Assembly: GCA_041691155.1 (NCBI GenBank)
Contig: JBEPVD010000002.1
Span: 66,109-130,108 of the forward strand
DNA: 64,000 nt
Direction: 5' to 3'
Source of the DNA: Candidatus Dormiibacterota bacterium
Lineage (GTDB): Bacteria > Chloroflexota > Dormibacteria > Aeolococcales > Aeolococcaceae
How positions within the stretch are numbered: the stretch's first letter is position 1; each line of letters opens with the position of its first letter. The notes under the pieces were generated by a model, which was given only the letters and a program-made list of their open reading frames with translations, was not told where the DNA came from and did no database searches. The position numbers were made by a program, and so were the translations under genes. This document shows, in pieces, positions 1-64,000 of this stretch.

Positions 1-240
1 TTGTTCCCGCTCACTTTTGTCAGCTCCGCGTTCGTTCCCATTGCGACCATGCCAGACTGGCTGCAGGCATTTGCGAACAATCAGCCGGTGACACTGGTGA
101 TCAATGCGATGCGCGCGATGGCGCTCGGCGGCCCGCAATTTCCGCTATTCCCGGCGCTGTGGGAGAGCATCGCGTGGCTGGGCGGTGTGCTGCTCGTCTT
201 CACGCCGCTCGCAGTCTGGAGCTACCGCCGGGTCGGCTAG
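1..240 (+). CDS. ABC-2 type transporter permease, C-terminal fragment (5' end outside window)
   Basis: The ORF is open from the window edge. Its hydrophobic tail FVSSAFVPIATMPDWLQAFANNQPVTLVINAMR is typical of ABC-2/DrrB-like permeases. Stop at 238-240. Confidence 0.7.
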   Translation: MFPLTFVSSAFVPIATMPDWLQAFANNQPVTLVINAMRAMALGGPQFPLFPALWESIAWLGGVLLVFTPLAVWSYRRVG

Positions 241-400
241 CAACAGAGGGCCACTTCGCGTCGCGCAGGCATAACCATTGTTGGGCGGGGACGAGATCGA
301 CAGACCGGGCGGCCACACAAGCGCGGTCCCCGCGAGTCATCATGCAACGCAGTCGTGTTCACAGCGCTCTGGGTACGTCCAGGGAGAGAGGAGAAATTCG

Positions 401-2938
401 ATGGGGAGACCCGGTTTTCGTACCCGGACAGGAATTCTGAGTTTTGTGGGCGTCGCGACCATTGCCGTCGCCGCCGGGCCTGGAGCTCCGGCCGCAGCGT
501 CCCGGCCCGCGACCGGCAGTGGCGCACATTCCTTCGCTCAAACCGTCACCACCTCGAATGGGCATGATGAGGACGTCGAAGGAGCTGACGAGCTGAATTC
601 GTTCGCACTCGAACGGACCGCACCCGCTCTCACCGTGCCTGGCAAGGCACTCGCCGCTGCTGAAGCGCAAGCGGCCGCACTTCCCGAAGTTGGCGGCAAC
701 TGGTCGCAACTCACGACCACCCCGGACAACGCCGAGCCAAAGGGTTACACCGATCCCGTGTGGTCCAACGCAGGTGCGGGATTCTCCACCGTGTCGGGTC
801 GAGTCACAGCACTCGCCGCCGACGGGCCAGATGTGTACATGGGGGCAGCCGACGGCGGTGTGTGGCGGTCAACGAACTCCGGCTCAACGTGGGCACCGGT
901 TGACGATCAGATGGGAACGCTGTCGATCGGGGCGCTTGCGGTGAACGCATCGGATCACTCTGTATGGGTAGGAACCGGCGAGGCGAACACCAACGCTGAC
1001 TCCTATGCAGGGCAAGGCGTCTATCGGTTCACTCGCGGATCCAGCACCCTGGTTCGGATCGGCGGTGACGAACTCAGCGGGTTCACCGTATACCGCATTG
1101 TTTTCGATGGTCATGGCACCGTCTACGCAGCGACCAACAGTGGACTCTGGCAGCGTAGTGCTTCCAATTTGACTGCACCCTGGACGCTGGTGCTCAAGCC
1201 GCAGCCGAATCCGACCGACAACCCCTACCTGACCTCATTCATCACCGATGTTGTGGTTCGTCCCGGAACCAACGGCGCTGTGGTGCTGGCGGCCGATGGC
1301 TGGCGTGGCGCCGGCGATCCACCCGCTGACACGTCGTACAACGGGTTCTACCTCTCCACCGACCACGGCACCGCAGGCACATTCCATGAGATCAGGGCTG
1401 CGGGCGCCATCAATAACAAGGACATCGGGCGCGTGACCTTCGGCTACGCGGCCGACGGTTCAAAGCTATACGCCATCATCCAGTCGCCCTCGATGCTGCT
1501 CGCCGGGGACTCGACAGTGCTCCAGGGCATCTTCCTGTCCGCGAACGGCGACCCGAGGGGGCCGTGGACGCTGATCGCCAACTCGGCGAGCTTGTGCGCC
1601 TCGGGCTCCGGCCTGACCTGCCCCTCCACGTACCAACCCGGGGTGCAGGCTTGGTACAACCAGGCGATCGTGGTCGATCCGGCCAATCCCGACCACCTGG
1701 TCGTCGGCCTGGAAGAGCAATATCAGTCCTTCAACGCGGGCGCGACGTGGACGACGATCAGTCCGTACTGGAACTACATCTTCCCGTGTGACGCAAAAGG
1801 CACCTGCCCCCTCGCGACACACCCTGATCAGCATGCCGTTGCTGTGGACGGCAACACGCTCTTCATCGGTAACGACGGTGGCGTCTACGCACGTAACTTC
1901 CAGAATCACGCTCCTCGAGGCGGCTGGACTAATCTCAACAAGTCCATCCACACCCTGCAGTACTACGACGCTGAGGCCGGATACCAGAACGGAAGACTCA
2001 GCGAGTGGGGCGGCCTGCAGGACAATGGAACGACGTTCATCCGCGCCGGCGGCAGCAGCACCTTGACGCCTGCGGGCGGTGACGGTGGCTACGTGATCGT
2101 GAACCCGAACAATGCCCGCGACGCTGTCGGGGAGTACGTGAATATGAACCCGTACCTGACCACCGACGGCGGTCACACATTCACGACGATCACCCCCTCG
2201 TGTGCCGACGCGGTCGGCCCGCCGATCACCAATTGCGATCCCAGTCCTCGGTTCATCGCGCCGCTCGTGACTGACGTGAACAACCCCGATCATTGGGTCA
2301 CCGGCGGCGAGTTCGTCTGGACCGACACAGCCGCATGGCACACGGTATGCGACACCACCAGCTGCGACTGGAGGAACGTGCACGACTCCGGTGCGGGTCA
2401 CTCGATCACCGCGTTGGCGGTGAACGGCTCCGTCACCTACGCCGCGTGGTGCGGTCCGTGCAACCCGGGCGGTGCTGCGCCGTTCGCCTCAGGGATCGAC
2501 ACGAACTACGGCGGTACGTGGCACACCATCAACGTGTCCCACCTGCCCAACCGCTACATCGCCGGGTTGACCGTCGACCCGAGCAATCCCGCTCACATCT
2601 ACGTCGTCTACAACGGCTACTCGCGGCACTGGATTCTGGGTGGTGGCACTGGTCACCTCTTCGAGTCACAGAACGGCGGCGGAAATTGGACCGACATCTC
2701 CGGCAATCTGCCTGACGTCCCCAGTGACGCGCTTGTTTTGTCGCACGGGATGCTGGCGCTTGGCACGGATATCGGCGCTTTCCTGGCAAAGGCCGGCGAT
2801 GGCCACGGCACGACGTGGGCCAGACTCGGAAACAACCTGCCGAATTCCGCAGTCGATGACCTTCGCCTCGATCCGGACGGCCACACATTGCTCGCTGCGA
2901 CGCACGGTCGCGGACTCTGGTCGATCAAATTGCCGTAA
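401..2938 (+). CDS. secreted BNR/Asp-box repeat beta-propeller protein (sialidase / VPS10 / GH74-like fold)
   Basis: ATG 401 lies inside the 278..2938 ORF and is preceded by GGAGAGAGGAG. Signal-like segment ILSFVGVATIAVAAGPGAPAAAS. Asp-box motifs (S-x-D-x-G-x-T-W type): STNSGSTW, SFNAGATW, TTDGGHTF, SQNGGGNW. Confidence 0.8.
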   Translation: MGRPGFRTRTGILSFVGVATIAVAAGPGAPAAASRPATGSGAHSFAQTVTTSNGHDEDVEGADELNSFALERTAPALTVPGKALAAAEAQAAALPEVGGNWSQLTTTPDNAEPKGYTDPVWSNAGAGFSTVSGRVTALAADGPDVYMGAADGGVWRSTNSGSTWAPVDDQMGTLSIGALAVNASDHSVWVGTGEANTNADSYAGQGVYRFTRGSSTLVRIGGDELSGFTVYRIVFDGHGTVYAATNSGLWQRSASNLTAPWTLVLKPQPNPTDNPYLTSFITDVVVRPGTNGAVVLAADGWRGAGDPPADTSYNGFYLSTDHGTAGTFHEIRAAGAINNKDIGRVTFGYAADGSKLYAIIQSPSMLLAGDSTVLQGIFLSANGDPRGPWTLIANSASLCASGSGLTCPSTYQPGVQAWYNQAIVVDPANPDHLVVGLEEQYQSFNAGATWTTISPYWNYIFPCDAKGTCPLATHPDQHAVAVDGNTLFIGNDGGVYARNFQNHAPRGGWTNLNKSIHTLQYYDAEAGYQNGRLSEWGGLQDNGTTFIRAGGSSTLTPAGGDGGYVIVNPNNARDAVGEYVNMNPYLTTDGGHTFTTITPSCADAVGPPITNCDPSPRFIAPLVTDVNNPDHWVTGGEFVWTDTAAWHTVCDTTSCDWRNVHDSGAGHSITALAVNGSVTYAAWCGPCNPGGAAPFASGIDTNYGGTWHTINVSHLPNRYIAGLTVDPSNPAHIYVVYNGYSRHWILGGGTGHLFESQNGGGNWTDISGNLPDVPSDALVLSHGMLALGTDIGAFLAKAGDGHGTTWARLGNNLPNSAVDDLRLDPDGHTLLAATHGRGLWSIKLP

Positions 2939-2947
2939 CCCTCGGGT

Positions 2948-2975
2948 GAGGGTCCGGTCTCAGGGCCGGACCCTC
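2948..2975 (+). terminator. hairpin terminator candidate after the BNR gene
   Basis: gagggtccgg(tc tcag gg)ccggaccctc: a 10-12 bp GC-rich stem starting 10 nt after the stop codon. There is only a weak T tract. Confidence 0.5.
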
Positions 2976-3092
2976 AGTTCGCGGGAGAGGTTGCATGGTC
3001 GCGTGCGAGCAACCCACCGGCGTACTCCCGGATGCCGGTTCGCTAGCGCTCCACACTTCGCATCAACATCCGAATTGGAAACGTAACAACAG

Positions 3093-4757
3093 ATGGGGGT
3101 ACACAACACAATGCGTAGGGTTCTTATTGGCGTCGTAGCTGGGATTGCGGGAATGGGGCTTGCAGCGCCTTTCTCGACCCACGGCGCCGGCGCAGCCTCG
3201 ACAACCAAGGTCTATGCACCGGCAACGCTTGGCGTGGTCGCACCCACGACCGGCCCGGCCGGCCAGGCGCCCGCACAGGCCTTTCACGGGCAAAAAGGCG
3301 CTCGCTCGCTGGCGACGTCGAACCGGGGCGCGGCGTCTGCCGCAGCCACAACCAACGCTGCCGCCGTCACCTCGACAGCGTCCAGTGTGCTGCAGAACTT
3401 CAACGGCACCAGCAGCAACGACAGCCGGCTCGCCAACTTCAACCAGGAGTTCCAGCCGCCGGACCAGGGCTTGTGCGTCGGCAACGGCAACGTTCTCGAG
3501 CCCGTGAACTCGGCCTACCGGATCTTCAACGTGCACGGCAAAACGCTGGTCGGCCCGACCAACGTCAACGACCTGTTTGACCAGGGGTCAGCGCAATTCA
3601 CGAGCGATCCGCGTTGCTACTACGACCCGACCACCAACACGTGGTTCGCCACGATTCTCTTCCTCAGCGGTGGTGAGAATCCGGACGGTGTGTCGTCGCA
3701 GCTGGATATCGCGGTGAACTCCACGGGCAACCCCGAAAACCTCTGGACGCAATACGAGATCGACACCACCAACGCCGGCGGCAATGGCTGCCCGTGCTTT
3801 GGTGATCAGCCGACACTCGGTATCGACCAGAACAATCTGTACGTCACGACCAATGAGTTCTCGATCTTCGGCCCGCAGTTCAATGGAGCACAGATCTACG
3901 CCATCTCGAAAAGTGATCTGGTTGCGGGCGTCTCGGCGCACTTCGCGCATTTCGGCCACCTCCGGATCGCCAGTGGCCTCGCCGCCTCGGTACAACCTGC
4001 GCTCAGCACCGGTAGCCCGAATGCCGAGTACTTCTTGAGCTCGCAGAACTCACAGGGCGGCGTGCATGACGGCTCTAACGGTCAGAGCCCGCAGATCGGC
4101 GTCTGGGCAATGACCAACCGGACCGCTCTCCAGCACGGGCATTCGCCGGTCCTCTCAAGCACGCTGATCACCTCGGAGGCGTACGGCCAACCGCCTGCCT
4201 CTGCGCAGAAGGGAGCGACCAGCACGATCGACTCCGGTGACGATCGCATGCAGCAGACCCAGTTCATCAACGGCAGCATCTGGGGAGAGCTGACCACCGC
4301 CGTCACCATCAACGGAGACCCGACGACGCGGGCCGGAGCTGCATGGTTCGACGTCCAGCCCTCACTCAGTGGCAATCACATCGGCAGTTCGTCGATGGCC
4401 AACCAAGGCTACGTCACGCTCTCCGGAAACAACGTGATCTATCCCGCGATTCAGGCGCTGCCGTCCGGCGCTGCCGCCATGGTATTCGCCGTCACCGGCC
4501 CGAACCATTTCCCGAGCGCTGCCTACGCGGCTCTCGGGGCGGGACAGTCTTCGTTTGGACCAATCCACGTCGTCGCTGACGGTACGGGTCTGTACGCGAA
4601 GACATCCACCCGTTGGGGCGACTACTCATGGGCGGTCATGGATCCGTCGGGGAACGGCGTGTGGTTCGCAACCGAGTACATGCCTCCGCTCTCCAGCCAA
4701 ACCCCCGATCGTCACAGCAACTGGGGCACGCGTGTGTTCGAGGTATCCGTCGGGTAA
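3093..4757 (+). CDS. secreted hypothetical protein (propeller-like, family not identified)
   Basis: 554-aa ORF (alternative ATG at 3111). Signal peptide RRVLIGVVAGIAGMGLAAPFSTHGAGA. C-terminal RWGDYSWAVMDP...WFATEY motif. High GC3. Confidence 0.75.
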   Translation: MGVHNTMRRVLIGVVAGIAGMGLAAPFSTHGAGAASTTKVYAPATLGVVAPTTGPAGQAPAQAFHGQKGARSLATSNRGAASAAATTNAAAVTSTASSVLQNFNGTSSNDSRLANFNQEFQPPDQGLCVGNGNVLEPVNSAYRIFNVHGKTLVGPTNVNDLFDQGSAQFTSDPRCYYDPTTNTWFATILFLSGGENPDGVSSQLDIAVNSTGNPENLWTQYEIDTTNAGGNGCPCFGDQPTLGIDQNNLYVTTNEFSIFGPQFNGAQIYAISKSDLVAGVSAHFAHFGHLRIASGLAASVQPALSTGSPNAEYFLSSQNSQGGVHDGSNGQSPQIGVWAMTNRTALQHGHSPVLSSTLITSEAYGQPPASAQKGATSTIDSGDDRMQQTQFINGSIWGELTTAVTINGDPTTRAGAAWFDVQPSLSGNHIGSSSMANQGYVTLSGNNVIYPAIQALPSGAAAMVFAVTGPNHFPSAAYAALGAGQSSFGPIHVVADGTGLYAKTSTRWGDYSWAVMDPSGNGVWFATEYMPPLSSQTPDRHSNWGTRVFEVSVG

Positions 4758-4782
4758 CCCCTGACGATATCGTCTGATCAAA

Positions 4783-4824
4783 CATGGGCCGGGCGCCGAC
4801 CGCCGTCGACGCGCCCGGCCCATG
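4783..4824 (+). terminator. long inverted repeat downstream of 3093..4757
   Basis: catgggccgggcg (4783-4795) pairs perfectly with cgcccggcccatg (4812-4824), leaving a 16-nt loop. Confidence 0.4.
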
Positions 4825-5023
4825 GCGTTCGCCGGGTGCCGAGAAGAGCGCGCGAGACGCGCGTGGCAGCCATCTGCCGAAGAGCAGTGCTGGACAAACG
4901 ACAGTGCCACCAGCCCCATCAAAGATGAGCCCGCGCAATCTGCGGCCCAACACCGCATGGGCAACTGACATCGCGCTGGGCAGTGGCACGGGCTATCGAG
5001 GACGCGAGTGCTAGCCTTGATCC

Positions 5024-5227
5024 ATGAGCGACGCGCACCTGAACGCTGAAGAGACGAAAGCTGTTGACGACGTCACGCGAGAGGCGAGCGTTGCGATCAG
5101 GCACGGCCGGATGCGCGCCGTCACGTCGTTGCTCTGGGTTCTCGGCATCGGGGTGGTCGTAGGCGCCGCCGCAGCGTTGCGAGAGCGGCGCGCACAACGA
5201 CCGGCAGCGGCCCGGGCTTCCGACTAG
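5024..5227 (+). CDS. small single-pass membrane protein (hypothetical)
   Basis: 67-aa ORF with one hydrophobic segment (LLWVLGIGVVVGAAAAL) followed by a basic tail. Moderate GC3 and no clear RBS. Confidence 0.35.
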   Translation: MSDAHLNAEETKAVDDVTREASVAIRHGRMRAVTSLLWVLGIGVVVGAAAALRERRAQRPAAARASD

Positions 5228-5344
5228 GCGATCGCCCTACCCCTCCGCGAAGCCCAGGTCGTCGACCGGGCCGGTGTCCCGAATGTGTTTCAAACGCGGC
5301 TAGGGTCGCCCCTGCTTCTGGGTGAACGCAAGGCGCGTTCCCGG

Positions 5345-5722
5345 CTACGCACGAGCGCGAACCAGAAGGAACGTCACCAGGTAGAACGCGCCGCCTATCA
5401 CGCACGCCTCAGTCCAGGGTCCCATGTGGACACCGTGTGCTTGCTCGATGACCGACCCCACCACGGCGGCGACGGCCGCCACGTTGAGGACGATGTTGCT
5501 GGTGATCAGCGCGACCTGGGCGCCCCGCTCGTCTGCATCTCCCCGGACGGTACGGAGAAAGTCGCTTCGGCCACCCACGGCGAGGACCAGGGCAAAGACC
5601 ATCGAGATGCTGAACGCCCACGCCCCGTCCGCCGCGTGATTCCACAGTACCGATAAAGCCAGCGTCGTCACACCGAAGACGACGAATAGGCCAGACCCGA
5701 TCCAGCTACGTGCGTGCGTCAT
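5345..5722 (-). CDS. four-TM membrane protein co-transcribed with an XRE regulator
   Basis: ATG at 5720-5722 (MTHARSWIGSGLFVVFG) overlaps the 3' end of the upstream HTH gene. Four hydrophobic segments. Confidence 0.65.
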   Translation of the reverse strand: MTHARSWIGSGLFVVFGVTTLALSVLWNHAADGAWAFSISMVFALVLAVGGRSDFLRTVRGDADERGAQVALITSNIVLNVAAVAAVVGSVIEQAHGVHMGPWTEACVIGGAFYLVTFLLVRARA

Positions 5723-5903
5723 GAAACACCTCCTCCACTGCTCGGTTGAACAACCTGGCCAGAGCAAACGCCAGCGGAAGGGACGGGATATACCGCCCAA
5801 CCTCGATCGAGTTGATGGTCTGTCGCGAGACGCTCACACGTTCCGCCAATTGCGCTTGGGACAAACTCGCGGCGCGACGCAGTTCGCGTATTCGGTTATC
5901 CAT
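5706..5903 (-). CDS. XRE-family (YozG-like) helix-turn-helix transcriptional regulator
   Basis: MDNRIRELRRAASLSQAQLAERVSVSRQTINSIEVGRYIPSLPLAFALARLF is a canonical short XRE HTH. ATG at 5901-5903 (a TTG at 5912 is also possible). Confidence 0.85.
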   Translation of the reverse strand: MDNRIRELRRAASLSQAQLAERVSVSRQTINSIEVGRYIPSLPLAFALARLFNRAVEEVFHDART

Positions 5904-5950
5904 GGATGTCAAGGTAACTTGTCATCGCTCGGATGTCAAGCGTGCTTGTC
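5904..5950 (-). promoter_or_regulatory. two copies of GGATGTCAAG-N4-CTTGTC directly upstream of the XRE gene start (operator candidates)
   Basis: Copy 1 at 5904-5923 and copy 2 at 5931-5950, with 27-bp periodicity. Copy 1 abuts the start codon. Confidence 0.35.
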
Positions 5951-6137
5951 TTTAGGCATTGCCGGGCGGCGCTCAGGGGCGTCCGCGTTCCGCTCGACTC
6001 TGGCGGGACTTGATAGTGCTACTATCATGAATCGTGAGTGTCCTAGAACCAACCAGCCAAGCCCACGGACTACGAACGACGGTCGCCGACGATCCTGATG
6101 GAGGCCGTCACGTCATCAGCCAGACAGCGAGCCGGCC

Positions 6138-7169
6138 ATGGTGAAGCGAATCACGTCGTCGCGCCCGGTTCAGGTCGTCATGGCCTATGGTCAGAGTCAG
6201 GGCGGCAATTACGCGGCGAGTCTCGCGTACAACGGCTTCCTCTCCATGTTCCCGCTCATCCTCGGCATGCTGTCGATCGTCGGATTTCTCATCACCGATC
6301 CGGCGACGCAGAAGACGATCTATGCCGACATCGTCTCGGTGTTCCCGGGTGACGCACACGCGCAAATTCTGCGCGCTCTCGTAAACGTCAAGCACAATGC
6401 GGGGCTTCTCGGGATTCTGGCGGTTCTCGGTTTGCTGTGGAGCGGCACGGGCTTGTTTGCATCCATGGAGTTCGCGCTGACCGAGATCTTCGGAACCAAG
6501 CAGCGAGACATGCTCCGGCAACGCCTGATGGGCATCATCATGATGCTGGTCTTCATCGCCGCGGTCCTCTTCGTTGTCGCGGCGAACAGCGCGCTCGCAG
6601 CGTCCGCAGGCGCAGGCATCCTCGGGACCGCTGCCGGTGCGATCGTGCTCGTCGGACTCATGATCGCCATCTACCGGTTCGTGCCCAATCGGACGTTTGC
6701 CCTCAAGGACATCTGGCCGGGAGCGGTGCTTGCCGGCGTGATGATTGAGCTGTTCTCGTTGCTCTTTCCCCTCTACGCGAAGGTTTCCAACGGGTTCGGG
6801 ACGTACGGCCAGCAGTTCGCACTCTTTTTCCTCCTCGCCACCTGGCTTGGATTTCTCTGCCAGTTCATTCTCCTCGGCGCCGTCTTCAACAAGATGCGTT
6901 TGGGCGTTCCCAACAAAGAAGGAATCGTGGCGTCACCTGCCGCAGCGAGCCGCGCGCACAAGGCTCCGGGTGACGCGATCGACGAGCAGAAGCGCCAACC
7001 GCACATGCGCGACCAGTCCGCCGGCCCGCAGAGCACAATCGCCGCGGGCGACTCCCGCCCCGGTGCATTCAAGGTCGGCATGGCGTTAGGTGCCTGTATC
7101 GGAGCCGCCACCATAGGAACGCTTGCGCTGCGTTTCCGTGCGTCCTCCGGCGCGACCGTGCGGCGATGA
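6138..7169 (+). CDS. YihY/BrkB family membrane protein
   Basis: N-terminal GGNYAASLAYNGFLSMFPLILG signature plus six or more hydrophobic segments. 343 aa. Confidence 0.85.
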   Translation: MVKRITSSRPVQVVMAYGQSQGGNYAASLAYNGFLSMFPLILGMLSIVGFLITDPATQKTIYADIVSVFPGDAHAQILRALVNVKHNAGLLGILAVLGLLWSGTGLFASMEFALTEIFGTKQRDMLRQRLMGIIMMLVFIAAVLFVVAANSALAASAGAGILGTAAGAIVLVGLMIAIYRFVPNRTFALKDIWPGAVLAGVMIELFSLLFPLYAKVSNGFGTYGQQFALFFLLATWLGFLCQFILLGAVFNKMRLGVPNKEGIVASPAAASRAHKAPGDAIDEQKRQPHMRDQSAGPQSTIAAGDSRPGAFKVGMALGACIGAATIGTLALRFRASSGATVRR

Positions 7170-7369
7170 CAACGCTGCCTGGCAAGCCCTTTCCGCTCGG
7201 CGCCACGCCGCTGGCAGAGGGTGTGAACTTTGCCCTAGCCTCCGAGGTCGCGGATGCGGTGGAGGTCCGTCTGTTCGATGGCGATGGGTCGGAAAGCCGC
7301 GTCGAAACTTCCGGAGCGAACCGCTCATGTCTTTCATGGTCATGGTTCCCTGGATATGCCTGCCATTGA
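7166..7369 (+). pseudogene. N-terminal remnant of a second GlgX/TreX-type debranching enzyme (CBM48 region only)
   Basis: GKPFPLGATPLAEGVNFALASEVADAVEVRLFDGDGSE aligns with the intact GlgX in this window ([34 protein letters not shown]). The ORF stops after 67 codons. An ATGA overlap joins it to the yihY stop. Confidence 0.6.
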
Positions 7370-7553
7370 CGCAATCGCGCTCCTGAAAGCTGACCATCGC
7401 AGGGTCGAAGACCTTTTCAAGAAATTCGAGAAGGTTGGTGAGCGTGCCCTGCGGCCCGATCGAACGCCCCATCGCGAGCGCTGCCAACGGCACCCGATAC
7501 CCCAAAGGGCGAGACGAGCACCCCGGCAGCGCGTCGTTAGGGCAGGCTTCTAG
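7356..7553 (+). pseudogene. N-terminal remnant of a hemerythrin (HHE) domain protein
   Basis: MPAIDAIALLKADHRRVEDLFKKFEKVGE matches the hemerythrin-domain N-terminus. The remaining ~35 codons are Arg/Pro-rich and carry no further HHE motifs. Confidence 0.5.
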
Positions 7554-7617
7554 AGGAAGCACGTTCTGGCGTCGGGGGAGGCCGCCGCAGCACTGTCGCA
7601 CCTGGCGAGTGCCGCGG

Positions 7618-8355
7618 TCAGTCGTCACCCGTGAACGGCTGCGGTATGCCTGCAATCACGCCGGTCGCGTAGCGCACGCGATCGGTGCCGGGCGCGTACA
7701 CCGTGACCGTGCCCGCCCCGAGGCAGTGCCACGTGCCCGACCGCCAAAGCGCGCAGGTCCGCTCATCGATGCCGATGAGCGCGGCCGCGGGAAGCGCCGC
7801 GCGTGCGGATGGGAACCACTTTTCGCCGAACGTGTCGTGATGAGGGAGCACCGCCGCATCCGGAACCACCGCGAGGCCGGGAGCGGAACGGCGCTCGGTG
7901 TGGCCGGGAAAGGCCTGACGTACCAGCGTCTGCGCGCATAGGGCCATTGCTCCCGCCGATGATCCCGCGAGCGGTGCTCCACTGCGCCATGCCGCGATCA
8001 TTGCGGTGCCCACAGGGGTCTCACGAAGCACCGATGCCACCAATCCGGGATCACCTCCCGCGATGTAGAAGAAGCCGGCGCCCACGACGGCATCGGCGAG
8101 CGCCTGGTCGGTCGCTTGCCGTTTGGTGTAGACCGAGAGCTCGGTCAACTCGAGGCCGAACTGTCGGAACCAGCGGCAAGCCTGCTGCACCACCATCTCC
8201 GGCCGGGACCTCGCCGCGGCGGTAGCGACGACATACGCCTGCCTCGCGGCGCGCGCCGCCGAAGCAAGGACCTCGTCCTGCGGCTCGTTGCCTGGATGGA
8301 ACTCATCGCCCCCGGTGAGTCCGAGTGGGCCCGCCTGGTGCAGGGTGCCGTCCAT
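7618..8355 (-). CDS. peptidase S51 / cyanophycinase-like (type 1 glutamine amidotransferase-like) protein
   Basis: GFFYIAGGDPGLV and the nucleophile motif PLAGSSAGAMAL. ATG at 8353-8355 is chosen inside the longer 7618..8646 ORF. Confidence 0.72.
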   Translation of the reverse strand: MDGTLHQAGPLGLTGGDEFHPGNEPQDEVLASAARAARQAYVVATAAARSRPEMVVQQACRWFRQFGLELTELSVYTKRQATDQALADAVVGAGFFYIAGGDPGLVASVLRETPVGTAMIAAWRSGAPLAGSSAGAMALCAQTLVRQAFPGHTERRSAPGLAVVPDAAVLPHHDTFGEKWFPSARAALPAAALIGIDERTCALWRSGTWHCLGAGTVTVYAPGTDRVRYATGVIAGIPQPFTGDD

Positions 8356-8536
8356 GAGGCGATCATGCCCAACCCAGACGAGCGACCGCCCCAGCTTTTC
8401 TAGGCGCTCCGCCCGCGCGCCAGAGTGCTCGAACCCTCCTACCTGTGCAAACGGTCTACGGAAAGTGCACAATTCCGGCCACTCGGGAACCGGCCATGGA
8501 TGCCGGAGCATTCCACGGGAAGCGGAGGTACGGGGT

Positions 8537-10141
8537 ATGCGGTCATCGAAAGGCAAACTCTTGTTTCTGGCGGTTCTGCCGCTAGCGACACTCGCTGGGG
8601 TCTCCGGGGGAGGCTCCGTGGCTAATGCATCGGCGGTGCACACCATCCTGAACTGTACGAAGGCCTCAACCTGTACCGAGGTGCACGACTCGGAGGCGGT
8701 CTTCGGCGAGGGGGTCTACGTCGGCCATGACGAGCCGTCGACGCTCTTTTACTCAAATCGCGCAGGTTCCGGAAACTCGAACCAGTGGCAGCTCAACCTG
8801 CCGAAGGATCCGTCGGCTTCGGCTCCGTTGACACCCGGCAAGGCGTACAACTTCCAGTTGCATCCCGCTTTCTGGTTCGGTATGGCGATGTGCGACACCC
8901 AGTCCTACCCGAACTTGGTGAGCACCTGCACCCCTGACAGCGACAAGAACATCGTTGATCCGGCCATCTCGCCCAAGCACCCGGGGACGGCGTTCATGGA
9001 GATGCAGTTCTACCCGCCCGGTTGGGCAGCCTGGCCTGCGGGGAACAGTTGTGACCCCACCAAGTGGTGTGCCGCGCTGAACATCGACAGCCTCTCGCAG
9101 AACCCGGTCACCGGGCAGAGCCAGAATGCGACCTGTGCGGCGCACGCCGGTCTCGAGTACGTCAACTTCGCGTTCATCACCCTCAGCGGGAAGCCCCAGC
9201 CGGGCTCGCCGCCTAACCCGGTGAACTCGACGATCAGCACCTTTACACCCAACGCGGCTGCCGACCTGTTCATGAACTCCGGCGACAAGCTGAGCGTTGA
9301 TGAGCACGACACTGCCCACGGGCTTCAGATCGTCATCAGGGACAAGACCACCGGGCAGACCGGGTCCATGACGAGTAGCGCTGCTAATGGCTTCGGCCAG
9401 GTGCAGTTCCGGCCCCACGGCAGCAGCTGCAACAACATCCCGTACGACTTCCACCCCATGTACAGCACGTCGTCTGAGAAGACGCGCGTTGTGTGGGCGG
9501 CACATTCGTACAACATCGCGTTCGCCGATGAGATCGGCCATTTCGACTACTGCAATGACCACGTCGTATCGGGCGGCGTCTGCACCACCACCGAGGGCAA
9601 CGGCATCACCAAAGAGGCTGCCGATGGCGATGACGGCGGGTGCTTCGACAAGACTCAATCGACGCTGGTGCGCGTGAGCGGATGCCTCGGGACCAACACC
9701 GGGTTTGACGGCGTGCCCTACACGCCGGTCTGGCCGGACGGCAACACCCGGCTGCACCCGACTAGCGTTCAGTTCTCCAGCCCGATGACCAATGGTTCCA
9801 ACTTCCAGCGCATGGCGTTTGAAGCGGACCTGCCGCGCATCGAGGACGCGACGGTGTGCGATCGGTTCACCGGCGCCGGCTGCACGCTGATTCCGACGAC
9901 CGACGACCTCGGCCCGGACGGAAATCCGGCGCCGGCGTTGTTCTACCCGTTCTTCAGCACCGCGAAGGTTGATGGTTCCTGCATGTGGCAGCTCGGCAAC
10001 CACATTCCGGGGAGCACCAATGACTTCGGCCAGAACGCTCAGTACGGGACGCTGTTGAACCTCACGTACACGACGACAGGAGGTGTCCCGACCACCCGGT
10101 ACAACGACTTCCGCAACATCCTTTCCAAGAACCCCTGTTAG
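8537..10141 (+). CDS. secreted hypothetical protein, Cys-rich, family not identified
   Basis: ATG 8537 has GGAGGT 8 nt upstream. Signal peptide KLLFLAVLPLATLAGVSGGGSVANA. Conserved-looking GHDEPS and FYPPGW blocks. 534 aa. Confidence 0.75.
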   Translation: MRSSKGKLLFLAVLPLATLAGVSGGGSVANASAVHTILNCTKASTCTEVHDSEAVFGEGVYVGHDEPSTLFYSNRAGSGNSNQWQLNLPKDPSASAPLTPGKAYNFQLHPAFWFGMAMCDTQSYPNLVSTCTPDSDKNIVDPAISPKHPGTAFMEMQFYPPGWAAWPAGNSCDPTKWCAALNIDSLSQNPVTGQSQNATCAAHAGLEYVNFAFITLSGKPQPGSPPNPVNSTISTFTPNAAADLFMNSGDKLSVDEHDTAHGLQIVIRDKTTGQTGSMTSSAANGFGQVQFRPHGSSCNNIPYDFHPMYSTSSEKTRVVWAAHSYNIAFADEIGHFDYCNDHVVSGGVCTTTEGNGITKEAADGDDGGCFDKTQSTLVRVSGCLGTNTGFDGVPYTPVWPDGNTRLHPTSVQFSSPMTNGSNFQRMAFEADLPRIEDATVCDRFTGAGCTLIPTTDDLGPDGNPAPALFYPFFSTAKVDGSCMWQLGNHIPGSTNDFGQNAQYGTLLNLTYTTTGGVPTTRYNDFRNILSKNPC

Positions 10142-10164
10142 GGGACTGATCCAAGCAGTGTCCG

Positions 10165-10192
10165 GAGGGCGGCCCAATGCTGGGCCGCCCTC
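10165..10192 (+). terminator. intrinsic terminator candidate
   Basis: gagggcggccca-atgc-tgggccgccctc: a perfect 12-bp stem with a 4-nt loop, 24 nt after the stop codon, followed by ttc. Confidence 0.6.
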
Positions 10193-10358
10193 TTCGGGCG
10201 CTGCCTACATCGTTTGGCCAAGTACGGTCCGGCTCTAGGTTTCAGCTCTTTTCAGTCTCCGAAGCACCGGTTTGCGGCCCCTGTCGACCGGGCGGGGATG
10301 CGGGAAATCGGGAGCATCGCCCTTCACTTCACCAACGCGGGCCAGCGAACAACCACCA

Positions 10359-10390
<32 letters not shown>

Positions 10391-10413
10391 TCCAACCGGG
10401 GCGCCAAACCGTG

Positions 10414-11661
10414 TTATCGCGGAGTGGTTTGGGAGGCCCAAGCCGTGGCGATGGCGTCGACCACAGCCAGGATGCGCTGGGTTCCGCCGTCGTCGCCCTT
10501 CTCGAAGTCATCGCCCGCTGTGGCCAGGGTGTTGGTGACGTGGGCCACGCACACGACGGCTCGTTGGCGTGAGGTGGCATACGCGTAGAGCGCGGCAGCC
10601 TCCATCTCGACCGCATGTACGCCGGCTCGGGTTGCTGCGGCGATGGCAGTTGCAGTCTCTCGGAAGGGCGCATCAGTGGTCCACGAGGCGCCGGTGAGCA
10701 CTGGCTCTCCGAGTCCGTCAAAGGCCCGGATGAGAAGTGCACTCAGCTGGGGGTGCAGATGCGACCACTCACTGGGTTGAAGGTAGTGAAGACTGGTGCC
10801 TTCGTCGCGCCAGGCCTTCTCGATGAGGATGAAATACGGCGGTTCACCCATCGGCAGAATGCGGCCAGCTGAGGTCACCGAAACCACGAGTTCGCATCCC
10901 GATGCGTGCAGCTCCTCAGCAACGAGCACCGCATAGGGTGCTCCGACAGCACAGGGCACAATCCCAATCTCACGAGCATCTCGATCGGTGATCCAGAGCT
11001 CTGAGTGGTAGCACGCCCAGCCCTGGTGACGCCGCGCGAGTCCGTCGGCCTTGAGGTGACGGACGACGTCGCCGTCGGGATCGAGGACGCACACGCTTGG
11101 CACCGGCGAATCGGGCAGTCGCCGCTGTCGACGGCCTTCACGCAAGAGGTTGTGCACCCGGAAGACGGAGGGCTCTTCGTATTGTTTTTGGCGTAGCAGC
11201 GGTGGCCCGTGATGACCGTTGTTGTGTGCGCCAGGATCCCGATCAGTGACCGGATTCGGCGGCCATGACACCACCGGCAATCCGGCCGCCGCCCACGCTT
11301 CGAACCCACCGATGACATCGCTCGCTTGTCGCAGCCCGATCCGCTGCAGCGTGGCCGCGACGAGGCTCGACGAGTAGCCTTGGTTGCAGATCGCAATTAC
11401 CTGTTGGTCCACCTGCGTTATCTCGGGCATGTGGTCGGGAGAGGTCGGATCGAGACGCCATTCGAGGACATTCCGGTCGACGACGATCGCCCCGGGAATC
11501 GTCCCATCGCGTTGACGCTGATCGACAGGCCGGGTGTCGATGAGCAGGGCTCCACGGCGCATACTCTCTGCCGCTTGAGGAGCGGTGAGCCGCGTGATTG
11601 TGCGCCGCGCTTCAGCAAGAACTTCGTCGATTGAGCTGGGCTCATGATCAATGGAGGGCAC
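10414..11661 (-). CDS. rhodanese domain fused to a PNP/UDP-family nucleoside phosphorylase domain
   Basis: N-terminal rhodanese (LIDTRP..., active-site loop AICNQGYSSS, GGFEAWAAAGLPV). C-terminal phosphorylase (VVSVTSAGRI, WRDEGTSLHY, VHAVEMEAAALYA). One uninterrupted frame. GTG 11659-11661 is chosen because it overlaps the upstream gene by 14 nt. Confidence 0.7.
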   Translation of the reverse strand: MPSIDHEPSSIDEVLAEARRTITRLTAPQAAESMRRGALLIDTRPVDQRQRDGTIPGAIVVDRNVLEWRLDPTSPDHMPEITQVDQQVIAICNQGYSSSLVAATLQRIGLRQASDVIGGFEAWAAAGLPVVSWPPNPVTDRDPGAHNNGHHGPPLLRQKQYEEPSVFRVHNLLREGRRQRRLPDSPVPSVCVLDPDGDVVRHLKADGLARRHQGWACYHSELWITDRDAREIGIVPCAVGAPYAVLVAEELHASGCELVVSVTSAGRILPMGEPPYFILIEKAWRDEGTSLHYLQPSEWSHLHPQLSALLIRAFDGLGEPVLTGASWTTDAPFRETATAIAAATRAGVHAVEMEAAALYAYATSRQRAVVCVAHVTNTLATAGDDFEKGDDGGTQRILAVVDAIATAWASQTTPR

Positions 11662-12286
11662 GCGCTGCCACCCACGTGAACGGTTGCGTCGTCCCGGCTG
11701 GCGTGACGTGATCCTCGCGCCGAACCGCCACGATCTCGAAGCTGCCCACGAGCAGCGAAGCAATGTCGTCTGCGGAATATCGCGCCACCGGCAAGCCGGA
11801 GCAGCGCTCAGGCCCGTCGGGCGCGAAGGTGCCGATGATGACGTGGCAGCCGGGGCACACGGCAGCGGTCAGGACTTCGATGTAGCGCTGCCGGTCCGCC
11901 ACGTTGACGAGGAAGTGGAAGACTGCTCGGTCGTGCCACAAGTGATAGCAATGCGCAGGTTGCCACGAGAGTATGTCTGCCTGAACCAACTGGGCTCCCT
12001 GAGCGCGTCCCAGCCGCTCCCGCGTCAGCGCCAGCGCAGCAGCCGAGACGTCGAGGACCGAGACATCGAGGAATCCGCGAGCGAGCAGGCGATCGACCAG
12101 CGATGAGGCCCCGCCGCCAACGTCGATCACCGCACCATCGCGCGCTACGGCGAGGGCTTCGATCAGTTCGAGGGGTACTGTCGGTTCCGGCTGATGCCAG
12201 CTCAATTCAGTCGGCGCACCACGACGGTAGGTCGCATCCCAGTGATCGCCTCGGCTCTCCGCATGAGCGGCGATTTGATTCGACAT
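11648..12286 (-). CDS. class I SAM-dependent methyltransferase
   Basis: Motif I VIDVGGGASSLVDRLLARG followed by DVSVLDVS. ATG at 12284-12286 (MSNQIAAH). Confidence 0.8.
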   Translation of the reverse strand: MSNQIAAHAESRGDHWDATYRRGAPTELSWHQPEPTVPLELIEALAVARDGAVIDVGGGASSLVDRLLARGFLDVSVLDVSAAALALTRERLGRAQGAQLVQADILSWQPAHCYHLWHDRAVFHFLVNVADRQRYIEVLTAAVCPGCHVIIGTFAPDGPERCSGLPVARYSADDIASLLVGSFEIVAVRREDHVTPAGTTQPFTWVAARALH

Positions 12287-12445
12287 CTCGCTAGTGTCGC
12301 ACTCGACCAAAAGGCATTGAGCATGGCGGACATGAAGCTCGCATCGCTGGGGTCTTTACGATGCATGCCGCGATGGCTCACCGTAGCTCCCGGCTGGGAC
12401 AGCTGCCCGCGGCCACCGACCCGCGGCGTCCGCGATGGCTGAGGT

Positions 12446-12763
12446 CTAGAAGCGGTCGCCGGGTATGGTTGCGGCTAGCGCCGCAGCATGGGGATGGTTG
12501 TGCTCCCCCGGTCCGTGGCCGTCACTGGAGCAGGGATGTGGTTGGTGTCGAGGACTTGCCCGGTCGGCCGTATCCGAGAGCTTTGCGCCGTCCTTCTCGG
12601 CGCGGAAGGCATCCTGGCACTGCGCTGATCAGAAGTAGTAGCGGACAACTCCGACCTGATCGGAGGCGGCGGCACTGCTCGGCGCGATCTCCATACCGCA
12701 CACCGGGTCGGTGACGAGGGCCAACAGCTCCGCATCTGCGGGCCCCGATCCCAGTTCGACCAC
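12446..12763 (-). CDS. YHS/TRASH-domain metal-binding protein interrupted by an in-frame TGA at 12629-12631 (selenocysteine candidate or nonsense pseudogene)
   Basis: The frame reads VTDPVCGMEIAPSSAAASDQVGVVRYYF-TGA-SAQCQDAFRAEKDG... and stays open for 60 more codons to TAG 12446-12448. This fits the pattern C-X22-[TGA]-X3-C. Candidate starts are GTG 12763 or TTG 12724. Confidence 0.5.
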
Positions 12764-12811
12764 GACGTCAGCCGCTGCCCTTGGCGCTGTGTGCCGCTCC
12801 CGAGTTGGTGG

Positions 12812-13015
12812 ATGATGGGCGGCGAGTTGCTGGTTGCAGCGCTTGTCATTGCCGGCATTGTGTTTGCGGTAATGCTTGGCTCCCATGCCCGGAGCGCGGT
12901 GTCGCCTGTACCCGGAATCAGCAATGCGCGTGCGATCCTCGAGGGGCGCTTGGCGCGCGGCGAAATCGACGAGCAACAGTTTCAACGGCGGTCGAACCTG
13001 TTGTCGTCGTCCTGA
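12812..13015 (+). CDS. SHOCT-domain membrane protein
   Basis: MMGGELLVAALVIAGIVFAVML is a TM segment, followed by the C-terminal SHOCT signature ARAILEGRLARGEIDEQQFQRR. GTG 12791 is an alternative start. Confidence 0.75.
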   Translation: MMGGELLVAALVIAGIVFAVMLGSHARSAVSPVPGISNARAILEGRLARGEIDEQQFQRRSNLLSSS

Positions 13016-13074
13016 TCGAGCAGATGTGACTTTCGGCTCTGGCGCCCTGATGCGGACAGCCGGATAGTTGAGCC

Positions 13075-13596
13075 ATGACCTACACAACGCCAGCGGTCCA
13101 AACCGCAACTCCGCCACGGCCGCATACCGGACGGCGGAATCCATGGCTCATGGGAGTCGGCCTGACGGTGATCGCATTGATCGCAGTCGGCGTCGGCGTC
13201 ACCGTCGTCCGCGGCAATGGCACTTCATCAACCGGTAACGCCGCTACCCCACGGTCGGCATCGACGCAGCTAGCGGACGTGCAACAGTCTTGTCAGCAGT
13301 GGTCCACGAGTGCGGCCTCACATCCCGGCATCGGCTCACCCAGCGGAGGGTCGTGCGCCGCCTTAGGCGAGTGGATGGGTCGGCAGTTGGCAAGCGGGCA
13401 CATGGACGGCGTCGCAATGTGGGGCAGCGCCGCAACGCTGCAGTCCACCTGTCAGCAGTGGATGGCCACGGGTTCCGGATCGACAGTCGCCGGGACTGGC
13501 GCGCAATCCTGGTGCGGCGAGATGGCCGCCTGGATGGCGCAACACGTCGGCAGCTGGCGTACGTGGATGGTGAACGGCACCATGATGGGCGGCTGA
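13075..13596 (+). CDS. membrane-anchored Cys/Met/Trp-rich protein with an internal duplication (CQQW...C..EWM)
   Basis: N-terminal TM segment (WLMGVGLTVIALIAVGVGVTVV). Two ~50-aa repeats, SCQQW...SCAALGEWMGRQL and TCQQW...SWCGEMAAWMAQHV. Ends in MMGG. Confidence 0.65.
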   Translation: MTYTTPAVQTATPPRPHTGRRNPWLMGVGLTVIALIAVGVGVTVVRGNGTSSTGNAATPRSASTQLADVQQSCQQWSTSAASHPGIGSPSGGSCAALGEWMGRQLASGHMDGVAMWGSAATLQSTCQQWMATGSGSTVAGTGAQSWCGEMAAWMAQHVGSWRTWMVNGTMMGG

Positions 13597-13606
13597 GTCG
13601 GCGACG

Positions 13607-14077
13607 TCAGCTTGTCGGTGACCTGACCGCGATCAGACGCGTGGCGCCCGATGCCAGCGGGAGCCTTGAGCACCCCGAGGCGCCGGCCCGGAATGCCGTT
13701 TCGTTCGGCTGGAGCGGGGTCGCCCACTCGGACCACAGTGGCAGCACCTGTGGGTTGGAACTCGCCGCTCGAGGGTCGTGGCGCACGATCAAGATCGATC
13801 CCGGGATCAACGGCAGATCCACGTCCCCCGGGGCTGGTGTGTACAGGGGCTCGGGCCGCGGCTGCAGGCGGAGAATCCGACCGTCGCCGCTGATGGTCAC
13901 GGTGCCGGCGAGGAGGCCGACACCGCCCGCAACGGGACCCCGGCAGCCTGCGCTCGTGCTCGTGGGGGCGGCGGATGGCGTGGCGTTGCACCCGGCCCCG
14001 GCCATCACCGTCGCGAACACTGCTGCATAACGGAAGGCGATCAGCACTATCGGTGATACGTCTGCTCGGCGCGCCAA
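13607..14077 (-). CDS. putative secreted/lipoprotein, hypothetical
   Basis: TTG start. The N-terminus MARRADVSPIVLIAFRYAAVFATVMAGAGC looks like a signal peptide with a Cys (non-canonical lipobox). It competes with two overlapping shadow ORFs. Confidence 0.45.
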   Translation of the reverse strand: MARRADVSPIVLIAFRYAAVFATVMAGAGCNATPSAAPTSTSAGCRGPVAGGVGLLAGTVTISGDGRILRLQPRPEPLYTPAPGDVDLPLIPGSILIVRHDPRAASSNPQVLPLWSEWATPLQPNETAFRAGASGCSRLPLASGATRLIAVRSPTS

Positions 14078-14141
14078 GTTCCGCGATGCACGCCGGCGTT
14101 GCCCACATCGTCGTTCGGCCGGGCTGTCAGAATCCTGCAGC

Positions 14142-14801
14142 GTGAGTGGCTGTTGCAGCCCGCGTGGCTATCGGCGCTTCTTCAGCGAGCAGAAGGCGAG
14201 GTCTGAAGGGAAGCGCTATCGCTCCAAGGGCCCCGACGCGATTGCAAAGCGCGTCGTCGAGCCTCTGCTCGAGCGCGGGGTGGAGGGCAGCACCGTCCTT
14301 GAGATTGGCGGGGGCATCGGAGCGGTCCAGCTCGAGTTGCTCCGGTCCGGGGCGAGCCGAGCCGTGAGCGTCGAATTGACGCCGACGTATGAGGACACTG
14401 CCCGCGGCCTGCTTGATGAGGCCGGCTTCGTCGATCGTGTTGAGCGCAGGGTCCTCGACTTCGTTGAAGCCGGCGACGATGTCGGGTCGGCCGAGATCGT
14501 CGTGATGAACCGCGTGGTTTGCTGCTACCCGGATATGCCGAGGTTGGTCGGTGCCGCCGCCGACCACACCGGAGGCATCCTCGTCATCAGCTTTCCGAGA
14601 AGCACCTGGTGGACGCGATGGGGCTTGGCGGCGGGCAACCTCCTACTCCGGGTAGCGCGGCGCGAGTTTCATGTTTTTGTTCACTCACCCGACGAAATAC
14701 GGCGGATCGCCGAGCTGCATGGTCTTCGATCCCTCGCGGTCCGGACCGGGGTTTTCTGGCAGGTCGGTAGCTGGGAGCGGCCGACAGAAGGTCTCCCTTG
14801 A
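14142..14801 (+). CDS. class I SAM-dependent methyltransferase with an N-terminal CC/basic extension
   Basis: Motif I VLEIGGGIGAVQLELLRSG. N-terminus MSGCCSPRGYRRFFSEQKARSEGKRYR. Confidence 0.8.
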   Translation: MSGCCSPRGYRRFFSEQKARSEGKRYRSKGPDAIAKRVVEPLLERGVEGSTVLEIGGGIGAVQLELLRSGASRAVSVELTPTYEDTARGLLDEAGFVDRVERRVLDFVEAGDDVGSAEIVVMNRVVCCYPDMPRLVGAAADHTGGILVISFPRSTWWTRWGLAAGNLLLRVARREFHVFVHSPDEIRRIAELHGLRSLAVRTGVFWQVGSWERPTEGLP

Positions 14802-15191
14802 CCCTTGGCTACGATCAACCCTTGTACCTCTTGGCCTTCGATCATCGGGGTCGTTTGAAACGGGGAGAGTCGCGGTCCGGGTTGGTAGAACCGTCAGTCG
14901 CGCGACCCAGGTGCAAGCTTGCGCAGGCGGGCCCGGAGGGATCTGAATGCTCTCCCTTTTCAGGCGCTTGAGGATCACCTCAGCATCATCATTGGACGTC
15001 TCACCAGCTTCGACCGCCTCGGCCAACTTCGTCGCGGCAGCTAGGAGCGACCCACCCCAGAAGCGGCGTGACCGGAGCTTGGTCCACTCGATGGCTTTAC
15101 CGGCGCGCGCAGCTCACCCGAAACGGCCAACGAGGCCAACTCGGTAGCTCACCCGGGGGCAGGGAACTCTTAGAGTCCGCACGGCGTAGTT

Positions 15192-15761
15192 ATGGGTATG
15201 AAGCGATGGGGCATACCCCTGTTGACGCTCGCGGGGGTCGCCGTCATCGGCACGCCGATTGCCGGCTCGGCCTCTTGCGCAGCCCCGATTCCTCTCGCTG
15301 TCGCAATAGCCGCCGCGCCGACCGTTTTTGTCGGCACCGTCGAAAGCCTCAGCAATGGGGGACGCGTTGCCGCTGTCCAGGTGGACGATGTTTGGCGGGG
15401 AAGCTCGCTCCCGACGATGGTGCAGGTTGTTGGGACTCCAGATCTGAACGCAGCTGCGACCTCGGTCGATCGCACCTACCAGTCCGGCACGCAGTACCTT
15501 TTTGTCCCCACGAGCGGCGGCCCCGACAGGTTCCAGGACAATACCTGCACGGCGACCCAACCGTTCGCGGCCTCCCTGAGCGGGCTCCGTCCGGGCAACG
15601 CCCCAGGCCCCCCCGCGGCAACGCACCCCCCGCTTTCCGAAGACCCTGGACAGGGCTGGCTCATCGCGATACTGGCGCTGATCGTCTTCCTCATTCTCGG
15701 TGCGGTCGTTCTGGCGGTCTGGTATCGCCGGAGGGGTTTTCGCGCGCATCCCGCCGCCTAG
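15192..15761 (+). CDS. secreted, C-terminally membrane-anchored hypothetical protein
   Basis: Signal peptide MGMKRWGIPLLTLAGVAVIGTPIAGSAS followed by Cys. Pro-rich linker. C-terminal TM segment WLIAILALIVFLILGAVVLAVWY plus RRRG. Confidence 0.65.
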   Translation: MGMKRWGIPLLTLAGVAVIGTPIAGSASCAAPIPLAVAIAAAPTVFVGTVESLSNGGRVAAVQVDDVWRGSSLPTMVQVVGTPDLNAAATSVDRTYQSGTQYLFVPTSGGPDRFQDNTCTATQPFAASLSGLRPGNAPGPPAATHPPLSEDPGQGWLIAILALIVFLILGAVVLAVWYRRRGFRAHPAA

Positions 15762-16268
15762 CGCTGAGCGCTGCCGGTGCAACGGATTGAGCGGCTCATC
15801 TCCGGGGTCTGGTCGCCAGCCGTCTCGCGGGTTCACCATTGCGGTCGGCGATCCCGCCTGAGAAAGTTGGCCGTGAAGGCACCAGGGCGCCGGCGCAGCG
15901 CCGCGACCACCGCCCCGGCCAAGACGCATCGGGAGCTGCGCGATATCCAGAGCAGCCAAGGCGAGTTGCGCCTGAGGCGCAGGTGCTGCGCCTAGAGACC
16001 TCCCGTTTCTACCTACTCCGCTTCATCCCCGTCGTCGGAGGCGCTGGAGCCGATCGCCGGAGCCAGCGACGCCGGTTGTTGGAATGATCGCCGACCCGGT
16101 GCCCGTGGGCGCTGCTGCTCGCCCCTTCTGGCTCGGCCGGGTGGCTCATCGCGGGCATGCCCGCTCGCCCCATTTGGCGGAGGAATTGATGCAGTCCTGG
16201 GCGTCCAGCAGAGGACAGTGACGTACGCTAGCGAACGCGCCGCGCCCTGTGAGTCGAATGCGAAAGAG

Positions 16269-16352
16269 TGCCGAGAAAGGGAATCGAACCCTTACGCCCT
16301 TGCGAGCACAGCGCCCTGAACGCTGCGTGTCTACCAGTTCCACCACCTCGGC
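16269..16352 (-). tRNA. tRNA-Leu (anticodon CAG), class II with a long variable arm; no encoded CCA
   Basis: The reverse complement reads GCCGAGGTGGTGGAACTGGTAGACACGCAGCGTTCAGGGCGCTGTGCTCGCAAGGGCGTAAGGGTTCGATTCCCTTTCTCGGCA. Acceptor stem GCCGAGG/TCTCGGC, anticodon stem CAGCG/CGCTG with loop TTCAGGG, T-arm AAGGG-TTCGATT-CCCTT. Confidence 0.93.
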
Positions 16353-16403
16353 CGGTGCCCGCTGATGGTACCAGCGCCCGCCGGGACTGACGACGCTCGC
16401 GCT

Positions 16404-17987
16404 CTAGTGCAGGACCCAGGAGCTGATGTCGTTATAGCGGGCTGACTCATCGCCGATTGCGGGGATCGGCGCAGTCGGCATTGGCGATCGGAAGACGAAC
16501 GACACCCGCGGCGTGTACAGAAAGACCGCCGGCGCATCATCGGCAAGCAAGGCCGTGACCCGTGCCGCCGCGTCCGCTCGAACGGAGCGGCCCGGGGACC
16601 GGGCGAGCATGTCGAGCGCCGCGTCAAGGAAGGGGTCGGCTGCGCCTGCCGAGACGTTGTAGCCATGCGGTGGCGTGGCCGTCGATCGCCAGAAGGCGCT
16701 CACGTCAGGATCCGGCGTGGGGCTCCAGGCGTCGATCGCCAGCTGGAAGGCCCCAGTCTCCAGCGTCCCGATCAGGAAGCTCTCCGGCGCCACCGTCTTG
16801 ATGGTCACCCGCACGCCGATCGCGTCCAGCTGGTTCGCGACCTCGGTCGCGACCACCGGGAGCGGGTTCAGCGACGGCACCGCCAGGGTGAACGCGAGCT
16901 GGGTCGAACCGCGATGCCGCACGCCGTCCGAGCCCAGAGCCCACCCGTCGCCCTCGAGCACCGTCTCGGCAACCGTCGGTGAGATCGCCGCGATGCTGCG
17001 AGCTTCGACCCACGGCAAGCCGTCGGAGAACGGACCGGTCTGCACCACGCCGCTGCGCCCGTCGAGGGCACCCGCCACCACCGCCGCCCGGTTCACGGCG
17101 ATGCCGATCGCATGCCGCACCACCGAGTCCGTGAGCCCCGGGACGTGCTCGTTGAACAGCAGGTCCACGAAGTCGGGCGTGGTCATACTCTCGGCCTGTG
17201 CGCCCTTGACCGCGAGTAGGGCCGCGAGCTCTTGCGGGGTGGTCGCCAGCACCGCCTGGACATTCCCTTGCGCGAATGCTGCCGCGGCGTCTTTGAAGGT
17301 GAGAAACAGCCGGAGCTCGTAGCTCTTGATGTTCGGCCGATTCGCGGCGTGAGGATTCGGCTGCAGGACCACGGAAAGGAGGGCCGTCGAGCCGACTTCG
17401 TACGACCCCGAGGTGGGGAGGGGAACGGTGGGATTCTTCGCCGCCGCGCGCAGGTCCGAGGGACTCATCGCACCGAGCGGCAGGATTGGCAGTTCGGTCA
17501 GTGTGGCGGCGAACGAAGCCCGAGGCGTCGCGAGCTTGAACGTGATGACCGGTCCCGCCACAGTCATCTTCACTCCCTTCAGCCCGGCAGCGAGTGTCGC
17601 ATCACCCGCCTGCGGCGACAGCGCGAACTGGAGGGTGGCCAGGACGTCCTGGGACGTGATGGGCGCCCCGTTCGACCACTCGGGGCCGGAAGCCAGCGTG
17701 ACGGTGTAGGTCAAGCCGTCTGGCGTCACCGCGTATGACGACGCGAGGTCCGTCGTGGGATACCCGGTCACGTCCAACCTGAGCAGCGAGCGGTACAGGA
17801 GGTGCCCGACATCGACAACCGCGGGATCCGACGTATCGATCAGCGGATTCAATGACAGCGGCCGCTCGTCGACGACCAGGCCTTCCGTGAACTGGGGTCC
17901 GCCGATCAGGCCGAAGTGGATCGAGAGCGCGAACCCGAGAGCCCCTACCCCGAGGAGGCCGAGGACGGTGCCGGCCAGGACCTCAAT
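16404..17987 (-). CDS. ABC transporter substrate-binding protein, family 5 (peptide/nickel type), N-terminally anchored; start codon unresolved
   Basis: SBP_bac_5-like blocks (DLASSYAVTPDGLTYTVTLASGPEWSNGAPITSQDV). Hydrophobic anchor VLAGTVLGLLGVGALGFALSI. No ATG/GTG/TTG lies between the secG stop and the anchor, so the 5' end is set provisionally at ATT 17985-17987. Confidence 0.7.
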   Translation of the reverse strand: MEVLAGTVLGLLGVGALGFALSIHFGLIGGPQFTEGLVVDERPLSLNPLIDTSDPAVVDVGHLLYRSLLRLDVTGYPTTDLASSYAVTPDGLTYTVTLASGPEWSNGAPITSQDVLATLQFALSPQAGDATLAAGLKGVKMTVAGPVITFKLATPRASFAATLTELPILPLGAMSPSDLRAAAKNPTVPLPTSGSYEVGSTALLSVVLQPNPHAANRPNIKSYELRLFLTFKDAAAAFAQGNVQAVLATTPQELAALLAVKGAQAESMTTPDFVDLLFNEHVPGLTDSVVRHAIGIAVNRAAVVAGALDGRSGVVQTGPFSDGLPWVEARSIAAISPTVAETVLEGDGWALGSDGVRHRGSTQLAFTLAVPSLNPLPVVATEVANQLDAIGVRVTIKTVAPESFLIGTLETGAFQLAIDAWSPTPDPDVSAFWRSTATPPHGYNVSAGAADPFLDAALDMLARSPGRSVRADAAARVTALLADDAPAVFLYTPRVSFVFRSPMPTAPIPAIGDESARYNDISSWVLH

Positions 17988-18010
17988 GGGTCGATGGCGG
18001 CGGAGCCACC

Positions 18011-18244
18011 TTACGTTGTGACGTAGGTTGCGAGGATCGAGACGATGATGAAGAGCGCGATCATCGCTGCGGAGAACCGCAGCAGGCTGGCCTCCAGGCC
18101 GCGCCGGCGCCGGTACCCGCCGCCCGAATCTCCTCCACCACCGATGGTACCGCCGAGGCCGGTGGCCTTCGGGGTCTGGAGGAGGATGCCAAGGACCGCG
18201 AGTACCCCGATGATCACCTGGGCCACGGCGAGAGCCGTCTTCAC
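18011..18244 (-). CDS. secG: preprotein translocase subunit SecG
   Basis: 77 aa. GTG start with AAGGAGG 8 nt upstream. VKTALAVAQVIIGVLAVLGILLQ...GLGGTIGGGGDSGGG...FSAAMIALFIIVSILATY (two TM segments plus a Gly-rich loop). Confidence 0.88.
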   Translation of the reverse strand: MKTALAVAQVIIGVLAVLGILLQTPKATGLGGTIGGGGDSGGGYRRRRGLEASLLRFSAAMIALFIIVSILATYVTT

Positions 18245-18367
18245 GCAACAACGCCTCCTTGACAACGCACGTCGCGAGTATAGGGGGATCGGCGCGATCT
18301 GCTCCCGCTCCGCCGTCCCACAACTGCTCTGGGACAATACGCTGATCTGTGGTAGCGTGTCTGCGAA

Positions 18368-19420
18368 ATGTCACATTGGTATGGATCGACGCGCCTTCGA
18401 GTGGCCATCGCCGTGGCGTTCGCGCTGCTCGCGGGCTTCGCGGCAGTGCACGCCCTCGCTGCCCCTCCCCCGTCGCTGGCGCGACTGCTCGGCCCCGCTC
18501 CGATGGTCAGCGTCGAGGACGATCAGATCACGCTCCTGCGCAGCGGGCCGGCCACCTTCGCGCGCCTCGTATCGCTGATCACCGGCGCGCACACGAGCGT
18601 CCACGTCGAGGTCTACGAGTTCAACCAGCAGGGCCTCGCCACTGCGCTCATCGACGCGCACTCGCGAGGTGTTGCGGTCACGGTCATCCACGATCGCTCG
18701 GAGTCGAGCAGCACCGCAACCGCATCGCGACTCCGCGCTCGCGGTATCGACGTCGTCGACTATCCGATACGATCGAAGATGATCGACCATGTGAAGTTGT
18801 TGGTTGTCGACGCGCACGTTGCGGTCGTCGGTGGCATCAACTGGGGCATCCGTTCGCCTGCGAATCACGACTATGACGCGGAGATACGCGGTCCGGCAGT
18901 GCGCAATCTCGAGCGAGTCTTCCTCCGCGACCTGGTCACCTGTGGGCGCCCGTCCTCAATCCCTGATCCCGTTGCCGACGCAGCGATCACTGTCGCCGCG
19001 ACACTTCCCGGCGCCGAGATTCGGCCGCTCGTGATGCAGATCATCGACCGCGCCGTGCACACGCTCGACCTCGAGTTGTTCGTGCTGACGGACACCGGCG
19101 TCGTGCATGCACTCGCTGCGGCCACCGAGCGAGGAGTGAACGTACATGTCCTCCTCGATCCCTCGCAGCCGTCGAGCAAACCGGCGTACGCGGCCCTCGC
19201 GGTCGACGATGTCAACGTACGCTGGTATCGCGGCGGCGGCGAACTCCTCCATGCGAAGGCGATCGTCGCCGACGCGCGCTCCGTCCTCTTCGGGAGCGCC
19301 AACTGGTCGGGAGGTGGCTTCGCCCGCAATCACGAGCTGGACATCGACCTGCCCTCAGCTCCCGTGGTGGCATTCCAAATGCTCGATCAGATGACCCTGG
19401 ATTGGGTGGCCAGCTCCTGA
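18368..19420 (+). CDS. phospholipase D family protein (two HKD motifs), secreted
   Basis: HKD motifs DHVKLLVVDAHVAVVGGINW and LLHAKAIVADARSVLFGSANWS. N-terminal signal LRVAIAVAFALLAGFAAVHALA. Confidence 0.85.
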   Translation: MSHWYGSTRLRVAIAVAFALLAGFAAVHALAAPPPSLARLLGPAPMVSVEDDQITLLRSGPATFARLVSLITGAHTSVHVEVYEFNQQGLATALIDAHSRGVAVTVIHDRSESSSTATASRLRARGIDVVDYPIRSKMIDHVKLLVVDAHVAVVGGINWGIRSPANHDYDAEIRGPAVRNLERVFLRDLVTCGRPSSIPDPVADAAITVAATLPGAEIRPLVMQIIDRAVHTLDLELFVLTDTGVVHALAAATERGVNVHVLLDPSQPSSKPAYAALAVDDVNVRWYRGGGELLHAKAIVADARSVLFGSANWSGGGFARNHELDIDLPSAPVVAFQMLDQMTLDWVASS

Positions 19421-19426
19421 GTCCAT

Positions 19427-19455
19427 TTGACAAACGACCGGTCTCGATATATCGT
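19427..19455 (+). promoter_or_regulatory. sigma-70-like promoter candidate for the PadR gene, with a palindrome over the -10
   Basis: TTGACA (19427-19432), a 17-bp spacer, then TATCGT (19450-19455). The palindrome CGATATATCG spans the -10. Confidence 0.35.
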
Positions 19456-19491
19456 TCGTGACAGGAATCAACCGCCTTGGAGCGAACCACG

Positions 19492-20217
19492 ATGACCAGA
19501 GAACGAAGCCACCCCACCCCCGCCGATGAGTGGGCATGGGCCCCACACGAGGCGGCGAGCCGTCTCCACCACCACCTGCGTGAACACCTCGAGCACGGCG
19601 CTCGCAATCACCACCTGCGCGAGCAGATCGAGCACGGTGCGCGGAACCGCCATCGGCGGGGATGGCCGCCCTTCGAACAGGCGGACTTCGGCCCCGGATT
19701 CGGCGGCCCCGGGGGATTCGGGCCCGGGTTTGGTGGCGGCCGTCGCGCCGCGCGCGGCGACGTCAGGGCCGCGATCCTGGTCCTCCTCGCGGAGAAGCCC
19801 TCGCACGGCTACCAGATCATCCAGGAACTCGAACGCCGGAGCGATGGCGCCTGGCGCGCCAGCCCCGGTTCGGTCTATCCGACCCTGCAGCAGCTCGAGG
19901 ACGAAGCGCTCATCCGCGCTGTCGAAGCTGACGGCGGACGGCGTGTCTTCGAGCTCACGGACACCGGCAAGGAGGAGGCGACACGCCTCGCGGCCGGCCC
20001 GGCTCCCTGGGCGGAGGCCGCGGGCTCCGTGGGCGACGACCATCGCGACCTGCGCGATCAAGCCTTTCAGCTGATCGCAGCAACCTGGCAGGTCAGCCGA
20101 ACCGGGAATGCCGCACACATCGCGGAAGCTCGCACCATCCTCCACGAGGCCCGTCGCAAGATCTATCTGCTGCTCGCCGGAGCCGAATCGTCCCCATCCG
20201 AAAAGACCGAGCAATAA
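19492..20217 (+). CDS. PadR family transcriptional regulator with a His-rich repeat and a Gly-rich N-terminal extension
   Basis: Winged helix AILVLLAEKPSHGYQIIQELERRSDGAWRASPGSVYPTLQQLEDEALI. ATG 19492 has GGAG 10 nt upstream (TTG 19477 also possible). Confidence 0.85.
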   Translation: MTRERSHPTPADEWAWAPHEAASRLHHHLREHLEHGARNHHLREQIEHGARNRHRRGWPPFEQADFGPGFGGPGGFGPGFGGGRRAARGDVRAAILVLLAEKPSHGYQIIQELERRSDGAWRASPGSVYPTLQQLEDEALIRAVEADGGRRVFELTDTGKEEATRLAAGPAPWAEAAGSVGDDHRDLRDQAFQLIAATWQVSRTGNAAHIAEARTILHEARRKIYLLLAGAESSPSEKTEQ

Positions 20218-20404
20218 GCGACAGACAGCTGTCGCGGCGGCCGGTGACGATACGGGTATGCCTCAGCACCCCGCCGTCATCGACGCCGCGACGCGTTTCC
20301 TCCGCACCAACCCTGAACTGCTCGCCTTGGCACAACGAGGCGCCGGCGACACCGGTCAGCCTGTCGAGGTTCTGCTGACCGACGCGGTCCGCCGGATCCG
20401 GCGC

Positions 20405-21232
20405 TCAGGGTTCGAGGCGATAACGAAGGAACAGGTGGTCGCCGGACCGCCGCACCGACTCCAGGGTCGCCTTGTGCAGAGCGCGCGGGTCGGCGGCCCA
20501 GCCGCTGATCAGCCCCGGCCGCGACTCGTCGTCCTCGCGTCCTGAGATCCGTGGCGACACGGTCAGGAAGAGTTCTTGGGCGGCATGCGCCGCGACGAGC
20601 AGCCCGAACAGTGACGGCCCGCCTTCGCAGAGCAGGACGCCCGGACCCGCGACCGTCGAGACAGCGGCAAGGAGCACCTCGGCACCGACTCCATGATCGT
20701 CACCAGCTTCGATAACCGTGGCGAGCGGGTGCGCAGCGCGAACCCGTGCAGCGCCTGCCGCTGAGGTGATTACGGCAACCTTCGTCGCCGGCTGATCCAA
20801 GGCGACGTGCTCCGGAAGATCGCCACTCGCCGACACGATCACGAGTGGCGCCGGCTCGGCGCTGCCGGTTCGCTCGGCCCGGTAGCTGCCGATCGCATCC
20901 GATTGATCGCCCGCCACCGCGGACGGGATCCATTGATGGCCGGGCGTCGCACGGAGAGTCCCGGCACCGATGATCACGGCGTCGCTGCTCGCGCGGAGCA
21001 GCGCCATGAGGTAGCGGTCCGCACGCGAACTGCCGCTGACGCTCGACGAGTCCGTTCCGTCGGGAATTCCCAGGGAAACGACGCCGTCGACGGTGGCGAC
21101 GAAGTTGGTCACGACGTATGGGCGTGGTGATTCGGGAAAGCGCAGCGGGCCGCCGTAAGGAACCTCAGCCCCGAGCGGCTCACCCTTGCCGGCGCCACTC
21201 AGGACCTGAAAGGTTGGTGGCGCCGCGGTCAC
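20405..21232 (-). CDS. RibD C-terminal domain / dihydrofolate reductase-like family reductase
   Basis: NFVATVDGVVSL, DAVIIGAGTLR and LLCEGGPSLFGLL blocks. GTG 21230-21232 lies 4 nt after the upstream stop. Confidence 0.78.
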   Translation of the reverse strand: MTAAPPTFQVLSGAGKGEPLGAEVPYGGPLRFPESPRPYVVTNFVATVDGVVSLGIPDGTDSSSVSGSSRADRYLMALLRASSDAVIIGAGTLRATPGHQWIPSAVAGDQSDAIGSYRAERTGSAEPAPLVIVSASGDLPEHVALDQPATKVAVITSAAGAARVRAAHPLATVIEAGDDHGVGAEVLLAAVSTVAGPGVLLCEGGPSLFGLLVAAHAAQELFLTVSPRISGREDDESRPGLISGWAADPRALHKATLESVRRSGDHLFLRYRLEP

Positions 21233-21236
21233 ACCA

Positions 21237-23888
21237 TCAGGCCGAAATGACAGGGATGCTGTTGAGCACGTCGTCAAGCATGCGCAGAAAGCGCTGCACT
21301 TTGACGGGCTTGGTGAGGTACGCATACGCACCCGCCGCGATCAGCTCCTTACGGCGCCGCTCGGTGGCATCGGCGCTGCACATCACGACGGGAATGCCGG
21401 CGGTGCGCGGATCCGCGCGCAACTGCGCCAGCACCTGGTCGCCTTGAATATCCGGGAGGTGCAGGTCGAGCACGATGAGATCCGGGTGGTGTTCGCGCGC
21501 GAGCTCGAGCGTGAGTCCACCTTGCATTGCCGTGAGCAGGTGAATCTGCGGGCGCATCGAGAACACCTCCTCCATCAAACCGATCGTGGCCAGGTTGTCC
21601 TCCACGTAGAGCACCGTCCGCTGACCGGTGATGATGGGCGGCGCGGCGGGCGGCTTGCGACGGGCGCGGGGCTTGGACGCGGCAGCCGGCGAACGATTGA
21701 GCCGGATCCAGAACGTGCTCCCGGCGCCCTGTTCGCTTTCCACACCGATAGTGCCGTCCATCGCCTGAACCAGCTTGCGAGTCAATGCCAGTCCAAGCCC
21801 GGTCCCCGGGACGGTGGTGCGCTCTGCGCCGAGGCGCTCGAAGGGTTGGAACAGACGCGCCTTCTCGTCCGGACCGAATCCCGGTCCGGTATCGCGAACC
21901 GAGAGGCGGACGTAGTCGCCGCGCGCCGGTGTTGATCCGCCGTCTGGCGCAGTGCCCCCCGCCTCGGACTCGCGAACCGCCTCGACGAAAATGTGCGCGT
22001 CGTTGCCCGAGTATTTCACCGCGTTCGAGAGCAGGTTGAGCAGTGCCTGCACAAGCCGCTGGCGGTCCGCGAGGACATATGCGTCGGCGCAATCCCCAAG
22101 CACGCGCGTGATCTTGATGTGGTGGCTGAGCGCTGAGGGCGCGACCAGGCGAACGCAATCCTCCACGGTCGTCTCGAGCGCAACCGGCTCCAGCGAGAAG
22201 CTCTCACGCCCCGACTCGATCCGCGCGATATCGAGCACGTCGTTCACCAGGCTCAACAGGTGCCCGCTGGCCTCCTGCACAGCCGCGATCGCCTCCGTCT
22301 GATCCTCGCGTGGCTCGCGCATCTCGAGCAGATCGCTGTAGCCGAGTATCGCGGTCAGTGGCGTGCGGAGCTCGTGGCTCATCCGCGACAGGTATTCACT
22401 CTTGGCCTGCGACGCCTGCTCGGCCACGTCACGCGCTTCACGGAGTTCCGTGGCCGCCAGCTTTTCGGCCGTGACGTCGCGCCCGATCTCGACGACGGCG
22501 TCGGGCCAGCCCACCGTGTCCTTCTGGAGCGCCCAGCGGGCGGCCACGTTGATCCGCCTGCCGTCTTTGGTGGTCTGGATGATCTCTCCGTCCCAGCGTC
22601 CGTCAGCGCGGAGCACGGTGAGAATATCGTCCCGGCTCTGGGGAAGTTCCGAGCGGAGCAACTCGGCGGCATCACGACCGATTGCTTCGTTGCTGCTCCA
22701 TCCATAGAGTTCCTGAGCGCCCTTGTTCCAGAAGGTGATGAGCTGTGTCCGCACGTTCCAGGTGGTCACCGAGTCGTAGGCGAGATCGAGGAGTTGCGCG
22801 CTGCGCCGCATTCGCTCGACGAGCAGGACGCGGTCGAGCGCGGGCGCGAGCGCGGTGCCGTACTGAGTGAGTCGCAGCGCCTCGTCGTCGCCGAAGAGCG
22901 GCGTGAGCGGTCCCGAGGTGACCGCCATCACGCCACGGCTCAGCTGCGCCTCGAGCACGACGCGGATCACGCCCGGCGAACTGGCGGAGGTCACGCCCAG
23001 GTTCCGGCCCCGGGCGAACCCGGTCATGTCGGAAACGAGCTTCCAGCCTTCGGCGCGGTCGAGACCGTGTACAGCGAGCACCTCGCCGTCGTCGGTGGCG
23101 ATCACCGCGCCGTCGGCGCCCACCAGGCGTGCCGCCCATTCGACCGCGCGCTCCGCAAGCCGCTGCCGGTCTGGCGCGTACAGGACGAGGTCGTTGAACG
23201 CCTCGCGGAAGCGGCCTTCCTCCTGTTGCCGCCAGAAGGCGCGCAACCATCGCGGTGGCTCGAAACCCACATAAAAGAACGGCAGAACCGCGAGTGTGGG
23301 CAGCGCGATCGTCCACTCCGGGTGCTGGTTGCCAAGCAGCAGGTCAGCGCCGATCGCGACGACGAGCACAGCGATTACCCCGACATAGGCGAGGGTGATC
23401 GAGCGCAGTCGTGCGCGCTGCACCGGGGGCATCGCCGCCGAGAAATGCCAGAGCCGGTATGCCGGCTCGACGACGCATGCGAGCCAGACAAGTGCGACGA
23501 TCGCGACGACCCATCGCTGTTGCGTCGAGTGCGCGCCGGTCAGCGAGGTGCCGGCAATACCCACAAGCACGATCGCCCCAGCCACTGCCGCGCTCATCGC
23601 AGCGGTGACGGCCGGCGCTATGCGGGTCATCGCCGCCCGGAACGCAAAGAATGCCCAACCGGACGCGAGGAACGTGCCGATGGCGAGGTCACTCGTCAGA
23701 ATCGAGCGCTCCGCGGTCAGCAGCGTCGCCGCCACGGCAACGCCACTGGCACAGAGCAGTCCGATGCTGAGTGCGAGGTAGGCGCGCGTCTGATCGCGCT
23801 GGCGCGACCAACCTTCGACGGTGAGCGCGCCAAGGAGGACACAGGCTCCCCCCACGGCCAACGACAACGCGAGGGTCGCAGTGCTCAA
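21237..23888 (-). CDS. hybrid sensor histidine kinase / response regulator with a multi-TM N-terminal sensor and a PAS region
   Basis: H-box SHELRTPLTAILGYSDLL. ATPase boxes LLSNAVKY, DTGPGF, GTGLGLAL. C-terminal receiver TVLYVEDN...DLIVLDLHLPD...LTKP. About six N-terminal hydrophobic segments. Confidence 0.9.
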   Translation of the reverse strand: MSTATLALSLAVGGACVLLGALTVEGWSRQRDQTRAYLALSIGLLCASGVAVAATLLTAERSILTSDLAIGTFLASGWAFFAFRAAMTRIAPAVTAAMSAAVAGAIVLVGIAGTSLTGAHSTQQRWVVAIVALVWLACVVEPAYRLWHFSAAMPPVQRARLRSITLAYVGVIAVLVVAIGADLLLGNQHPEWTIALPTLAVLPFFYVGFEPPRWLRAFWRQQEEGRFREAFNDLVLYAPDRQRLAERAVEWAARLVGADGAVIATDDGEVLAVHGLDRAEGWKLVSDMTGFARGRNLGVTSASSPGVIRVVLEAQLSRGVMAVTSGPLTPLFGDDEALRLTQYGTALAPALDRVLLVERMRRSAQLLDLAYDSVTTWNVRTQLITFWNKGAQELYGWSSNEAIGRDAAELLRSELPQSRDDILTVLRADGRWDGEIIQTTKDGRRINVAARWALQKDTVGWPDAVVEIGRDVTAEKLAATELREARDVAEQASQAKSEYLSRMSHELRTPLTAILGYSDLLEMREPREDQTEAIAAVQEASGHLLSLVNDVLDIARIESGRESFSLEPVALETTVEDCVRLVAPSALSHHIKITRVLGDCADAYVLADRQRLVQALLNLLSNAVKYSGNDAHIFVEAVRESEAGGTAPDGGSTPARGDYVRLSVRDTGPGFGPDEKARLFQPFERLGAERTTVPGTGLGLALTRKLVQAMDGTIGVESEQGAGSTFWIRLNRSPAAASKPRARRKPPAAPPIITGQRTVLYVEDNLATIGLMEEVFSMRPQIHLLTAMQGGLTLELAREHHPDLIVLDLHLPDIQGDQVLAQLRADPRTAGIPVVMCSADATERRRKELIAAGAYAYLTKPVKVQRFLRMLDDVLNSIPVISA

Positions 23889-23992
23889 GGCACGGTCAGT
23901 ATCAGCCCGAATACGCGAAATGCCCCGACTTCACCGTTTTGTGAAAGTCGCGTCCCCTGTTTCGCTTCGACGTCAGGCTCCGCGCCGCCGCC

Positions 23993-25081
23993 CTAGGCGT
24001 CCCCGAGAGCCTCGATGACTGCGTCCGCAACCTGTGATGTCCCCACGGCGGTGGGATCGTCGCGCTCCGGCTTCATGTCGTACGTGACGTTGCGCCCTTC
24101 CGCGATCACCTGCGCAATGGCCGCCTCCAGCCGGTTGCCCGCGTCACCCTCGCCGATATGCCGCAGCATGAGTACCCCGCTGAGCATCATCGCCATCGGA
24201 TTCGCCTTGTTCAGGCCCGCATATTTCGGGGCGCTGCCGTGGGTGGCCTCGAACACCGCGACGGTATCGCCGATGTTCGCACCTGGAGCCAGACCGAGGC
24301 CGCCGGTGAGACCGGCGCACAGGTCGCTGAGAATATCGCCGTACAGGTTCGGCATCACCATGACGTCATACAACTCAGGCTTCTGCACGAGTTGCATCGT
24401 CATGTTGTCGACGATGCGGTCCTCGAATTCAATCTGAGGAAACTCGCGACTCACCTCTTCCGCCACGCGCAGCCAGAGGCCGTCGGTGTGTTTCATGATA
24501 TTTGCCTTGTGCACGGCGGTCACCTTATGACGGCCGTTGTCGATGGCCCACTGAAAGCCGTACCGGAAGATGCGCTGTGTGCCGAAAATGGAAATCGGCT
24601 TGATGCTGATGCCCGCGTCCTTGCGAATGGCGCGTCCGCTGAGCCGCTCGATATCGTCGATCAGTTCGAGTGTCGGGGCCTCGCCTTCGGCGAACTCGAT
24701 CCCTGCGTACAGGTCCTCCGTGTTCTCACGAATGATCACCAGGTCGACGTCCTCGTAGCGGCTGCGCACGCCCGGATACGACTTGCAGGGCCGCACCAGC
24801 GCGTAGAGGTCCAGCTCGCGCCGCAACGCGACATTGACCGACCGGATTCCCTTGCCAATCGGAGTCGTCAGGGGCCCTTTGATCGCGACCTTGTTGCGCC
24901 GGATCGACTCGAGAACGTGCGCCGGGAGCGGGTCCCCGTGCTCCTCCATGACTCCAAGACCGGCGTCGTGCACCTCCCAGTCGACGGCGACACCCGTGGC
25001 ATCGATGACACGGCGGGCGGCAGTGCTCACCTCGGGTCCCACTCCGTCACCGGGAATCAAAGTGATCGTGTGTCGCGCCAT
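23993..25081 (-). CDS. NAD-dependent isocitrate dehydrogenase (isocitrate/isopropylmalate dehydrogenase family)
   Basis: [27 protein letters not shown] and [12 protein letters not shown] 25079-25081 has GGAGGG upstream. Confidence 0.85.
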
Positions 25082-25185
25082 AGCTGTGCTGCCCTCCAAA
25101 ATGTCGGAAGCGCGAAGTGTGACAAACCAACCCGCCGCGCCGACTCAACTCCTCGGCCGCACTCGAGTCTGAGACACTGCGCCAT

Positions 25186-26046
25186 GTGTGGACCCGTGGG
25201 CTCGCGCGCTGGTACGCGACACATGGACGGCACGAATTGCCGTGGCGGGCGACCGCCGAGCCATGGGCGATCCTGGTCAGCGAGGTGATGCTCCAGCAGA
25301 CCCAGGTGGCTCGCGTGGCCGGTCGTTGGGAATCCTTTCTCAGTCGCTGGCCGACGCCCGCGGCATGCGCGGCAGCTCCCCTCCCCGAAGTCCTGCGTGA
25401 ATGGCAGGGCCTCGGGTACCCACGACGGGCGCGAGCGCTGCACGACACCGCGCGAGCGATTGCGGCCACCGGGTGGCCGGACACGGAAGCAGGGCTTCGA
25501 ACGCTCCCCGGTGTCGGCTGCTACACAGCACGAGCGCTTCGGGTGCTTGCCTTCGGCGATGCGACGGTCCCGCCGCAGGACGTGAACATCGCGCGTGTCA
25601 CGGCGCGGGCAGCCCTCGGTCGCGAGCCCGTTGAGGTCCGGCAGGCGTCGCTCGAGGAGCAGCTCGCCGCAGCCCGGCCGCGGACGCTGAGCCCACGCGC
25701 GTTCACGTACGCCCTGTTCGACACAGGCGCATTGCATTGCAAGGCCGTGCCGCACTGCCATGGGTGCCCGCTGGCGGCGGGGTGCGCCTCGCGTTCACGC
25801 CTGGCCACCGCGCAACCGCGTCCGCGACGCTCCACGCCGCGGTTTCAGGGAAGCACTCGCCAGCTCCGCGGTGCGGTCCTGCGCGAGATGCTCAGCGCGG
25901 ACCCGCCGAGGACCCTTGACGAGCTGCGCTCGCGCGCAGGCAAGGCCGCGGAGGGTCGCGAACCGGCTGAGGTCGGGGCGGCGCTCGACGCCCTGGTGCA
26001 CGAGCGTCTGGCGAGCCCGATGCTCGCTATGCGTAGGATCACCTGA
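25186..26046 (+). CDS. mutY: A/G-specific adenine glycosylase (MutY family, HhH-GPD)
   Basis: LPWR...PWAILVSEVMLQQTQV, WQGLGYPRRARAL, HhH LPGVGCYTARAL, and the four-Cys cluster CKAVPHCHGCPLAAGC. GTG start. Confidence 0.78.
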   Translation: MWTRGLARWYATHGRHELPWRATAEPWAILVSEVMLQQTQVARVAGRWESFLSRWPTPAACAAAPLPEVLREWQGLGYPRRARALHDTARAIAATGWPDTEAGLRTLPGVGCYTARALRVLAFGDATVPPQDVNIARVTARAALGREPVEVRQASLEEQLAAARPRTLSPRAFTYALFDTGALHCKAVPHCHGCPLAAGCASRSRLATAQPRPRRSTPRFQGSTRQLRGAVLREMLSADPPRTLDELRSRAGKAAEGREPAEVGAALDALVHERLASPMLAMRRIT

Positions 26047-26047
26047 C

Positions 26048-27049
26048 GTGGCGACACACTCCGCCTACCTCGACGAGGTTCGCACCGACCTCTGGTCACG
26101 CGAGATCTTCACCTTCATCCCTGACCGTGATCTCCCAGCGCCTCCGGACACGATCACGCCCGGCGATGGCCCCCGGGTTGCCTTTGCGGGATTCCCTTCG
26201 GACTTCAGCCTCGCGTTCCTGCTTCGCCTCCTCCAGCTCGATGTCAAGCCGGTCGGGATCATCACGTCCCCCGGCGCGCACCCGTCCATCCTCGGCGACA
26301 ACGCCTTGAGCCGCATCGCCGACCATCTGAGCATCCCGCTGATCCGCGCCTGGCGGATCAACGACGAGCACTCCCGGTTCGAGCTCGACGAGCTCAGGCT
26401 CGACGGTGTGGTCATGGCCAGCTTCGATCAGATCGTCGGGCCTCGTGCGCTGGCCCTCGCCAAGCATGGCTGGCTGAACGTGCATCCCAGCCTCCTTCCC
26501 GCCTATCGCGGTCCCGAGCCGGTGTACTGGGCTATCGCCGACGGCGTCGCGGTCACGGGCATCAGCCTCCATCGAGCGGCGCCGAAAGTTGACGCCGGGA
26601 ACCTCCTCGCACAGGCACGTCTGCCGATTCTCCCGACCGACACGGCCGGAACCCTGACACGCCGCCTGGTGGAGGTCGGTGTCGACCTGCTACCCGAAGC
26701 CGTGGCGGGATTGCTGGGCGACTCCGCAGGCATCACGATGGACATGGCCAACTCCTCCTACCGGAGCTCCGTGGGGCACCGTTCACTGGAAGAGGCGGAG
26801 TCGGCGATCGACGCTGAAAGGATGGTGCGTGCCGGAGCGCCGAACATGCTGCCCTGGGTGATGCGTGACGGTCGCGCCGTGTACGTCAAAGCGGCCCGGG
26901 TCGAGCCCCATACCGAGCACACCAACGGTTCCGTCATGCATTTCGGCGACGAGGATCTGGTGCTCCTCGAGGAGATGGACACGTGCGGCTGCCACCACAA
27001 CACCAATGACTGCGCGCACCGGCGGTCGCAGACGGTGACGGGTCGATGA
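26048..27049 (+). CDS. formyltransferase family protein (Fmt-like) with a Cys/His-rich C-terminal tail
   Basis: WLNVHPSLLPAYRGPEPVYWAI is the formyl_trans_N signature. GTG 26048 lies 1 nt after the mutY stop. Tail MDTCGCHHNTNDCAH. Confidence 0.75.
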   Translation: MATHSAYLDEVRTDLWSREIFTFIPDRDLPAPPDTITPGDGPRVAFAGFPSDFSLAFLLRLLQLDVKPVGIITSPGAHPSILGDNALSRIADHLSIPLIRAWRINDEHSRFELDELRLDGVVMASFDQIVGPRALALAKHGWLNVHPSLLPAYRGPEPVYWAIADGVAVTGISLHRAAPKVDAGNLLAQARLPILPTDTAGTLTRRLVEVGVDLLPEAVAGLLGDSAGITMDMANSSYRSSVGHRSLEEAESAIDAERMVRAGAPNMLPWVMRDGRAVYVKAARVEPHTEHTNGSVMHFGDEDLVLLEEMDTCGCHHNTNDCAHRRSQTVTGR

Positions 27050-27104
27050 AGGGAGTGCGCTGAAATCCGTTCGCGCAAAGCCCCGCGGGTATGATCCAGC
27101 TCTC

Positions 27105-27551
27105 ATGGCCGAAAAGGACGCACCCGCCGTTCTCGTCGTCGAGGATGACGATGCCATCCGCGGTTTTCTGACGTCGGCCCTCGAAGCCGGTGGCTTCGCG
27201 GCTCGCGGCGTGCGGACTGGAGAGGAAGCCCTGACCGTCCTGCGTGACAGCCCGGTGGCGGTCATCCTGATCGACGGCATCCTGCCCGACATGCACGGCA
27301 TCCGCCTTGCACGCGGCATTCTCGAGGACGGGGCGTTCGAGACCCTGGCAATCAGCTTCGTGACGGGCGCGATCAGGTCGGGGCGCGTCGCCGCAGCCGG
27401 TGTCGGGGCCCTCAGCAAGCCGCTTCGGGCCCGCGACCTGACCGACGCGGTCCAGTCGCTCCTCGAATGGCGCGACGGCGGAGGCAGCCCGGTCGCGGCG
27501 AGGATCGCCTCAGTCGACCGCCTCGAGCAGCTGTTCCTCGTTGGAGCCTGA
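27105..27551 (+). CDS. single-domain response regulator (receiver only)
   Basis: VLVVEDDDAIRGFL...VAVILIDGILPDMHG...ALSKP. No output domain. Confidence 0.8.
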   Translation: MAEKDAPAVLVVEDDDAIRGFLTSALEAGGFAARGVRTGEEALTVLRDSPVAVILIDGILPDMHGIRLARGILEDGAFETLAISFVTGAIRSGRVAAAGVGALSKPLRARDLTDAVQSLLEWRDGGGSPVAARIASVDRLEQLFLVGA

Positions 27552-27595
27552 CCGGTGACATCGCCCATTCGAAGCGCAAGGAGGACGACCAATCG

Positions 27596-28009
27596 ATGAG
27601 TGAGCCCCGGACCATCTCGATCCTTCCCTGGCAGGTCTCGCTCACCGAGTTCACGCAGAAGGCGGGCGAGGTCGGTGACGACGGCTCTTGCTGCGTGTTC
27701 GTCGTCGACCCGTCCATCCCGCAGGCAGCACGCGGCGGCTACGCCTCGCTGGTCATGGCGTATTCACGTGCCGATGAGCCCGTCTGCGTGCTCGACGATG
27801 GCGCGGCACTGGTGCTGGTGCGCGACGGGGGCCTCCCCTCAGCACATGCGCTCGCCCAGCGAGTGCTCGCGCAGATGCGCCGGCTCGCACTTGACCTGAC
27901 GCTGACCGCCGGAGTATCGCTGCTCGGCCGCGATCCGAAAGCAGCGGTGACCGCGGCGCGCACAGCCGCAGAGTCCGTCGCCGCGGGGCAGGTGGGGACC
28001 GCCTCCTAG
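27596..28009 (+). CDS. hypothetical protein resembling a shortened, degenerate GGDEF domain
   Basis: ATG 27596 has AAGGAGGA 11 nt upstream. CVFVVD..., VCVLDDGAALVLV occupies the place of R-x-GGDEF-x-x-L, and LTLTAGVSLL...AARTAAESVAAG follows. Confidence 0.5.
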   Translation: MSEPRTISILPWQVSLTEFTQKAGEVGDDGSCCVFVVDPSIPQAARGGYASLVMAYSRADEPVCVLDDGAALVLVRDGGLPSAHALAQRVLAQMRRLALDLTLTAGVSLLGRDPKAAVTAARTAAESVAAGQVGTAS

Positions 28010-29853
28010 GGCTCTGGCCCGCCGCGGTTGAGAGCCGCGGCGATCTTGCGCGGCAGCGGATCGCGTCGCAGCTGCTCAAGGGTGCGCGGGAGCGGTATCG
28101 ACCAGTTCGCACGCTCGACCACCCCGGGCAGGTTCGGCCGTCGCTTCGCGAGGCTGGCGTCGTCCAGGGTCGCGACCAGCAACCGGCTCGGTGCCTCGCC
28201 CAACGCCTGGTAGGCACGTTCCACCACGAGCGCCGCAGGGTCGCCCTCGACGACGCCGGCAAAACGTTGGAGCCGGCGGCGCACCCCGAGTTCGGCCGCG
28301 CGATTCACCGGCCGGCCGGACGATTCCATCTCGAGAAGATCCGCACCCGACCAGACACCCGCCGCGGTGGGCAGATCGTGGGTCGTCAGGGCCGCCAGAG
28401 CTTGCACCGGGAAATGCCTCGGCGCTTCGGCCTCAAACCAGGCGAGCCGGTACGAGAGGAGGCCGCGGCGTCGCAGTTCCGGTCGAACGCCGGCCTCGAC
28501 CGTGCCCAGGTCCTCCCCGATCACGCCGCATCCGGCCCGCACGCTTTCAAGCGCGAGGATGTCGAGCAACTCACTCGCCGGATACCGAACGTAGGCGCCT
28601 TTGGACGGATCGTCAGCGGTCAGCGGCACCCACCAGAGCCGGAACAGCCCCATCACGTGATCGATGCGGAGGCCGAGCCCGGCTCCCATCATCCTGCGCA
28701 TCGTTGCGACCAGAGGCGCGTATGCGGCCGCGCGGAGTCGCCCGGGATCGAACGGCGGCACGCCCCAGTCCTGACCGGCCGGGTTGAAGTCGTCCGATGG
28801 CGCGCCGACCCGAGCTCCTGGGGCGACTTCGTCCTGCCACAGCCAGGCATCGGCGCCATCAGGAGCGAACCCGATGGCCAGGTCGTGGACCAGCGGAAGC
28901 TCACGACCGGCGCGCGCCAACTGGATGTCGAGCGACCACTGCACCCAGCGATGGAAGTCGACGCGAGCGCGATCGCTCTTCAGGAGCGCCCGTACCGCCG
29001 GGCCGTCAGCCCGCCGGTACCGTGCCGGCCACGCGGTCCACGAGCCCGGATACCGCTCCGCCAGCAAGCAGAAGCAGGCGTAGCGCTCGAGTAAGGCGCC
29101 TTCGACGGCGACATAGGCGTCGAACGCCGCGTCTCCGCGAAAGCGCGACCAGAGCGACTCCAGCGCCTGCTGCTTCAGGGGCAGGATCCGGTTGCGGTCG
29201 ACCAGCGGCGCGTTGCGCAGACGCTCGGCGTCGCGCTGCAGGCGTCGAACCAGCGGATCCTCATCCGCGCCCGGCATCGCCTCGATCCGCAAGTAGAGCG
29301 GGTTCCTGAAGAGCCGGCTCGAGGGAAAGTACGGGCTCGGCTCCGAAGGGACGCCGGGATGCACCGCATGCAGCGGGTTCACCAGCATCAGGGCGGCCCC
29401 GTTGCGCCTCGACCATGTCCCGAGAGCACGGAGGTCGCCGAGATCGCCGATGCCCCAGCCGTCGCGAGAACGCACCGCGTAGAGCTGTGCGGCCCACCCC
29501 CATCCACGCAGCGTGTCAGGAAGTGCGCAGCGTCCGGGGCTCGTGATCAACGGCACCCGGCTCCCGTCACGCATGACCATTCGGTGGTAACCGCACGGGA
29601 CGCCGCGCGCCAGGGTCCGACCACCGGGGGCCTCGCCGCCGTCCTCGAGCTCGATGCTTCGGACCCCGAGGGGGAGGGTTCCCCCCGGGCCCACGAACGC
29701 GGGAGTAGGTGCGTGGCTGTCGCTGCCACGCATGCAGGCTTCGACCGCTCGCACGTCAGCATCCGCGACCTTGCGGCGCGTGCCCACCGCGTCCACGTAC
29801 TCTCTCTGGACGCCCCACCCGGGCTGACCGCCCCGGCGCGTGATGCCGGTCAC
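28006..29853 (-). CDS. malQ: 4-alpha-glucanotransferase (amylomaltase)
   Basis: YFPSSRLFRNPLYL, GLRIDHVMGLFRLWWVP, VIGEDLGTV and THDLPT. Confidence 0.9.
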   Translation of the reverse strand: MTGITRRGGQPGWGVQREYVDAVGTRRKVADADVRAVEACMRGSDSHAPTPAFVGPGGTLPLGVRSIELEDGGEAPGGRTLARGVPCGYHRMVMRDGSRVPLITSPGRCALPDTLRGWGWAAQLYAVRSRDGWGIGDLGDLRALGTWSRRNGAALMLVNPLHAVHPGVPSEPSPYFPSSRLFRNPLYLRIEAMPGADEDPLVRRLQRDAERLRNAPLVDRNRILPLKQQALESLWSRFRGDAAFDAYVAVEGALLERYACFCLLAERYPGSWTAWPARYRRADGPAVRALLKSDRARVDFHRWVQWSLDIQLARAGRELPLVHDLAIGFAPDGADAWLWQDEVAPGARVGAPSDDFNPAGQDWGVPPFDPGRLRAAAYAPLVATMRRMMGAGLGLRIDHVMGLFRLWWVPLTADDPSKGAYVRYPASELLDILALESVRAGCGVIGEDLGTVEAGVRPELRRRGLLSYRLAWFEAEAPRHFPVQALAALTTHDLPTAAGVWSGADLLEMESSGRPVNRAAELGVRRRLQRFAGVVEGDPAALVVERAYQALGEAPSRLLVATLDDASLAKRRPNLPGVVERANWSIPLPRTLEQLRRDPLPRKIAAALNRGGPEP

Positions 29854-29888
29854 GCGGGGTATCCAAAGTCAGCGAACTGAATGGAGCC

Positions 29889-32033
29889 ATGACCGTTCCC
29901 GAGATTCCCACCATGGGACGCACGCCCGGCACCCGACCCGCGTGGCCGGGATCGGATGCGCCGCTGGGCGCAACCTGGGACGGATCGGGCACGAATTTCG
30001 CGATCTTCTCGGAGAGCGCCGAGGCCGTCGATCTGGTGCTCTTCGACGAGCGCGGCGCCGAGGTGGCGACCCATCCGCTGATCGAACGAACGGATCTGGT
30101 ATGGCACGGCTACATCGCGAACGTCGGACCAGGACAGCGCTACGGCTTTCGCGTCCACGGCCGTTACGCGCCCCACGAAGGCCTGCGCCATAACGCGGCC
30201 AAGCTGTTGCTCGACCCCTACGCGCGCGCCATCGCCGGGCGCTTCCGCCACGGCCGATCGTTGTTCGGGTACCGGCTCGGCAGCGACGACATGCGCATGA
30301 GCGGCGTCGACTCGGCGCAGGCGATGCCGCGATGCGTCGTGGTCGACCAATCGTTTCCCTGGGGTGACGACCGCCGTCCCAACACGCCGTGGTCGGACAC
30401 GATCATCTACGAGCTGCACGTCAAAGGATTCACCAAGCGCCACCCGGACATCCCCGAGTCGCTGCGCGGCACCTACGCCGGCCTCGCTCATCCGGCCGCG
30501 ATCGAACACCTGACGCGGGTCGGTGTGACCGCGGTCGAGTTGATGCCCGTGCATCACTTCTTTGATTCCGCCCAACTGGTGGAACGCAACCTCGTCAATT
30601 TCTGGGGCTACGACTCGATCGGCTACTTCGCTCCCGAGGGTCGATATTCGTCGTCCGGGACCAACGGTGAGCAGGTGCGCGAATTCAAGGCGATGGTGCG
30701 GGCGTTGCATGCCGCCGGTCTGGAGGTCATCCTCGACGTCGTCTACAATCACACCGGCGAAGGCAACCACCTCGGGCCGACGCTCAGCTTTCGCGGCATC
30801 GACAACGCGGCGTACTACCGGCTGAATGATGAGGATCCTCGCTTTTATTTCGACGTGACCGGGACGGGGAACAGTCTCAACGTTCGCAACCCGCACACGT
30901 TGCAGCTGATCATGGACAGCCTTCGGTACTGGGTCATCGAGATGCATGTGGACGGGTTTCGCTTCGATCTCGCATCGGCGCTGGCTCGGCAGTTTTACGA
31001 CGTCGACCGGCTCTCCGCATTCTTCGACATCATCCATCAGGATCCAGTGCTATCGCGCGTCAAACTCGTCGCCGAACCGTGGGATGTCGGAGCGGGCGGA
31101 TACCAGGTCGGCAATTTCCCGGTTCGCTGGGCCGAGTGGAACGGCGCCTTCCGCGACACCGTGCGCGACTTCTGGCGCGGCGCCACCGGCATCCGCGACC
31201 TCGCGTACCGGCTCACAGGATCCAGCGACCTGTATCAGGGCGACGGGCGCCAGCCGTCGGCGAGCGTCAACTTCGTCACCGCCCACGACGGATTCACGCT
31301 GTCCGATCTCGTGGCCTACAACGAGAAACACAATCTCGACAACGGTGAGGACAACCACGACGGCAGCGACGACAACCGCTCCTGGAACTGTGGCGCCGAA
31401 GGCGACAGCGATGACCCCTCAGTGCTCGAGCTGCGGACCCGGCAGCGCCGCAACCTCATCGCGACGGTGCTGCTCTCGGAAGGCTCGCCGATGCTGCTCG
31501 CCGGCGATGAAGTCGGCCGCACACAACACGGCAACAACAACGCGTACTGCCAGGACAACGACGTCTCATGGCTCGATTGGGAACACCTCGACCACTCGAT
31601 GCTCGCCTTCGTGGCGAAGATCGTCGCCTTGCGTCGCAGCGACCCCGTGTTGCGGCGGCGGCACTTCTTCTCCGGTCAGGCGATTCACGGATCGGGCCGC
31701 AAGGACATCGGCTGGTTCCTGCCGTCCGGACGCGAGGTGAGCGATCAGGAGTGGTTCGACGAGGGCCAGCGATCGCTGGGGATGATTCTCAACGGCGACG
31801 AGATCCCTGACCGCGACCCTCGCGGCCGGCGAATCCGGGGTGGGACGCTGATGGTGCTCCTGCATGCTGGGGACGAGCCCGTCGAATGGGTGATACCGAG
31901 CGGCTGGGGCGAACTCTGGTCGGTGTATGTCGATACTGCGGACCGCGACGTCACCACATCGACGCGTCATCACTACCCGGGCGAACAGGTCGCCGTCGCG
32001 GCTCGCTCGCTGGTAGCGCTGCTTCGCGTCTGA
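29889..32033 (+). CDS. glgX: glycogen debranching enzyme GlgX
   Basis: [51 protein letters not shown] and [11 protein letters not shown]. Confidence 0.93.
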
Positions 32034-32036
32034 CTC

Positions 32037-33140
32037 TCAGGGGGCCGGAGACCGCCGCCACTCCTGGTGGTCAGCCACCGTCGACCGTTCCATCGCGCGC
32101 GATGCGACCTTGAGCCAGTCGGGGGCGCGTTGCCCGATGTCCTTGCGCACTGCGACGACACGCGGCGCGCCCGAGCCGATGTGCACGTTGGCGGTCTCCG
32201 CACCCATGGCATGCAGCAACTCGGTCTGCTCCCTTACGAGGCGCGCGACGGTGAATTCGATGCGACTGCAGTCCGGCGCGAGGCGTCGCACCACCCACCG
32301 ACCTCGCACCTCGAGGAACGGATCGCGACAGCGGATCGCGCGTCGCACGATCGCCGGATAGTGGATCGGCATGGCGCCCTTGTCCCCTGCCGCCCACGCG
32401 GCGCCGGACGCCACAAGCTCCTTTGCCTCACGCGCAATCCAGCCGCCCGAGTGCTCGGCAACTGCGACGATCCTCGGATGGCCGAGACTGCCGAGTCCGG
32501 TGCGCCGTGTCACGTAGCGCGGCTGCTCAGCGCCGCGCATCTCGCGCTGCAGCAACGACATCGCCTCCGGGAGGGGGCGCCGCGCCGTGGGGAGGTCGAT
32601 CATCTTCGTCCAGAACGCCTCGGGAGCTCGCAGCTCCGACTGCGCGTCGCGGCGCAGCACGGGATGCTCCTCGGCAAGCACGAACGGACGGCCTCCGCTG
32701 TCGAGGTAACTTCGGTATCCATCGAGAAGCGCATTGCATGCCGCGCGCGGTGTGAGGATGAGCGTTCCAGCGGTGATGGCAAGGCGTGCCGATGTCGCGA
32801 GCCGGACAAGATCGGCCGTGTACGCCATGGGAAAAGCCTCGTCAAAGTCGTTGATGCCCCACACCAGCCGCCCTTCGGTGTCGCGCCATGTCCCGAAGTT
32901 CTCCGTGTGGAGATCACCGACCGCGAGCACCTTCGGCGCCGCGGCAAGATCGGGGCAGATTTTCTCCCATGTCTGCACCCAGCGATAGAACGTGGCGCGG
33001 AGGAACGCAAACGGTGTGAGCGCCATCTGCTGGTGCTTGAAGACGATGTCGGCTCGAACCAGCGGCACCTGGCGGCCGATCCAAGTTTCGTAGCTCCGAG
33101 TTGCTGTCAGGATCGACGCAAGCGGCGAAGTTCGCGGCAT
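32037..33140 (-). CDS. DUF2252 domain-containing protein
   Basis: TPFAFLRATFYRW and VGDLHTENFGTWRD...WGINDFDEA. ATG 33138-33140 lies inside the longer ORF. Confidence 0.8.
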   Translation of the reverse strand: MPRTSPLASILTATRSYETWIGRQVPLVRADIVFKHQQMALTPFAFLRATFYRWVQTWEKICPDLAAAPKVLAVGDLHTENFGTWRDTEGRLVWGINDFDEAFPMAYTADLVRLATSARLAITAGTLILTPRAACNALLDGYRSYLDSGGRPFVLAEEHPVLRRDAQSELRAPEAFWTKMIDLPTARRPLPEAMSLLQREMRGAEQPRYVTRRTGLGSLGHPRIVAVAEHSGGWIAREAKELVASGAAWAAGDKGAMPIHYPAIVRRAIRCRDPFLEVRGRWVVRRLAPDCSRIEFTVARLVREQTELLHAMGAETANVHIGSGAPRVVAVRKDIGQRAPDWLKVASRAMERSTVADHQEWRRSPAP

Positions 33141-33149
33141 GATCTCGCG

Positions 33150-34331
33150 ATGTTCGCTCAGCTGACCATTCTTGTGCTCGCGGGGCTTGCAGGACCATTG
33201 CTGGCGTTCGGCCGCCGCGGACTGGTTCCGGTCGTGATCGGCGAGCTGCTTGCGGGATTTGTACTCGGCCGCACGGGCTTCGGCGTGATCACGTCGTCGG
33301 CGCAACCGCTGCCGGTGCTCAGCGCTCTCGGCTTCGCCATGCTGATGTTCACCGCTGGGACGCATGTGGACATCGGCTCACCGGCAATCCGTCAAGGGTT
33401 CGCGCGAGGATTGCTGGCGCTGGCCGTGGTCGCGGTGACCGCGGTGCCGCTCGCGTTGCTCCTCGACCACGCACTAGCCGTCGGCCATCCGGCGCTGCTC
33501 GCCGTCATCGTCACCGGCAGCTCCGCGGCTATCGCGTTCCCCATCATCGAGGAGCGCAAGCTCGCCGGCCCGAACGTGGCCTTTCTCATCGCGTGGGTGG
33601 CGCTCGCGGACTCCGTGACCGTGGTGATCATGCCGCTCACGATCGCCAAATCCGGAAGCCCGCTTGAGGCGATCGGCGGCGACGCGGCGGTCATCGCCGC
33701 CGGTGGCCTGATCATGGTCGCCGCGTCCAAGGCACGCGGCATCCGGTTCGTGACCGACTTCCACGACGAGTCCCTGCAACGAGGGTGGGCCTGGCAGGTG
33801 CGTATCTCGCTGGTGATGCTGCTCGGACTTTCGGCAATCGCTCAGCAGACCGGGGCGAGCACGCTGGTCGCCGGTTTCCTGGCCGGGACGATTCTCGTCA
33901 GGTTGCACGAGTCAGACCGGCTCGCGCTGCAGTTCACCGGCGTCGCCAATGGCTTCTTCGTGCCTCTTTTCTTTGTGCTGCTCGGGGCGGAGCTCAACCT
34001 TCGCGCCATGCTCAGTTCCCCTTCACGCATCCTGCTGGCGATCGGACTCGCGGTGGCGGCGGTCATCACGCACACGATCGCCGCGCGCGTCGCCGGCCAC
34101 GCGCGGTACATCGCAACCGGTCTCGCCGCGTCAGCGCAGTTGGGGATGCCGGCGGCGGCGGCGAGTCTGGGTCTCGCATCAGGATTGCTCACGGCCGCTG
34201 ACGCGGCGGCGCTGGTGGCGGGTGGCGTGCTCACGCTCATCCCTGCGACGATCGGATCGCTGCTGCTCGCCAAAGGCCAGCCGGCGCCTGCGGCACCTTC
34301 CCCCGCTAGGAGACGCGCCAGGCCGGCCTGA
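33150..34331 (+). CDS. cation:proton antiporter (CPA family)
   Basis: MFAQLTILVLAGLAGPLLAFGRRGLVPVVIGELLAGFVLG, then about 11 hydrophobic segments. ATG 33150 is in frame within the 32067..34331 ORF. Confidence 0.85.
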   Translation: MFAQLTILVLAGLAGPLLAFGRRGLVPVVIGELLAGFVLGRTGFGVITSSAQPLPVLSALGFAMLMFTAGTHVDIGSPAIRQGFARGLLALAVVAVTAVPLALLLDHALAVGHPALLAVIVTGSSAAIAFPIIEERKLAGPNVAFLIAWVALADSVTVVIMPLTIAKSGSPLEAIGGDAAVIAAGGLIMVAASKARGIRFVTDFHDESLQRGWAWQVRISLVMLLGLSAIAQQTGASTLVAGFLAGTILVRLHESDRLALQFTGVANGFFVPLFFVLLGAELNLRAMLSSPSRILLAIGLAVAAVITHTIAARVAGHARYIATGLAASAQLGMPAAAASLGLASGLLTAADAAALVAGGVLTLIPATIGSLLLAKGQPAPAAPSPARRRARPA

Positions 34332-34481
34332 TCAGGTGCCTTCGCGCGACCGGCGGCCGGCTTCGTCGGCGCGGTCCCGCTCCAACTTCTCGGACTGGTC
34401 TTTCTTCCGGCGGTCGTCTGCCTGATCCTGCTCGTGGCTCGCTTCGTCTTCAGGCTTGGGTTTCAGCGGCTGATTTGTCAT
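34332..34481 (-). CDS. small highly charged hypothetical protein (49 aa)
   Basis: MTNQPLKPKPEDEASHEQDQADDRRKKDQSEKLERDRADEAGRRSREGT. High GC3, weak RBS (GTGAG). Below the length cutoff of the ORF track. Confidence 0.3.
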   Translation of the reverse strand: MTNQPLKPKPEDEASHEQDQADDRRKKDQSEKLERDRADEAGRRSREGT

Positions 34482-34576
34482 CTCACGGTCAGCATAGGCC
34501 ACTCGGCAGCGCGCCGCCCCAAAGGTCCTGGGGCTGCGGTTTGCATTCTGTCTAACGCTGTGCGATTATTCGATCC

Positions 34577-35185
34577 ATGTTAGTTATCTCGACGCGTGAT
34601 AGGCGCGCTGAGCGCCGCGAGGCGGTCATGACCGAGATCCTCGACGCCGCATGGGACCTCGTCCGCGCCGAAGGGCTCGCCGGCCTGTCCCTGCGTGATG
34701 TCGCCGCCCGGATCGGCATGCGCCCGCCATCGCTCTACTGGTACTTCGATTCGAAGCGCGCCATCTACGACGCCATGTTCATTCAGGGCAACCAGCAACT
34801 GCTGGCGCGGATCGCGGAGGAGCACTGGCCGAGCGACCCACGCGACATGTTGCGCGTCTGTGCGCGCCGCTTCGTGGAGTTCAGCGCCGAGGACGTGCAG
34901 CGTTATCAGTTGCTCTTCCAACGCACCATCCCGAACTTCGAACCATCGGCGGAGGCGTATGCAACCGCAGTTCAAGTGGTGGTTGAGATGCGCACGCTCC
35001 TCGCGGCCGTCGGCGTGCGCGACGACCCGGCGTTTGACGTGTGGACTGCGCTCGTCAGTGGGCTCGCGGCACAGCAGATCGCCAACGATCCAGGCGGCGA
35101 TCGGTGGCTGCGCCTCATCGACGACGTGGTCGACATGTACATGGACAGCATCATCGGTACGCCAAGGGAAAGGAAGGACCCATGA
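34577..35185 (+). CDS. TetR/AcrR family transcriptional regulator
   Basis: HTH LSLRDVAARIGMRPPSLYWYFDSKRAIY. Confidence 0.88.
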   Translation: MLVISTRDRRAERREAVMTEILDAAWDLVRAEGLAGLSLRDVAARIGMRPPSLYWYFDSKRAIYDAMFIQGNQQLLARIAEEHWPSDPRDMLRVCARRFVEFSAEDVQRYQLLFQRTIPNFEPSAEAYATAVQVVVEMRTLLAAVGVRDDPAFDVWTALVSGLAAQQIANDPGGDRWLRLIDDVVDMYMDSIIGTPRERKDP

Positions 35186-35961
35186 CCACCACTACGATCG
35201 CCGCGACGCCGACGTCAGCCGTGCTGGACGTCGCCGCCATCCCGAAGCTCGGCCATGCAGAAGCGATGGTCCTTGCTGCGGCGGAGTTCCAGCACATGAG
35301 CACGTTGCTCGCAGCGCTGGAGCCGGATGATTGGAAACGACCGACGGTCTGCGGACTCTGGGATGTGCGGGCGATGGTCGCCCATGTCGTGGGCATGGCC
35401 GATGCGCAGGCGTCGTTCCGCCAGTTTCTGCACGACTTTCGCTCCGCGCGCCAGCGCACCGGTGGCGCGATGATCGATGCGTTGAACGCCACGCAGGTCC
35501 GCGAGCGCACCGGAATGACCACCGTGCAATTGATGGATCGCCTCGTCAAAATCGCACCGAAAGCGGTGCGCGCTCGGCGTCGCACCCCGGCGCCGATGCG
35601 CAGCATCGTGCGCTTCAAGCAGGACCCGCCTTTCGACGTCGAGCGCTGGCAATACGGATTCCTGGTCGACACCATCTTCACGCGTGACACGTGGATGCAC
35701 CGACTCGACATCTCTCGCGCAACCGGACGTGACATGGTCGTAAGCCCCGTGCACGATGGCCGCTTGGTTGCCGGTGTCGTGGCCGAGTGGGCGCAGCGTC
35801 ACGGCAGGTCGTTCAAGCTCACGCTGACCGGGCCCGCAGGCGGCCGCTGGCAGGCATCCGATGATGGCGAGGTGATTGAAATCGACGCCTTGGAGTTCTG
35901 CTGGACGATCGCAGGGCGTGCTCCCGGAAGCGGCCTGCTGGCGACGCCCGTCCCGTTCTGA
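35182..35961 (+). CDS. maleylpyruvate isomerase family mycothiol-dependent enzyme (DinB-like)
   Basis: ATGA overlap with the tetR stop. WKRPTVCGLWDVRAMVAHVVGMAD matches the MDMPI N-terminal domain. Confidence 0.78.
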   Translation: MTTTTIAATPTSAVLDVAAIPKLGHAEAMVLAAAEFQHMSTLLAALEPDDWKRPTVCGLWDVRAMVAHVVGMADAQASFRQFLHDFRSARQRTGGAMIDALNATQVRERTGMTTVQLMDRLVKIAPKAVRARRRTPAPMRSIVRFKQDPPFDVERWQYGFLVDTIFTRDTWMHRLDISRATGRDMVVSPVHDGRLVAGVVAEWAQRHGRSFKLTLTGPAGGRWQASDDGEVIEIDALEFCWTIAGRAPGSGLLATPVPF

Positions 35962-36019
35962 CGCGGCGGCGTGCGCCGAAAAGGACCGCTTCGACGGCAC
36001 CTGTTGCATCATCGAGCCC

Positions 36020-36973
36020 GTGACCGAGACCGAGCCGCCCCGCATCGTCGTCAGCGGGCTCACGAAGCAATTCGGTGACGTCAAGGCGGTCAGCGATCTG
36101 AGCTTCACCGTCGAGCCGGGATCGGTGACCGGCTTTCTCGGGCCGAACGGCGCCGGGAAGACGACGACACTCCGCATGATCCTTGGCCTCGCCCGGGCCG
36201 ACTCCGGCGACGCCACCATCGCCGGCCGCCATTACATCGACCTCGCCGACCCCACCCGAATGGTCGGCGCCGTCCTCGAGGCGAACAGCTTCCATCCAGG
36301 CCGGACGGCACGAAATCACGTCCGCATCTATTGCACTGCTGCCGGAATCCCGACGAGCAGGGCCGACGAGGTCCTGGCACTGGTCGGCCTGACCGAGGCC
36401 GCCAGGAAGCGAACCGGCGGTTTCTCGCTCGGTATGCGCCAGCGCTTGGCGCTGGCGACTGCGCTGATTGGCAACCCCAAGGTGCTGATCCTGGATGAGC
36501 CCGCGAACGGGCTCGATCCCGAGGGGATCGCCTGGTTGCGGACGCTCGTTCGACACCTCGCCGAAACCCAGGGTTGCACGGTGCTGGTCTCCAGCCACGT
36601 GCTCTCGGAGGTCGAGCAGACTGTCGATCGCGTGGTGATCCTGGCCCGAGGGAGGCTGATCCGGCAGGGGACGCTCGAAGAACTCGCGTCCGGCTCGGTG
36701 GGGAGCGTCGTGGCCAGAAGCCCGGACCCTGACGCGCTACGGGCAGCGGTGGGAAGCATCGGCGGCGACGTCACCGCGACCGCCGAGCCGGACGGCGCGC
36801 TGCGCATCACCGGGGCCACGCCCGAGCAGGTGGGACGCGCCGCCTGGTCGAAGAACGTCGAACTGCACCACCTGGTCGGCGAGCAGGCCAGCCTCGAGGA
36901 ACTGTTCCTCAGTCTCACCGCGCACGCGACCCTGCACGCTCCCCCCTCGCCGTCTCCTCCGGCGCCCTCGTGA
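36020..36973 (+). CDS. ABC transporter ATP-binding protein
   Basis: Walker A GPNGAGKTT, signature FSLGMRQRL, Walker B LILDEP. GTG start. Confidence 0.9.
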   Translation: MTETEPPRIVVSGLTKQFGDVKAVSDLSFTVEPGSVTGFLGPNGAGKTTTLRMILGLARADSGDATIAGRHYIDLADPTRMVGAVLEANSFHPGRTARNHVRIYCTAAGIPTSRADEVLALVGLTEAARKRTGGFSLGMRQRLALATALIGNPKVLILDEPANGLDPEGIAWLRTLVRHLAETQGCTVLVSSHVLSEVEQTVDRVVILARGRLIRQGTLEELASGSVGSVVARSPDPDALRAAVGSIGGDVTATAEPDGALRITGATPEQVGRAAWSKNVELHHLVGEQASLEELFLSLTAHATLHAPPSPSPPAPS

Positions 36974-37746
36974 TCAAGCTCCTTCGCGCCGAATACCAGA
37001 AGGTCGTGACCACGCGGCTGTGGTGGGGCATGTTGCTGGGCACGCTGTTTCTGGTCGGTGTGGCTGTTGCCGCGCAGATCGGTACCAACGGCCTCGCGCG
37101 CAGCGCCGCCCCGCCGCTGTCCACGGGTATCGAGCAACGCTCCATCTTCGGCACCAGCGCCGGCGGCGACATCTTCGCGCTGGTGGTGGGCATCATTTTC
37201 ATCACCGTCGAATTCCGACACTTCACAACGCGGCCGACATTTCTCGGAGAGCCTCATCGGGGCCGCGTGATCTTCGCCAAGATCATCGTGTCCGGCGCGG
37301 TCGGGTTCGTCTACGGACTGGCGTCGATTGCGCTGACCATTGCGATCGCCGTGCCGTGGTTCAGCGCGAAAGGGGTGACCATCGACTGGTCAGGCAACGA
37401 CCTCTACGTCGTGATGCTGGCGGTGCTCGCCGTGGTCACGATCTACGCGATCGTCGGGCTCGGCATCGGGGTGCTCGTGCGCAACCAGATCGCGGCCGTC
37501 ATCGGCTCACTGGTGTATCTCTTTGTCTTCGAGCCCCTCGTCGCCGGCCTCAGCCACCTCTGGTCCTGGCTCGGGGACATCTATGAGTTCTTGCCGGGTG
37601 CGGCAGCGCAGGCGGTGACGCAGATCGACAACACCCGAGGCAACACGATGCTGGTGCCCTGGGCGGGTGGCCTCGTCTTGCTGGGATGGGGCTTGCTGTT
37701 CGCGTTGCTCGGGTGGCTCGAGGCCGTCCACCGCGACGTGCCCTAG
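36970..37746 (+). CDS. ABC-2 type transporter permease
   Basis: GTGA overlap with the ATPase stop. MIKLLRAEYQKVVTTRLWWGML plus six hydrophobic segments. Confidence 0.85.
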   Translation: MIKLLRAEYQKVVTTRLWWGMLLGTLFLVGVAVAAQIGTNGLARSAAPPLSTGIEQRSIFGTSAGGDIFALVVGIIFITVEFRHFTTRPTFLGEPHRGRVIFAKIIVSGAVGFVYGLASIALTIAIAVPWFSAKGVTIDWSGNDLYVVMLAVLAVVTIYAIVGLGIGVLVRNQIAAVIGSLVYLFVFEPLVAGLSHLWSWLGDIYEFLPGAAAQAVTQIDNTRGNTMLVPWAGGLVLLGWGLLFALLGWLEAVHRDVP

Positions 37747-37832
37747 GACCCGACGCCCGTGGGCCTTGCGACATTGGGTGCGGACTGGTTTGAGCCATCC
37801 GAATGAGCGCGCGGGGGATCGAGCGGTCGGCG

Positions 37833-38129
37833 TCAGCTTCGCGTCGCGATGAACCCTGCCGCCGCTGCCTCCCTCGGACGGAATCTGGCGACCAGCTCAT
37901 CCGGCCCGATCGGCCGGCTGAACAGGTAGCCCTGAAGCTCGGTGCAGTGCTTGCTCGCGAGATATGCGCGCTGCACCTCGGTTTCGACCCCTTCAGCGAC
38001 GACCTTGAGCCCGAGACCAAGACCCATCGCGATCATCGCGTCGATGATCGGTACCCCGACATGCTCCGACACGATCGTGCGGGTAAAGGAGAGATCGATC
38101 TTGAGCGTGTCGACGGGAAACCCTTGCAG
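37833..38129 (-). pseudogene. C-terminal remnant of an EAL-domain c-di-GMP phosphodiesterase
   Basis: The frame reads LQGFPVDTLKIDLSFTRTIVSEHVGVPIIDAMIAMGLGLGLKVVAEGVETEVQRAYL...LQGYLFSRP. An in-frame TGA at 38190-38192 lies upstream, and there is no N-terminal half or EAL motif. Confidence 0.6.
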
Positions 38130-38245
38130 CGCCGGCGGCAGACAGCGATGGACGCGCTGCTCTCGGCCACCCCACCGTATACGCGGGGTTCACAGGCGAC
38201 CGCCGCGTCGGAGGGTCCGAACAATGTCGGAACCTGACCGCCCCC

Positions 38246-38908
38246 TCAGTTGGGGTTGGCGGGGCGGTCGCGGACCAACATCCGGATCCACACCTGTCCG
38301 AGCCAGGCTGCGAAGCGTTCATCGGACCATTCCCGGTCGTTGACAAGGCGATTCCATACCACGCCGTCCGTGAACGCCCACAGGACATCACGACACTCGG
38401 TCTCCGAGACAGCGAGCTGACCCGTCTCAGCTGCCGCCTTCGCCATGAACCCCATGCCGATGTTTCGCTGTCGTGAAATCTCCTCGAGCATCGCTGCGGC
38501 GGCCAACTCAGCCCCGGACGCGCCTTGCAGGGCAAGGACGAGCGGCACGATGCGCCGCGCAGTTCTCGTGAAGAACTCCGCCTGACGGAGGAACCGTCGC
38601 GCGAGGTCCGGCTCGGCGACGATCGCCCTCACCTCCGGGCGCTCGTGAAAGGCGACCTCCTGTGCGTCCCCACCGATCGTGATGTCCCACACGCTGTGGA
38701 GCAACAGTGCCTTCGTCTTGAACGCCGCGTACACAGTCTCGACCGAGACGCCGGCGGCATCAGCCACCCGAACCATCGTCGTTCGTCCGTAGCCCTCCGC
38801 CACGAACAGATCGCGCGCCGCCTCGAGCACCGCGGTGCGGGTGGCCTGCGCCTGCGCGCGACGTCGCGGCGAAACGTAGGCACGACCACGCTTGACTTTC
38901 GGTTCCAT
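38246..38908 (-). CDS. TetR/AcrR family transcriptional regulator
   Basis: AVLEAARDLFVAEGYGRTTMVRVADAAGVSVETVYAAFKTKALLL. Confidence 0.88.
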   Translation of the reverse strand: MEPKVKRGRAYVSPRRRAQAQATRTAVLEAARDLFVAEGYGRTTMVRVADAAGVSVETVYAAFKTKALLLHSVWDITIGGDAQEVAFHERPEVRAIVAEPDLARRFLRQAEFFTRTARRIVPLVLALQGASGAELAAAAMLEEISRQRNIGMGFMAKAAAETGQLAVSETECRDVLWAFTDGVVWNRLVNDREWSDERFAAWLGQVWIRMLVRDRPANPN

Positions 38909-38926
38909 TGTTCGCTACATTTCACC

Positions 38927-38962
38927 TGTAGTCAATACTAGTGTCATGTAGTCAAAGACTAG
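38927..38962. promoter_or_regulatory. two operator-like elements TGTAGTCAA-N-ACTAG in the divergent TetR intergenic region
   Basis: Copy 1 at 38927-38941 (tgtagtcaatactag) and copy 2 at 38947-38962 (tgtagtcaaagactag). Copy 2 contains the palindrome TAGTC-aaa-GACTA. Confidence 0.4.
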
Positions 38963-39005
38963 CACCGATGCGACCGAACGGCCAAACAGGATGTGAGGAA
39001 CTGAC

Positions 39006-39290
39006 ATGTACGTACTCCGGATCGAGCACTCCGTGCACGACTACGCCGTCTGGAAGCAGGCCTTTGACAGCCAGCCGGTCGATCGCGAAGCGGGAGGCGT
39101 CCTGCACCACCGCATCTTCCGGCCGCTCGATGACCCGGCCTTCGTGATGATCGACCTCGACTTCTCCACCTCGGGTGAGGCGGAATCGTTTCTGACCCAA
39201 CTCCAGCAGCTCTGGACGAGAGTGGTCGGCAAGCTCATCGAAAGCCCCAAGGCGCGGATCGTCGAGATCGCGGAGAGCGCTGACCACTGA
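39006..39290 (+). CDS. small conserved hypothetical protein (alpha+beta, barrel-like)
   Basis: 94 aa. GAGGAA RBS. MYVLRIEHSVHDYAVWKQAFDSQPVDRE...FVMIDLDFSTSGEAESFL. Divergent from the TetR gene. Confidence 0.65.
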   Translation: MYVLRIEHSVHDYAVWKQAFDSQPVDREAGGVLHHRIFRPLDDPAFVMIDLDFSTSGEAESFLTQLQQLWTRVVGKLIESPKARIVEIAESADH

Positions 39291-39322
39291 GTGAGCAACG
39301 GCAACACCTCGACTGCGTGCCT

Positions 39323-40429
39323 CTAGGAGAAGTACCCCGATGGCCCCACTGGGCGGTGTGCCTGCGCATGCGGCGCGTAGTGATCACGCAGGATCTGCAC
39401 GACCAGTTCGCGCCGGCTCCGCACCCCGACTTTGTCAAAGACTGACTTCAGATGATCCTGCACGGTATGGGCTGAAATCCCCGCTCGCACAGCGATTTCG
39501 GTGGTCGACAGCCCCTGGCAGACGAGGCCGGTGATGCTCCGTTCCTGTTCGGAGAGTCCATACGCCAGCATGATGATCGGCGCCACCTCCGCCGCTGAAG
39601 CGTCATCGATGATCACTGCGATCGCCGCGCCCCCGCCTGTGGGGAGCCGCGACGCGTGGAGCACCGCCCATCGTCCGGCCCGGGTGCGAACGCGGAGGCG
39701 AGGCACGGCTGCTTCCGCATCGGTTCGACCCCGCAGTCGTGCGGCGACTGCGAGCACTTCCGTCGGCGGCACGGCATCCGGCCCACCGCTGTAGCCCAAT
39801 TCGTCGAGCCACCGCTCAGCTGCCGGCGTCCATCCGGAGATGGCGAGGTCGGGAGTGAGCAGGATGACGCCGGGGGCACCGCTGACGTCTGCCAAGTCGA
39901 GCGCTCCGCTGACGAGGCCGGCCCGAAGACCCAGCGCCACATGCGGGGAGATGAATTTGACGAACGCCATCTCCGCGCGCGTGAATGGCCGCGGCGCCTC
40001 ACGATGCATGCAGAGGAACCCCCAGCACGAGCCCTGGACGGTAAACGCCGCACGCAACTCATCTCCGAAACCAAGTGGGCTGAAGATCTCCGCGTAGCGC
40101 GCGCTGCGGGCCATCTCACCGTCCGTCGCCTGGACGAGCGTTCGCACGCTGTCGCGATCGCGGGCCACGTCCACCCACTTGTTGACATCATTGGCAACAA
40201 ACTCGTTCTCGAGGAAATAGGGACGGGTCCGCTCGGGGATGTGCTCCTGGTACGTACCGGTGAAAAGCAGGGTCGCCGGGTCGGCGGTCGCCCACCACAA
40301 GCCGTCGGCTGGTACGGCGCGACGCAGTTTCGGCAGCAGCCGTGCCCGCAGCGTTTCGGGGTCGAGGCCCATCTCACAGAGTTCGACGATGGACTGCGCC
40401 GCGTCCCGGCGCATGATGTCGCCGGTCAT
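39323..40429 (-). CDS. LuxR family transcriptional regulator with an N-terminal sensor (GAF-like) region
   Basis: C-terminal HTH LSEQERSITGLVCQGLSTTEIAVRAGISAHTVQDHLKSVFDKVGVRSRREL. GAGGAG lies upstream of ATG 40427-40429. Confidence 0.85.
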   Translation of the reverse strand: MTGDIMRRDAAQSIVELCEMGLDPETLRARLLPKLRRAVPADGLWWATADPATLLFTGTYQEHIPERTRPYFLENEFVANDVNKWVDVARDRDSVRTLVQATDGEMARSARYAEIFSPLGFGDELRAAFTVQGSCWGFLCMHREAPRPFTRAEMAFVKFISPHVALGLRAGLVSGALDLADVSGAPGVILLTPDLAISGWTPAAERWLDELGYSGGPDAVPPTEVLAVAARLRGRTDAEAAVPRLRVRTRAGRWAVLHASRLPTGGGAAIAVIIDDASAAEVAPIIMLAYGLSEQERSITGLVCQGLSTTEIAVRAGISAHTVQDHLKSVFDKVGVRSRRELVVQILRDHYAPHAQAHRPVGPSGYFS

Positions 40430-40507
40430 CACGGAGCTTCTCCTCTGGCCTTCGAACTCCTGACTATACGGATCTCGGCCCTTTGAGACCGAACGTGCCG
40501 GCGCGGT

Positions 40508-40789
40508 TCAGGAGATGACTTCGTAGTGCCCCCGTTCAAGGAGCGCAACGCCGGTGGCCGCGATCGTGCGGGCACGGCTCTCGTCGGCCGAGACGTCGCT
40601 GGCGAGCGCCGCTTCCTCGGTATCCCAGAGCGTGAGTGTCAGTGCCTTCCCAGCAGCGGCATCGATGAAAAAGAAAACGCCTGCGTTGCCCTCGAGGTTG
40701 GTGACAAAGGGACGCACCGTCTCGACTCCTGCAGTCCACTTGCCGAGGGCGTCAGGCGTTCCGGTCCATGTCGACGTTCTGGCAAACAT
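40508..40789 (-). CDS. ABM / dimeric alpha-beta barrel-like small protein
   Basis: ATG 40787-40789 has GGAGG 8 nt upstream. 93 aa: MFARTSTWTGTPDALGKW...LTLWDTEEAA. Confidence 0.6.
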   Translation of the reverse strand: MFARTSTWTGTPDALGKWTAGVETVRPFVTNLEGNAGVFFFIDAAAGKALTLTLWDTEEAALASDVSADESRARTIAATGVALLERGHYEVIS

Positions 40790-40941
40790 TTGCTGGCCTC
40801 CGTGCGGGTTGGTGATGACGCCACCATCCGCGAAACGACGCAAGTGCGCCATCCCAGAAACCTGGGGTACACGCCACTGATCGGCGTTCCCATCCGTGCG
40901 GTACAGCCGGGCTACACTGCGACCAACTCAGGGGAGATCAC

Positions 40942-43167
40942 ATGCGGCGTATTTTCATTGCCTTGGTTGCTGCTGCGGCCGCCATCGGTGCGACCATCGG
41001 ATCAGCAAATGCCAGTGGCCCCAGCGGGTGGTCGGTCGTCCGGACCCCAAACCCGAGGGCTGCCTCGCTCCATTTCGGAGCGCTTGACGCGGTGTCGTGT
41101 GCGGGTGCCTCCGCCTGCCTCGCCGTTGGCTCCGGCGTCGATCTCCGCGCTGATCAGATCGCGATCGCGCAAACCTGGAATGGAACGTCGTGGGCGATGA
41201 CACCGACCGCGCGGATCCGCGGCTCATCGGCCTCTTCGTTCGCCGCAGTCTCCTGCACCGCCGCAAATGCGTGCACTGCCGTCGGTTTTGCCACGAATGC
41301 AGCAGCACTCACTTTGCCACTCGCGGAACGCTGGAATGGCAGCGTCTGGAGCGTCCAGGCAGTCCCGGCCGGCCGCGGCGGCTCGCTGGCCGGTGTGTCC
41401 TGCTCCAGCGCAACCGACTGCATGGCCGTCGGCGCGACGAGCGACAGTTCGGGTCAGACCGTCGCACTCTCGGAGCGATGGGATGGGACGTCGTGGCAGA
41501 TCGTGCCCACCCCAACTGTCCCCGACACCGTCTTTGTGCAGCTTTCCGCGGTATCGTGCACCGCGCCCAACGCGTGCACGGCGGTGGGCTCGACGACGGT
41601 CGCAACCTTCGGGGCTCTTGCCGAACGCTGGAACGGGACCGCGTGGTCGCTCGAGTCCACGCCTGCTCCCGGTGACGGCGTCGAGGGGTTTTTGACAGGA
41701 GTGTCCTGTACCTCCGCCACGAGTTGCGAGGCGGGAGGCGATTACATCAACGCCGGCTTCAACGACGCGACCCTCGCCGAACACTGGGACGGCGTGTCAT
41801 GGTCGGTCCAGCCAACACCGAACCCGGCCGGAGGCTTCATCCTTCAGGTGAGCGGGATCTCGTGCTCCACCCCAACCGCGTGCACGATCGCCGGCTGGAC
41901 CAATCTCGGTGCGCTCGTCATGCGTTTCAACGGCAGCACCTGGGGGATGCAGCCCACCCCTCCCCCGTCCGGGCCACCCTTTTCGACGGCGATGCTCAAT
42001 GGCGTCGCTTGTCCAACCAGCACCGTCTGCAAAGCGGTCGGATCCATAGACGGCACCCTTGCTGAGTCCTGGGACGGCAGCCACTGGACGTTGCAGACCT
42101 CACCGAACACTCCTGGCGTGCTCATCAGCGAGTTCCACTCAGTGTCGTGCGCGTCGGCGAGCGCATGTGTCGCCGTCGGGGCACACGACACCGCCGCCGG
42201 CGGAAACGTCGCACTCGTGGAGCGCTGGGATGGCACGCGGTGGACCATGCAACCCACGCCACGAGTTGGTCACGCGCTGACGGCCATGCTGTCCGGCGTG
42301 TCGTGCACGGCGGTGAATGCCTGCACCGCCGTCGGCTCCTTCGACAACTCCGCGGGGATACAGGTGCCACTCGCCGAGCGATGGAACGGCGCCACCTGGG
42401 CAATCCAGGCTGTGCCGTCGCCGGCCGGCGCGATGCAGGCGTCGCTCTCGTCCGTCTCCTGTGCGTCGGTCAGGTTGTGCGTCGCGGTCGGCGTTTCGCA
42501 GGACGCTTCAGCACATCAGTCGCCGCTGGCCGCGCTCTGGAATGGGAGCGTGTGGACCCTCCACACCACCCCAGCGCCGGCGAGCGCACTCCAGGCACGA
42601 CTCGCAGCGGTTTCGTGCAGCAATCCTGGCTCGTGCTTCGCGGTCGGTGAATATCTGAACGGTGCCATCACGGTCGGACGTGGCCACGCCCATCAGTCAT
42701 TCGCCGCGCAGTGGAACGGCACCGCGTGGACTGCGACTTCGATCGCTCGACCTGCCGGGGCGACCGCCGGCTACCTGGACGCGATCTCCTGCACCGGAGC
42801 ATCGACATGCACCGCCGCCGGTTGGTACCCCAGCACCTCAACAACCAAGACTGCGCTGGCTGAGCGATGGGATGGCACCACCTGGACGATCGACCCGTCT
42901 GCGGCAGTCAGCGGCGCGGTGCTGTCCGGAGTCGTTTGCAGCAGCGCGAGCGCATGCACCGCAGTGGGATCCACCCAGATCGGCCACTCGGTCGCGGAAG
43001 TCTGGAACGGGGCCACGTGGTCGATGGAAGCCACGCCCAACCCCGTCTCCACCGCCCGCATGTTGCAGTCGGTTGCGTGTCCGACGGACACGGCCTGCGT
43101 CGCGGTGGGCACGGCCGTTGGGAGTGCCGGCTACAACGTGACCCTTGCGGAGCGCTACTCGGGCTGA
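40942..43167 (+). CDS. secreted protein built from 14 tandem ~51-aa repeats, each with a C-x5-C pair (probable double beta-propeller)
   Basis: Signal peptide MRRIFIALVAAAAAIGATIGSANA. There are 14 copies of [VI]-[SVA]-C-x5-C-x-A-[VGA]-G, each followed by ErW[ND]G[ST]xW. Confidence 0.85.
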   Translation: MRRIFIALVAAAAAIGATIGSANASGPSGWSVVRTPNPRAASLHFGALDAVSCAGASACLAVGSGVDLRADQIAIAQTWNGTSWAMTPTARIRGSSASSFAAVSCTAANACTAVGFATNAAALTLPLAERWNGSVWSVQAVPAGRGGSLAGVSCSSATDCMAVGATSDSSGQTVALSERWDGTSWQIVPTPTVPDTVFVQLSAVSCTAPNACTAVGSTTVATFGALAERWNGTAWSLESTPAPGDGVEGFLTGVSCTSATSCEAGGDYINAGFNDATLAEHWDGVSWSVQPTPNPAGGFILQVSGISCSTPTACTIAGWTNLGALVMRFNGSTWGMQPTPPPSGPPFSTAMLNGVACPTSTVCKAVGSIDGTLAESWDGSHWTLQTSPNTPGVLISEFHSVSCASASACVAVGAHDTAAGGNVALVERWDGTRWTMQPTPRVGHALTAMLSGVSCTAVNACTAVGSFDNSAGIQVPLAERWNGATWAIQAVPSPAGAMQASLSSVSCASVRLCVAVGVSQDASAHQSPLAALWNGSVWTLHTTPAPASALQARLAAVSCSNPGSCFAVGEYLNGAITVGRGHAHQSFAAQWNGTAWTATSIARPAGATAGYLDAISCTGASTCTAAGWYPSTSTTKTALAERWDGTTWTIDPSAAVSGAVLSGVVCSSASACTAVGSTQIGHSVAEVWNGATWSMEATPNPVSTARMLQSVACPTDTACVAVGTAVGSAGYNVTLAERYSG

Positions 43168-43258
43168 GCCGGCGAGGGTGGACAGCCCCCGCGTCCCATC
43201 CATGGCTACTCTGTTGCGAGTAGCCCGAACGCCGGAGCAGCGGTCCACAGGAGTCACG

Positions 43259-44242
43259 ATGAGCGCCGAGGCATATTTCGACAACACCGGCCGCGATGAC
43301 GTCATCGGCGGCGGGGCGAGGATGATCCCGATCACCACGCCGAAGGGTGCGTTCCGGGTCTGGACCAAGCGCGTCGGCAACAACCCCCGCGTGAAGTTGC
43401 TTTTGCTGCATGGCGGACCTGCGTGCAGTCACGAGTACTTCGAGGCGTGCGACAGCTTCCTTCCCGGCGCGGGCATCGAGTACTACTACTACGACCAGCT
43501 GGGATCGTTCTTCAGCGATCATCCGGATGAGCCTGACCTGTGGCAGATCGATCGTTTCGTCGACGAGGTCGAACAGGTGCGCGTCGCGCTGGGACTGGAT
43601 GCGAGCAACTTCTTCGTGCTCGGGCACTCATGGGGCGGCCTGCTTGCCATCGAGTACGCGCTGAAGTACCAGCGCCACATGAAGGGCATGGTCATCTCGA
43701 ACATGATGGCCAGCATCCCGGCGTACAACGAATACGCCCGCAACGTGCTCATGCCGGCGATGGACCAGACGCTCCTTGCGCGGATCCAACTGTTGGAGTC
43801 GCAAGGCGACACCGAGACGCCTGAGTACATGGACCTCCTGTCGGGCCACTACGAGCAGCACGTCTGCCGGATGCCCGCCGCAGAATGGCCGGATCCCGTC
43901 ACCCGCGGGTTCGGCCATGTGAACCGGTCGATCTACGTCCCGATGCAGGGCCCGAGCGAACTCGGGGCCAGCGGCGTGATCGCGGACTGGGACAGGACGG
44001 AATCCCTGCAGGAAATTCTGGTGCCGACCCTCACCATCGGCGGCACCCACGACACGATGGACCCGGCGCACATGGAGTGGATGGCCCGCACGCTGCCGCA
44101 TGGAAGCTTCCTCCTCTGCCCGAACGGCGGTCACATGGCTATGTACGACGACCAGGGAACCTACTTCCGCGGCCTCATCGAGTTCCTCCAGGAGGTCGAT
44201 CGAGAGGGAGCGACGCACCCATACGCGGCGACATCGCGCTGA
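43259..44242 (+). CDS. pip: proline iminopeptidase (alpha/beta hydrolase, S33)
   Basis: LLLLHGGPACSHEY and the nucleophile elbow VLGHSWGGLLA. The C-terminal GGHMAMYDD region carries the His. Confidence 0.86.
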   Translation: MSAEAYFDNTGRDDVIGGGARMIPITTPKGAFRVWTKRVGNNPRVKLLLLHGGPACSHEYFEACDSFLPGAGIEYYYYDQLGSFFSDHPDEPDLWQIDRFVDEVEQVRVALGLDASNFFVLGHSWGGLLAIEYALKYQRHMKGMVISNMMASIPAYNEYARNVLMPAMDQTLLARIQLLESQGDTETPEYMDLLSGHYEQHVCRMPAAEWPDPVTRGFGHVNRSIYVPMQGPSELGASGVIADWDRTESLQEILVPTLTIGGTHDTMDPAHMEWMARTLPHGSFLLCPNGGHMAMYDDQGTYFRGLIEFLQEVDREGATHPYAATSR

Positions 44243-44550
44243 CGGTGGTGACAGGGCGGCCGGCAGCCGGATCGTAGGCGCCGACCTCTCGACGTGGTGC
44301 TGTACGGGGGGCGCTTGGTGATTCGCGGACCAGTCGACGTGTCGTCAACCAGCCACACCCGATGACGTCGGCGGCTTTGTTGAGATCCACGGTACGGCGC
44401 ATGCAACCGGCGAATGGACCGATCTGTTTCGCGCGCACGACGAGGTCACCGACGAGCCGCGGTTCCGTACTTTCTCTGGTCCAATCGTGGGCCGGGCTGG
44501 ATGCGCGTCTGGCTTTCTTTGGGCGACCATTGACCTCGGGTGTCGCGGCC

Positions 44551-44928
44551 CTAGCCGAGAAACACTCGCGACGCTGCGATCCGCCCGTCGCGCACCACGA
44601 AGCGCTCGGCCACGGTCGCGTCATCTTCGCCGGGGCAGTGCCGCGTGTACTCGACATATGCGGACTCGTCGTCAGCGACGATGGCAACCACCTCATAGCG
44701 CAGCTCGGGGGTGCGCGATAGGGCGTCGCGCCACCACGCGACGAGTGCCGCGCGTCCGACCAATTCCCCGCCCGTATCCGGGTGCAGTTGCTGGATTCGC
44801 GGCGAGGTGTGCCGCCCGTCCTCGGCATAGAGATCGACGAGCCGCTCGACGTCGTGCAGGTTGAACCGTCTGACCCACTCGGCCGCGACGGCGGACGGTG
44901 TAGCAGGGTCGGGCCCGGTATCACTCAC
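44551..44928 (-). CDS. SnoaL-like / NTF2 superfamily protein
   Basis: GTGA overlap with the upstream stop. AAEWVRRFNLHDVERLVDLYAEDG...VAERFVVRDGRIAASRVF. Confidence 0.68.
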   Translation of the reverse strand: MSDTGPDPATPSAVAAEWVRRFNLHDVERLVDLYAEDGRHTSPRIQQLHPDTGGELVGRAALVAWWRDALSRTPELRYEVVAIVADDESAYVEYTRHCPGEDDATVAERFVVRDGRIAASRVFLG

Positions 44929-46262
44929 GCGATGAGCCCGGCAATTGCTCGCCCGAGCTCTCCCGGGACGTCGCCGATCGAGTGATGGCGGCCCTCGGAC
45001 ACGATCGCGCGTCCCCCCACCACCACGACACGCACATCCGCGGCGATCGCCCCGAACACCAGCGCCTCGAGAAGGTGCTCGGGATCGGCACCGGCGAGTC
45101 GAGGCGTATCGATGTCCACGCAGATGAAGTCGGCGAGCTTGCCTGCTCGCAGGAGCCCAGCGTCGGCCCAACCAATCGACGTGAGCCCGCCGGATGTTGC
45201 CGCGCGGAGGAGCGAAGCGGGCGCCCAGTGACCGCGTGTCTCCACGCGGAGCCGCTCGTCAAGTTCCAATGCGCGAGCTTCCTCGAAAAGGTCGATGACG
45301 CTATGCCCATCACTCCCGAGCGAGAGGCTGACGCCGGCATCCGCCGCCGCGCGTGCTGGACCGATGCCGTCACCGAGGTCGCGCTCGGTGGTGGGGCACA
45401 TGCAGATGCTGGTGCCGTGTCCGTGCAGCAACGAGATGTCGTCGGTGGTGCAATGCGTCGCATGCACGGCGGTCGTCCGCTCGCCGAGCGCGCCCGCATC
45501 CGCAAGCAGTTGCGCCGGCGTACATCCAAAAGCCTGGATACAGGCGAGGTTTTCGGAACGTTGCTCGGAGAGGTGGGCATGGAGCGGGCTGCCGTGCTCC
45601 TCCGCGTAGGCACTGACGACGCGCATCTGGTCGGAAGAGACAGCTCGCACGGAGTGGATGGCCGTGCCGATTCGGATTTCGGTCGTGGACGTCATCGCCG
45701 ACACGCGCTCCGCCCAGCGATCCGCGTCGCCATCACTGAATCGAAGCTGCATTTGGTCCAGTGGCGTGTCGAAGCCACCTGCGAGATAGCAGGTATCGAG
45801 CAAGGTCATGCGGATGCCCGCGTCGGTTGCGGCCGCGACGAGGGCGTCGCTCATCGCATTCGGGTTGCTGTAGGCGTCACCGCCCGGGGCGTGGTGGACG
45901 TAATGAAACTCGCCGACCGCCGTGATGCCGGCAAGCGCCATCTCCGCGTAGGTCGCGCGCGCGAGCGCATGGAACGTGTCAGGATCGAGACGCGCGGCAA
46001 CGACGTACATCGCGTCGCGCCATGTCCAGAATGTTCCCCCCCCGCTGTTCGTGCGCCCCCGCAAGGCACGGTGAAAACAGTGGGAATGCGCGTTCGCAAG
46101 GCCTGGCATCACCAGCCCGCCGAGGCGTCGTGCGCGCGACGGCGCCGGCTGGACGTCTGTCGTGACGGAGACGATCCGGTCGCCGTCCACAGCGATGACA
46201 ACGTCGCGCTCGACTGCATCGCCGGTGCCAAGCCACGCCCACGGCGCATACCACTCGGTCAC
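44925..46262 (-). CDS. hutF: formimidoylglutamate deiminase-like amidohydrolase (HutF family)
   Basis: PGLANAHSHCFHRALRGRT...GTFWTWRDAMY plus further amidohydrolase metal-ligand blocks. GTG start in a GTGA overlap. Confidence 0.75.
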   Translation of the reverse strand: MTEWYAPWAWLGTGDAVERDVVIAVDGDRIVSVTTDVQPAPSRARRLGGLVMPGLANAHSHCFHRALRGRTNSGGGTFWTWRDAMYVVAARLDPDTFHALARATYAEMALAGITAVGEFHYVHHAPGGDAYSNPNAMSDALVAAATDAGIRMTLLDTCYLAGGFDTPLDQMQLRFSDGDADRWAERVSAMTSTTEIRIGTAIHSVRAVSSDQMRVVSAYAEEHGSPLHAHLSEQRSENLACIQAFGCTPAQLLADAGALGERTTAVHATHCTTDDISLLHGHGTSICMCPTTERDLGDGIGPARAAADAGVSLSLGSDGHSVIDLFEEARALELDERLRVETRGHWAPASLLRAATSGGLTSIGWADAGLLRAGKLADFICVDIDTPRLAGADPEHLLEALVFGAIAADVRVVVVGGRAIVSEGRHHSIGDVPGELGRAIAGLIA

Positions 46263-47509
46263 CGGCGCAGAAGGTCCTCGAGCACGGTCGCGAGCGCGCG
46301 AACACCGTCGAGGCAGTCCGCAAGGTCGGCGTGTTCGGCTGGGCTGTGACTGACGCCGTTTTCGTTGCGAACAAAGAGCATTCCCGTCGGAATCGAATCC
46401 GAGAGAATGCCGGCGTCATGGCCCGCGCCGGTCGGCAACTCCCGGGGGTCGAACCCGCCAGCGCGAAGCGCGGCTGCCATGCGCCCACGAAGCTCGGCGT
46501 CGAAGCGGACCTCGGGCGTGGACGATTCCTGCACGCTTTCCAGGTGCACGCCGTGCGCGACGGCCTCGGTCGATGCCTCTGTCGACAAAGCGGTCACGAC
46601 CTGTTCGAGCTTCGACTGGTCCGCGGCGCGCGCATCCAGCCAGGCGTGCACGGCCGACGGGATACCGTTGGTGGCGTTGGGCTCGACTGTTACCCGGCCG
46701 AAGGTTGCGATCGCCCCCACCTGCGCAGCCAGGCGACGCGCCGCGATCGCCGTGGCCGCGAAGGGCAACATCGGATCGTGGCGGTCGACGAGACGCGTCG
46801 TCCCGGCATGATTTGCCTCACCGCGAAAGGTAAACCGCCAGCGGCCGTGCGGCCAGATCGCGGTGGCGATGCCGATCGACGATTGCATGCCTGCCAGCCC
46901 AAGGCCCTGCTCGATGTGCAATTCCACGAATGCACTGAAGCGCGAAAGGTCGCCGCGCGACGGCGCCGCATCGAGATCGACTCCCGCCGCGAGCATCGCG
47001 TCTCGCATGGTGATCCCCGCGGCGTCCTGCAGCGCATAGGCCGACGGGAGAGTCAAGACGCCGCTCAGCAGACGGCTGCCGACGCATGCCAGTCCGAACC
47101 TCGCACCCTCCTCATCCGCGAACACCCCGACCGCGAGCGACCGTTGCGGCGTGACACCGCGTTCGCGGAGCAGGTCGACGGCGCACAGCGAACTGATCAC
47201 CCCGAGCGGGCCATCAAAAGCGCCCCCGTCCGGAACCGAGTCGAGGTGACTCCCCGTGAGCACCGCCCCGTCTCGGCCGGTATCCGAGACATCCCACCAC
47301 GCGAGGAGGTTGCCCCAGCCGTCGGGCTCGACGCGCAGATTGCGATCGTGCGCCTCCTCCAGAAACCACGCTCGACATGCTGTGTCGGCGGCAGTCCATG
47401 CGTAGCGTCGATAGCCACCGGTGCCGGCGTCTCGACCGATGGGCAGCAGCGCCTGCCAGGCGCCATGGAAGCGCTGCGCCACCAGCGCGCTTGCCGAAAG
47501 ATCGGTCAA
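46259..47509 (-). CDS. M20 family amidohydrolase (allantoate amidohydrolase / N-carbamoyl- or N-formyl-amino-acid hydrolase type)
   Basis: GGYRRYAWT, LTGSHLDSVPDGGAFDGPLGV and FADEEGARFG. TTG 47507-47509 is preferred because it forms a TTGA overlap with the upstream stop; GTG 47551 is the alternative. Confidence 0.78.
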   Translation of the reverse strand: MTDLSASALVAQRFHGAWQALLPIGRDAGTGGYRRYAWTAADTACRAWFLEEAHDRNLRVEPDGWGNLLAWWDVSDTGRDGAVLTGSHLDSVPDGGAFDGPLGVISSLCAVDLLRERGVTPQRSLAVGVFADEEGARFGLACVGSRLLSGVLTLPSAYALQDAAGITMRDAMLAAGVDLDAAPSRGDLSRFSAFVELHIEQGLGLAGMQSSIGIATAIWPHGRWRFTFRGEANHAGTTRLVDRHDPMLPFAATAIAARRLAAQVGAIATFGRVTVEPNATNGIPSAVHAWLDARAADQSKLEQVVTALSTEASTEAVAHGVHLESVQESSTPEVRFDAELRGRMAAALRAGGFDPRELPTGAGHDAGILSDSIPTGMLFVRNENGVSHSPAEHADLADCLDGVRALATVLEDLLRR

Positions 47510-48663
47510 TGCGAGGTGGCGCTCGGTGCCGGCCAGGTCTGACCGAACCACCGGCGGATGCGGCTGGAACCGAACTCGAGCTTCTGGGCGGCGATCTCAC
47601 GGGATGGGCCTTCGATGCCGCCGACGGGAGCCGCGCCGCTCAGGAAGGTCACCTCGACGCTCGCGACCTGGCCGGCACCAAACTCCAGGTAACAGACTCC
47701 GCGGCCGTTGTAGTGCGTCAGAGGTTCGCCGGGTCGCGTCCGGGCGGCGATGGCGGCGGCGACCACCAAGCCCTGACCCTCGGAGAACACCCCAGCCTTC
47801 GGGGTGCCGACGCTGGTGACGTCCCCGATCGCGTACACATCGGGAAACGACGTCTCGAGAGTCAGTGAGTTCACCGGAATCCATCCGTCAACGGTCATCC
47901 CCGATTCCGCCACGACTGCGGGAACGCGATGGGCCGGCACGCCAAGGAACAGGTCGTACGGCATCTCGCCGCCGTCAGAGAGTACGGCGACTTTGCGCGA
48001 GGCGTCGAGCTCGCGTATCAATCGATCGGGATGCCAGTCAATGCCCCGCTCCCGGAAGATGGCAAGCAGCGCTGTGGAGGCATCCGGCGATGGCGGGATG
48101 GGAACGCCCATAGGCATCACCAGCGCGATGCGCGACTGCTCACGAAGGCCGCGGACGCGCAGGTACTCATCCAACAGCAGCGCGGTCTCACTTGGCGCCG
48201 GCGGGCACTTGAATGGCATCGACGTCACCGCGATGATGACGCGGCCGCCTTCGAAGTTCGCCAGCACATCGCGGACGGCGAAGGCGCCAGCAACCGTGTA
48301 GAACTCGTGGCCACCCTCAACGAGGCCGGGGGTCGCGTCCGGGTGCAGATCCGCACCGAGCGCGACGACGAGCACGTCCGCGTCAAAGGTACCCGCGTCA
48401 GTCACGACACGCCTCGCGACGGCGTCGATCGAGCGGATGGGTGACTGCACAAAGCGGACGCCGGGCTTGGCGATGTCGCGGTAGGGATGCTGGACGGCCT
48501 CTGGGAGTGCGTGGCCGAACATCACCTCGAGCTTCGAGAAGCCGAAGACAAACCGATCGCTCTGGTCGATGAGGACGATGTCGATCTCGTCGCCGAATGT
48601 CTCGGAGAGGCCGGACATCACCTCCAGACCACCGAAGCCGGCGCCGAGGATCACCACACGCAT
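47506..48663 (-). CDS. NAD(P)/FAD-dependent oxidoreductase (NDH-2 / sulfide:quinone reductase-like)
   Basis: MRVVILGAGFGGLE dinucleotide fold and IGDVTSVGTPKAG. Confidence 0.83.
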   Translation of the reverse strand: MRVVILGAGFGGLEVMSGLSETFGDEIDIVLIDQSDRFVFGFSKLEVMFGHALPEAVQHPYRDIAKPGVRFVQSPIRSIDAVARRVVTDAGTFDADVLVVALGADLHPDATPGLVEGGHEFYTVAGAFAVRDVLANFEGGRVIIAVTSMPFKCPPAPSETALLLDEYLRVRGLREQSRIALVMPMGVPIPPSPDASTALLAIFRERGIDWHPDRLIRELDASRKVAVLSDGGEMPYDLFLGVPAHRVPAVVAESGMTVDGWIPVNSLTLETSFPDVYAIGDVTSVGTPKAGVFSEGQGLVVAAAIAARTRPGEPLTHYNGRGVCYLEFGAGQVASVEVTFLSGAAPVGGIEGPSREIAAQKLEFGSSRIRRWFGQTWPAPSATSH

Positions 48664-48704
48664 CGCGCGATCATATTCGTCGGGCGTAACGTTTCCGCGG
48701 ACTC

Positions 48705-49712
48705 ATGAAACTTGACACCTTCGCCCGCTATCCCCTGCTCTTCGGACCATCGCCCGTCCACCGCCTCGACCGCCTCACCACAGCGCTCGGCGGCGCCGAG
48801 GTCTGGGCGAAGCGCGAGGACTGCAACAGCGGTCTTGCGTATGGGGGCAACAAGATGCGCAAGCTCGAGTACCTCGTCGCCGACGCGATCGCGCAAGGCT
48901 GCGACACGCTGGTCTCAATCGGCGGGGTCCAGTCAAACCACACCAGGCAGGTCGCCGCCGCGGCCGCCCGTGTCGGCATGAAATGCGTGCTCGTCCAGGA
49001 GAGTTGGGTCGACTGGCCCGACCCCATGTACGACAAGGTCGGCAACATCCTGCTGAGCCGGGTGCTCGGCGCGGATATCCGGATGGTGCAGGCCGGGTTC
49101 GGCATTGGATTCAAGGAGAGCTGGGAGGCGGCGCTGGCGCAGGTCGAGGCCGCGGGCGGAAAGCCCTACCCGATCCCGGCCGGTGCCTCGGACCATCCCC
49201 TCGGTGGCCTCGGTTTCGCGCAGTGGGCCCAGGAGGTTGCGGCCCAGGAGCGCGATCTGGGTGTGTTCTTCGACACCATCATCGTCTGCGCCGTCACCGG
49301 CAGCACGCAGGCGGGAATGGTCGCCGGCTTCGCGGCCCAGGACCGTCCTCGGCGTGTCGTGGGCATCGATGGCTCGGCGAAGCCGGACGAAACGCGGGCG
49401 CAAGTCAGTCGCATCGCGCGAAATACCGCCGCACTCATCGATGTCGGGCGCGACCTCCGCGACGATGAGGTCATCCTCGACGATCGCTATCACGCAGGCA
49501 CGTACGGTCTCGCCGATGAGCGCACCGTGGCGGCGATCAAACTTGGTGCGCGGCTCGAAGGGATGATCACCGACCCCGTGTACGAGGGAAAGTCACTCGC
49601 TGGGATGATCGACATGATCACGACCACGGAGATCCCGCACACCGCCACCGTGCTCTACGCACACCTCGGCGGGCAGCCCGCGTTGAACGGTTACACCTCG
49701 CTGTTCGACTGA
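48705..49712 (+). CDS. acdS: 1-aminocyclopropane-1-carboxylate deaminase
   Basis: Full-length resemblance to AcdS: [59 protein letters not shown] and [13 protein letters not shown]. Confidence 0.86.
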
Positions 49713-49726
49713 CGGTTCAGTCGGAC
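49703..49726. terminator. hairpin spanning the acdS stop codon
   Basis: gttcgactga-cggt-tcagtcggac: a 10-bp stem (one G-U pair) followed by tt. Confidence 0.4.
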
Positions 49727-49880
49727 TTGGTGCGGCGCTTGCGACGGCGACGGAACACGACCAGCAACGAAACCGCCGCGACGGCCGCGAGGAGTCCTCG
49801 TACTCTCTTCATGATCCGAGGCTAGCGTTCGGGGGAAGGGCACGTCAACTGACGGCCATATGCCACGGTCGTCCGCCGGC

Positions 49881-50504
49881 TCACTTCGTGAGCAAGGTGG
49901 CGACCACGTTGATCGTGGTTGCGACCACGACCACGCCGAAGAGATACGACAGCAATCCATGGCGCAGGACAGTCATCCGGATCGCCTTGGAACTGATGTC
50001 CGTGTCCGAGACTTGATAGGTCATCCCGAGCGTCAGGGATACATAGAGGAAGTCACCGAAGTCCGGGTCCGCTTCCGAATGAAAGGTGATACCGCCCCCC
50101 TCGGCGTAGTAGATACGCGCGTAGCGCAACGTGAACACCGCATGAACGGATGCCCAGGACAGCAACACGCTGACCACGACGAGCGTGGTGATCAGGGATT
50201 TGACGAGGCCGTGGTTCGACGCGGCGGCGATGAGCGCCAAGGCGACGGCCACGAGACTGAAGACGCTCGCGCCGACGAGAATGGCTTCCGCCGCGGTTCG
50301 GGAGTCATCCTCGCTGGTCGCCACCTTTCGGGACGCCGCGCTGTCCTTGCCCCGAGTGGTGAAGAACACAAACGCAATGAAGGCCGCAGCGGTCGCATCC
50401 CACCCAACCAGGATCGCCACCTGCCACTCGCTGAAGATGAACGCGAGGATGAAGGCCACGATCCCGATGGACAGACAGATGCCCAGCCGGTTGCGTGCGT
50501 TCAT
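49881..50504 (-). CDS. DUF1345 domain-containing membrane protein
   Basis: HAVFTLRYARIYYAEGGGITF...DFLYVSLTLGMTYQVSD. Confidence 0.85.
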   Translation of the reverse strand: MNARNRLGICLSIGIVAFILAFIFSEWQVAILVGWDATAAAFIAFVFFTTRGKDSAASRKVATSEDDSRTAAEAILVGASVFSLVAVALALIAAASNHGLVKSLITTLVVVSVLLSWASVHAVFTLRYARIYYAEGGGITFHSEADPDFGDFLYVSLTLGMTYQVSDTDISSKAIRMTVLRHGLLSYLFGVVVVATTINVVATLLTK

Positions 50505-50655
50505 GAGACGGCGCGCTCCTCAGGCAATCAGCTCCCTCGCTCGTGCCTGGACATGGTCGCGAGGATAGCCGAAGGTGCGAGTCAGTGCCGAGATCGGTGA
50601 GGCAACGCCTCACAACTGGCCAGGTCAACCCGTGTCGGACGTCCTGCGACCTGCC

Positions 50656-51579
50656 TCAGCAGCTCGCGAACTCGGCCACCGTGCCGGAAACCGCGTCCGA
50701 CACCACGAGGTCGCCATTCGCGAGCATCGCAAGCCCCGCCGGATCCGGAATCCCACTCACCAGGATCGCCGAGTGATCAGTTGCCGGGTTGAAGGCGAGG
50801 ATCTCCCTGTGACGGGGGACATCGAGATACACCAATTGCCCCTTGGTCACCACCGCGGCCATCACGGTCAGATTCTTGTATGGCGTGGCGGCGCCGCCTG
50901 ACAGCGGCACTCCCACGAGCCCGGTCTGTCCGTAGCCCGCAACATCGATGACACCGTCGGGGCCGACAGCGGCGTCGACCGGAAGCGTCAGCCCGGTGGT
51001 GAGCACCGTCGGCTGCCCCCCCGTGAGCGGGACCGAAAGCAGTTGGCCTGCCGACGTGTCAGGCACGAGCAACACCCCCGCGGCCACGTCGCCCTCGAGC
51101 CCCTGGATGGTCGGCACACCCGGTTTGGGTGTCAGCTGCAAAAAGGTTGTTCGCGTCAGCGTCGCAGGATCGAAGTCGATGATGCTGTCGTCGTTGTGAT
51201 CGGCGATCAGGATGTGACCGTTGGACAGCGGCACGATGCCTCGCGGCGTGTGTGCCGCATACGATCCGAGCGTTGCCCCAGTGGGCGCGAGGTGGGTGAC
51301 GAGACCGGAACTGGACGCGACCCAGACTGAGCCGTCGGCTCCGACGGCGAGGTCGGTCGCCTCGCTCACCTTCGCGAATACCTTCAGCGACGAGAACGAC
51401 TGCGTCCTCGGGCAGGAATTGAGGAGCTGCGACGGCGTCGGCGCGGCGGTGGGATTCGGCGTCGTCGCCGGTGTTGGCGACACACGACTGGCCGCGGTGA
51501 TCACCGGGGCGCCACTCGATCCGCAGGCGCATAACGCCGCGCACGCTACGAGTACGAGCCGAGACCTGATCCGCTTCAT
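50656..51579 (-). CDS. lipoprotein with a beta-propeller (NHL/SMP-30-like) body
   Basis: MKRIRSRLVLVACAALCACGSS (lipobox LCAC), followed by repeated G-x-V-x-V-A/D strands. Confidence 0.72.
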   Translation of the reverse strand: MKRIRSRLVLVACAALCACGSSGAPVITAASRVSPTPATTPNPTAAPTPSQLLNSCPRTQSFSSLKVFAKVSEATDLAVGADGSVWVASSSGLVTHLAPTGATLGSYAAHTPRGIVPLSNGHILIADHNDDSIIDFDPATLTRTTFLQLTPKPGVPTIQGLEGDVAAGVLLVPDTSAGQLLSVPLTGGQPTVLTTGLTLPVDAAVGPDGVIDVAGYGQTGLVGVPLSGGAATPYKNLTVMAAVVTKGQLVYLDVPRHREILAFNPATDHSAILVSGIPDPAGLAMLANGDLVVSDAVSGTVAEFASC

Positions 51580-51945
51580 TCGCCGGTCGTGCCCACCTCC
51601 CAGAGAGCTGACGACTTCGACCGCTCATCGCGGCGTGCTCCCGCATTCTATGTCGGGGCCTCGCCCTCCCGACCGCGGTTCATGGAGTCCCAGCTTGAGG
51701 CCGAGGTCGCACGGCGCCACCTACGGGTCGCGGCACGCTGCGACGACGACCGCCGCGGTCAAGGACTCGAGTGACCCAAAACATGGCCTGGAGCGTTCCT
51801 GCACTGCACGCTCAAGAGCGGAACCATGACCACGCCGTTCGGGACGCTCACCAAGATCTGAAAGGCGCGTGCGCGATGGCCGGACCCGTGGCAGCATTAC
51901 GGCCGATCGCCGAACGGGGCGTGCAGCAGACTCGGAGGGCACACA

Positions 51946-52173
51946 TTGACCGGGGAAGTCGACCTCATCGGGAGCCGTGTGAGCGCGATGCATCTGGCGT
52001 ACGACTGCCTGGGATGCTCGAAGACCGTCGCCGTCACCATCACTGACGGCGGTAAGGATTCCTCGCGGCATCGCCGCCTCATCCAGCGGCCGCAGGCGTG
52101 CCCGGACTGCGGCGAAGCAGTGGCAATCGCGCTGGAGGCGCAGGTGCCGCACGGCGAACCGGTGGTGCGCTAG
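51946..52173 (+). CDS. small zinc-ribbon-like protein (CxxC...CxxC)
   Basis: TTG start with GGAGGG 6 nt upstream. Very high GC3. CLGC and CPDC pairs lie 28 residues apart. 75 aa. Confidence 0.5.
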   Translation: MTGEVDLIGSRVSAMHLAYDCLGCSKTVAVTITDGGKDSSRHRRLIQRPQACPDCGEAVAIALEAQVPHGEPVVR

Positions 52174-52265
52174 GGCGGCGAGCCATCGCCGAAACCGAGG
52201 CGCTGACTCACTGCTGCCACTGTCATCGTGGCGACACACAACAGCGCTAGGCTGGGTCCAGCAGC

Positions 52266-52967
52266 ATGGATGTCAACCCGAGCGCGCCGATCCTCGTCGT
52301 CGACGATGACCCGAAGATTGTCTCGCTGGTCAGCCTGTACCTCGAGCGAGAGGGATTCCGCGTCATCTCGGCGGGTGACGGCCTTGCGGCCCTGGCGTCC
52401 ATCGAAGCGTCGGCGCCAAAGCTCGTCGTCCTCGACGTGATGCTCCCCGAGCTCGACGGAGTCGCGGTGATGCAGCGCGTGCGCGAGCACTCGCGGGTGC
52501 CGGTGGTGATGCTGTCCGCGCGCGGTTCGACCGCCGACCGCGTCTACGGGATCAGTGAGGGTGCTGACGATTACCTCTCGAAGCCGTTCTCCCCTGCCGA
52601 GCTGGTCGTCCGTATCAAGGCGGTGCTGCGACGCACGGAGCCCGCGACCGACCGACAGCACGGCGTCCTGACCTTGAGCGATCTCGAGATCGACCTCGAC
52701 CGAATGGAGGTCACGCGCGACGGCCGCTCTCTGGCGCTCACCCACGCCGAATTCCGGCTCCTCTCGGCACTGGCAATGGCCGGCGGGCGCGTGCTCAGCC
52801 GCGAAGCGTTGCTCGACTCGCTCTACGGAAGCGCGCTGGGAGACGCGATGGATCGCACCGTCGACGTGCATGTGAGCCGGCTTCGCGAAAAGCTCGATGA
52901 CCGGGCAGCCACGCCGCGCTACATCGCCACCGTTCGCGGGGCGGGTTATCGAGCGACATGCCCGTAG
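52266..52967 (+). CDS. OmpR/PhoB-family response regulator
   Basis: ILVVDDD...LVVLDVMLPELDG...LSKPF, plus the winged helix LTHAEFRLLSALA...VDVHVSRLREKL...TVRGAGY. Confidence 0.92.
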   Translation: MDVNPSAPILVVDDDPKIVSLVSLYLEREGFRVISAGDGLAALASIEASAPKLVVLDVMLPELDGVAVMQRVREHSRVPVVMLSARGSTADRVYGISEGADDYLSKPFSPAELVVRIKAVLRRTEPATDRQHGVLTLSDLEIDLDRMEVTRDGRSLALTHAEFRLLSALAMAGGRVLSREALLDSLYGSALGDAMDRTVDVHVSRLREKLDDRAATPRYIATVRGAGYRATCP

Positions 52968-54052
52968 CGGCGGATCCAAAGCCCTCGCGGACGTCCACGC
53001 GGCTCGCAACCCGAATCATCCTCGGGACCCTTGCCGTCGCGTTCGTCGCAATCGGGGTGCTCGCGGTCGGTGTGCTCGTCATCGCCCGCTCGACGTTCGA
53101 CAGCTTGATGATCGATTCCGGCGTCTCCCGGGCGATGGCCCAGGAGATGTTCGACCGTGGGGTCGCAGAGATCTTCGCGGTCGCCATGGCCGCAGCCGCC
53201 GTGGTCACCGCGGCGTTGGCGGTCGGTCTTGCGCTCCGCCTCACCCGCCCGCTCGAGGACATTTCGAAGGCTGCGCATCGCATTGCCGCCGGTGACTACG
53301 AAACGCGCGTACCACGCTCGGGTCCGTCCGAGGTCACGTCACTCGCCGACTCGTTCAACCAGATGGCCCTCAGCCTCGCGGACCAGGAACGGCTCCGGCG
53401 CGATTTCATCGTGAACGCGGCGCACGAGCTGCGGACCCCCCTCACCAACCTGCAGGGATATCTCGAAGGTTTGCGCGACGGCGTGATCGAACCGTCGCGC
53501 GAACAGTTCGCCTCGCTCCACGAAGAAGTGGACCGGCTGTCGCGACTCGCGCAATCACTGGACTCGCTTGCGGACTCAGCCGGCGAGGACGAACGGGCGG
53601 AGACCGCCGAACTCGACGTCGCGCAGAGCGTCCGCTCGGCAGCCGCGCTCACCCGGCCCTCGTTCGATGCGAAGGGCATCGACTTCGAGCTCCAGGTGCA
53701 GCAGGATCTCCACGCGCGCAGTAACCCTGACCGGCTCGCACAGGTGCTCGCGAACCTGCTCCAGAACGCAGCGCGATACACCCCGGACCAGGGGCAAGTC
53801 CGTCTCACAGCGGAGCGGCGTGGTGCAGAGGTCGAAGTCTCGGTGACGAACACCGGCCGCGGTATCCCGCCAGCCGATCTTCCCCGCGTGTTCGAACGCT
53901 TTTACCGCGTGGAGAAGTCGCGCGACAGCGCTCGGGGCGGCGCCGGCATCGGTCTCGCCATCGTCAAGCAACTGGTCGAGGCGGACGGCGGGGAGGTTGG
54001 TGCGGACTCCGTACCCGGCGCCACGAGATTCTGGGTGCGCCTTCCAGCCTGA
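52958..54052 (+). CDS. sensor histidine kinase (TM-HAMP-HisKA-HATPase)
   Basis: 10-nt overlap with the regulator gene. AAHELRTPLTNLQGYLEGL, LLQNAARYTP, NTGRGIP and GAGIGLAIV. Confidence 0.92.
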   Translation: MPVAADPKPSRTSTRLATRIILGTLAVAFVAIGVLAVGVLVIARSTFDSLMIDSGVSRAMAQEMFDRGVAEIFAVAMAAAAVVTAALAVGLALRLTRPLEDISKAAHRIAAGDYETRVPRSGPSEVTSLADSFNQMALSLADQERLRRDFIVNAAHELRTPLTNLQGYLEGLRDGVIEPSREQFASLHEEVDRLSRLAQSLDSLADSAGEDERAETAELDVAQSVRSAAALTRPSFDAKGIDFELQVQQDLHARSNPDRLAQVLANLLQNAARYTPDQGQVRLTAERRGAEVEVSVTNTGRGIPPADLPRVFERFYRVEKSRDSARGGAGIGLAIVKQLVEADGGEVGADSVPGATRFWVRLPA

Positions 54053-54153
54053 ACCGACGGGGTATGTGTCGAAACCATGACAGGGCTTCATCACTCCGTG
54101 ATGCATGGGTCCCAACCTCAGGGCTGATCCACCAACACCCGGAGGCACCATAC

Positions 54154-55278
54154 ATGCACGGACCAACCTGGTTGCGCGGCGCACTCGCCGCGACCGCAGC
54201 CGCGCTACCGCTCGTATCCGTCGCTGCGGCACACGCATCGACAGACACCCGCTCTGGAGGCGAGGCCGTATTCGTTCAGGCGAACGGCCCGGACGGCAAC
54301 TCGATCGTCGCCTACGATCGCCATCACGATGGAAGGCTCTCCTGGGTGGCGACATATGCCACCGGCGGCGACGGCGGCCGCGCGGTGGGATCGGCGTCAG
54401 ATCCTCTGGCATCGCAGGGCTCGCTGGTACTCGCCGCGGACAACTCGCTGCTGTTTGCTGTCAATGCTGGCAGCAACTCCATCTCTGTCTTCGCGGTCAA
54501 CGGCGATCATCTCGCGCTCCATCAGGTGATCGGATCCGGCGGGTTCTTCCCGACCAGCATCACAACGCACGGCGACGCGCTGTACGTCCTCAACGCCGGC
54601 GGAGCTGCGAATGTCACAGGCTTCACGATCAATGCCGGGAGGCTCCATCCGCTCCGCGGTGACACCCGCACGCTGGGGCTCACCGAGACGGTGCCACCTG
54701 CGTTTCTCGCAGCGCCGGCGGAAGTCGGGTTCACTCCGGATGGACGGCACCTGATCGTCACCGGTAAGACCAACAACTTCATCGACACGTTCGTTGTGAG
54801 GGGCGATGACCGGTTGTCGGCCTCGCCGGTACAAACCACCGACGCCAGCGTACCGTTCGCGTTTGCGTTTTCGGGCGCACAACTCGACCTCGTCAATGCG
54901 GCGGGAAACATCGCGCCTAGTCGGGTCAACGCAGACGGCACGATCACACAGGGCACGCCGGTTGCCGACGGGCAGGCGGCTGCATGCTGGATCGCGCTCG
55001 CAGGAGACTACGCGTACGTCGCCAATACCGGCAGCAGCGACGTCAGCGAGTTCCACATCGCGGACAACGGTGCAGTCACGCTCATCAATGCGACCGCGGC
55101 GAGCGTCGCCGGAGCGATCGACGAGACCGTCGCCGGCGATGGTCATTCCCTCTACGTCCAGAGCGGCCTGGGCTCGGCAGTGAACGTCTACACGATCGGC
55201 CAGCACGGCTCGCTCGCGTGGAAGCAGACGGTCACTGTGCCCGGTGGCTCCAGCCAGGAAGGCATCGCCTCCACCTGA
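54154..55278 (+). CDS. secreted lactonase-type seven-bladed beta-propeller family protein
   Basis: ATG 54154 has GGAGG 9 nt upstream. Signal LRGALAATAAALPLVSVAAAHAS. Repeated blade pattern (LYVLNAGG, LIVTGKTNN, AYVANTGSS, LYVQSGLGS). Confidence 0.68.
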   Translation: MHGPTWLRGALAATAAALPLVSVAAAHASTDTRSGGEAVFVQANGPDGNSIVAYDRHHDGRLSWVATYATGGDGGRAVGSASDPLASQGSLVLAADNSLLFAVNAGSNSISVFAVNGDHLALHQVIGSGGFFPTSITTHGDALYVLNAGGAANVTGFTINAGRLHPLRGDTRTLGLTETVPPAFLAAPAEVGFTPDGRHLIVTGKTNNFIDTFVVRGDDRLSASPVQTTDASVPFAFAFSGAQLDLVNAAGNIAPSRVNADGTITQGTPVADGQAAACWIALAGDYAYVANTGSSDVSEFHIADNGAVTLINATAASVAGAIDETVAGDGHSLYVQSGLGSAVNVYTIGQHGSLAWKQTVTVPGGSSQEGIAST

Positions 55279-55305
55279 CATCCGCCGGCTCGTTCAGATA
55301 TGAAT

Positions 55306-55329
55306 GGGGGACGGGTTCGCCCGTCCCCC
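55306..55329 (+). terminator. intrinsic terminator candidate
   Basis: gggggacggg-ttcg-cccgtccccc: a perfect 10-bp stem with a tetraloop, followed by att. Confidence 0.6.
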
Positions 55330-55426
55330 ATTCGGCTGTCGCCGATCCCACGCCCCACCCGGCACAGCCGGCGTTTCACGGTGCGAGAGCCGACCGAGGG
55401 CCTCCCCGTCGGCACATACTCCTGCG

Positions 55427-57760
55427 GTGGAGGACTACGCGGAGGCGAAGCTGAAAGCCGCACTGCCGCGCGGCGATCCGTCCGAGTCCATCAACTACCC
55501 GGAATCCTGGGCATATCGGTTCAAGAATCGGGTGCTCGGTCCGCCGATCGTTTCTGAACAGCTCACGCAGGAGCGTTTATCCAAGCCGGTGGCCATAGGC
55601 GTGCTGGCCCCGGACATGATCTCCTCGTCGGCTTACGGCACCGAGGAGATGCTGCGCATCATGGTGCCGATCATCGGCGCCGCGGCGTTCAGCATGGTCA
55701 TCCCGATCACGCTGGCGATTCTCGCCGTGATGTTTTTTGTGATGTGCTCGTACCTGCAGGTCATCGGCGTGTACACGCGGGTCGGCGGGTCGTACGTCGT
55801 GGCACGCGACAACTTCGGGCCGAAGGTCGCGCAGGTGGCAGCGGTTGCGCTGCTCATCGACTACACGGTGACCGTTGCCGTCCAGACCTCCGCGGGCACC
55901 GCCGCACTCAGCTCGGCGTATCCGAACCTGGCGCGGTACACGGTTCCCATCACCGTCGGGGTTGTCCTACTGATGTTGTTCGCCAACCTGCGGGGAATAC
56001 GAGAGGCCGGCACGCTCTTCGCGATCCCGACCTATTTCTACATCGCGGCGCTCTCGCTCGTGATCGTCGTCGGCATCGGCAAAGCGCTGACCGGCGGACT
56101 CGCGGCGCACGCGCTGCCTAGTGCGACATCCCTCGGCTACCCCGTCGGTCATCAAACGGGTTGGCTCATGGGACTGGGCATCTTCTACTGCCTGAAGGCA
56201 TTCGCCAACGGGGGCGTGTCGCTCACGGGACTTGAAGCCGTGTCTGACGGTATCTCCAGTTTCCGTGCGCCAGTGGCGCGCAACGGACGGATTGCGCTGG
56301 TCACCATGTGCGCCGTCCTCGGCTTCCTCGTCCTGGGGACGTCAGTCCTGGCCCACCTGACCCACGCCGTCCCCTACGCGATAGGGACCCCGACGGTGGT
56401 ATCGCAGGAGGTGCACGCTGTGCTGGGCACGGCGTGGGTGGGCAATGTGCTCTTTTACGTCGTGCAGGCGGCCACCGTGCTCATCCTGTACACCGGCGGG
56501 AACACGAGCTTCAACGGCTTTCCGTACCTCGCGAGCTTTGTCGCCGGCGACTCGTTCCTCCCACGCCAACTCACCCGACGAGGGCACCGCCTGGCGTTCT
56601 CCAACGGGATCTTCGTCCTCGCGCTCGTAGCGGTGATCCTCATCATCGTCTTCAAGGCACAACTCGACGCACTGGTCGGTCTGTATGCGGTCGGTGTCTT
56701 CACCGGGTTCACGTTCGCGGGGCTGGGCATGGTGAAACACAACTGGCGCGAACGCGGAAAGCAATGGCGGCTCGGCGTGGTCGTGAACGGTTTCTCAGGG
56801 GTGTTGTCGCTTGGCGTCGTCGGGATCCTGCTCGTCACCAAATTCACCGAGGGCGCCTGGATCGTTGCCGTGATCGGCCCGCCCATGTACTTCGGGTTGC
56901 TTCGCCTCCACCGTCAGTACATGGAAGAGGAAGAGCAACTCGAAACCGGGGCGGCCGAGGCAACCGAGGCCGACGTGTTGCCGCGTCATGTCGTGGTGGT
57001 GTTCGTTGATCAGCTCGACATGGCCGCCGCAAGCGCAGTGCAGTACGCGCGGATTCTGCGCCCCGACGAATTACGCGTCGTGCACTTCAACATCGACGGC
57101 AAGACCACTGAGGTGCTGGAGCAGGCGTGGGGCAGGCTGGCTCTGGCACGCCTGCCACTCGATATCGTGGAATGTCTCGACCGCCGTGTCGAGCGAGCCG
57201 CCCGGGAATACGTTGCCAACGTCGCGGCCGACGGGAGCACGGAATGCACCGTCCTCTTGCCGCAGGCTGCCTCCCACCTGCGCCTGCGACGCATCCTCCG
57301 CGATCGCACTGCCGAGCGCATCGCGGATGCCGTCGGAACGGTCGCGCATGTCGCTGCAGCGACCTTCCCCTACTACTTTGAGGAGACCCCCAGGCGGCGA
57401 TTCCAGCACACCCCCACGCGTCCTGACGCGCTGCGGAAGAAGTCCCAGCCTGCGGTCGGCGTCGATCGCGAGCTCGCCGAGCGCGCCGCCGGGACGGTGC
57501 CGATTCACGACGTCGCCTGGCGGACGCGGGTCCGGGTCGCCGGAAGAATCCGATCGCTGCGCGTCCAGACCGCGAAAGGGGCCGCCATCCTGGAATGTGA
57601 GATCACCGATGACACCGGGAAGCTGCTCCTGGTCTTCCAGGGTCGATCGAAGATCCCCGGGGTCGAGCCCGGCGCACGCTTGATCGTGGAGGGCATGGTC
57701 GGGACCTGGAATCGGCGGCTTGCCATCCTGAACCCGGAGTACGAACTGGTCACCGCATAG
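55427..57760 (+). CDS. APC-family permease fused to a cytoplasmic domain and a C-terminal OB-fold domain
   Basis: GTG 55427. ISSSAYGTEEMLRI plus about 12 TM segments. The C-terminal IHDVAWRTRVRVAGRIRSLRVQTAKGAAILECEITDDTGKLLLVFQGRSKIPGVEPGARLIVEGMVG...LAILNPEYELV resembles the stand-alone actinobacterial OB-fold protein. Confidence 0.82.
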   Translation: MEDYAEAKLKAALPRGDPSESINYPESWAYRFKNRVLGPPIVSEQLTQERLSKPVAIGVLAPDMISSSAYGTEEMLRIMVPIIGAAAFSMVIPITLAILAVMFFVMCSYLQVIGVYTRVGGSYVVARDNFGPKVAQVAAVALLIDYTVTVAVQTSAGTAALSSAYPNLARYTVPITVGVVLLMLFANLRGIREAGTLFAIPTYFYIAALSLVIVVGIGKALTGGLAAHALPSATSLGYPVGHQTGWLMGLGIFYCLKAFANGGVSLTGLEAVSDGISSFRAPVARNGRIALVTMCAVLGFLVLGTSVLAHLTHAVPYAIGTPTVVSQEVHAVLGTAWVGNVLFYVVQAATVLILYTGGNTSFNGFPYLASFVAGDSFLPRQLTRRGHRLAFSNGIFVLALVAVILIIVFKAQLDALVGLYAVGVFTGFTFAGLGMVKHNWRERGKQWRLGVVVNGFSGVLSLGVVGILLVTKFTEGAWIVAVIGPPMYFGLLRLHRQYMEEEEQLETGAAEATEADVLPRHVVVVFVDQLDMAAASAVQYARILRPDELRVVHFNIDGKTTEVLEQAWGRLALARLPLDIVECLDRRVERAAREYVANVAADGSTECTVLLPQAASHLRLRRILRDRTAERIADAVGTVAHVAAATFPYYFEETPRRRFQHTPTRPDALRKKSQPAVGVDRELAERAAGTVPIHDVAWRTRVRVAGRIRSLRVQTAKGAAILECEITDDTGKLLLVFQGRSKIPGVEPGARLIVEGMVGTWNRRLAILNPEYELVTA

Positions 57761-57829
57761 CCGCAATGCCCGGTGGCCGCCGGGACGCGTATCAGGAATC
57801 AAGAAGCGCGACTGCGCCGACGAGGTCTA

Positions 57830-58704
57830 CGGCGTGCACGTGATCCCGACGGCTTATCGCGGGCTCCTCAGCGATTCTCGCGCCCGGCGCCTGCTGTCGC
57901 CCGGCAGCGCGTAGGCAGCGACCGCAAGGCCGCGACCGCACCGAGCGCGACGATCATCGGGCCGGCGGTGGCCGGTGCTCCTCACCCGGATCATGCCAGG
58001 CTGGTTGCTCGCGTTCGACGCCGCGTCGTTCGCCTTCCTCGGCGTCCAGGCATGGCGTACGCGGAGCGAGTCCTCCCCGACCGACCAGCCTTCGACGCCC
58101 GTGCCGTCGAGTCCGGCTTCCGACTCCTCGGCCGCACCGGCCTGCTCAGCCTTCTCGCCTTGACCTGGTTGTTCTTCTTCCTGTATGGCCCCGTCGAAGA
58201 CGCCCTTCCTGTCTACGTGGCGCACGACCTGCAGGCCCACGCGAAGTGCTGGGCGCCTACTGGGCCGCGTTCGTTGCGGGGGCCTTCGCCTCCACGCTCC
58301 TCACGGGGATGCTCCGCAACAAGAACAACCGGCGCTTCACCCTGCCATCGTGGCCGGCCGGGGTCTGTGTTTGATCCCGTTCGCGTTCGCGCCGGTCGCG
58401 GTCACGTTTGTCTGCTTCGCCGCGGGAGAGGTGATCTACGGCCCATTCATCCCTCACCTAAGCACTCTTCCAGTCCGCCACCACGACCGCCAACCTGCCA
58501 AGCCTGCTCGCCGCCCGGAGTGCAGCCGTCGTCATCGCGGCCCCATTGGGCACGGCGATCGGCGGGCCGCTCGTCGCCGGTCTCGGAGCCGGGCGGACGC
58601 TTTCGGCCTCAGGCGCGGCGACCATCGTCCTCGCGATCGCCGCGGCTGTCATCCGGCAGCGAAGGTATAGTCAACGGTCGCAAAGCGACACCTGCCTCGG
58701 ATAA
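57830..58704 (+). pseudogene. eroded MFS transporter (multiple frameshifts and an internal deletion)
   Basis: MFS-like segments are spread over all three frames in the order IIGPAVAG / LLTRIMPGWLLAFDAASFAFLGVQAW / GFRLLGRTGLLSLLALTWLFFFLYGPVEDALPVYVAHDL / LGAYWAAFVAGAFASTLLTGML / IVAGRGLCLIPFAFAPVAVTFVCFAAGEVIYGPFIP / ANLPSLLAARSAAVVIAAPLGTAIGGPLVAGLG. Confidence 0.65.
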
Positions 58705-58761
58705 GGATTTGAGCACCCGAGCGCGGGATGCCGAGGCTCGGCTTTAGCATCTCGCTGCGCT

Positions 58762-59661
58762 GTGCATCCGCCATCGACCCGTCGCCGCGAACTGGCCGGC
58801 ACCGCGATGGTCCTCGTTTCGGCAACGAGTTTCGGGACGCTTCCGATCTTCGCCAAACTCGGCTACTCATCCGGGCTGGGCACCGAGCAGACCCTCGCCT
58901 ACCGTTTCACCCTGGCCGCGGTCGGCATGCTCGCCTTGGCGTTCATCGTGCGCCAGAACCCGCTTCGACTGCAGCGACGTCATCTGCTCGCACTCCTGGC
59001 GTTGGGAGCGCTCGTGTACACGGCGCAGTCCCAGACCTACTTCCTGGCGCTCCACGCGTTACCCGCGTCCTTGGTGGTGCTCATCGTCTACAGCTATCCG
59101 AGCCTGGTCGTCCTTGCGGGATGGCTGTTCCTGGGCCGCCGGATATCGCTGCGGCACGCCGCGGCGCTCGTGGGCAGCTTCGCAGGCGTCGCGATGCTCA
59201 TCGGAGGGGCTCACTTCCAGGCCTCGTGGCCGCTGGCGCTCGCGATCGTGACCCCGGTCATCTACACGCTGTTCATCCTGCTCGGCGAGCGTGTGATGGG
59301 CGACGTGCCCGCCGTCGCCGGGAGCGCGGTGATCATGACCGGTGCGGCTTTTTCGTTCTGTCTGATCACACTATTCTCCGGCGAGCTCACGCTCGCCCGA
59401 AGCAGTGATCAATGGCTGGTCGCGATCGGGATAGCGATCGTCCCGACCATGCTCGCGATCTCCTTGTTTCTCGCTAGCCTGCCACGCGTCGGCGCAGCGC
59501 GCGCCTCGCTCCTGAGCACGTGGGAACCGGTCGTCGCGGTCGGCCTCGCCGTGGTGTTCCTCGGTGATCGACTCGCGTTCATCCAAGTCGTGGGTGGCGC
59601 GCTCGTGTTGGTCGCTGTGATCGCGGCCCAGACGTCGAGACCCGTCGAGCCGCCGGCCTAG
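58762..59661 (+). CDS. DMT superfamily (EamA) transporter
   Basis: GTG start. Ten hydrophobic segments. GTAMVLVSATSFGTLPIFAKLGY is a typical EamA N-terminus. Confidence 0.83.
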   Translation: MHPPSTRRRELAGTAMVLVSATSFGTLPIFAKLGYSSGLGTEQTLAYRFTLAAVGMLALAFIVRQNPLRLQRRHLLALLALGALVYTAQSQTYFLALHALPASLVVLIVYSYPSLVVLAGWLFLGRRISLRHAAALVGSFAGVAMLIGGAHFQASWPLALAIVTPVIYTLFILLGERVMGDVPAVAGSAVIMTGAAFSFCLITLFSGELTLARSSDQWLVAIGIAIVPTMLAISLFLASLPRVGAARASLLSTWEPVVAVGLAVVFLGDRLAFIQVVGGALVLVAVIAAQTSRPVEPPA

Positions 59662-59663
59662 GA

Positions 59664-59690
59664 GTGGGGAGGGTCAGCGACCGCCCCCAC
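59664..59690. terminator. imperfect hairpin between convergent genes
   Basis: gtgggg-a-g-ggtc-agc-gacc-g-c-ccccac: a 6-bp stem plus a 4-bp stem. Confidence 0.3.
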
Positions 59691-59732
59691 CACCAGACCA
59701 ATCGGGAGCATCATCAATCCCGGCATCGACGC

Positions 59733-61142
59733 TCAGAGGCCGAAGGCGTACAGCTTCCCGTCGCTACTCGCCATGAACAGTTGTCCGGTCGAGATTCCGA
59801 CTGAGCCGAAAATCGGTCCGCCGGTGACGCCCGTGAACAGGTTGGCGCCGGTCGCGAGGCTGAACACGTCGAGGTTGCCCGCGTAATCACCGACCGCAAT
59901 GATCTGTCTTCCCGCGGGTCCGGTGACGGACACCGAGGAGATGACCGGTGCGGCGACGGGGCTCGTCCAGTTGAGCGCGCCGGTGGTGGCGTTGAGCGAG
60001 AAGACACCGGCACCGTACCCGATGTATACGGCGTTACCGACCAGCGCCGCACCCGATTGCGCTGGGTTGCCGTGCTTGATGGTCTTCTTGATATTGAAGA
60101 CCCAGATCTGTGCGCCAGTCGCGAGGTCGAGTGCGTAGGTTTGAGCGTCCTTGCCGGTGTCGTACACGACCCCGTCGGTGTAGGTGGCCGAGCCCACCGC
60201 GCCGATCGTCCCCGGCACCGCGATGGTTGGAGGCGCTCCCACGTCCGAGTCGATTCCGACCAGCGTCTGGAACCGCCAGAGGGTCGCGCCGGTGTTGGCG
60301 TTGAACTCGTACACGGCATCGTCAGGATCGGTGGTCCCGACCACGACGACCGGGGTGTGATTCGCGAGTGTGCCGTAGGCCGGGGTCGAGTACACGCCGG
60401 ATATGCCTGTCTGGCTCCCGGGCGGGCTGCCGAAATTGTCGATCGACCATTTCCAGCTGCAGGGTGTACCGGCCGTGTTGCCCACGCCGTACATCGCCCA
60501 CAGATGGCCCCCATCGCTGGTGTTACCGCTCGGACCTCCGTCACCGAAGTACAGGACGTGGCCAGTTGTCGTCGGATTGCCGATCACGGGGGACGACGCA
60601 CTGATGCCGCCCATTGATGGCGACCTGCAGATCAGCGCGCCGGTGGTGGCGTTGAGCGCGTACTCGCGATAGTCGCCGTCCCCGAAGTAGACGGTGTTGC
60701 CGTCGACTGCCGGGGACGCCTCAATCTCCTTGGACAGACCCATGGTCTTGGGCGTCTGGTAGTGCCAGATCAGCGCGCCGGTCGCGGCGTTGTACGCGTT
60801 GAACTCACCGAGCATGTTGCCGACGTAGACGACCGACTCGCCGAGCGTCGAGTTGTAAGCGATCGCGGGGGAGCTGTAGCTTTTGTCACCTGTGCCGACG
60901 CTCCAGTGCAACTTGAACGCGGTGCTGGTGGACAGCACGGTCTCCTTGGAGACGCCGGTGTGCAAGGCATTGTCACGATGCTCGATCCAGTCAAAGGTCC
61001 CCGCCGGTCTGGCGGAGAAGGCACGCCCCGAGTGCGCGGCCACCGGAGTGGACAATCCGACCGCCGTCGCCCCGGTAGCCAGACACGCGAGTGTGGCGAC
61101 GCCCAAGCGACCGTTGCGAAGCGCGGAAGATCTGTGCGCCAT
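59733..61142 (-). CDS. secreted PQQ-like beta-propeller repeat protein
   Basis: GAGGAGG RBS. Signal RLGVATLACLATGATAVGLSTPVAA. Repeated A-x-T-G-A-x-x-W motifs (NAATGALIWHY, NATTGALICRS, ANTGATLWRF, LATGAQIWVF, NATTGALNWTS). Confidence 0.85.
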   Translation of the reverse strand: MAHRSSALRNGRLGVATLACLATGATAVGLSTPVAAHSGRAFSARPAGTFDWIEHRDNALHTGVSKETVLSTSTAFKLHWSVGTGDKSYSSPAIAYNSTLGESVVYVGNMLGEFNAYNAATGALIWHYQTPKTMGLSKEIEASPAVDGNTVYFGDGDYREYALNATTGALICRSPSMGGISASSPVIGNPTTTGHVLYFGDGGPSGNTSDGGHLWAMYGVGNTAGTPCSWKWSIDNFGSPPGSQTGISGVYSTPAYGTLANHTPVVVVGTTDPDDAVYEFNANTGATLWRFQTLVGIDSDVGAPPTIAVPGTIGAVGSATYTDGVVYDTGKDAQTYALDLATGAQIWVFNIKKTIKHGNPAQSGAALVGNAVYIGYGAGVFSLNATTGALNWTSPVAAPVISSVSVTGPAGRQIIAVGDYAGNLDVFSLATGANLFTGVTGGPIFGSVGISTGQLFMASSDGKLYAFGL

Positions 61143-61315
61143 TACTCGCCTCCTCTAAACCCCTGATTACCCTCTGACAACCCTTCGACAGACAGGATTG
61201 CACAGATTGCACCGTTGACGCAATCCGATCACGCTGCCGACCCCTCGCCTCGCCACTCGTTGGCCACCACTCCCCGCGCATCCTCGATGCATGCGCGGGG
61301 AGTCTTCCAGCAATG

Positions 61316-62407
61316 TCAGGCGGTTGCGCCCGCGAGTACCGCCACTCTGCCGTTCGGGGAGGTCTTGCCGGCCGTGAGCACGACCTTGAGGGCACCCGTC
61401 TCCGACGCGCGGCCGAAAGTGTCATAGCCCGCGATCATGTCGTCCAGCGCAAACCGCTGGGTCACGAAGGCCCCCGTGTTCAGTTGACGGCCCTCCAGCA
61501 GGCGGATCAACGTCGGCGTGCTGTACGTGTCGACCAGGCCGGTGGTGATGGTCACGTCGCGTGTCCATAGCTTTTCGAGATGGAGTGTTGCCGGCTTGCC
61601 GTGGACACCCACGTTGGCAACGCGTCCTCCAGGCCGCACCAGGTCGGCCGCGAGCTCGAAGGTCGCAGGGATGCCGACCGCCTCGATCGCGACGTCAGCA
61701 CCGAGCCCACCGGTCAGGTTCTGTACGACTTTCAGGGGATCGTCGCGGCCGCTGTTCACGACGACGTCGGCGCCGAAGCGCTTGGCCGCCTCGAGCCGAC
61801 TATCGGCAAGGTCGATGGCGACGATGTGCGAAGGGCTGAAGAGCCGCGCGGTCATGATCGCGGACAGTCCGATCGGCCCGGAGCCGACGACCGCAACCAC
61901 GTCTCCGGGTGTGATGCGCCCGTTGAGCACGCCAACCTCGTAGCTGGTCGGCAGGATGTCCGCGAGCATCAAGAGGTCTTCATCGCTGACGCCTGCAGGA
62001 ACTGGGTAGGTCGACGTGTCGGCGAACGGCACGCGAACGAACTCAGCCTGTGTTCCGTCGATCATGTAGCCGAGGATCCATCCCCCGCCGCCGAGGCACT
62101 GCCCGTAGCGCGCTTCGCGGCAGAACCGGCAGGTGCCGCATGCACTGACGCACGACACCAGTACGCGGTCGCCCGGTTTGACATTCTTCACGCCGGCACC
62201 AACCGATTCGACAGTTCCGACAGCCTCGTGACCGAGGATCCGCCCGTCAGTCGTCAGCGGGAGATCGCCCTTCATGATGTGGAGATCTGTGCCGCAGATC
62301 GTGGTGACGTCGACGCGGACGATCGCATCCGTCGGCGCGAGGATGCCGGGCTTGGGTGCATCCTCCCACGCCATCCGTCCTGGTCCGTGATACACAAGCG
62401 CCTTCAT
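61316..62407 (-). CDS. zinc-dependent alcohol dehydrogenase (MDR family)
   Basis: GHEAVGTVESVG. Structural-zinc Cys motif CVSACGTCRFCREARYGQC. GSGPIGL. GGAGGA RBS. Confidence 0.92.
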   Translation of the reverse strand: MKALVYHGPGRMAWEDAPKPGILAPTDAIVRVDVTTICGTDLHIMKGDLPLTTDGRILGHEAVGTVESVGAGVKNVKPGDRVLVSCVSACGTCRFCREARYGQCLGGGGWILGYMIDGTQAEFVRVPFADTSTYPVPAGVSDEDLLMLADILPTSYEVGVLNGRITPGDVVAVVGSGPIGLSAIMTARLFSPSHIVAIDLADSRLEAAKRFGADVVVNSGRDDPLKVVQNLTGGLGADVAIEAVGIPATFELAADLVRPGGRVANVGVHGKPATLHLEKLWTRDVTITTGLVDTYSTPTLIRLLEGRQLNTGAFVTQRFALDDMIAGYDTFGRASETGALKVVLTAGKTSPNGRVAVLAGATA

Positions 62408-62578
62408 GCTGCGTCCTCCATGTGGATTTGCGATTCAGCGTGGCTCGGCGCGAAGGGAACTTCCAGTGTCGATGGTCACCAGACTTCGGACGCAGGTCAC
62501 AAGTCCGATGTCGCGTGAGCGTTCGCGAGGAGAGATCTCGCTCGCGACGACCACAACCGGGGTTGCCGGAGGCTCGAG

Positions 62579-63643
62579 TTATCGATCACCCGTTGGCGCC
62601 GAGACGAGTTGATCCCGCACGCCAGCGGTCGCTGCGTCCTCGGGGACCGCCGGCGCCTCTGTTAGCGGTATGGCGCTCTCGCCTGCTCGTTTTCGAGCGG
62701 CCTTGGTGGCATCGGACAGCCCCGCCCAGACCGCAATCAACACGCCGGCGATGAGGAGGACTCCCGCGATGTTGTGCGCATCTCCTTGATGGTCGACATA
62801 CAGCGCAACGCCGAGGAGTGCGGCGACGGCCACGAGGGCTACCGCGCCGTCATCGACGAACAGCCCCCAGATTTGTTGTGCTACCACCTTCGCAACGTGC
62901 CGTGGTCCGCGCGCGCCGAACGCTCCACGAACCGGACGTCTCAGGGCCCACAGGAACGCTACGGAGGCAAGTCCGTAGGCGGCGACCAGTACCAAGAGAC
63001 TGAGGTCATTCCCCCACCAATGGACGCCGATGCCCTCGCCCGTAAAGAAGGTGCCAAAGGCGGTCAGCATGATGCCCACCACGTACTTCATCGCGTTCTC
63101 GGGAACGCGGGTGAGCGGATGCCGGAACGCCACTCCCGCTCCGGCGACAATCACGAGCGCAGCGACGGCGCCAATGATCGCCGAGGGAATGTCCTGCAGG
63201 CCACCAAGCGCGACGACGATGAACACAACCTCAAGGCCTTCGAGAAATACGCCACCGAGCGCCGTCGTAACACCGACACGATCGAAGCGTGCCGGCGGAC
63301 TCCCCGTGGCCTCCAGCATCTCCTTGGTCTCTTCGAAGATCTTCGCCTCATCGTGCATGGATTTCAGCCCGCTCGAACGGAGGATCGCTTTGTGGAGCCA
63401 TTTCAGACCGAACAACAGGAGGAAAACCCCGACCACCGTCCGGGCGGCGTCGATTGACACTCTCGAGGTGATCGTGATGCCGAAAGCGGCCACGAGAAGC
63501 GCGAGCGCAACCAGTCCGAGAGCCATACCGAGGAACGCGCTCCTCCACCCTTTGAAGAGACCCACCGCGAGGACGATGGTGAGCGCCTCAACCCATTCGA
63601 CGCTGGCGGCGAGAGCCGTCGCGAGCAGCACGACGATGCTCAT
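62579..63643 (-). CDS. polytopic integral membrane protein (family uncertain, COG4280-like)
   Basis: 354 aa with eight or more hydrophobic segments. N-terminus MSIVVLLATALAASVEWVEALTIVLAVG. Confidence 0.78.
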   Translation of the reverse strand: MSIVVLLATALAASVEWVEALTIVLAVGLFKGWRSAFLGMALGLVALALLVAAFGITITSRVSIDAARTVVGVFLLLFGLKWLHKAILRSSGLKSMHDEAKIFEETKEMLEATGSPPARFDRVGVTTALGGVFLEGLEVVFIVVALGGLQDIPSAIIGAVAALVIVAGAGVAFRHPLTRVPENAMKYVVGIMLTAFGTFFTGEGIGVHWWGNDLSLLVLVAAYGLASVAFLWALRRPVRGAFGARGPRHVAKVVAQQIWGLFVDDGAVALVAVAALLGVALYVDHQGDAHNIAGVLLIAGVLIAVWAGLSDATKAARKRAGESAIPLTEAPAVPEDAATAGVRDQLVSAPTGDR

Positions 63644-63666
63644 CGAGCGTCCGAATTCTGTTCGCT

Positions 63667-63701
63667 ACGCATGTTCAACTGCAACGCATGTTACGCATGT
63701 T
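63667..63701. repeat. three direct copies of ACGCATGTT upstream of the membrane-protein gene (regulator-binding candidate)
   Basis: Copies at 63667-63675, 63684-63692 and 63693-63701, lying 24-58 bp upstream of the ATG at 63641-63643. Confidence 0.45.
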
Positions 63702-64000
63702 GGATCGGCCGAAAGCCCGTTGCGTGGCACGGCGCCCAGTCCCACCCAAGGGAGCGCAGGCACATGGACCGCTACTTCTGCCACGCGTCGGTCGGGTCGT
63801 ATTGGGCGCGATGCCCGTCACGTGTCGGCGTTGCTGGCGAGCGCCACCGGCTGATCGAGCGTTGGTGACCAATGACCCTAGTGCCGCCTCGGACTGCCGA
63901 CGACGATAGGTGTGAGATGCGCGACGTGACGGCATGACCACTTCCGAACCGCACCCAGAGTCCGGGGCCACGGCCGAAAGCGGCGCGTTTGGCGCGTGTC

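What the first reader, a model, noticed from the sequence alone, without database searches (positions are those of the whole stretch)
12446..12763. In-frame TGA sits exactly on a metal-ligand cysteine of a YHS/TRASH motif: selenocysteine candidate or very recent nonsense mutation
On the minus strand the frame reads ...LVTDPVCGMEIAPSSAAASDQVGVVRYYF-TGA-SAQCQDAFRAEKDGAKL... The YHS/TRASH consensus is DPVCGM...YYFCSxxCxxxF (C-X19-22-C-X3-C). Here the spacing is C-X22-[TGA 12629-12631]-X3-C, so the stop codon replaces the second ligand Cys. The frame then stays open for 60 more codons, up to TAG 12446-12448. The motif after the TGA is intact (QCQDAF), and the tail is His-rich (GHGPGEHNHPH). An imperfect stem-loop can be drawn 4-44 nt after the TGA: GCGC ... 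CCUUC[CGCGCCGA]GAAGG ... GCGC. That is the position where bacterial SECIS elements lie, but I cannot score it. Sec/Cys interchange at redox or metal-binding positions is how bacterial selenoproteins usually differ from their Cys homologues. I do not know of a described Sec-containing YHS/TRASH protein. The neighbours fit a metal or chalcogen theme: SHOCT and a Cys/Met/Trp-rich protein lie divergent to it, and a SAM methyltransferase and a rhodanese fusion lie downstream on the same strand.
Basis: partly seen in the sequence, partly recalled or inferred. Interest (0 to 1): 0.7.

Follow-up and report, generated by a model that had tools for sequence, protein, structure and literature searches.

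The report
Stop codon on a metal-binding cysteine
A small copper-type metal-binding (YHS) gene in a soil Dormibacteria genome has TGA exactly where a metal-ligand cysteine should be; this may encode selenocysteine, a substitution already described in other YHS proteins, or it may be a plain knockout mutation, and the data available cannot decide.

Summary
On the minus strand, DPVCGM-X19-YYF-TGA(12629-12631)-SAQC reads as a YHS/TRASH domain whose second ligand Cys codon is TGA. An independent Logan assembly of SRR27874556 shows the same base.

For selenocysteine (Sec):
- The TGA sits on a ligand Cys.
- A 6-bp hairpin (12585-12603, -10 kcal/mol) meets all four published bacterial SECIS constraints. 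Only 4.8% of TGA triplets in the window do as well, and ten Cys-type YHS genes reach -2.3 at best.
- TGA at this same Cys recurs in six other YHS lineages. One of them (L020/L023/L025) shows purifying selection downstream and a compensated hairpin.

Against Sec:
- There is no orthologue anywhere, so conservation cannot be tested.
- No Sec machinery could be examined.
- The gene lies in a non-syntenic variable region beside tRNA-Leu.
- The last 40 codons have poor codon bias.
- 37% of true stops in the window are followed by at least 60 open codons.
- A random nonsense mutation would hit a ligand Cys 12.5% of the time.

This protein does not match that model.

Verdict: a credible but unproven Sec candidate (about 0.45), against a nonsense allele (about 0.4). 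Interest is modest.

The parts
12446..12763 (-). Interrupted YHS/TRASH gene. The start is GTG 12763 or, more likely, TTG 12724, which gives MALVTDPVCGM like the homologue's MAQVKDPVCGM. The in-frame TGA is at 12629-12631 and the final TAG at 12446-12448.
   Evidence: PF04945, 31.4 bits with Cys substituted; alignment with P0002 spans the TGA. The in-frame coding score is +31.9 for the 44 codons before the TGA and -0.1 for the 60 after it.
12629..12631 (-). In-frame TGA at the second metal-ligand Cys of the C-X22-C-X3-C motif. It is either a Sec codon or a TGC-to-TGA nonsense change.
   Evidence: The base is identical in the Logan assembly L001. This codon accounts for 1 of the 24 single-base routes to a stop in the ORF.
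12698..12709 (-). The DPVC codons of the DPVCGM motif, containing the first ligand Cys (TGC 12700-12698).
12617..12619 (-). Third ligand Cys codon (TGC), three codons after the TGA.
12585..12603 (-). Candidate SECIS mini-hairpin GCGCCG-AGAAGGA-CGGCGC. It has a 6-bp stem and a 7-nt loop with G at loop position 2. The loop starts 31 nt after the UGA. Energy is -10.0 kcal/mol.
   Evidence: z = -3.2 for the 19-mer; 0 of 200 shuffles fold as well. Window background: 11% of 1689 TGA triplets have a qualifying hairpin at -7.5 kcal/mol or better, and 4.8% at -10 or better.
12592..12609 (-). Alternative, mutually exclusive hairpin CCUUC-[CGCGCCGA]-GAAGG. It is weak.
   Evidence: -5.2 kcal/mol; 24 of 200 shuffles fold as well.
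11648..12286 (-). Class I SAM methyltransferase (212 aa, P0007), downstream on the same strand. It is not functionally tied to the YHS gene.
   Evidence: Orthologue loci L009, L010 and L012 have no YHS gene next to it.
10414..11562 (-). Rhodanese-PNP_UDP_1 fusion (382 aa).
16268..16352 (-). tRNA-Leu(CAG). Collinearity with six related Dormibacteria contigs ends exactly at its 3' end, so the YHS gene lies in a lineage-specific variable region.

Best explanation
The TGA at 12629-12631 is a genuine selenocysteine codon. The gene would then encode a small cytoplasmic YHS/TRASH metal-binding protein of about 92-105 aa, probably handling Cu(I). Its middle ligand would be a selenolate instead of a thiolate (C-X22-U-X3-C).

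Decoding would work as in other bacteria. SelB carrying Sec-tRNA(Sec) would be recruited by the hairpin GCGCCG-AGAAGGA-CGGCGC, 25-43 nt downstream of the UGA.

Shown here:
- the TGA position;
- the intact domain on both sides of it;
- the hairpin and its rarity in the window;
- the fact that this site is a translated TGA in another YHS family.

Inferred, not shown:
- that this organism (Candidatus Dormibacterota) has selA, selB, selD and tRNA-Sec;
- that the hairpin binds SelB;
- the metal specificity, which rests only on the Cys homologue P0002 lying next to a Csp copper-storage gene.
For: 1. The TGA replaces a ligand Cys of a Pfam-recognisable YHS domain.
2. The first 20 codons after the TGA keep gene-like GC3 (0.80) and the conserved SAQCxxxF motif.
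3. The hairpin meets all four bSECIS constraints quoted in PMC13188914 section 5: a 3-9 nt loop, a stem of at least 4 bp, G in the first two loop positions, 16-37 nt spacing, and an energy of -7.5 kcal/mol or lower. Only 4.8% of the window's TGA triplets do as well. Ten Cys-type YHS genes in the held loci reach -2.3 kcal/mol at best.
4. A pattern scan for TGA at this Cys found 1 in-frame case in 185,579 species genomes and 8 in-frame contigs in metagenomes.
5. In the L020/L025/L023 family the TGA is kept between orthologues that differ at 32 of 57 downstream codons (17 of them synonymous). That split of 25 identical, 17 synonymous and 15 non-synonymous codons gives dN/dS of about 0.3. Their hairpin CGCGUUC-CGUGC-GAACGCG keeps pairing through a G-C to G-U change.
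6. YHS selenoproteins are an accepted family (PMC1976440, PMC2398784, PMC13188914).
7. Two assemblers agree on the base.
Against: - No selA, selB, selD or tRNA-Sec lies in the 64 kb window. The rest of the genome could not be reached.
- I found no report of Sec use in Dormibacterota.
- There is no orthologue. The exhaustive search of 1.84 billion representatives gave 86 hits; self apart, the best-scoring ones are 44-56% identical over about 30 aa, all eight hits whose sequences I read carry Cys where the site is present, and by coordinates none of the 86 ends at the YYF position. Conservation of the TGA or the hairpin therefore cannot be tested.
- The hairpin loop reads AGA, not the usual G[G/U]. 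The 81-nt fold is at background (z = +0.18).
- Codons 21-60 after the TGA have GC3 of 0.55 and 0.70, with rare codons such as ATA, CTA and CGA. Only 2.5% of 60-codon windows in the window's genes have GC3 as low as this tail's 0.68.
- The gene sits in a variable region next to tRNA-Leu.
- Most other TGA-YHS cases (L006, L016/L024, L019, L021, L022) have no qualifying hairpin. By my own rough, unmeasured estimate of nonsense rates they could be ordinary nonsense alleles.
Confidence: 0.45

Rival explanations
1. It is an ordinary nonsense allele. A single C-to-A transversion turned the TGC ligand codon into TGA, so translation stops after YYF and the gene is a recent pseudogene or a strain variant. 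The hairpin is a chance feature of 65% GC DNA.
For: - TGC to TGA is one step. 3 of the 24 one-step routes to a stop in this ORF (12.5%) fall on a ligand Cys.
- 11% of TGA triplets in the window have a hairpin that passes the bSECIS constraints.
- An open frame after a stop is common here (37%).
- The gene lies in a non-syntenic variable region at a tRNA hotspot, where decaying genes accumulate.
- The tail has poor codon bias.
- NCBI annotated the ORF as ending at the TGA (P0001).
- Singleton TGA cases at this codon in CopA-type ATPases (L006, L019, L021, L022) lack SECIS-like hairpins.
- There is no evidence of Sec use in this phylum.
Against: - The joint chance of landing on a ligand Cys and having a hairpin of -10 kcal/mol or better is about 0.6% under this model.
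- The YHS domain shows no second lesion. Codon bias is equally good just before the TGA and in the 20 codons just after it (GC3 0.80 in both), so any inactivation would have to be very recent.
- The same site is a real recoded TGA in another YHS family.
Confidence: 0.4
2. It is a relic of a selenoprotein gene. A Sec-type YHS gene with its SECIS was acquired horizontally into the tRNA-Leu-adjacent variable region of a host that lacks, or has lost, Sec decoding. The TGA and hairpin are then genuine Sec features, but the gene is now truncated and decaying.
For: - The location is in a lineage-specific region that ends exactly at the tRNA-Leu 3' end. Relatives carry an integrase or other cargo at that spot.
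- GC is slightly lower to the left of 12 kb (0.63-0.64 against 0.66-0.68).
- The tail has atypical codon usage.
- The SECIS-like hairpin is present.
Against: - No integrase and no att repeat were found in the window.
- The closest homologue (P0002) is a Cys form.
- The window protein is only 26-29% identical to the supported Sec-YHS family.
- The N-terminal half has host-like codon usage (+31.9).
Confidence: 0.1
3. It is a sequencing or assembly error, or a minority allele fixed in the consensus. The true base would be C or T, giving TGC or TGT.
For: The source is a metagenome-assembled genome, and no read pileup is available.
Against: Two different assemblies (the NCBI contig of 130,471 nt and Logan contig L001) agree over 4033 nt without a single difference. 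A substitution error at good coverage is uncommon.
Confidence: 0.05

Closest known systems
YHS domain-containing selenoproteins (NCBIfam NF041384 'YHS_seleno_dom'). First predicted in the Olavius algarvensis delta-1 symbiont by Zhang & Gladyshev 2007 (PMC1976440); also listed in the GOS survey (PMC2398784) and in reviews (PMC9312934, PMC13188914).
   Same: A YHS domain with an in-frame TGA opposite a Cys in homologues, and a stem-loop directly downstream of the TGA.
   Different: - The window protein gives no NF041384 hit at E <= 0.1; the model's cut-off is 70 bits.
- The review gives the motif of the known family as GxU. Here the context is YYF-U-SAQC. I could not establish whether the Sec column is the same.
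- The known members come from anaerobic marine Desulfobacterota symbionts. This one comes from a soil Dormibacteria MAG.
Metagenomic YHS(TGA) proteins L020/L025/L023 (JGI Ga0187892/Ga0187893), found here.
   Same: - TGA at the identical ligand position (YYF-U-SxSC).
- The same C-x-D-A-F-R-A stretch after it.
- A stable hairpin whose loop starts 24 nt (L020 family) or 31 nt (window) after the UGA, with G at loop position 2.
   Different: - Those are secreted proteins of about 350 aa with a signal peptide and a C-terminal CTKCH motif. They lie in a Cus-like efflux cluster with cytochrome c, OEP and CusB/HlyD genes.
- They have orthologue support.
- The window protein is small, has no signal peptide, is only 26-29% identical and has no orthologue.
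Cys-type stand-alone YHS proteins, e.g. P0002 (soil metagenomes), which lies next to the copper-storage gene Csp.
   Same: - It is the best homologue (46% identity over 67 aa).
- It has the same size class and the same N-terminus shape (MAxVxDPVCGM).
- It shares FCSAQC and a TADRA tail motif.
   Different: P0002 and its cluster mates have TGC at the site and no downstream hairpin (best -2.3 kcal/mol). Their tail keeps GC3 of 0.76-0.78.
Sec-containing cation-transporting P-type ATPase (E1-E2 family, UxxC; ABB15669.1), listed in PMC2398784 and PMC13188914.
   Same: Sec proposed as a metal ligand in a heavy-metal handling protein.
   Different: That Sec lies in a UxxC motif of an ATPase, not in a YHS C-X22-U-X3-C site. 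The CopA-type cases with TGA inside a YHS domain seen here (L006, L019, L021, L022) are unverified singletons.

Membership tests
YHS/TRASH domain (Pfam PF04945) | Profile match above the gathering score | tested here: met
   31.4 bits against a cut-off of 30.3 with Cys in place of the TGA; residues 18-57 match profile positions 1-39 of 47. The margin is small.
YHS/TRASH domain (Pfam PF04945) | Ligand motif C-X19-22-C-X3-C with DPVCGM and YxFC | tested here: met
   DPVCGM, then X22, then the TGA, then X3 and C. The middle ligand codon is TGA rather than TGY.
Bacterial selenoprotein gene | In-frame UGA aligned with Cys in homologues | tested here: met
   P0002 and the eight other homologues whose sequences were read have Cys at this column wherever the site is present.
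Bacterial selenoprotein gene | bSECIS hairpin: 3-9 nt loop, upper stem of at least 4 bp, G in loop positions 1-2, 16-37 nt from the UGA, energy of -7.5 kcal/mol or lower | tested here: met
   GCGCCG-AGAAGGA-CGGCGC, spacing 31 nt, -10.0 kcal/mol. Specificity is low: 11% of TGA triplets in the window pass and 4.8% reach -10. The loop lacks the usual G[G/U].
Bacterial selenoprotein gene | UGA and SECIS conserved in orthologues, with purifying selection downstream | tested here: inconclusive
   No orthologue exists in the collections searched, and there is no synteny in relatives.
Bacterial selenoprotein gene | The genome encodes selA, selB, selD and tRNA-Sec | not testable with these tools
   None lies in the 64 kb window.
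NCBIfam NF041384 YHS_seleno_dom | Profile score of at least 70 bits | tested here: not met
   No hit at E <= 0.1 for the window protein. Related TGA-type proteins and P0002 reach only 14-19 bits.
NCBIfam NF041384 YHS_seleno_dom | Sec in a GxU context | tested here: not met
   The context here is Y-F-U. The motif is taken from Table 1 of PMC13188914. Column equivalence could not be checked.

The most novel reading that the evidence does not exclude
Dormibacterota, an uncultured and mostly aerobic soil phylum with no reported selenoproteome, decodes UGA as Sec. It uses Sec as a selenolate metal ligand in a new, NF041384-unrelated subfamily of small YHS copper-binding proteins. More broadly, the middle ligand of the YHS C-X22-C-X3-C site would be a recurrent Cys-to-Sec switch point across unrelated YHS architectures: stand-alone proteins, Cus-associated periplasmic proteins and CopA N-terminal domains.
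Probability: 0.3. Interest if true: 0.6.

Novelty: new member of a known kind. Interest (0 to 1): 0.35.

Why it matters
If the TGA is decoded, three things follow:
- It would be the first sign of selenocysteine use in Dormibacterota.
- It would be another case of Sec serving as a metal ligand rather than a redox catalyst.
- Together with the metagenomic L020 family, it would show that the middle ligand of the YHS site is a repeated Cys/Sec switch point.

It would also mean that annotation pipelines truncate such genes, as NCBI did here. If it is a nonsense allele, it is just one of the handful of broken accessory genes any genome carries. In either case the concept of a YHS selenoprotein is already published, so the gain is incremental.

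Tried and rejected
1. Rfam. There was no match at gathering scores for the whole window. At E <= 10 in 12300-12900 there was only noise.
2. Whole-region fold.
3. Orthologues through the downstream methyltransferase. Homologues 66-69% identical (L009, L010, L012-L015) have the methyltransferase, and L009 and L010 also the rhodanese, but no YHS gene in any frame.
4. Orthologues through the isocitrate-dehydrogenase-family gene. Six collinear Dormibacteria contigs lose collinearity at tRNA-Leu, 3.5 kb before the YHS gene.
5. Word-based protein search with the read-through protein. It returned only the gene itself and P0002.
6. Exhaustive HMMER search with the 44-aa N-terminal fragment. No close relative appeared, and no hit is truncated at YYF.
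7. Lookup of the NCBI product P0001. No contig is on record, so I obtained no assembly accession and no access to the rest of the genome.
8. att repeat of the tRNA-Leu 3' end, and an integrase, in the window. Neither was found.
9. UGA reassignment (genetic codes 4 or 25). Rejected, because TGA ends 18 of 28 confident genes.
10. Terminator or promoter explanation for the hairpin. Nothing relevant was found.
11. Literature on Sec in Dormibacterota. I found nothing. The supplement of the 2007 paper, which would show the Sec column of the known family, is not held.
12. A control scan for TGA at the first or third Cys, to measure the background nonsense rate.

Full report
**The observation**

On the minus strand the frame that starts at GTG 12763 reads VVELGSGPADAELLALVTDPVCGMEIAPSSAAASDQVGVVRYYF, then TGA (12631-12629), then SAQCQDAFRAEKDG... 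It ends at TAG 12448-12446, 60 codons after the TGA. A start at TTG 12724 is more likely, because it gives MALVTDPVCGM like the homologue's MAQVKDPVCGM.

With Cys in place of the TGA the protein passes Pfam YHS (PF04945) at 31.4 bits against a cut-off of 30.3. The spacing is C-X22-[TGA]-X3-C. The stop therefore sits on the middle ligand of the YHS/TRASH site.

NCBI's annotation ends the ORF at the TGA (P0001). A Logan assembly of run SRR27874556 gives a 4033-nt contig identical to window 10361-14393, TGA included. A one-assembler artefact is therefore unlikely, although both assemblies probably use the same reads.

**Host and location**

The isocitrate/isopropylmalate-dehydrogenase-family protein at 23993-25099 is 83-94% identical to the 120 listed metagenomic proteins. 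Most of the few that carry an organism name are named Candidatus Dormibacteraeota or Dormibacteria.

Six such contigs (L028-L033) are collinear with window 34271-16268 at 74-83% nucleotide identity. Collinearity stops exactly at the 3' end of tRNA-Leu(CAG), 16268-16352. Beyond that point each relative carries different genes, including a phage-type integrase in L029.

The YHS gene therefore lies in a lineage-specific variable region at a tRNA hotspot. I found no integrase or att repeat in the window itself.

The window holds ordinary chromosomal genes. It has no selA, selB or selD, and its only tRNA is tRNA-Leu. TGA is the usual stop codon (18 of 28 confident genes), so codon reassignment is excluded.

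**Features that do not discriminate**

- The open frame after the TGA means nothing here. 37% of 35 real stops in the window are followed by at least 60 open codons.
- Rfam finds nothing.
- The neighbours do not form a functional theme. The methyltransferases and the rhodanese-PNP fusion are generic. In relatives the methyltransferase-rhodanese pair occurs without any YHS gene.

**Evidence pointing to Sec**

I coded the published bSECIS constraints from PMC13188914 section 5: a loop of 3-9 nt, a stem of at least 4 bp, G in loop positions 1-2, 16-37 nt from the UGA, and an energy of -7.5 kcal/mol or lower.

The site has GCGCCG-AGAAGGA-CGGCGC at 12603-12585, with spacing 31 nt and energy -10.0 kcal/mol. 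Of 1689 TGA triplets in the window, 11% have a qualifying hairpin and 4.8% have one at -10 or better. Ten Cys-type YHS genes in the loci I hold reach only -2.3.

A random nonsense change in this ORF would hit one of the three ligand Cys codons with probability 3/24. The joint chance of that position and such a hairpin is about 0.6%.

**Is TGA at this Cys seen elsewhere?**

I scanned for GACCCNGTNTGYGGNATG-N54-75-TTYTGA-N9-TGY.

- In one genome for each of 185,579 species there were 7 matches. Only one is in frame: L006, an alphaproteobacterial chromosome whose CopA-type ATPase has the TGA in its second YHS domain.
- In metagenomes there were 10 matches, 8 of them in frame. L016 and L024 are a small stand-alone YHS protein. 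L019, L021 and L022 are CopA-type ATPases. L020, L025 and L023 are a secreted YHS protein of about 350 aa that ends in CTKCH and lies beside cytochrome c, OEP and CusB/HlyD genes.

The last family is convincing. L023 and L020 both keep the TGA. In the 57 codons downstream they show 25 identical, 17 synonymous and 15 non-synonymous codons, a dN/dS of about 0.3. Their hairpin CGCGUUC-CGUGC-GAACGCG (spacing 24 nt, G at loop position 2) keeps pairing through a G-C to G-U change. So this ligand position is a real recoding site in at least one YHS family.

The other cases are singletons or near-identical pairs without a qualifying hairpin. They are only 45-58% identical to one another.

**Evidence against Sec, or missing**

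- The window gene has no orthologue. The word-based search found only the gene itself and P0002 (46% identity, Cys).
- The exhaustive search of 1.84 billion representatives with the N-terminal fragment gave 86 hits. Apart from the gene itself, the best-scoring ones are 44-56% identical over about 30 aa. All eight hits whose sequences I read carry Cys where the site is present, and by coordinates none of the 86 ends at YYF. Conservation of the TGA and of the hairpin cannot be tested.
- Codon bias is gene-like before the TGA (score +31.9, GC3 0.80) and in the 20 codons after it (GC3 0.80). It drops in the last 40 codons (GC3 0.55 and 0.70, with ATA, CTA and CGA codons). Only 2.5% of 60-codon windows in the window's genes have GC3 as low as this tail's 0.68, and the tail of P0002 keeps 0.76-0.78. 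Because the drop starts 20 codons after the TGA rather than at it, I read it as a property of the tail, not as decay caused by the stop. It still weakens the case for a fully functional product.
- The hairpin loop reads AGA rather than the usual G[G/U].
- I found no report of Sec use in Dormibacterota.

**Comparison with what is known**

YHS-domain selenoproteins were predicted in 2007 in the Olavius delta-1 symbiont: five genes, each with a SECIS-like stem-loop (PMC1976440). They recur in the GOS survey (PMC2398784) and in reviews. The family now has NCBIfam model NF041384 with the motif given as GxU (PMC13188914).

The window protein does not match NF041384 at all. The L016 and L020 proteins and P0002 reach only 14-19 bits against a cut-off of 70. 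If the window gene is real, it is a member of the known kind 'YHS selenoprotein' but lies outside the curated subfamily.

The closest Cys relative, P0002, lies beside a Csp copper-storage gene and a BlaI/BlaR-like pair in soil contigs. That is the only basis for suggesting a copper role.

**Verdict**

The evidence does not separate a decoded Sec codon from a recent TGC-to-TGA nonsense allele. My estimates are:

| Explanation | Confidence |
|---|---|
| Genuine, currently decoded Sec codon | about 0.45 |
| Plain nonsense allele | about 0.40 |
| Undecoded relic of an acquired Sec gene | about 0.10 |
| Sequencing or assembly error | about 0.05 |

The decisive data are the Sec machinery in the rest of this MAG and the read pileup. 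Both lie outside what could be reached here.

Noticed in passing
window 16268-34271 compared with L028-L033; break at tRNA-Leu 16268-16352: The window is collinear (74-83% nt identity) with six Dormibacteria metagenome contigs down to the exact 3' end of tRNA-Leu(CAG). Beyond it every relative carries different cargo: an integrase in L029, HTH_17 in L028, Peptidase_M78 plus HTH in L032, an ice-binding protein in L033. Window 1-16267 therefore looks like a tRNA-associated variable region, although it has no integrase or att repeat.
   Followed up: partly
L020:1595-1687, L025:1794-1886, L023:161-253 (JGI Ga0187892/Ga0187893): A secreted protein of about 350 aa: signal peptide, YHS domain with TGA at the middle ligand, then about 290 aa ending in a CTKCH motif. 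It lies next to cytochrome c, OEP and CusB/HlyD genes. The TGA is conserved between orthologues that have diverged at about half of their codons, dN/dS downstream is about 0.3, and the hairpin is compensated. This is a well supported Sec-YHS protein that does not match NF041384 (14 bits).
   Followed up: partly
L006:6427-6519 (OZ244951.1, Alphaproteobacteria MAG chromosome); L022:431-523; L019:1116-1208; L021:9575-9664: Four CopA-type P-type ATPases, 45-58% identical to one another, carry TGA at the same YHS ligand Cys, and the frame continues for hundreds of codons. L006 and L022 share the layout YHS(Cys)-YHS(TGA)-ATPase. None has a hairpin that passes my strict bSECIS test. They could be Sec proteins or nonsense alleles.
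   Followed up: partly
L016:483-575 and L024:1722-1814 (JGI Ga0105246 and Ga0068864): A 60-aa stand-alone YHS gene with TGA at the middle Cys occurs in two samples. The copies differ by two amino acids upstream of the TGA. The downstream hairpin AUCGA-AAU-UCGAU has no G in its loop.
   Followed up: no
window 13075-13596 (+): A 173-aa membrane-anchored protein rich in Cys, Met and Trp, with repeated SCQQW/TCQQW motifs. It is encoded on the opposite strand from the YHS gene, in the divergent cluster upstream of it. It has no Pfam or NCBIfam match. The adjacent 'SHOCT' match is below its cut-off (21.1 against 27 bits).
   Followed up: partly
L026:2486-3205: The closest Cys-type homologue (P0002) sits directly after a Csp copper-storage gene (PF03860) and near a BlaI/BlaR-like regulator pair in farmland and forest soil contigs.
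   Followed up: no
window 29889-34331 (+): The GlgX-like gene's TGA is followed by 765 open codons in the same frame. This is an artefact: the long ORF 32067-34331 overlaps a DUF2252 gene on the other strand, and only its C-terminal half is the Na+/H+ exchanger. It shows how little an open frame means at 65% GC.
   Followed up: yes
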